DNA of 33,251 nt, taken from assembly GCA_003614675.1 (NCBI GenBank), contig ML002410.1:1-33251 (forward strand), read 5' to 3'. Below, piece after piece: positions 1-33,251 of this stretch (positions within the stretch are counted from its first letter, which is position 1; every line of letters begins with the position of its first letter). This DNA comes from Dimargaris cristalligena (lineage: Eukaryota). The position numbers and the translations under genes were made by a program. The notes beneath the pieces are model-generated. The model saw nothing but the letters and a program-made list of their open reading frames with translations. It searched no databases and was not told where the DNA came from.

Positions 1-3000
1 TGGATTAGCCAATAGAAATATATAGAAATCAAAGGGAAAATTTGTATGGAAAGAATGGGTTAAAGGGGAGGGAAAAAAACTGGTTATACCAGAAAAAAAA
101 GCCACTTCATACCCTGCATAATAATAATAATAGTAATATAATTAGTGTGGCTTATAGGGGGATAGTACACCTTACCACACCAGTCCTAATGGGGCTGGGC
201 ATCATATATATTATCTTACTGACCAGACCCCCCCGGAGTTCACACTACCCACTCCTGGGTAATCTTAGTGTCTTCCAGTTCCCATGGAAGCTTCCGCTCA
301 TACAAGGACCACCCGGCCCTCCCTATCATTATCTTAGTTATGTAGTTTCCCCTCGGGACCTCCCTTGGAGTAGTCCCCCACATATATATAACTGGGACCC
401 CCATGGGGACCAGTTAATACCTTAGCTTATTCTTACCCCCCTTAGTTTACCTCCAATAAACTCTATATATGCTCACCCCCTTGTACTGACTAGTAAGTGT
501 GCATCAGTGCATGTCCCCTGCATACACATTAAACACTCACTTTATTAGGTTAGTACAGCCTGCCCTAATGCTAGCAGCCCACTTGGCCATGTCAATGCCC
601 CACCTACTGTTAGAAGCCTATCCCCAAGACTCTTGATGGACTAAGAGTAGTTAATTCAGGTGACAATTTACACACACACTTATGGTCATGTATATATATA
701 TACCTCTCATCCGGCCCTAAAATGGCAAGTTATCTTCAAGATAAGTTTTTATTATTCAGAATAAATATATATTTTAACTTCACCCAGTATTTACCCAGTA
801 TCAGCCGAAGACTTCAACTGGAAGTCGAGTTTACGATTTTCTTATTTCTTGTATTTAGTTCTTTACACCCAGTTTACTGAAGTAGCCACTGTGGCTCCTC
901 CAGCACCTAACTCTGACAACGGGAGTCTAGGATCGATTTGCGTGGAACATTTTCCACCATACCCCAGTTCAACCTCCAATAACAGCTCTGAGCAAATCTG
1001 TCTAGCCGAAGGTCCGTTTCCTGAGTTCTCCATGTTCCACCCAGGCACTGACCCCTTGAAACTAACGTCCGGTGGCCTTTCCAGCCCAAGAGGGAGTGGG
1101 ACGTCTAATCCCAGCCCTGGCCTCGGCTTGGGGGTACCCCAAATCACCGGCACAATAGTTATCATGCCCCAGTATTCTTCTTGTTGTCTAGTCAAGTGGT
1201 TTCATGAGCATTTACGATAAATGAATTTGTATCACAGTGTGCATTATATTATAATTAGGCACAATAAAATGGGCTTATGACCTAAGGTACTACCTCCCCC
1301 ACATCTGGCCCTACTATAGGACTGTTACCGAGTCTTTTGACAGGAGGCTTCTAAAAAATAAAAAAATTCATAACAATGCAGAAAAGCGGCCTGGACTTAC
1401 AGGTATGTTTTCATTCGAGGATAATCAGACCAGCCCTGATAACAAAACTCTTCATTATTATCCATCATGTCATATTCAGGGGAGATGAAGCTGCGTGTTG
1501 GTCATTGTAATGCACTGCCGATGTTTCTAACCTTACCTTACCGGATAGGTTTAACCACCAATTGAATAATCCCCATCCAGCCATAGTATTGCCATGGTCA
1601 AATAGTGCGCCCATAATGAACAGGACACACCTTTGTACCTTTAGTTATGGATGCAAATCCTGGATGAAATGAACATTGGCGATGACTATTCAGGGTACAA
1701 GTGGGATAGGCCACGCGAATTCAGTCGCTCTTTTTATTATTGTATTATGATTTCTGTGCGTACTAGGAAGGAAATGGTAGGTCTGAATAATGTATGTACT
1801 ATGATTTCATGAGTTCGATGGTATGCTACTATCCTGGAACAATATTCACCCTGTTGTAGGTATTTTGATTCTTCAGAATGATCCTACTGCTTTTGGATTG
1901 CTGGTACACCTGGGTGGATTTTTTTGGCTGCGCAAGGGCTAGCCTCTTTTTTTTTTGTGCCATAGTTTTGTCGCCTTCCTGGACAATGGGGTGCATACTG
2001 GGTTTATTATTGAATAGCTGACTAGTACACACCAGATAATAATGCGAATGTTAAGGTGGAAAGGTAGGCGAAAAAAAAAGCTCTAAATATAGCTTAGAAC
2101 AGCTCTGAAAATTCCCAGGCTGGCCTGTTTGGCGTCTTTTGTCTAGGGCTTCACAGGTCCGTTACCATAGTAAATTTACAATACCATTATCATATAAATG
2201 GATTATACTCAGGCTATCCCAGATATTGTTTCAAACTCGCGAAGCCTGGTACTGGATGTCATAGTATAAGCGAAATTCATTAGCAGATTCGTCACCGGCG
2301 AATATTGGTCTATGGATAGAAGTATACCCACACTAAACCCGACTAAACAGTCTATCGTGACTGCCCCAGTCGACATGTGGAGCGAAAAAGGAGCACTGTA
2401 CGGGCAATCTACCATACATATATTTCAGTTTAAGGGGCACCGCGCTGAAAGGACTATCTGATATTTCCATTAAAAGTAAAAAATGGTAAATGAAGCGAAA
2501 AGGATGCATACGAGAGGGAGTGTACCCGTCTCAACAGATAACCTGAACTATGTAGCCAGACGTAATGGCAATACTCGTTTTTCAGTCAACCGACGGTTGA
2601 ATTCGGGGATCCCTCCTGCATGGTCCACACTTTTGTCAAGCTGGACAGCCGGGCCGTGTTTGATGCCACCCTAAACAAGTGACTGGTCGCGGGGGCTTTG
2701 TTTATCCGAGCTACCCAAGGACAAGCGGGGAGGAAACCCTCTTATGGTCCATTTGATAAATGCCAGGGCGTCAATAGTTAAGCCTCCCAGTACGTGACAG
2801 AACACCCAACATCCCTCTGCTTCCCTCCACGCAGCACCACCACCACCACCATTATAATCATAATTACCACCAAGACGGAGCTGATGGGGTCGTTGATATG
2901 TGAATGATGTAGGGTCGCTTGCCAAGTGTTGGAATGGATGGCTGGACTTTGGCCAAGTTGGGCGGCAGGATACGTCAGCAGCCGCCACTATCAATTAGTT

Positions 3001-3926
3001 CCCACCGCCTGCGTCTATTATTGCCTTCAACGAACCTTCGGTTTGAACGACAGACATACCCCTCATAAAAAAACGGCGTATGCGCCCTCTAAACCCAATG
3101 GCTAGGCTTGGAATATCCGAAGAACAATGTCCGTAATTTTTAAGCCGATCCTGGCTAGGGAATATCATTTAATTGCCGGATATGCATAATGATGCAAGTC
3201 AATAAACGGCCGACTATCCTGGTCAATAAAAGGGAAGGCCGACCGAACCTACCGGGGGTATTCAATAGGGAGGAGTTGATGCTGACCCAGTGGTGGCTAA
3301 TTCAAACTAGACTATGCTGGTCGAGTGTTAAATTAGTTTATTTAATTTAAACAATCAGTACCACTCCCCAAATCTGCCCCTCCATAGTTAAGCTATCAGA
3401 TTTCTACTCGCCGCCCTCTTTTCCAGTATACCTTACCATGAGTAATGGAAGGAACTTGACTATACTTCATTCGAAGTACATGTGCTATACCCACCCCTGC
3501 CCAAATCGGGGCTTTACCAATCCCCTCTAAAACACCATACAATAATGAAATAGGATAAAAAGTGGATACTTCAGCCGCCCCGCGGAAGAAATGGGGAGTG
3601 CACAGTGGGTTTAGCAGGAGCGGATATTGCTGGACAATGCCTGCTTAACTCGCCCTTTTCCCCCTTAAGCTGCCCTTCACTCCTCAACATGCACGGCGTA
3701 CTATACTCCTTCGCACCGGTTTCCGACAAGGTCGACCGATATTAAATATAGCCCATACACTCCCGGCTCCGCTGGGGAGCGTTTCCTTGGTGGGGCCGAT
3801 AAGTCGCAACCGCCTAACACTCTAACCGAGGGTTAGCCTAACTGCCCCTCGTCAAGGACCCCGGTATCCGTACCATCTGATATCTCGACCAGGCACAGTC
3901 AAGAGGCGAAGGGGGGTAGAGGGGAT

Positions 3927-3933
3927 TATAAAA
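3927..3933 (+). promoter_or_regulatory. Putative TATA box of the 7TM gene
   Basis: TATAAAA followed by pyrimidine-rich sequence, about 380 nt upstream of the ATG at 4311. Confidence 0.4.
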
Positions 3934-4310
3934 CCGGGTAGCCTCCCTCGCCTTCGGTCACTAACACCTATTATGGTCACCCCTTCTTTTCATACTACCA
4001 ACCCTAATATTTTTATGCCCCTAACTTTATGTCTTTCCTTATAACTGTAACTATCATACATTTTTTTTATTTTGCAAATACCCATCACACCACTATTGAA
4101 AGGCCCTTTTTTAAATTTTATTATGATTTTAAACCCCTAGTACCTGTGATTTTTTAATACGTGACGAACCCTGGGATTTTTATATTAATTTCCACCTGGG
4201 CCTTTTGTCGATTCGGGCAATACCACCCACAATCCATATTACTTACCGCTCAGGATTATAGGCGCAGTAACAACCCCGAGCTTCTCGATATATTTGTAGA
4301 TAGTTTGAAC

Positions 4311-6871
4311 ATGCTGTTTTATTCTATAAAGAACCTTTTTTTGGTCTCCCTGCTTCTCAGTGCACTAGGCTTGGGCTATGCCGATTTTACCATCAAAGAA
4401 GGTATGATTGACCAGAGCACCCCTACCTTTCGATCCTATAGTCTATTTCAAAGCGCTGAATCGTTTTATCGATTTACTGGCACCATGGTCCCCATCACAG
4501 TCGGGCCCTCCTGTATATTATCCGAACATCTTCACCTTCGCCGGACACCTTCTGCTACCATCGGGGTGGTGAATTGGAAAGAAGCCAAGGCCAATGGCTG
4601 TCACCAAATCAAACAAGTAAGCCTAATTCTCCTCCGCCACGTATTCGGGATTCCTTTCCGGGCTGGATCTAATTGTTACTATGGGTTATCCCCTCCCCCC
4701 ATCCCCTAACGGTTAGCCGGGTGTAAATTTCCACCCGGTTATTATCCCAGTGACAGTCCCAAACTGTGGGTTTGGGGCAGTGGGCCTCCAATTCACACCG
4801 TGGGCGACCTTCATGGAGTGAACCCACTCAATCTCGGCTTCCTATTCGTTTATGTAGGCTTGGGTTTAACTGTGCGACTCTCCCCTTGGTACATAAGATG
4901 GCAAGCCTGTTATTTAGTCGCAGTACATCGCGCATGGATGGACTATGACCATGGTGCATAACCCATGCCAGACCCAAAACCCGAAAAATTCCGCCGTGCC
5001 CTACCACTAACCCAGCTATCTTATTTTTTGTTCCTATTCTGGTGGATTCGAACCTCTTATTAATTGATGGGTACTAGATTGTCCAGCAATTAGCCATCAT
5101 CAAGTCCAAACTCAAGGCCCAACTGCTACCCGATCTCGATGTGGTGATTATCTCGTCCCAGCGCATGTCAAACACGTACTTTGGCGGATTATACTCGGAA
5201 AGGTATGGTGATTACATTAGCGTGGTTCCCCAGAATCTCCGCTTGGTTATGGTAGGGGCAGACACGGGAGATGTGCTTAGTCATATCCTACGGGAGACCT
5301 ACTTTACGTCCAGGGAAATTATTATCGAGCTAACACAGGGTAAGTCGACCGCAGGTTACGTCAAACTTTCGCTCCTTCTTTTTTGGTTCCTTTTAATTTT
5401 GTTCAGATGGACACTAACCTGCTCCAACCCCATATGCATTCCCAAGCATCGTTTCATCCCATCTGTATTTCTCAGGCCAGTGAAATCGCCATTAGACTAA
5501 CTTGGATACCCATTAGCTATTTTACCTAACGAACCCCCTGTCCCTACAATGCCATAATCTACCCACTAGATCCGGGACCGTGGAACATCATGCTCAGGTC
5601 GAACTCCTTCAAAGTTTTACAAATCTTCTTTTTCGTGTTGATGATTTTTAACTTGATTTACGCGGCTCACCAGTTGGTCCGCCTCTTTGCCGAATCCGCG
5701 AAACGGGCCTTTATCCGACAGGTTATTCTGAGCGCCTCATTCTTCTATATCATCGTACTCATCATAGTCCCATCCAACTTAATCAACAGTCCCATCGGTC
5801 TGGTGTTTCAGTACCTGTCGTGGCTCTCGGGATACATCGCCTATTGCCTTTTGCTTATCTCCTGGTAAGTTGGCATAAATATAGAAATTATTAATACAGG
5901 GAAACGGGAGGGGGGGGTAATCCCCACCGGACTTTCACATCCCCATAAATCATGTAGGAAGCCATGCTTTTGGTGATAATTTTTTTCCACCCTATTCAAC
6001 CCCCGCTTCTAATCTATTTCACACCGTCTGTTGCTGGTGGTATTTGCCATGATTCGCACACACCATCATTACCCGCATCGAACTACACCATTTTAATTTT
6101 CTAGGGGACGTATTATCCGGGCTATCTACCGTAAGCAAATTTTTGTGGTCTTTTTCGTCCTCAACTACGTGGGCATGGCCTTTTTTACGCTCATCGTGAT
6201 CATATTGATTGGCGGAGTGGTAGCGGTTTTTCGACCCCTCTTAGTAGTCGCTGCCATCCTAATCGTCATTGTGGCCCCTGCGGTGTTTATACTGCAGGCT
6301 ATCAATCTACTGCTATTCGGGATCCTGTTTCTACGGATGATGCGGTCCATCAAACTAAACGTTGCGGTGTACAATGCCCTTCGCAAAGTAAGTGGATGGG
6401 CCAGGCCCATGGGACGAAATAGAAATATCGAGTGGATAAGACTATGGCTATTCAGAGACCCATTTAAACAGAATTCTAAGATGAAGGCCAAGTAGCAACG
6501 CTGTTCTTGCCATCATCTCTACCATACCCATACTAACCCAGTACCCTCCATTATTTTATTTTCTGAACACACTCCTCCCATTTTAAACGTCGAACCTCCC
6601 CGGTATTCATATTTCGCAGCTCACATTTCTCGCCTTCTTGACCTTTGTTGGGTGGTCAATGGAGGTGTTCACTGCGGTAAGCATAATGACCCGCATTGCA
6701 TCAACACCGACTGGCTACCTGTGTAGTAGCGCCGCCTACAAACTAGCCAGTATATTTCTTTTTGGCATCGTGTTTTGGGTGATTAACATTGAAAACCGAA
6801 TGGAGGCGGAGAACCCAACCCTATCCCAAATCACGCTCTCCGAGCATTCCAGTTCCGTTCCCCCCGCTTAG
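4311..6871 (+). CDS. GPCR-like membrane protein: signal peptide, extracellular domain and seven transmembrane helices, 465 aa, 5 exons
   Basis: Manual splicing gives exons 4311-4616, 5078-5339, 5570-5864, 6105-6387 and 6620-6871. Donors are GTAAGC/GTAAGT and acceptors TAG/CAG. The total of 1398 nt is one open frame ending in TAG and joins five separate ORF-track fragments. It has a hydrophobic N-terminus (LFLVSLLLSALGLGYA), an ectodomain ending at DPGPWN, and then seven hydrophobic segments. Confidence 0.85.
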
Positions 6872-9800
6872 CTCGTTTAAAATTGGATTTAGCTGTCATT
6901 AAAGAGATATAGTCGCTTTAAACAACAAGGCTACTCCATCTAGCCACAGACTAGGGGGGCTTGTTATGGGTGATGAGATGTGATAATATACGCTTAAGTT
7001 GGTACATTGCCTTGCGTCCGATATTGGCAATCAAGCAAACCAAACAAAGATTTTATAATTGTCCGCCTAATGGAGCGGCCCGAATCAGATAGGCTCATGC
7101 TAGCCACTTTCAAGTGCCGTTTTCCAATTCGGAGGGGTACCGCCGATATTAGCAGAGTCACCTGAAGGGACCAATTTTTTCGGTGGGAGGTAGTGGTGGT
7201 GGGTGACCAACTTCCGCTGGCCCCCACTATTGTTCAAAAGATAAAACACCGGGTTTACTTTTAAGGCCCGAATGGAGTCAACCCTGTGATCCATCCCAAT
7301 TAGGGCAGGTGTGGTACATTCAAATCAATGGCCTTAAGCTGGATTCGTCGTCTTACCGACTCGGGGATTGGTATACTGGCCCACCTCAGCCTTCCCATGA
7401 CTTAAGCTGGCTGTTAATGCCAATCATTGAACGTGGGGCCTCTCCAAATCTAGGGACCTTTCCTCTCCTCGGGAGCTAAATCAGGTCGGGAGCAGCCTGG
7501 ATTGGATAAATGAGGGAAGAGGAGGGGGATGTCGGTGAGGGCATATGGGCGTATGAACACATTGACGGACATCCCTCATTCTACGTAATGCCCCCTCCCC
7601 CACCTTAGGCTCGACTATTCCGCGAAAATGACTGGCTTGGTCGAGTACCGCGAGAATGTCCTAATGAGACGGTGGCTTTAGCGTATGATGCCGGCTTATC
7701 TATTTTATAACCGACCAAAACGCTAGTGCGTTAGTGCTTTTATGCACCTGGTCTAACTTGGGTGCATATGTGTATTCACGAATACATCTGCAAAGCCTCA
7801 TTGGAGGCCCTCGAATTCGCCAGGGCACCCCTCCACATCCTCTATATTGGAGTTGGGCGAGGCCGAGGCTAGATAAGTTGAAGCCTGTAGAACCGATTTT
7901 CCCGTGGTTAATTGCCAAGGACCAGCTTTGTCAAAGATACATATAAGCACCGTTTAGTTGTTATTAAACTACTACAAGGCCGGTGAGGCTTGCACCTGGG
8001 CGAATGGGATATGCAGACGTCTCCTCGCCCTAATGACTGATTATGGCTCTGGATACACGCCCTCTCCCTGGCACATATGCGACGCTAACTCGCCAAATCT
8101 AGAAAACCCAATCTATACGGCTGAACCACGGAGGTCTTTGTCAAACCGGTTGACCCATTGCACCTTCTCGGGCTAAGGGTGGACAAAGTGGTTCTGCAGC
8201 GACCATGTCGCCATAGATAGTCGGCTGTGTGGGCCTCTTTATAGAGTCGTTGGGCACCTACATTGTAACAATGCCACCCTGCTGTGAAATGCACCCTGGG
8301 TTCGAAATGTACTAATTCCATTACTCTTTACGGCAACCTTGTGATGGATTTCTATAGTGGAGTTGTTCCTTTAGGTTTGGTACTTGGCGAACACCCAGTC
8401 TCCGACGAGCCACCGGACACTTGGACAAGTTATCTGTTGTTTCTCACACGTATTAACCCTAGTATCCCCCCCCCATGTATGGATATCTGTATGGTATGTA
8501 CTTCTCCAGCCGGAGATTCCTATCTACGACTTTACAATACAATACCTACACTTTACAATACCCTTCTCGTTCTATTATTCCTAATGACCAGTACCGCCCG
8601 CTTTTCACCACAGCTGGAGTGCCGTTTGATTTCCCGTGTTATCTAATGGGCGGGAAATGAGAGCACAAACTTCAATTAGATAACGGAAATTTCCCTTCGT
8701 GTTTTCTCTTTAGTACTATACACTCTGGGCCCTTGATTCGCCCATGGGTTCCATTTGAAATAGCCCACCCACCACCACTCACCGATCGCTAACCCTTTCT
8801 CTCTTCCTCTCACCATCTCCCTGTTTAGACAGTAGTACCAATAGTCATTTTATAATAATCTGAGTTGATTCCCAAGTACAACAGAGTTCTACTTTTAAAG
8901 AAAAATACCATCTAGGGAAGGTGGAAGAGGGCCTTTTTGGGCATAAACCATTAACTACAGTGAATGATTGGTATGCAGCATTACGTACATCTCTGTACCA
9001 AATGACCGGCCTAACGGTAACTGGGTTTGCCGTTATCTATTCAGGGGAAATACCAATTCCAAGAGATGAAATAATTCGTGCAGCCCAAGCTAGTGTGTAA
9101 ATCGAGTTGGCTTTATTGACTTGACCGAATAACAGAAATGAGGGCAGGGGGGAGGGGGTTGAAAGGGAAGGGACAGTTGTATCATCTACTCACCATCTTG
9201 GCCGTTGCTGTTGCTTCAAGTGATACGCAACTTAGATAGATAAACAAAGGATAGGTGGACATGGCAGCGCGATAATGGCCATTCCTTCTTCTCGCCCGTA
9301 CACTAATAACCGCCTAATTACCGTTAATAGACTAAGTGGGAGGCCGTGAAATCTACAGCCGAAGATTGGCCACTTTGGGGGTTTTAGGGGGCAGGTGTGG
9401 TGTCGGGCTGCCAACGTGACGTTCTAGCATTTAACTTACTAGCGAAATATCCCGACAGTCATACAGAAACATAATCTACAGGTGTAGTATTGCGGCTCTA
9501 CAAGGCTTAAAAAATCATGCGGACCAACCCTTATTTCCTTGGCGCATTTTATTATTAAAATAGCGGACTCGGAAATGCGTAGGATGTGGAAAATGGGGGA
9601 GGGGAGGAGGGGGGGTGAGCAGCGGGGGATTGGGATGCGGAAAACCCAAAAGCATGAAAGGAAAGAACCTTTTGGGATAATACAACCGTTATCTCTAGCT
9701 CGGTGTTATCTATCCACTCTCTCCCTCCCTTTTAGTCATATGACCAGGGCTTGGATTCAGCGGGCGAGCCAATGGATGCAACTAACATGTGCCAGTAGAT

Positions 9801-9999
9801 TGGTCACGGGACCAATGACCAAGGCAGGCGGAGACTGCTATTTTACGAGAGAAATAAGCAAAGTATGGTAGAGAGGGAAAAGCGAGATGGGAGGGGGCTT
9901 GAGATCACATTACTACCATAGAATGCCCAAAGATATAGTCCACATCTAGCGTTCCCGTCGTCATATAGGAGACCTCGTGAGGGAGAACGGTTGAGCTCC

Positions 10000-10006
10000 T
10001 ATAAAA
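10000..10006 (+). promoter_or_regulatory. Putative TATA box of the carnitine acetyltransferase gene
   Basis: TATAAAA about 300 nt upstream of the ATG at 10307, followed by a (CA)n and pyrimidine-rich leader. Confidence 0.45.
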
Positions 10007-10306
10007 GGCCATACGACCGCACCATGGCTTTTCCCCATCAGTCACACACACACACACACATACTCACCTCTTCTTATACCATACCTGCTCGCTTGGCGGT
10101 AGCAGTAGCACCTATTTAACTCCTTGGCACACTTCCCACCCTTTCGTATAGCCCTGTAACCCCTACTCCGCTTTCACATTTAACCTACCTGTTTTATTAT
10201 TGAATCCCCCCTCCTTATCTATACATATCAGATAGATATATATTTATATTTTTAGCATTCCCCGTGTTTCGGTCTCACTTTCATCACATAGCATATACCG
10301 CCCACC

Positions 10307-12760
10307 ATGACTGTCCCTTTAACCTCCTCCACCACCCCCCTCCCCGCCCTGCCCCTCCCGGACCTGGCCCAAACTTGCGAGCGGTACCTTTCCTCCGTCC
10401 GCCCCCTGGTTTCTGACGAAGCCTACCAGCGCACCGAACAGGCGGTGGCTGAGTTCCTAGCCTCCGAAGAAGGAGAAGGCCCCGGTGCCGTATTACAACA
10501 CCGCCTGGCCGCCCACAAAGACCGGGTCGACGCCGACCCCGCCTGCCGGAACTGGCTCGAGGCCTGGTGGAACGAATACGCCTATTTCTCCAACCGCGTC
10601 TCCAACTGTTTCTACGTCAATTTCTTCTTCGGTCTCCGGGACGACCCCCGCAACCCTAGTCAGCTCCAACGCGCCGCTTCCTTGACGCAGGCCGCATTGC
10701 AGTTCCGTCGCCAAGTGGTACGCAATGAACTAACCCCCGATAAAGTCCGTACTACCCTGCTATGCATGTTCCAGTACCGCTATTTGTTTAATACGTGTCG
10801 GTACCCGGCTACCCCTTTGGATTACACCCGGCGGCATGAGGCCCCGACTGGTACGCCGGATTATACGCACATTGCCGTCACCTGCCGGGGGCAGGTCTAC
10901 GTCATGGATACGGTGCACCCGGCAGCCACTGCAGAAGAAGAGCCGGTGCCCTTGTCGATGGATGAACTAGCCCAGCGGTTCGCTCACCTCCAGGCCCACG
11001 CCATCCATACCCAGAAGCTGGTAGCAACATCCAACGACCATAGTAATGGTAGCGGTAGTAGCCATGGTATCAGTATCCTGACCAGTGGCACCCGCGACCA
11101 ATGGGCGGCCGACCGTACGGCTCTGTTGGCCGTGGACCCGGCTAACGCCGACCACCTATTCCGCCTCGAGAGTGCCGCTTTCCTGGTGGCCTTGGAAGAC
11201 GAAGCCTATCCCGCCACCCGCGAAGAGTTCGCCCGGGAGTGCTGGCACGGTAAGACCGGCGAGAATCGTTTCCACGACAAGTGTTTCCAGCTACTGGTGT
11301 TCGGTAACGGCCGCGCTGGATTCAGTGGCGAACACTCGCTGTCTGACGGCACCACAGCCCTGCGCCTGTGCCGCTACTTGCTCACTGAGGAAGAAGCGGC
11401 CCCCCTAGCCCAAGTACCGGGCCCCGGAGATGAGGGACCATCAGCCACGGGGTTTGCCCACCTGGCCCTGGCCGTAGACCCGGCAGTGGCGGACCGGATC
11501 CGCCGGGCCCACGTCCGGTTCCAGGCCGAAGTGGCGGCCCACCAAGTGGGCGTCCTGGAATTCGATACGTTTGGTAAGGACCGCATCAAGAAACTGCGCT
11601 GCAGTCCCGATGCCTTTGTCCAAATGGCGATCCAGCTCGCTTACTACCGCATGCACGGTACCTGCCGGGCCACCTACGAATCAACGGCCACGAAGAAGTA
11701 CTCGCACGGACGTACGGAGACGGCGCGGTCGGTCTCTATGGATGCCCTTCGGTTCGTGCAAGCCATGGACCAACCTCTCCGTACCGCCAACGAAAACGGC
11801 AACGTAACCGAGGAACCCGTTGATCGGGCGGCCCTGTGCCAAGTGGCCATCGCCACCCACTCCCGAGCCATTGCCCAGTGCGCCGACGGGGCCGGGATTG
11901 ACCGACACTTACTCGGGCTCAAGTTCTGCCTGCGGGCGGACGAGTCCGTGCCGGCCCTATTCGCCGACCCCAGCTTCAGTACCACCAACCACTGGTACCT
12001 GTCCACCTCGCAAATCTCGGACGAATTAATCGAGGAATACGGCTGGGGCGAAGTGGTCCCCGACGGCTACGGCATTGCCTACATGATCAAGGAAAAGAGC
12101 CTCCACTTCAACGTGGCCGCCCTGGCACCCATGCGCGCCAAAGCCCTGGCCCACCATCTGCAACTAGCCTTGGTGGATATGTACGCGCTGCTCAGTAACG
12201 ACCACTCCCTTCCCCGATCGATGGAAGTGCCGGTTACCATCGCCAGTGAAGACCAGACCATGGCCAACTCGGCTACTTATCTGGCCTCGCTTCTGAGCGT
12301 CCTGGACCAACCCATCCCGGTCCTGGACCTCGAAAAGGCCATGGCTACGGTCCAAGTAGACGGTGAACTGGTGGACCATGCCCATGTTCTTGCCCACCGG
12401 GGCTCGGCCACTTCGTTTGATACGGCATCATTGACCTCCAGTTTATCGGACGACGGTGGCATATCGCTCTCCCCTACCAGCAGCGGCCTTAACTCACCGG
12501 TAACTTCGGAAGCCACCCCGACTACCAAGGATGCCGAATCCCACCAGCACCAGCAACATCATCAACATGCCCACAAGTCGTCCGGCGCCACCCTGGTGGG
12601 CAATAATGACTTGCCGGAAGATAAGCTGGGCGGCCGATCCTCCCTCAAGGTGGAATCGACCCGGCTGACTTTCCTAGAGAAGGTGATGGGTTTTTCGTTT
12701 GAGACCAATTACTTCCGACGGGCACGTGCGGCTGCGGCCAATGCAACTTCTGACCACTAG
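10307..12760 (+). CDS. YAT1: Carnitine O-acetyltransferase (choline/carnitine acyltransferase family), Yat1/FacC-like, 817 aa, intronless
   Basis: Family motifs are present: LPALPLPDLAQTCERYL, NWLEAWW, NRFHDK, catalytic GEHSLSDG, SPDAFVQMAIQLAYY, YESTATKKYSHGRTE, LSTSQ and GWGEVVPDGYGIAY. It has no PTS1 (ends TSDH) and carries a long C-terminal extension, consistent with the Yat1/FacC type. The subtype is an inference. Confidence 0.95.
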   Translation: MTVPLTSSTTPLPALPLPDLAQTCERYLSSVRPLVSDEAYQRTEQAVAEFLASEEGEGPGAVLQHRLAAHKDRVDADPACRNWLEAWWNEYAYFSNRVSNCFYVNFFFGLRDDPRNPSQLQRAASLTQAALQFRRQVVRNELTPDKVRTTLLCMFQYRYLFNTCRYPATPLDYTRRHEAPTGTPDYTHIAVTCRGQVYVMDTVHPAATAEEEPVPLSMDELAQRFAHLQAHAIHTQKLVATSNDHSNGSGSSHGISILTSGTRDQWAADRTALLAVDPANADHLFRLESAAFLVALEDEAYPATREEFARECWHGKTGENRFHDKCFQLLVFGNGRAGFSGEHSLSDGTTALRLCRYLLTEEEAAPLAQVPGPGDEGPSATGFAHLALAVDPAVADRIRRAHVRFQAEVAAHQVGVLEFDTFGKDRIKKLRCSPDAFVQMAIQLAYYRMHGTCRATYESTATKKYSHGRTETARSVSMDALRFVQAMDQPLRTANENGNVTEEPVDRAALCQVAIATHSRAIAQCADGAGIDRHLLGLKFCLRADESVPALFADPSFSTTNHWYLSTSQISDELIEEYGWGEVVPDGYGIAYMIKEKSLHFNVAALAPMRAKALAHHLQLALVDMYALLSNDHSLPRSMEVPVTIASEDQTMANSATYLASLLSVLDQPIPVLDLEKAMATVQVDGELVDHAHVLAHRGSATSFDTASLTSSLSDDGGISLSPTSSGLNSPVTSEATPTTKDAESHQHQQHHQHAHKSSGATLVGNNDLPEDKLGGRSSLKVESTRLTFLEKVMGFSFETNYFRRARAAAANATSDH

Positions 12761-13178
12761 GCGCCGGGATGTATATTTCGTAACTCGCCTTTCTACCTAC
12801 CTGACCCGCCCTTGTGGCATACTTATATTTATATCATCTCCACCCCCCCCTCCCATACCCATGCTGGCTTATTATAACTATTATTCAGAAACTGGTTTCG
12901 CAATCATGTCGTACAGGTTGCCCTATATTTTATATATTTCATTTTCCCCTCAACGGTAGACCCGTGACTATTATTTAGCTAACATCGCTTCCCAGCGCGT
13001 ATTGCGTGTACAATAAATTAAGTGGATAAAAAAAACTCAGTCTTGGATGTCTTGGAGGTATGGAATTGAAGGAGTGTGGATAACGGGGGAAGGCGGAGAA
13101 ATAGAGAACGAGAAAGACTATATCGACGGGAGAGATGAGGGGGGGGGACAATTGGTATGATAATAATGCTACTGTTCG

Positions 13179-14219
13179 CTACATCACAATTTGGTTGGGA
13201 TCAAATACGCCCTCGTCAAACTCGGTATCCGAACCATCGGACTCGGCGCCGTCACTCTCCGCTGCCGAATTATCCCCGCTAGGATGAAGGGCAGCGCATT
13301 CCGAAACACAGTCGAAAATCCGACGCAGTTGACCCGCATCCGCCGGTCGGAAATGCACTTCCGAGCCCAACGGCTCGTCCACTTCCCCGGTCGCCGAACC
13401 ATCGTCACTTTCCTCATCACTTTCCGATGCCAATTCGTCACCACCCCGACTCCGACTCTGTTTTGAACCCACTTCCCCTCCGTTCGTGGTAGATGCCGCC
13501 GTCGTCGTATTGGTTGGTGGCATAAAAGACCCATCAAAAATAGGACGATCAATTTGACAGTAGAGGTGGCCAGCTGCTGCTGCGGGGGTGGTGTCAGCTC
13601 CACTAGGTGATGGTGTATTCGAGGGGCGTACTACCCCATGGAGAATAATGGAGGGGTAGGGAAGGGCTAGACCACATTTCGATGTTTCGCTGTAGAAAAT
13701 CAGCTGACTGGCAGAAGGGCAAATACGGCATATACAATTGCATTAAACGAGGGAGGGGGATGATTCGGTTAGTGATCTTTAAGTGAGATGTGGGTGGGAG
13801 GCTCAGAAGTGAATTAATGAGAGAGATATGTATACTTGTGATTGATGACGAATCCCTGTCATCTGTGCTAGTCATATGGCATTATTCAACGCTGATTAAC
13901 AAGTGAATAAGCACGTAAAATGCACATAATAAACGAGGAAACGCTGCGGACGTATTTTGATGGACAGAAATCAGTGAAATGGTTGGATTTTGTTGACAAA
14001 GAGACGGGGCAATAGTATCATAATATGTATGCCATATAGGTATATCCGGCCTATTTACCTCTCGGCTACGTATAAACTGCCCTCACCCAAAGGTCCACAT
14101 GTGAGGGCCGGCGAAACCGTGCAGGTAATATGAGGGACTTGAAGCCGGAGGACTTGGCCGGCCCGGTCGGGCTGTTCCGGGGTGGTTAAAGCAGGTAAGG
14201 CCTTAATGAGGCGAGCCAT
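13179..14219 (-). CDS. CLNS1A: pICln / Lot5 (Voldacs domain) snRNP-assembly chaperone, about 229 aa, 2 exons
   Basis: Exon 1 is 14219-14059 (MARLIKALP...LGEGSLYVAE), the intron 14058-13708 (GTAAAT...CAG) and exon 2 13707-13179. The product has ICln-type segments GSLYVAESQLIFY, LPYPSIILHG, LYCQI, an acidic tract, and EVHFRP...IFDCVSECAALHP. A further small 3' exon cannot be excluded. Confidence 0.88.
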
Positions 14220-14897
14220 GGTCCACAAAATAGAGAGAGAGGGGGGATGCTGTCCAAAATACCGAGTAGGTCAATGAAGGGCAGTCAGCTGTAATGGGGA
14301 ATAACTACACTGTCAAGGTTGGTGGCAAGGTGGAATGAGAGAGGCTCCGTTTAGTCTATAGTCAATCGCTATACTACGCCAGCCTGATGTGGGGAATAGG
14401 CCGTTGCTGGTGGTGGTGGTCTTCGCTGCTTTCTTGAATTTGCCCTGTTGGTAGTGTTTTCCGCCTTCTCTTTCAATCTCCAATGGTCCAACTGACTAGA
14501 GAGCGATTAACTAGCACTAACACTGGTGGTTGTCACACGCTATTCCTACTAGATGGAGGAGACTAAAGGAGATTCTCTATACCCATTCCCAGCTAGATTG
14601 ATGGGGAAATCTAGTAAGACAGCTTTGCGTAAAAATGTCCCATCCATTTCCGCTCCACAATAGCTTATTTAATTATCATGTGACTAGACACATATCCACG
14701 CCTCTTTATTCAGGCGCCGCTGCCTCCACCAATAGATAGCCGATCCTCACTATCCAGTTTTTTTTTCTGTTAGTGATTAAAATATTTGGAAAAGATTTTT
14801 CAATTGCTGGTTATTTGCAGAGATTTTTTTTTACTCCACGGACCAAGTTAACCGGCTAAGGGGAATATCTTCCCGTAATTCGAGCTTAGCCCCCCTC

Positions 14898-14905
14898 TAT
14901 ATAAA
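14898..14905 (+). promoter_or_regulatory. Putative TATA box of the snoRNA host transcript
   Basis: TATATAAA about 125 nt upstream of the AAG|GTAGGT donor at 15025. Confidence 0.45.
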
Positions 14906-14924
14906 GCCGTAGGCTCTGTGCCAC

Positions 14925-15350
14925 TCTGGATTCGACATTCTTCTCTATTCCCATTTGTTGTTCTACTATCATTAGTATATTTCCACTTGACCATGTCGCT
15001 GTATTTATAGCGTTTCCCCATAAGGTAGGTTCACCCATCTGATTCGGCTGTTATGTTTTTCCTTGTTGAATGTTATGGCAATGAGGATGTCACGCTGGCA
15101 CCAATCTGATGAATAGGAACAAGCGATGATTCAGCATGCCTCCATGCCTGGAGTCCTGAGCCTTTACTTCACAAGTAGTTTATTTTAAGTAGGTTAGCAT
15201 CACCCTCTAATCGTGCAACTCTGGACCGTCGCTAATCATCGAGTAATGCTTATATTTTCTGACTTCCAATTGTAACTAGGTTGCACCGGTACTTGTCCAC
15301 TATCTCAGCTCTTATGATTTAATGATCTCTTAATAAAACTAATTTTGTAC
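14925..15350 (+). ncRNA. Putative spliced non-coding snoRNA host transcript (ends approximate)
   Basis: TATA at 14898, donor GTAGGT at 15025, branch-like GCTAAT at 15231 and CTGAC at 15259, acceptor TAG at 15277-15279, AATAAA near 15332. The exons contain only a 5-codon ORF (MSLYL, 14993-15010). Confidence 0.5.
15077..15162 (+). ncRNA. Box C/D snoRNA candidate, predicted guide for 18S rRNA Gm562-equivalent (snR40-like target)
   Basis: Terminal stem GGC/GCC, box C ATGAGGA at 15081-15087, box D' CTGA at 15106-15109, C'-like ATGATT at 15126-15131, box D CTGA at 15156-15159. The guide GCTGGCACCA (15094-15103) is perfectly complementary to the conserved SSU sequence UGGUGCCAGC. Confidence 0.72.
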
Positions 15351-16295
15351 TGAAAATTTTGTTTTCAATCGTTCTCATGTGAATATTATGTGGTTTAAAT
15401 GAATTTATGAGGTCAACTTCTTAGTAATTGTGGCGTGTTAGCTAATATAATGAGGAAGGGCACGAGATGCACCTGATAAGATGGCTTCAATGCTAATGGC
15501 CAAGAAGTTCAAAAATCCGTGAAATAATTTTGGGTGTAACGATGAGTGGATTCACGAGCGGCCGCCACTCTTACTTGGACCGACACTTCTTTGGGTGAAA
15601 AAATGAAGATTAAATGCCCTCCCAGAGAGAGAGAGAGAGAGCGCACCCGCCCCGTTCATCATCAGCGATCAGCGAGTGTATAAAACGGGACGGGGGGGCT
15701 TGGGAAGCGCAACCTGTGTGACAAGAGGGAGGGTTGCTCTGTGTGTGCATATCAGTTTGGCCCGTTATTATATTATTATTTTCTACTCTTGAGTCTGTGG
15801 TGCGCGTAACGTCGCGGTGGGACAGGTTGTACGATATGAGGCAGCGGGTGATACCCCCCCCCCCAAAAAAAACTAGTGCTTCCAGCTAGCGAGTGTGAAC
15901 TAGCGGAAAAATTGGTGAGGGAAGCAGGTAAACTTAACGAGAGGGTGTTCAATGGATGCCCAAATGATTGGATAATGCCGTGGTTGTCAATTATCCGATA
16001 TGGGCGCACAACGGAAACATAAGTATAGTAGTGGTCAATACAGAAACAGAGGCAGCTCGGTATGTATCAGGACATTGAAATCTCACCGTTCGATTATATT
16101 TAGATTTGGGCATTGATATATATATATATAAAGGCCAAAGTCATCCTGGGATGTTATTAGCATTTCATTTCAGGAGCTTCACCAACCTCGATATATATAT
16201 ATATTAATATAAAACGACGTCCATACTATTACTAATTCCAAGACAATTCATCCCCCATCCACTCATCTTTCGTTAATTTAACCACTACCCTAATC

Positions 16296-17075
16296 ATGCG
16301 TGTCTCCACTTTATCGTATCTGGTTTTCCTGGGCCTCGTGTCCCTTAGCCAAGCCCAGGCTATCCTCAGCCCCTCCACCCAGCCCCAGTTAGTTCGCCGT
16401 AGCCACCTCAATCGCCTCAGCTCCGCCAGTTCGCTTCTCCGCCACCAAATGCGCAGTACGTCCCCTCGCATTTCAACTTCCCTACTGCCCGTCGTTCCAG
16501 GGTCGATTTCCCCCTCCACCAGTTCGACCGGCCCCCGCGTACCGGTAGTCCCGGCGGACTCGGAATCGGAGGAGAAGGTGATAAGCACCTCCTCTTCTTC
16601 TTCCTATTCTCCGGGCCAGTACATGAGTGACACGCATCCCCTCGAACAACCCAGTCTGGGCGCGCTGGTGGCCCAATTCATTGAGGATGAATATAATCGT
16701 CAGCAGGAACGGCAGTTGGAAACGGAGTCCGAGAACCCCCTCCTCCGTAGTAGTAGTAGTAGCTCTCCTGTCCATCCCGGTGTCCAACCCGCGTTGGCCG
16801 CCAATAAGTCCAACAATGCCCAACCTCAGCAGGAGGAGGACCAGCGTCGTCGTCATAGTCCCTGGGTCACCGAAAAACTGGTGGAATACCACCCTAGTCC
16901 CGTACACCCCAAAGTCCAACCATCGTTGGCCAGTTTGGCCATCCAAGACGGGCGCAGTACCGGGCCCAGCGGTAAACCCAATCAAATGAAGTACCATCCC
17001 AGTCCCGTTCATCCGGCCGTACAGCCCGTGGTGGCTAGTGTGGCTAGAACCCTGTCCTTCAACAAATTAATTTAA
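16296..17075 (+). CDS. Secreted Ser/Pro-rich protein with four HPxxQPxL/V repeats, 259 aa
   Basis: Signal peptide MRVSTLSYLVFLGLVSLSQA, coding-like GC content, upstream TATATAAAG near 16125, and internal repeats at the protein level. Confidence 0.8.
   Translation: MRVSTLSYLVFLGLVSLSQAQAILSPSTQPQLVRRSHLNRLSSASSLLRHQMRSTSPRISTSLLPVVPGSISPSTSSTGPRVPVVPADSESEEKVISTSSSSSYSPGQYMSDTHPLEQPSLGALVAQFIEDEYNRQQERQLETESENPLLRSSSSSSPVHPGVQPALAANKSNNAQPQQEEDQRRRHSPWVTEKLVEYHPSPVHPKVQPSLASLAIQDGRSTGPSGKPNQMKYHPSPVHPAVQPVVASVARTLSFNKLI
16620..17042 (+). repeat. Four imperfect peptide repeats in the secreted protein
   Basis: YMSDTHPLEQPSLGAL (from 16620), SPVHPGVQPALAA (16764-16802), YHPSPVHPKVQPSLASL (16887-16937), YHPSPVHPAVQPVVASV (16992-17042). 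Confidence 0.8.
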
Positions 17076-17928
17076 ATATAACCCCAGCATTAGGTGGAAC
17101 CAATGAACTTCTTTTTCCCACCTTAGTTTTTCGGGTCCACTGAGACTAACAGTTACCAAGAACCGGATGTGGGTATCCTTACTTCACTTAGCCATAGGAC
17201 AATTTATGCGTTAGCAATCATTTGGTGTCTAGTAAACGTCCCAACAATTGCTACCGCTGGACAGCAATTTATTTTTTTGCGAACTTTACCATCTTTACAA
17301 TACATTATGGACTAGCCATACCTGTCCTTCTAAAATACGGAAATACTAATATAAACACCACCAATTCAAACGGAAACTTATAATTTCTTCAATCCTATCA
17401 ATGTAATCACAGCAAATGGTAAAAATAGTTCTGATGCAAATCAAGTCGGGTGTGTCTTGTTGGACCTGTGAGATTGTCTTGCTAACCACGACAATATATT
17501 ATTTCCGGAAATTTAGGCACCTAAGTGATTCCCAGGTACCCTCAAATGCATTGCTATAATATTACCTTTGCAATCTACAGCGGCAAATGCCCCAACATCT
17601 CAACCACGGTCTCCTTACTTAGTACAATAGTATCCAGGCATACAGATATAAACAGTTCAGAGTCTTTATAATGGGACAGCGCCATTTGTAGTAGCTGGGT
17701 GGGTCTGCTTTTTAAGACAAGGTAATCGATATGCTAAATGTAAAAATAAAATAAAAGTCAGTTGGTTAATATAAATGAGAGGGGGGCATGAGGAAAAAGA
17801 GACGTAAACAAGAATATTATGACATACATAATGAAATGGATAATAGTAGGGATAGTAAGATATGGTTCCAGCAGAAATAAAGGAGGAGGGTGGTGGTGGT
17901 AAGGGATAATAAAGAAGACAGAGACATT

Positions 17929-19184
17929 TTACAAGAGCCCGCAGTTGCGGAGATTAGCCTGAATAATAATATCGTTTACGGCGGCCATGACAAATTTAAT
18001 CTGGTGGGTATCCGTGGCACACGTGAAGTGGGTGTAAACCTGTTTAGAGTCCGACTGGTTTAGGGACACGAATCGCTTGTGTAGGTAATCACAGGCCATA
18101 TCGTAGTTGTTACCGCCTTCATAATCGGGGAAGTAGTGCTTCAGGGGGGACTTCGGCAGCTTGGCTCGGAACAGATCAATTTTGTTGAGGAACAGAATAA
18201 CGGAGGTACGGATGAACCAGCGGGAGTTGCAGATGGAGTCGAACAGAGTGAGGGCCTCCTGCATACGATTGACCGTTTCGTCCTCAATGAGCACTTGGTC
18301 GTATTCACTAATGGCCACCAGGAACAGGATGGCCGTGACGTTCTCGAAACAGTGAATCCATTTTTTCCGTTCCGACCGCTGGCCCCCCACGTCCAACATG
18401 CGGTAGGTTAACTCGCCCACCACAAACGTAGTTTCGGTGATACCGGTAGTCTTGACCCGGGAGCGTAGGACGTCCTGGTCGGTGGGGGTGTAGCCGGGCT
18501 GGCCCACTCGATCCATGGCATCGAAGTAAAAGGTGGCGGAGTCGTTCAACTGGAACTCCCGGGAGCGTTGGACGCAGGCACGTACCCCGGCGTCCTGCCA
18601 GAGGGCGCTGACGGCAACGGCAGCTGTCCGTGGTAGCTCGTCGGTGTCGAGTTGGATAGGCAGGGCGAGGACTACTTCGGCGTGATGTTCACTCTCGGGG
18701 TTGTCTAGGGTGATTTGCATGTATTCCATAGCCTCGAGGATGGCATGCATAGACTGGATGATGTTGGAGAAAATGATTTCCCGGAATGACTCGCGCTCAT
18801 CTTGGGTATAGCCACCATTGTGAATGAGTCTCATTTGCTTGAGAATGGTGCTTTTACCCGACTCACCAGCGCCTGGTGGGATTTCGGAAAAGCAATTTGG
18901 CCATACGGAAATTTATTCAAGGTTAGTAGTGCCTTATTTAAAGGGGGGAGCAGGGGTACTGTATGCGAGGGAGTAGCGCGGAATTAGCCACACTTAGGTA
19001 GGTGTAGCTTAGGGGTTGGCAAGGAGGGGCAGTAGGCCGCGCAGGGATAGGATTACATGTACATACCTAGCAGAAGCATCTTAACCTCATTCCGCATGGT
19101 CAGTTTGTCGCGTTTGAGTTGGGTTTCAATTTCATCGTTGGCGCGACGGCCCTCCAAATCCTCTTGGCTCAGACAGCAACCCAT
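17929..19184 (-). CDS. gna-1: Heterotrimeric G-protein alpha subunit, fungal group I (Gi-like), 353 aa, 2 coding exons
   Basis: Exon 1 is 19184-19067 (MGCCLS...KMLLL), the intron 19066-18873 (GTATGT...TACTAAC...CAG) and exon 2 18872-17929. Motifs: myristoylation MGxxx[29 protein letters not shown] and C-terminal CGLL. Confidence 0.97.
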
Positions 19185-22100
19185 TGTGGCGATTGTTTGG
19201 TGTGTATGTTGGTGAATAGGGCGCGGTGGGGGGAGTAGGGACCTGGTGGGAACAAGATATAGTGTGGGTGACGTGGTAAGAATACACGGCCAATATAGGT
19301 TAAATCGAATTGGATTAGCCGGATGTGGATAAGGTAGGCTTATCAATGAATAGTAATGCTACTGGATTATGAGTAGCAGGGAAAAAGAAGAGAACGGATG
19401 GCCATGGGTAGTGAGGGAGGATATATCCACGAGGAGGCAAGAAAATCTAAATAGCAGTGGATAAAGAATACATTCTTGCTAGAAAACCACCCAGGTCGGG
19501 TTGGGGCTCTAGTAGCACGGACCTCTACCTCCCTCCCCCTTTTCCCGTCGTCCATTACCACCTGGAGTAGACACACACACTCCCTTCTACCGCTCGCATT
19601 TTAGCCACTCGACCAGGGTATATACCCCTCGCCCTAAACGTGTGCTGTGGCCCAAGAGGGTGATACAGAAAGGAACCAAAATCCAACGACACCAATGGCG
19701 AGAGACTAGGCCCAAGGTCTGGCGTTCATAGTTAACACCCCCCCCCTTGATGGGCCCATAAGCAGAGGTGGAAGAAAAAAACCAAAAGGGCAATGTGTGT
19801 GTGTGTGTGGTAGAGCGGCGAATAGCCGAGTTGCACACACCCCATAGGAAGGAGAGAACGTGTTGGTAAAGTGGTGTAACCCAGGCAGGTGAAAACGGGG
19901 AGGCGCTACAAAGGAGAACGGATAAATTCTTTATGCGCAATCGCTAGTCTTTTTTTTTTAGGTATAAGCTTTAAAGGGGAAGGGGAAGCGGTTACAGCAG
20001 TAGGAGGGTGTGCTTCAAACTCGGAAATTGTTGACTCCGCCACCATAGTGGGGGATAACAGAAGAAGCCATTAGATACTGTAGGGGCCAGTGGTTAGCCG
20101 AGAAAGGTATAGGGACGAAGAAAAGCCCAACACCACCACCGGTTACGAACGGGAGTACTGTCAGCCCGGTTTCGGGGATTCAGTAACCCGAGGAGGAGGA
20201 GGAGGTGTAGGTGTGTATTTTGCACCGTCCCCTCGATAGCATTGCCCCCTGGCGCCACCCGGAGAGCCCGAGTAAAGCAAATATCTAGCCGCTTTTGGAG
20301 GACAACAGTGCGGAACGGCGAAAGAAGCGGGCATGTAAATAACACAGCGTCTACCTTCGAAACATAGAAAGGAGAGACCCACGGTAGAAAGTTTGGCGGT
20401 AGTTGGACCAGCGAGGTCAGTGCCGGGGTGGTGAGAATACTTACAATAGAATAAGGTCGGTGTGAACTATCGAGTAGCGGGTTAACGAGACAGTGAATAT
20501 ACTCGGGGACAGTCAGTATACAGAGGGCGTCCAAGCGAAGCGTACGGCGGCTAAAGGAGGAGGGTACGGAATGAGACGAGGAGGGATGCGAAGGAAGACG
20601 ACGGCCCGGCCGACTTGACGAAGTACTGAATTACCAAAGGGCTATATAACAACAGAGCGGGTGTATATTATTAATAATAATGATAATAATAAATGTAAGA
20701 AGGGAAAGTAGAGAAAGAGTCGCGACGGGACACGAAAGCGAAGCAGGTTCGTTAGATATAAAAGAAGAGCCCGTGGCTATATGCTACTAAGAAAGAGAGG
20801 GAAGAGAAAGGGAGGAGAACGAGACCTGTAAGAGAGAGAGAAAGGGGGGTGATGATATATGCACAAAATTGGGAATCGCTTGGTAAACGGGAGGGGCGCA
20901 TCTTATCGACGAAACCCTTTTATTCATTTTTAAGGATGCGTGTGGGTGTCTGTATAGTTTAGCCAGAGTTACTCTATAGCCAATGCGGGAGCAGGGATCG
21001 CCGACTGCCCGCTACGCAGTCCTGCCAATGAGTCGTTGCAGAGAACCCCCGTAAATCCTCTCATACGGCATCCCTTTCCCGTTCGGGGCCTCTCCTAGAC
21101 CGTTACTGCATATGACAGCCCCCCCCCGTTGTTACTTCCCGAATCGATCCAGCCTATCATCTCAGATAACAACCCTACGTCGATTTCATCCGCCGCCCCG
21201 TTACTTGGAACCCCAACCTGTTCTACTTCACCCTTCGTTCTTCACCATACAAAGTGTAGATACCGATGCGAAGCCATGTATGAGTAACAGCAGGTTTAAC
21301 CTTCATGAAGGCATTGCCCCCCAAGGGAGGCCCCTAAAAATAAAATAAACTATACATACATATATATATATATATACAAGTAGGCCGCCGTCCGCTCGTT
21401 TCTCCCCTACGTGCCGATCACGTCAATCGTACCTTCATGAATGACAGCCTCCCTTGAGCCACGGCCCATCAAGAAACCCTGGCCGTAATCCGTGGCAGTG
21501 CCAGTATTAGTGTTAGGGTTAGTGTTCTGTAGCCCGTCCGGGACCTCCAAAATTCCAGTTGGGCATGGGGGTATATATGTGGGACCCGTCGTAGTATTCC
21601 ATCCGCGCCGTCAAGGAAAAGGGGAGTCTGTTATTTATCCTTACCCTGCCGGAGTTTATTCCAGTTCTTTAAACCAGAACGTCCCGCACAATGCCCCAGA
21701 GCCACACATCCCCGCAAACAGGGGCTTAGCCATCATCATCATCAACATGTCCGCCCTTGGTCAAGCGAATGTAGGTGGCATTTCGTTCCATCTCTCCCGA
21801 CCGGCAATCATTCCTTCGCATTAGTAATATTAATGCGTATGCGAAGTATACCGCCCCGCCTGAAGGGTATCATCTCATCAGGCCGAATCTGCCAAGGCCG
21901 CTAATGAAATACAAGCGAAAGGCTTAAAATAAAGGGTTGTCGGGGGCGAAATAATGGGGGTGTCGGTCTTTCCTTTTTCCGCATGGAGCCCCCTCTCTAA
22001 TAGGTGGAGGGGGATAGAGAGGTGAGAACCCTTTCTTCTCCAAGGTTAGTGGCGCGACTTCGGAAGACCAAGGATATGGGTATAGGTCAGTCTCGTGAAT

Positions 22101-23096
22101 TATTTAGACGGCGAATTGAAAATGATAGGCCGATTTATATATATGGGAGAAGTTCATTCAGGCTGTATAATGAAAAATCCATTGGATGAGGCCAGCATTA
22201 CTGGTTAAAAATACATTTCCCATATATTCACCCATACATGTATTATGTAAAACCTTATGCAGCTGGTTTGAATTTCATCCATTTATATATATAAAGTAAG
22301 ACCGCCAATTAACATCCACCCTGGTCATGGACAGCAATACTAGTTAACTAAACCAAAGCCCCTCTTTCCCTTCGTCCATGTCTTACCGATGCACGAAGAA
22401 AACCCCACGGTTAATTGGACCCGTCTAATCAGCGAGGTGGCGGTACATGTGCAATATAACCACCACCACACCATATCCTAAGGTTCGAGGGGCATAGTAT
22501 AGCTAATAATGTTGCTGTGGTGCCTCGAATTAGGAAGACACCATTGTAAGGCATATCGGGAAGGAGAGGCAAGTCCCATCCATTGGTACCTATTTCCATC
22601 TTCACTTATAAATGCCTAGTCACCCTCCTCCAAATTTCGTAGAAGTAGGTGGTTGTCGGTGTATTATTAACATTATTATTGGCAGAGGCGGGGTTTTATT
22701 GTTGGATGAACAGGGGGGCCTTGCAATTAGTTGGATCGACAAGTTTGGAAAGATAAGCTAGTACCAAAGCAGGGGTGAAGATTGGCCGGAATAGGACGAG
22801 GAGGGACAGTGATTGTAATTATAAATAAGCATGGCAGCCGTGTACTTTGGTCCTAAATTTATATCAAAAACAGACATGTGCGCAGATAGATTCAGTCGGC
22901 CTGTTTTACTCTGGGGCATGTGTCCCTCCTCCCTGACAATCCACTGGGGAGTGGCTCAAATGGAGCCCCCCAAGTGCCCCCTTTTCTCCCCTTCACCCCC
23001 GCTCCATGTGGATGTCACTCCCTAACACCTCTATACCTATTTTCATCAATGAGCCAGTTAGGATGTCTCAGAGGCACCCCTCCCCCTGACATTCAA

Positions 23097-23119
23097 ATAT
23101 ATATATATATATATATATA
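23097..23119. repeat. (AT)n microsatellite
   Basis: About 11 consecutive AT units. Confidence 0.9.
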
Positions 23120-23641
23120 CAAGTGATGTAGACTCCCCAATGCTCACCACTCATTATACTACATTAGCTTAATGAAATCAGCTACGCTCCTGGTATGAAC
23201 CACGAACTGGCTACAGTATAAGATAAAAGTATCCGAAAATCATTGTTTTATTTACAAGTGTACAAATTAGCCAGTTCATAGGATTGCGGCCCAACGGATT
23301 CGATCCGCTCGGCCCGTTAGTACAGAGTGGCCGGGAACGCATGCCCGATGGTTGTGATGCCATTAGCCCAATTACACTATGCGCCGGGCGAGGGGATGGT
23401 GATAAATAAATGCATTTATAGAGTGAATATATAGATCAAACCAATAGTGCAGAATAAACGGGTTTAGAAGATGAGTTAGTGCATTGCGAGTAAAGAGGGA
23501 TTAGAGATGGTGGATGAGGGAGTTATGGGAATATCAGATTGGAATGAATAGGTTTGAAGATATGGAGGGAAAGGTGGGGAGAGGGTATACTATATGCACT
23601 AGGTAACACCATGTCTATGGATATATGCGCTATTCAATGAT

Positions 23642-24868
23642 TTAGGCCGCCGTCCCAGTCCTTAGCGGACTACCCCAGGTCGAATTACACATGGGACACC
23701 GATTCGGCAAATTACGCATTACGCTATCGGGTATCAGCTGCTCCTCATGTAACCGATGTCGACTGCGACACACGAAGCAGGATGGCGAAGTAGTAGATGA
23801 TGAGGAGGAGGTGGGAGTAGTTTGCGTAGAATTAAGGCTAGTCTGACTCGCTGAGCGGGTCCGCCCAGAATACGTACCATAGTGCCGGCCATGAGCCGGT
23901 CCCCCGCCGTAGGGGGCGGCGGGTTGCCGCAATGAAGCGCTGCGTTGACCACGATTGAGGTTCACGTCACTATGGCTGTGGCCGTTATGGGGATAACTAT
24001 TATGTCGGTACTGATATTGGGACGTGGTCGTGGCCGGTCGGCTATTTCCGGCAGTGGCCAAGAAGGGGCTGGGGACGCCGGCGCCAAAAGGAAGGAAGGG
24101 CGGTCGAACCCCCCCTAAGCCCACGACCGAACCCGGGACGGGGGCGGCGTAGTTAACCCTACCACCACCACTACCGGCGACGGGGTATGGGTCGTAGGGC
24201 TGGAGGGTGAGTTGGGCCAATTCGGACATGAGTGACGAAAAGGGACCCCGGTGGGTTTGGAAGTCCCAAACCGACGACGGTAGTCGCGTGCCACAGGCCG
24301 GGCAGGGTCCCCGCGGGGTGAGGCGGGGGGCCGTAAAACACTGTGGACAGGTGCGGATGCCCAACCGGACCGCTTCACCCCGTGGGCAGCGATTGCAGGG
24401 CTTGCCCGGCCGTTTGTAGCCGGTGTCTTCGCATTTCCAGCACCAGGGCATGGTGGGGCCGCTTTGTTGATTGGACTGGGGATATAAGGGCGCATACGAG
24501 ACTCTAGCACCCTGGCTATTGGTGCCACCACCTACGACCGTGGGCCCCGGCCGGTGTAAATTCAATAATGAAGCAGACCCTTGATTAGGGTTCAAAAACT
24601 GGTTGCTGTAGGAGGGCTGGGCGGAAGCCGGGCGACCACTATTACTGCCTCCGGGGACCGGTCGAGACGGAAGGGTGGGCCGGGCGGAGGCCGAGGTCGC
24701 TCCACTAATATTCAGTGGGGGGGTTGGGCGCGCCGGCCGGGGTGGGGGATTATTCCAACCCTGCGAACCCGATTCAACCACCTGTTCATCGGGGCGGGCG
24801 TAGGGAGTGTACGGCGGCGGCGCTTCGTCCGGGGTGGTTTCGTTTAGTGCCAATAAGTGGTCTTGCAT
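23642..24868 (-). CDS. Proline-rich protein with PY motif and six CxxC pairs, Hua1-like, 408 aa
   Basis: Long GC-rich ORF with PPPY near the N-terminus and PxxP tracts. WCWKCEDTGYKRPGKPCNRC resembles the fungal Hua1 CxxCxxTGYK...PCxxC motif (recalled, not searched). An acceptor-like TTTCCAG lies just before the ATG, so an upstream exon is possible. Confidence 0.75.
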   Translation of the reverse strand: MQDHLLALNETTPDEAPPPYTPYARPDEQVVESGSQGWNNPPPRPARPTPPLNISGATSASARPTLPSRPVPGGSNSGRPASAQPSYSNQFLNPNQGSASLLNLHRPGPTVVGGGTNSQGARVSYAPLYPQSNQQSGPTMPWCWKCEDTGYKRPGKPCNRCPRGEAVRLGIRTCPQCFTAPRLTPRGPCPACGTRLPSSVWDFQTHRGPFSSLMSELAQLTLQPYDPYPVAGSGGGRVNYAAPVPGSVVGLGGVRPPFLPFGAGVPSPFLATAGNSRPATTTSQYQYRHNSYPHNGHSHSDVNLNRGQRSASLRQPAAPYGGGPAHGRHYGTYSGRTRSASQTSLNSTQTTPTSSSSSTTSPSCFVCRSRHRLHEEQLIPDSVMRNLPNRCPMCNSTWGSPLRTGTAA

Positions 24869-25576
24869 GCTGGAAAATAGACGGGAAGGGGGTAGCAGTG
24901 TGTGTGTGTGCGTGTGTGTGTATGCGTGTTTAAGAGCGAGGAGGAAAGGCGTATGTACGAATGTAGGCTATTAAGGGTTGGGAGCGAATTCCGGCTACTG
25001 GTGGACGACGGCGGCACCAAGTGGGGGGTATGGAGTGAGGGGGAGGAGGAGTATTCTTCACACTGGGCCACGACGGGCTCCTTGGCGTAGGACAAAGGGG
25101 GGGGGGGTATGACTATGTTCCGAGAAGCGGCGAGGTCGGTGGACAACAGTAAAGTAAAAGAGGGGGGATAGGGCAAGTGATACGGCACTGGGTTCAAGGA
25201 ACACGTATGCACAAGGCCACAAGCTCAGGGCGTTTGAGCCAAAGGAAATGAGAAAAAGAGGGAATGGGAGAAAGTGAGAGAGACAGGTAACGGTAGTAAC
25301 TGACACTGCCAGACAGGCTCTGGTGAGTTAAATATAGAGCGAAACAAAGGATATAATAAAGACTCAAGGAGTTGGGAGAATACGAACCGAATCAGGCGGA
25401 TCGGCTAGGTATGTGGGTTTTGTGCCAAGCCTGGAAAAGGACAGGCATAAAAGAGTAGAATTGTAAGTGGTAATGGCAATGAGGGTGACGCAACTATTAT
25501 AAAAAGAAAGGGAGAAAGAAGTATTATAGAATAATATAAGTAGTAGAGGACTGTTTGCTGCTGTATTTAGCAGGAG

Positions 25577-25580
<4 letters not shown>

Positions 25581-25622
<42 letters not shown>
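25581..25622. repeat. (CT)21 microsatellite
   Basis: Perfect CT dinucleotide run. Confidence 0.95.
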
Positions 25623-25627
<5 letters not shown>

Positions 25628-27018
25628 TCCAGCTGGAAATTAATAATAGGCTGGCAACGCAAGGCGGAAAAAGTAAGGAGAGGGGGGCGGGTCCGTTGGC
25701 CCAGTAATATCGTCAAAACGACCTATAGTTGAGCTGTGGGCGGGTTTCTAAAGAGAAGCCTTGGCCTATGAATAGAAGGCCATCGTCCCTATATATAAAT
25801 ACATCTATTGTATTCCTTTTTGCAGCCCGCCATTCTTTCTGTATATCTTTCCGCAACGCTGCGTCCACGCATGCGTGTGTTCTTTTCCTACCTTCTCACC
25901 CCACAATCAATGATCGGAGAGGGTTGAACAGGAGAGATATGGAGAATAGGATTAATAATATATAATGCTAACTCTGAGTCCCTTTTTATGGCCCGAATAT
26001 ATGTACATATGGAGTTGGCCCTTTCCTGCCAAGACATTATTACCAATCCATACACAACCAGTAGTGGTAATCCGGTAAAAATTATTGTTTCCTGAACAAT
26101 CCAACCATGGAGAGGGATCATTTCCCCATATTCATACACACATATACACTACCATTTCCTGCATTATCCTTGCAAATTCCATGGGTAAAACATTAAATAC
26201 ATTCCCAACCCGAGTAGAAAACCAATTTAACCATGAATCCAAAAATGTCGGTAGCTTTTCTCACCCTACCATTTTATCGCACAGACTGGAAAGATTTACA
26301 TTCTGGGATAGGCAGGCCAACAACAACTTTACTTCTCGTGAATTTAATGGGGGAATACCGGGGTCTCAACGACACCTTGGTCTGTATTACCTACTGGTTT
26401 GGGACACATACTTTATTACCAATTCATTATTCAGCCCCATGGCTTGGGCTTGGTTGGGGGTATCTCAGGTATTTCTAATAAAAGCCAAGCCGATGATGAA
26501 ATGCGTGACTGCCATCAATTGTGACTGGGTACCATAAGGTATATCATAAATAGGTATAGTAGTGTGGGGCAATGTATTTATTCAAGAGTTTGCATATATA
26601 AAAACGAATTTAATAATAATCAACTCATTAGAATCAATCTTGTGAAGGAGGGGTTAATGAACCCCATATGATTTGCGTTGGAGGTAGTATAATTTTGCGG
26701 TGGTATATTATATATATATATATATATATAAGGCAAGAGGCGTGGTATAAGACAGTGGTAATGATCGTTGGCGAGAGAAGGAGAAAAGAAGGTTGATGAT
26801 GTCGAGTAAAAGAGGAGAGAGAGAGAGTGAGAGAAATCGTATAATCTCTTGATAATAATCATTGGGGCATAAAATGTCATTCAGGGTCGTATAAAACCCG
26901 TTAGATAGGTAAGGTAAAGTATGCCAATACACCGACTTGGTAGACCTATACAAAACCATATCAGTGCCCGTAGTCGACTGAGCTGCTTCGGGGGAATACA
27001 GTGAAAACCTCTACTATA

Positions 27019-28266
27019 TTAGTCCGAACGGTCGGCCGAAGTAGACGAGGGTGGTTGGGTGTGTTTGTTCTGGGGCTCATTCGGGGTGGCCTCATCACTA
27101 TTATCTTGACCACGACGGGTAGCTGCGGTGATATCCGCTACTACTGGGGTAGGAGGGGCACGCAACTCATTGGCTAACTGCTGGGCCACAGTAGCCGGCG
27201 AGACGGCACTACTACTACCCCTGTGGCCATCTTCAGCAGCACTGCTCTTCTTGGTCTGGGCGGTATGGTAGCGACGGTGGGTGGCAGCAGCCAACGATGC
27301 CAATACCGACTGCGTAGACGTAGCCACAGTTGGGGTAGAAGGGGTCGATGAAGATGCCGATGACGAGGGGGCAGGGATAGGTGACGTCGAACTCGCATCA
27401 GCGGATCGGTCGCTGCGGCCCAGGGATTTTGCATTAGTCGGGGCTAATGGGGAAGATGCTGCCAGCAGCCGCAGTGGTTGCAATGGTGGCTGCTGGTGGT
27501 GGTGATGGGGGTGTGCTTGCAGTGGTTGGTTCAGTCCCAGCTTCTGTTGCAGCTCGGCAGCCAGGGTTGCCTGGAGCCGGTGTCCGAGTTGGGCCTCCCG
27601 CAGCTTATCCGCCAGATTGGCCTGTTGCTGCTGACGCTGTTCTTCGGCCAGCTTGAGTCGGGCCACGGTTACTTGACATTGGTGGACCAGGGCCGTCATT
27701 TCCTTAAGATACGCCTGCATGGTCCGTTTTTCCGCCGCAGCCTGCGTGGCCGAAAGACCGGTGTCGGCGCGGGGGTTGCTGGGGGGCAATGTCGACAACG
27801 AAGGGGCGACGAGCTCCTGGGATTCGCTGGAGGCCTGGTGGTTGTCACGCTTGGTGTCGGTGGTAGCAGTCGAAGAAGTGTCGTCGCATTTGACCGGGGT
27901 AGGGGGGGAGACCTGGTGGGGCTCGATCGGGCGAACGTGACGCACAGCGGGATTCCCACTGAAGAGAATGAAGCGCATTTCTGGGGACAGCTGCTTCGAG
28001 TAAATGCGGCGAGCTTCAGTGGGGACACTGCGCTGTTGCTGGTGGGGAGCGGCGGTCTTGGGTTTGTCACTGCTATTGCTATTGCTCGTCTTCAGGGGCC
28101 GGGTGGCTGAGGCGGAGGGCACCACACTAGCGTACCGTTTGGTCAGCCGAGAATATTGGGTGGTGGTAGGGGGAGGAGAGGTCAGCCGTCCCAGCGTACC
28201 CTTACAGCCGAGGGAAGCCCGGGGGAAGCGCGACACAATACCGGCGGTAGCGGTAGAAGGATTCAT
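27019..28266 (-). CDS. Hypothetical low-complexity protein, possible mitochondrial presequence and central coiled coil, 415 aa
   Basis: Long GC-rich ORF with good start context (ACCATG). The N-terminal 60 aa are R/K/S/T-rich and lack acidic residues. Helical segment AAAEKRTMQAYLKEM...ELQQKL. No family recognised. Confidence 0.7.
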   Translation of the reverse strand: MNPSTATAGIVSRFPRASLGCKGTLGRLTSPPPTTTQYSRLTKRYASVVPSASATRPLKTSNSNSSDKPKTAAPHQQQRSVPTEARRIYSKQLSPEMRFILFSGNPAVRHVRPIEPHQVSPPTPVKCDDTSSTATTDTKRDNHQASSESQELVAPSLSTLPPSNPRADTGLSATQAAAEKRTMQAYLKEMTALVHQCQVTVARLKLAEEQRQQQQANLADKLREAQLGHRLQATLAAELQQKLGLNQPLQAHPHHHHQQPPLQPLRLLAASSPLAPTNAKSLGRSDRSADASSTSPIPAPSSSASSSTPSTPTVATSTQSVLASLAAATHRRYHTAQTKKSSAAEDGHRGSSSAVSPATVAQQLANELRAPPTPVVADITAATRRGQDNSDEATPNEPQNKHTQPPSSTSADRSD

Positions 28267-30170
28267 GGTGTCAAACTATTGGGAAAGGAGGTGGGCAAAC
28301 AACTAACTAACCAACTAGGTAGTGCAAGGGGATTGTAGTCGAACGAGTGGGGAGGGTGTTGTCTTTCTCGGAAGGGAATGGGAGGGGTGTAATCGCTTTC
28401 TCGGAAGGAATGGGGGGGGTGTAATCGAAGCGCTTTAACGGGAGTTTTTCCGAAGCGTCGCTTGAGTTAAGAGCCGAATGCAGGCCATCCAAGTGTCGGG
28501 CGAGCAAACCGTGTATACGCTAAGCAATATATCGATGTATAAAAGGACCAGCGGCGCTGTGGCAATGAGTCAATAAAAGTAAAGAACAGGGAATATACGA
28601 CAATAAAGAACGGGTCCCTTGGAAAGTGTGACCTGGGTGTGTTTTGCGACTGGGGACGGTGGTGATACTACAGTAAAAAAAAAAGAGAGAGAGAGAACGG
28701 AGGATCCCCGAGTCCACGGACCTGGTCTGAGAAGGAATAATAATGCTATGTGATAGAGATAAGAGAGTGTGAATAATAGATAAGGACCGTTGAAACACTA
28801 CTACTCTAGGGTGAAACGCGGTGAGGTTGGAGAAAGTATAATAATTTAAATAATAAATATATATTGTAGAGGGTGTTTAGGTTGGCCCGGGAATAAAAGT
28901 AGAGTAGAGTAGAGTAGAATGTGAGGAAAGCAGATCGCAACGGGGCGGCACGCTCCTTATATATATATATATATATAGCACTGTTTATTTATAGAGTCGA
29001 ATAACTGGGAGGGGAAACCAGCGGAATGGTTTCAGCATGGAACATTAAAAAGAAACTACCCCCGAGAAACTGCTCCCAAGCACACTGCAGCCGCTACCAG
29101 TTCTCTGTATATTATTATACCGGAAAAGAGGGAGGAGTATATATGTCTTGAATGGGGTTGTGTTAGAGGATATGGGCCACACGACTCCTCCTATTTCTAT
29201 ATCCTATCTCCTACATTCCCCCCTCCCCGCGTATTAACTAACTCTATACACACTTTGCGCAGTCTTGGGGAGTATTATAGACATGCTCCATCCCCCAGGG
29301 TCCACGACGAGCAGTGTGGCGCACTTCCCCCATTTTGACTAGCCGGGGTGTTATCTATCGGATACATTGGCATTTTTCTATAGGCCAATCCCAGTCCCGT
29401 GGGTCTACAATTCTCTTGGATCCCAGTGGCCCAAACGATCCGGCTTTTCTATTAGGCCTATGTAAACCACTTCCCCTCTCTTCATTCGTTGGTCGGTGCC
29501 ACACTGGCTTTCTTCGCTCTAAACGAAGGCACACCCGTCTGTAAAATCAGCTTTGTTCTGCTCTGGCCCGTTGCCGTTACGGAGTTGTAGAGAGGAGAGA
29601 AAACGAGGAAAATAATACACACACATATACAACAATGTAGGAAGACCGCCGCTGATTTACTACAGACCGACCACCAAAGTATCAACAACCAGGTCTACCT
29701 ACTACTGGTGTGGTGGTGGTGACATCATGGCTATCGTCCCTCCTACTACTTTACTATACTCCTCCCCCTTCTTCAGCTGCCAAAGTGCACATGCCCTCTC
29801 CTATTATTCCAATGTGACCTCCGCCCCCCCCAACCGAAGGGATAAAAACACACTACATTCATTCATATATATATATCACCCACCTCGCCTCCCTTAAACT
29901 TAAACGCAAAATAAAATGGCCCTGCTCATCTGCCCAGTGGGTTTCCCCAACCCCCTGGATTCTACTTCATGCCAGACCAGCTAATGCAATCGGAGTTTTA
30001 TGGGCCGCTGACCAGGTAGCCGAGCATGTAATCGGTGGAAAAGATGGAGGAAGTAGACGGTTGTGCATAAGTCCAATATATTAGATGCCATAAACCCCGC
30101 TCCCTATAGAAATGCCCCAGTTAATAGTGACCGTGGCTCGATACGCAAACTACTTGGGCGTTTTTTCTTT

Positions 30171-32022
30171 CTAAAACCCGCCGCCATCAGCGAGATACTT
30201 GAGTTCTTCCTCGGTCGAGGTGCGACCCAGCACTTGGTTACGGTGCGGGAATCGTCCGAATTTTTCAATCACCTCCAAATGCTTGATGGCGTAATCGTGC
30301 CCCATCTTCAGCGCTTCAATCTATGGTGGCAGCATGGGATTAACGATGGTTAACCAGGGCACAGGTACATGTGGACAGAATAGCAGATATATATATATAA
30401 CCGACGACAGGTGGGTGAGTGGGCGAGGGTGAGGGACATGTAATGACGCAGCGGTACTCTAGAAGTTCCATAGACCAGCTAATGCGTGCATAAAACCCAT
30501 GCAGTAAAGGGACACATGCGTTTCAAGGGTTACAGTGTCTCCATAAAATATAGCCCGACAGGTCTTCCCCCCCTTTTACATGGGTGACACACCTAATCAG
30601 TTCAGCAATGATGTCACCATGCCAGTTAGTAAACTACTCATGGAGCATATAGTATTAAGTTAGTCGGGACTTACCGAGGGGTTGGCCTTGGCCATTTCGG
30701 TAAATTTTTGGACAGCCACTTTCTGGTCCTCCATGGCTTCCGAGTGTTCAAAGGGCTATTAGGTCCGAAAAAAATACACGGGATGGCATAGCTGGCTCGT
30801 GGTGAAATTAGCGTATTCCCTCCATTTGGAATATATATAATACATGTCATGCATATTGATAATGGTGCCATGTTTATACCGCGGGGTTAAACTACCGTTC
30901 CCTCCTCCACTTACCATGTAGGCAAAAGTCCGCTCGATGGGGTGTAGTTCCAAGTCCCATTTTTTGGTAACGGCCAACTTGGCCAACGTCAGGGCCTTGG
31001 GATCGGCCTTAAAGGCCAGGGGCGAATTGCGGTAAATATTGCGGGAAAACTGGTCCATGAGGATAATGAGAGACAGGACGCCCTTGGGAGACCCCCGGAG
31101 CTCTTGGACGTACTGGCCCTTTTCAACCACCTGTTCCAAGTCCGCCTGGAAATTATCCCTGGCCGGCCGGCATGCGGAGGGGGTGGTGGTGGTGGTGATA
31201 AAGTAGATGGGTGTGTAAATAAATGGGAAGAAGCAGTCGCTGGCCAATAAAAGGTATACTCTTTTATACAGCCTAACGGATGCCCTGTCTAGCGAGAGGT
31301 GGAGGGGGGGGGGTGATAATCTCACACATGATATAGTCACCAGTGGAGCAAGAAGGACTACTATATTCGATTGGAAGGCGGGTAGGTTGACTTCAGAAAG
31401 GCCATCCTCACCAGAAGATACCCAAAGGCGTAGAAGAGGTAGAGGGAACCTGTCCAGATAGATAAGGCATATAGGACCTGGGTAAATAGAGAAACCAGCA
31501 CAAAGGGCATCTATAGAGTGACACTACCCCCCTGTCTACTTTTCCCTTTATCCCCAGTACCTGTTTCCTACGTACCAACCACTATTGATATATTGTATAT
31601 ATAATAAAAAACCCCCAGCGGGGAATGCATACCTAATCTGGCGGTCTAACTCATCGGAGCGCTGAAACCATTCCATGCGAAAGACAAGGGGTGTGCCAGC
31701 GGCTACCTTGTCGAAGGTCCCTTAAGTCGGTTAGTCCAGCGTGGAAATGCCCAGTTAAAGAAGGCCATCGTTAGTCTAGAATATTATAGCCCGAAATGAG
31801 ACCCCCTCCTTCATAGCTAACCCAGCCACCACCCGATGGGCGGAATCCCCGGACTAGAGTGGAATGCCATACAAAAAGAACAGGGGGAAAGCCAGCTCCA
31901 TTTCTACTTTGGACCCGAGGGGCCTGCGCCAAAGAAGCAGGAGGTGCCAAATATAAAAATGATAGGGGCTTACCATGGAACCAAAAGGACAGTACACGGT
32001 TCTGTAGAGCGAGGGCAGTCAT
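30171..32022 (-). CDS. DUF924 family protein, 203 aa, 5 exons
   Basis: Exons 32022-31974, 31720-31633, 31158-30915, 30755-30675 and 30320-30171 total 612 nt, with all introns GT-AG. Motifs: VLSFWF, WF..SDELDRQIRDNF, IILMDQFSRNIYR, ERTFAYMPFEHSE and FGRFPHRNQVLGRTST. Confidence 0.93.
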
Positions 32023-33251
32023 AGTAAAGCAGCGGATTGATTATAATAAGCACTACAAGTTCCAATAATAATAATATAATATAAAGCAAACGATCCAAAC
32101 TAGTTTGAGTTAATTCCGAAAATTACATACAATATAACCCCAGCCTTATTAAGAGCAAGCTAGTCTGGCTGGGTCCACTGAAAATAAATGGGCTGTTGTT
32201 AAACAAATTACGAATACTGCTGAGCTGACTAATTCGCACCAGGTTAGTTTATACGTGGCGCTCATATCCGCTTGTTTAGTCCTGAATTATGATGATCCCA
32301 TCCAATCGACTGCCTCTGCTCGCACCTCAGTTTCAGCTGATGTTTAGTAAAGAGAACCCCGTTTCCACATAATTCTTGAAAATATCTCTCCGCTGATGGA
32401 TTGGAAACCCCCAATTAATGATTATACTGCATATAGTATCGATGAGTATTTTCGGTGGATATACAAATACAGCAAGCCGTTCTACAACCCATCTAGCTAA
32501 AATATTATTGTATAACTATACCGTGAAAATATATTTCTTTAAATTTTAATACGATCCGTTTATTGGGAATGTCGGGATTGCCTTCAACGGGAATCCTGTT
32601 GTATCAGCAAAGGCTATGCGTATAACAATATTACAGTACTACTGCCATTAAGGACCATGCCAAGTATATTCATACATTTATAAGTAGTACTCTAACCCAT
32701 AACTCATCACCAGGCTAATTGTTCCCAAGAAAATCAAATTCGAATATAAAAAAGTTGTAACATTAACTATTCCCAAGCAGTCACCCACCTCAGTACTAAA
32801 TTAACTGATGGGGACTTATCTTCACAAATCTAACAGGATACCAAGTAGACCCCAACATATAACCACAGGGCCCTTACTACGATTGTTACGATGTTGGGCA
32901 ACATAAATAGTGATAAAATAATAATATATAAGAAATAATACCCTCAGGTACTCGAAACTAACTAAAACATAATCAAACTTCCGCAGAAGTGCTACTAGGT
33001 GAATTCTTCAGCCTCGACTAAAAAGTTGTGTTTATTAATAAGATATTATACTGAGTATTTATACTAAAACTTGGGGATTATAAATTAGTGGATGTTTTAA
33101 AGACAAAAGAACTAAACTCAGCTAAATAATATTAAAAGGGTTAGACTCATTTGTATAACCAAAACAAAAGGAAAGACAAGGGTCTTCAAATTATATCATT
33201 GGTTAAATATGGTAAACCATTTGTTGGTATTACCAAAACAATAGTGAAAAG

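Follow-up and report, generated by a model that had tools for sequence, protein, structure and literature searches.

A candidate snR40-family box C/D snoRNA gene of Dimargaris cristalligena and its genomic copies at MITE junctions

The 33,251-nt stretch of Dimargaris cristalligena DNA analyzed here (referred to as the window) had been the subject of a preliminary description, made from the sequence alone, which proposed a box C/D snoRNA at 15077-15162 with a guide to the equivalent of yeast 18S G562. This locus raises the question of whether the element is a genuine guide, which rRNA nucleotides it would serve, and how it came to share its whole expression cassette with four other places in the genome. 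Our analysis points to a functional snR40-family snoRNA and to cassette copies moved by MITEs, an explanation that, taken as a whole, we regard as likely. The features on which it draws are collected in Table 1.

Table 1. Positions, in window coordinates, of the features discussed in the text.
Feature	Position	Strand	Basis
Empty ATAT site	14692..14695	.	In the four other copies, right end of 142-bp MITE joined here
Stretch shared with MITE-bounded units C1078 and C360	14692..16538	+	blastn 69-77%; shorter in C713 and C1010
TATA box TATATAAA of putative non-coding host gene	14898..14905	+	Invariant in 5/5 copies; start site predicted
Predicted 255-nt host intron	15025..15279	+	Motifs kept in 5/5 copies; splicing predicted
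Donor GTAGGT	15025-30	+	GTAGGT or GTAAGT across copies
Box C/D snoRNA, snR40/CD_43 (Afu_190, Nc CD43) family	15077..15162	+	Boxes read directly
Terminal stem, GGC/GCC	15077-79/15160-62	+	Read directly; 3 bp
Box C, ATGAGGA	15081..15087	+	One mismatch to RUGAUGA
D' guide GCTGGCACCA, 10 bp to 18S G562 equivalent	15094..15103	+	C15101 is the +5 base
Box D', CTGA	15106..15109	+	Canonical; invariant in 5/5 copies
Box C', GCGATGA	15123..15129	+	Degenerate; both GA dinucleotides invariant in 5/5 copies
Hairpin before box D	15140..15153	+	Four core pairs kept in 5/5 copies
Box D, CTGA	15156..15159	+	Invariant in 5/5 copies
Branch site GCTAAT; acceptor TAG	15231-36; 15277-79	+	Kept in 5/5 copies
AATAAA, putative poly(A) signal of host transcript	15332..15337	+	Present in 5/5 copies
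Intact 259-aa ORF, signal-peptide-like N-terminus, three HPSPVHP-type repeats	16296..17075	+	5' part co-captured, decayed in C1078/C360
Free 142-bp MITE copy	22141..22282	+	ATAT at each end; terminal inverted repeats of ~30 bp, imperfect

Anatomy of the element and its targets on 18S rRNA

Boxes C, D', C' and D and a terminal stem can be read directly in canonical order within 86 nt, in agreement with the preliminary description; the stem that it reported is present, with the correction that it measures just 3 bp, all of them kept in the five genome copies. Across these copies the UGA and GA core of box C is invariant (the C1010 version being GTGAAGA), box C' reads CTGACGA in C360, and the D' guide sequence does not vary (5/5). 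Our chance control returned for the real window one box arrangement, bearing a 10-nt rRNA guide, against 0.19 box arrangements in each of 300 Markov-simulated windows, among which only one carried a guide in total.

The reading that the boxes are a chance arrangement, or that the locus reflects an assembly artefact, polyploidy or contaminant DNA, could draw on the low Rfam scores at the snoRNA and on a fragmented assembly with a second fungal rDNA. It is largely refuted, and we consider it highly improbable, given how rarely the simulated windows produce such a hit (1/300). In addition, the copies are diverged by 15-30% and therefore are not assembly duplicates, the same MITE family is found in the copies and in the window contig, and the 5.7-kb upstream flank (9000-14700), with two conserved genes, is single-copy, which rules out polyploidy. 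On these sequence features, 15077-15162 is very probably a real snR40-family guide for the G562 equivalent.

The assembly (30.65 Mb in 2220 contigs) contains two nuclear 18S genes, on contigs C1293 (1801 nt) and C850 (1981 nt, 54% GC), both of which carry the G562- and G1271-equivalent sites unchanged. Domain A of a U14-like gene on contig C1174 pairs better with the C850 18S (-22.5) than with the C1293 18S (-16.9), so that C850 is most likely the fungus's own 18S. The C850 rDNA is long and GC-rich, and the C1293 rDNA probably comes from another fungus. The U14-like snoRNA (minus strand, ~1447-1687) follows a GTAAGC donor and spans ~241 nt, the usual U14 length being about half of that. It was not detected by Rfam, the genome-wide U14 search giving nothing among the 96 of 330 candidates scored; it was found by pattern instead, and only once (two pattern hits, one lacking U14 features by eye; control, 2).

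On both 18S genes the best duplex of the guide is at the G562 site (10 Watson-Crick bp, -21.9 kcal/mol), and the D'+5 rule sets C15101 opposite G669 of the C850 18S and G558 of the C1293 18S. The earlier claim that a 10-bp guide to conserved SSU sequence places C15101 on the G562 equivalent thus holds on the own 18S, and the objection that this 18S might lack the complement is answered by its presence in both nuclear genes. The yeast numbering given there is confirmed by the C27:G562 and A26:U563 pairs reported for yeast snR40, which have the same register as here (Yang et al., 2015; PMC4344503).

At the second yeast snR40 site, G1271, which corresponds to G1421 of the own 18S, the preliminary description had counted a match of only 6 bp. 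These 6 bp are found, but they do not stand alone, since a bulge and three further pairs follow, giving a duplex of -14.0 kcal/mol against the -21.9 of the G562 site. For the guide of a metagenome homologue the values are -13.9 (G1271 site) and -24.2 kcal/mol (G562 site). A genome search for a separate G1271 guide, made with canonical D' boxes, gave 21 exact pattern matches (control, 8), none of which combines extended pairing with a box C in a suitable position, so that G1271 is a possible second, weaker target, which would be reached through a bulged helix. That a single D' guide methylates both G562 and G1271, like yeast snR40, is compatible with our main explanation, and we offer it as a tentative reading. 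In yeast, snR40 directs methylation of G562 through a helix with a bulge, 1271 is a predicted target of CD_43 in 67 of 90 fungal members, and no convincing separate guide was found among the 21 matches; however, the G1271 duplex is 8 kcal/mol weaker here, while the Rfam snR40 consensus guide is balanced (-19.1 on G1271 and -20.4 kcal/mol on G562), and the table for N. crassa gives just Gm559 for Nc CD43 (PMC2780460).

Before box D, a hairpin rather than an obvious second guide had been described. In favor of this view, the core pairs are kept in all five copies, and an rRNA duplex search (covering the C1293 LSU in part) gave no D-guide target common to them; against it, RNAalifold does not itself predict the hairpin. 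The hairpin shows one compensatory and one wobble change across the copies, a result reached in 100 of 500 shuffles and hence not above control. The consensus that RNAalifold does return, in which the guide is paired with the 3' half, has almost no covariation and was not adopted. Candidates for a second (D) guide were rejected as well: in four copies they were G-U-rich helices of 9-10 bp with GC-rich segments, and the fifth copy gave other hits. For a yeast-type D guide to 25S U898, the site is present in both LSU genes and the D-upstream region forms no helix with it. Elsewhere in the genome, C11:18326-18341 (+) carries a 9-bp match and CTGA in register for the U1269 equivalent (snR55/U33 type), with TGATGA 43 nt upstream; this candidate has no Rfam support and may be chance.

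Family membership and the putative host gene

At gathering threshold, the Rfam search of the window gave no snoRNA, its sole match being 5S-like. With relaxed limits (E<=10), one of two matches was snR40 at exactly 15077-15162 (14.4 bits against a gathering score of 50, E 4.2), and the Afu_190 model gave no match in the window. The Infernal/Rfam check that the preliminary description had proposed therefore gives a weak snR40 match in the right place, at a score far below gathering. Since this score is not reached, we claim membership by guide, position and target, that is, as a functional orthologue and not as an Rfam-threshold member. A genome-wide Afu_190 search, in which 50 of 1310 candidates were scored, missed even the known copies. 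The 5S rRNA-like match (32752-32870, minus strand, 51 bits) has many broken pairs and apparent C-to-T changes and is probably a pseudogene.

The D' guide is identical to the consensus guide of Rfam RF01498 (Afu_190), and the same guide and D' position recur in two curated relatives, Afu_190 and Nc CD43. Afu-190 was cloned eight times, gave a northern blot signal and was assigned to 18S Gm557 (PMC2377427); Nc CD43 of N. crassa lies in an intron and has a D' guide of 11 bp for 18S-Gm559 (PMC2780460); and snR40/CD_43 is described as pairing better on 18S-562 than on 1271 in most fungi (Canzler, 2018; PMC5824354). Because these data agree, the G562-fitted guide is the common fungal form. The idea that this snoRNA might be specialised for G562, unlike snR40, does not survive as a novelty: filamentous-fungal family members already carry the identical guide, so such specialisation is not new, and G1271 may be served as well.

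A metagenome search with the box C-guide-D' pattern returned 46 stretches, 32 of which (19 distinct) have a CTGA 35-80 nt further on. Of the 46, 27 carry GTACTC, an element found in the snR40 consensus, and 24 are placed between donor and branch motifs; the remaining stretches look like chance. When seven stretches were scored with Afu_190, five exceeded its gathering score. Model R1, derived from 15 metagenome homologues, matches positions 3-36 of 93 only, the C-guide-D' third of each copy, which is the selection pattern itself. The extra-pairing element of the family, UUGUACUC, is absent after D' here; the own 18S (C850) reads GAAUACGA where C1293 reads GAGUACAA, and the exact complement of UUGUACUC is missing from C850. 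Such extra base-pairing elements have been described, with snR40 among those named (PMC3116282). The hairpin before box D and an AGY motif after C' are common to the family by eye only. Given Rfam scores far below thresholds and a homologue model that matches just the first third, kinship outside the guide appears weak. Two metagenome contigs (L082 and L084) hold box C/D candidates of 100-105 nt with the same guide and a common but different 3' half; they score 26.3 and 20.5 bits with Afu_190 and probably represent the family in another eukaryotic lineage.

The snoRNA is predicted to lie in the intron of a TATA-driven non-coding host gene, a setting that the preliminary description missed, as it did the four additional copies associated with a MITE. 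The snoRNA starts 56 nt after the donor, and the joined host exons hold no ORF above 5 codons. In N. crassa, UHG/gas5-type non-coding snoRNA host genes are known, and the distance from donor to snoRNA is usually 41-60 nt (PMC2780460). The putative host gene resembles these in its TATA promoter, its short ORF-less exons and its spacing, and differs in having a single intron with a single snoRNA, multiplied as a whole cassette.

Within the window, the snoRNA is located between a Voldacs-domain gene (minus strand) and the 259-aa ORF, which is followed by a G-alpha gene. The product of the 259-aa ORF is predicted to be secreted and disordered; it has dibasic sites and three (Y)HPSPVHPxVQP repeats and may be a peptide precursor. 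It gave no Pfam family and no Atlas hit above 0.78. Further away, a carnitine acyltransferase gene (10292-12760) has its next-best matches in Dispira and Tieghemiomyces; D. cristalligena is a mycoparasite belonging to the Kickxellomycotina. An ORF at 30759-31523 (minus strand) has a DUF924 domain (E 3e-20), a family named for bacterial proteins.

Five cassette copies and their MITE junctions

A 461-base query identified four more cassette copies in the genome (C1078, C713, C1010 and C360; 76-85% identity), and an exact guide-D' pattern gave the same five loci, with 0 hits for the reversed-pattern control. Over the whole cassette, identity among the copies is ~70-85%. All four further copies start at one and the same MITE junction, which lies ~200 bp upstream of the TATA box, where the window has no MITE. 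This 142-bp MITE family has 880 candidates in the genome, the best 40 of which, when scored, gave at least 44 matches; on its free copies, TA and ATAT targets are indistinguishable.

Two units, C1078 (~3819-8371, 4.5 kb) and C360 (~20006-25000, 5.0 kb), are bounded by inverted MITEs, and the homology between them spans the whole interval between the outermost MITE ends. Their flanks, with 57% and 63% identity against a random-pair mean of 58%, are unrelated. TA is found at both outer ends of each unit, and a 4-bp ATAT duplication is not exactly matched. C1010 has the same left MITE end in a third flank, and in C713 the left MITE is truncated. The unit is chimeric, consisting of window DNA up to 16538, ~380 bp for which no donor was found, and then C1747-like DNA, with C1747 lacking the right MITE; C713 and C1010 continue instead into an APH-kinase-like fragment. 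Its right half does not derive from the window, so that two simple insertions at this locus would not suffice to explain its origin. We read the window as holding the probable parental locus. The G-alpha gene was ruled out as cargo of the unit. APH/choline-kinase-like sequence was located at C713 6056-6343 and C1010 889-1782 (minus strand), within the copies in the form of a decayed fragment, and farther along C1010 as a 289-aa ORF that looks intact. Inside the C1078 unit there are also two other dispersed repeats, one of ~370 bp and one of 140-155 bp, with at least ten genome matches apiece.

Since the units are bounded by inverted MITEs and their flanks are unrelated, the copies probably arose by composite, Pack-like MITE transposition. 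A search for an autonomous transposase partner, restricted to PF13358, returned three fragmentary hits, none tied to MITE ends. The main rival, which we consider unlikely, is that the copies formed by MITE-mediated ectopic recombination or template switching, as in Alu-bounded segmental duplications, and not by a transposase acting on the outer ends. The MITE is abundant and occurs inside several copies too, the unit combines DNA from the window, from C1747-like sequence and, in C713/C1010, from the APH-kinase-like source, and the second base of the shared left end departs from the family consensus. A point against the transposition reading is that both MITE ends are seen in just two of the four copies. 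Nevertheless, the bounding MITEs are inverted, not direct, and the breakpoints fall at their outermost bases. Moreover, the outer-end variant TATTGG occurs at 3 of the 28 MITE ends examined, exactly the three intact left ends, and a tree of 25 MITE copies groups the left ends together (94/82) and the right ends together (93/78), which points to whole MITEs inherited by descent and not to chimeric junctions.

Whether the further copies function was approached through their conservation. Columns of the TATA box, splice signals, box cores, guide and AATAAA are invariant among the four copies in 46 of 47 cases, compared with 307 of 505 columns elsewhere (61%; p 1e-8); some of the 47 were selected with the alignment already in view. 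The guide and D' are invariant in 17 of 17 columns of the four copies, with a background chance of ~4e-4. The whole 86-nt snoRNA is conserved among the four copies at 59/86 positions compared with 294/468 in the cassette (p 0.33), and with the window copy included at 59/86 compared with 263/468 (p 0.03). The co-captured ORF, with 73-74% identity to the window ORF, has lost its ATG in C1078, contains stops in C360 and is truncated in both.

From this pattern we lean towards copies that are expressed and selected. A rather unlikely alternative holds that the snoRNA is real and guides Gm562, while the other four cassettes are mere passengers, silent or neutral, whose motifs were kept by gene conversion and by our choice of motifs. 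It would fit the mosaicism of C1078 and the window copy suggested by a max-chi permutation test (26/1000), by which C1078 looks partly converted with the window copy, as well as the conservation of the whole snoRNA, not above background among the four copies, and the diverged spacer and C' box of C360. Yeast snR40 deletion has no growth phenotype, so extra dosage of the snoRNA would have no obvious value. What the passenger reading does not readily accommodate is the complete invariance of guide and D', the preservation of TATA box, donor, branch site, acceptor and AATAAA over 450 bp with variable bases between them, and the hairpin of the most diverged copy, which is preserved by a compensatory change.

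Proposed mechanism and comparison with known systems

Building on the observed anatomy, complementarity, copy number, junctions and motif conservation, we propose that Pol II would transcribe the gene from its own TATA promoter into a short non-coding host RNA, from which splicing of the single intron and trimming would release the mature snoRNA for assembly with Snu13, Nop56, Nop58 and Nop1. The D' guide would pair over 10 bp with helix 18 of pre-18S and place G669 at +5 for 2'-O-methylation; G1271 might serve as a weaker second target through a bulged helix, and the D side would form a structural hairpin with no guide. As for the copies, a TA/ATAT-targeting MITE would have inserted ~200 bp ahead of the TATA box, and a chimeric unit of 4.5-5 kb would have been closed by another MITE in inverted orientation. 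Moved by its outer ends to new sites, the unit would have given rise to the four further copies, in which expression signals and guide would be kept by selection or partial gene conversion. Speculating further, a MITE pair acting as a composite transposon may have captured a complete snoRNA gene and carried it to four or more new sites, with all copies expressed and selected while the protein cargo decays, and the raised dose might make up for a guide that has become shorter and for the loss of extra base-pairing, on an 18S that is GC-rich and evolves fast.

The snoRNA adds a member to an established family, with a guide already known across fungi, and it extends that family to a kickxellomycotine fungus; the survey of fungal snoRNAs mentions neither Zoopag- nor Kickxell- in its main text. 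Fungal snoRNA families are described as usually having one member per genome (PMC5824354). Here there are five whole expression cassettes, four of them tied to a MITE-bounded unit, and this genomic setting matters more than the snoRNA itself. The locus offers a natural experiment in which, within the same mobile unit, non-coding cargo survives and coding cargo dies. It is also probably a concrete example of a fungal composite transposon built from MITEs, and it would allow a test of whether a guide fitted to G562 can still act on G1271. If the proposed history is true, DNA transposons would provide a means of amplifying snoRNA genes that differs from both retroposition and tandem duplication.

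Compared with Afu_190, Nc CD43 and S. pombe snR80 (tabulated in PMC2780460), the snoRNA has the same 10-nt D' guide 6-7 nt after box C, the same target (Gm557/Gm559), the intronic location (Nc CD43) and, by eye, a hairpin before box D. It differs from them in pairing over 10 bp instead of 11, in the absence of UUGUACUC, in a shorter D'-C' spacer, in a score below the family threshold and in its five copies. S. cerevisiae snR40 (RF01201; CD_43), the best box C/D family match here, likewise uses a D' guide with the +5 C on G562. Its guide, unlike the present one, has an extra U and so fits G1271 and bulges on G562, and it carries a D guide for 25S Um898, to which the present snoRNA has no counterpart. 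We take human Gm601 and Gm1328 to be the equivalents of yeast 562 and 1271. The human guides are separate, SNORD85/SNORD103 for Gm601 and SNORD32 for Gm1328 (PMC11550049), and PMC4344503 numbers the human site G611.

No report of a snoRNA gene inside a DNA transposon appeared among the open-access papers listed, as judged by titles and the starts of abstracts. Among mobile elements, the nearest parallels are composite and Pack-type elements such as Pack-MULE and Pack-TIR, which likewise hold host DNA from several loci between transposon ends, have TA-type targets and contain decayed fragments of protein genes. In the D. cristalligena units, by contrast, the ends are two whole inverted 142-bp MITEs, and the cargo, a whole snoRNA gene including its promoter and intron, remains intact. 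SnoRNA multiplication driven by mobile elements is also seen in the retroposons of snoRNAs (snoRTs and the platypus snoRTE), whereas the copies described here are DNA-level copies with promoter and intron, lacking a poly(A) tail and keeping their host context.
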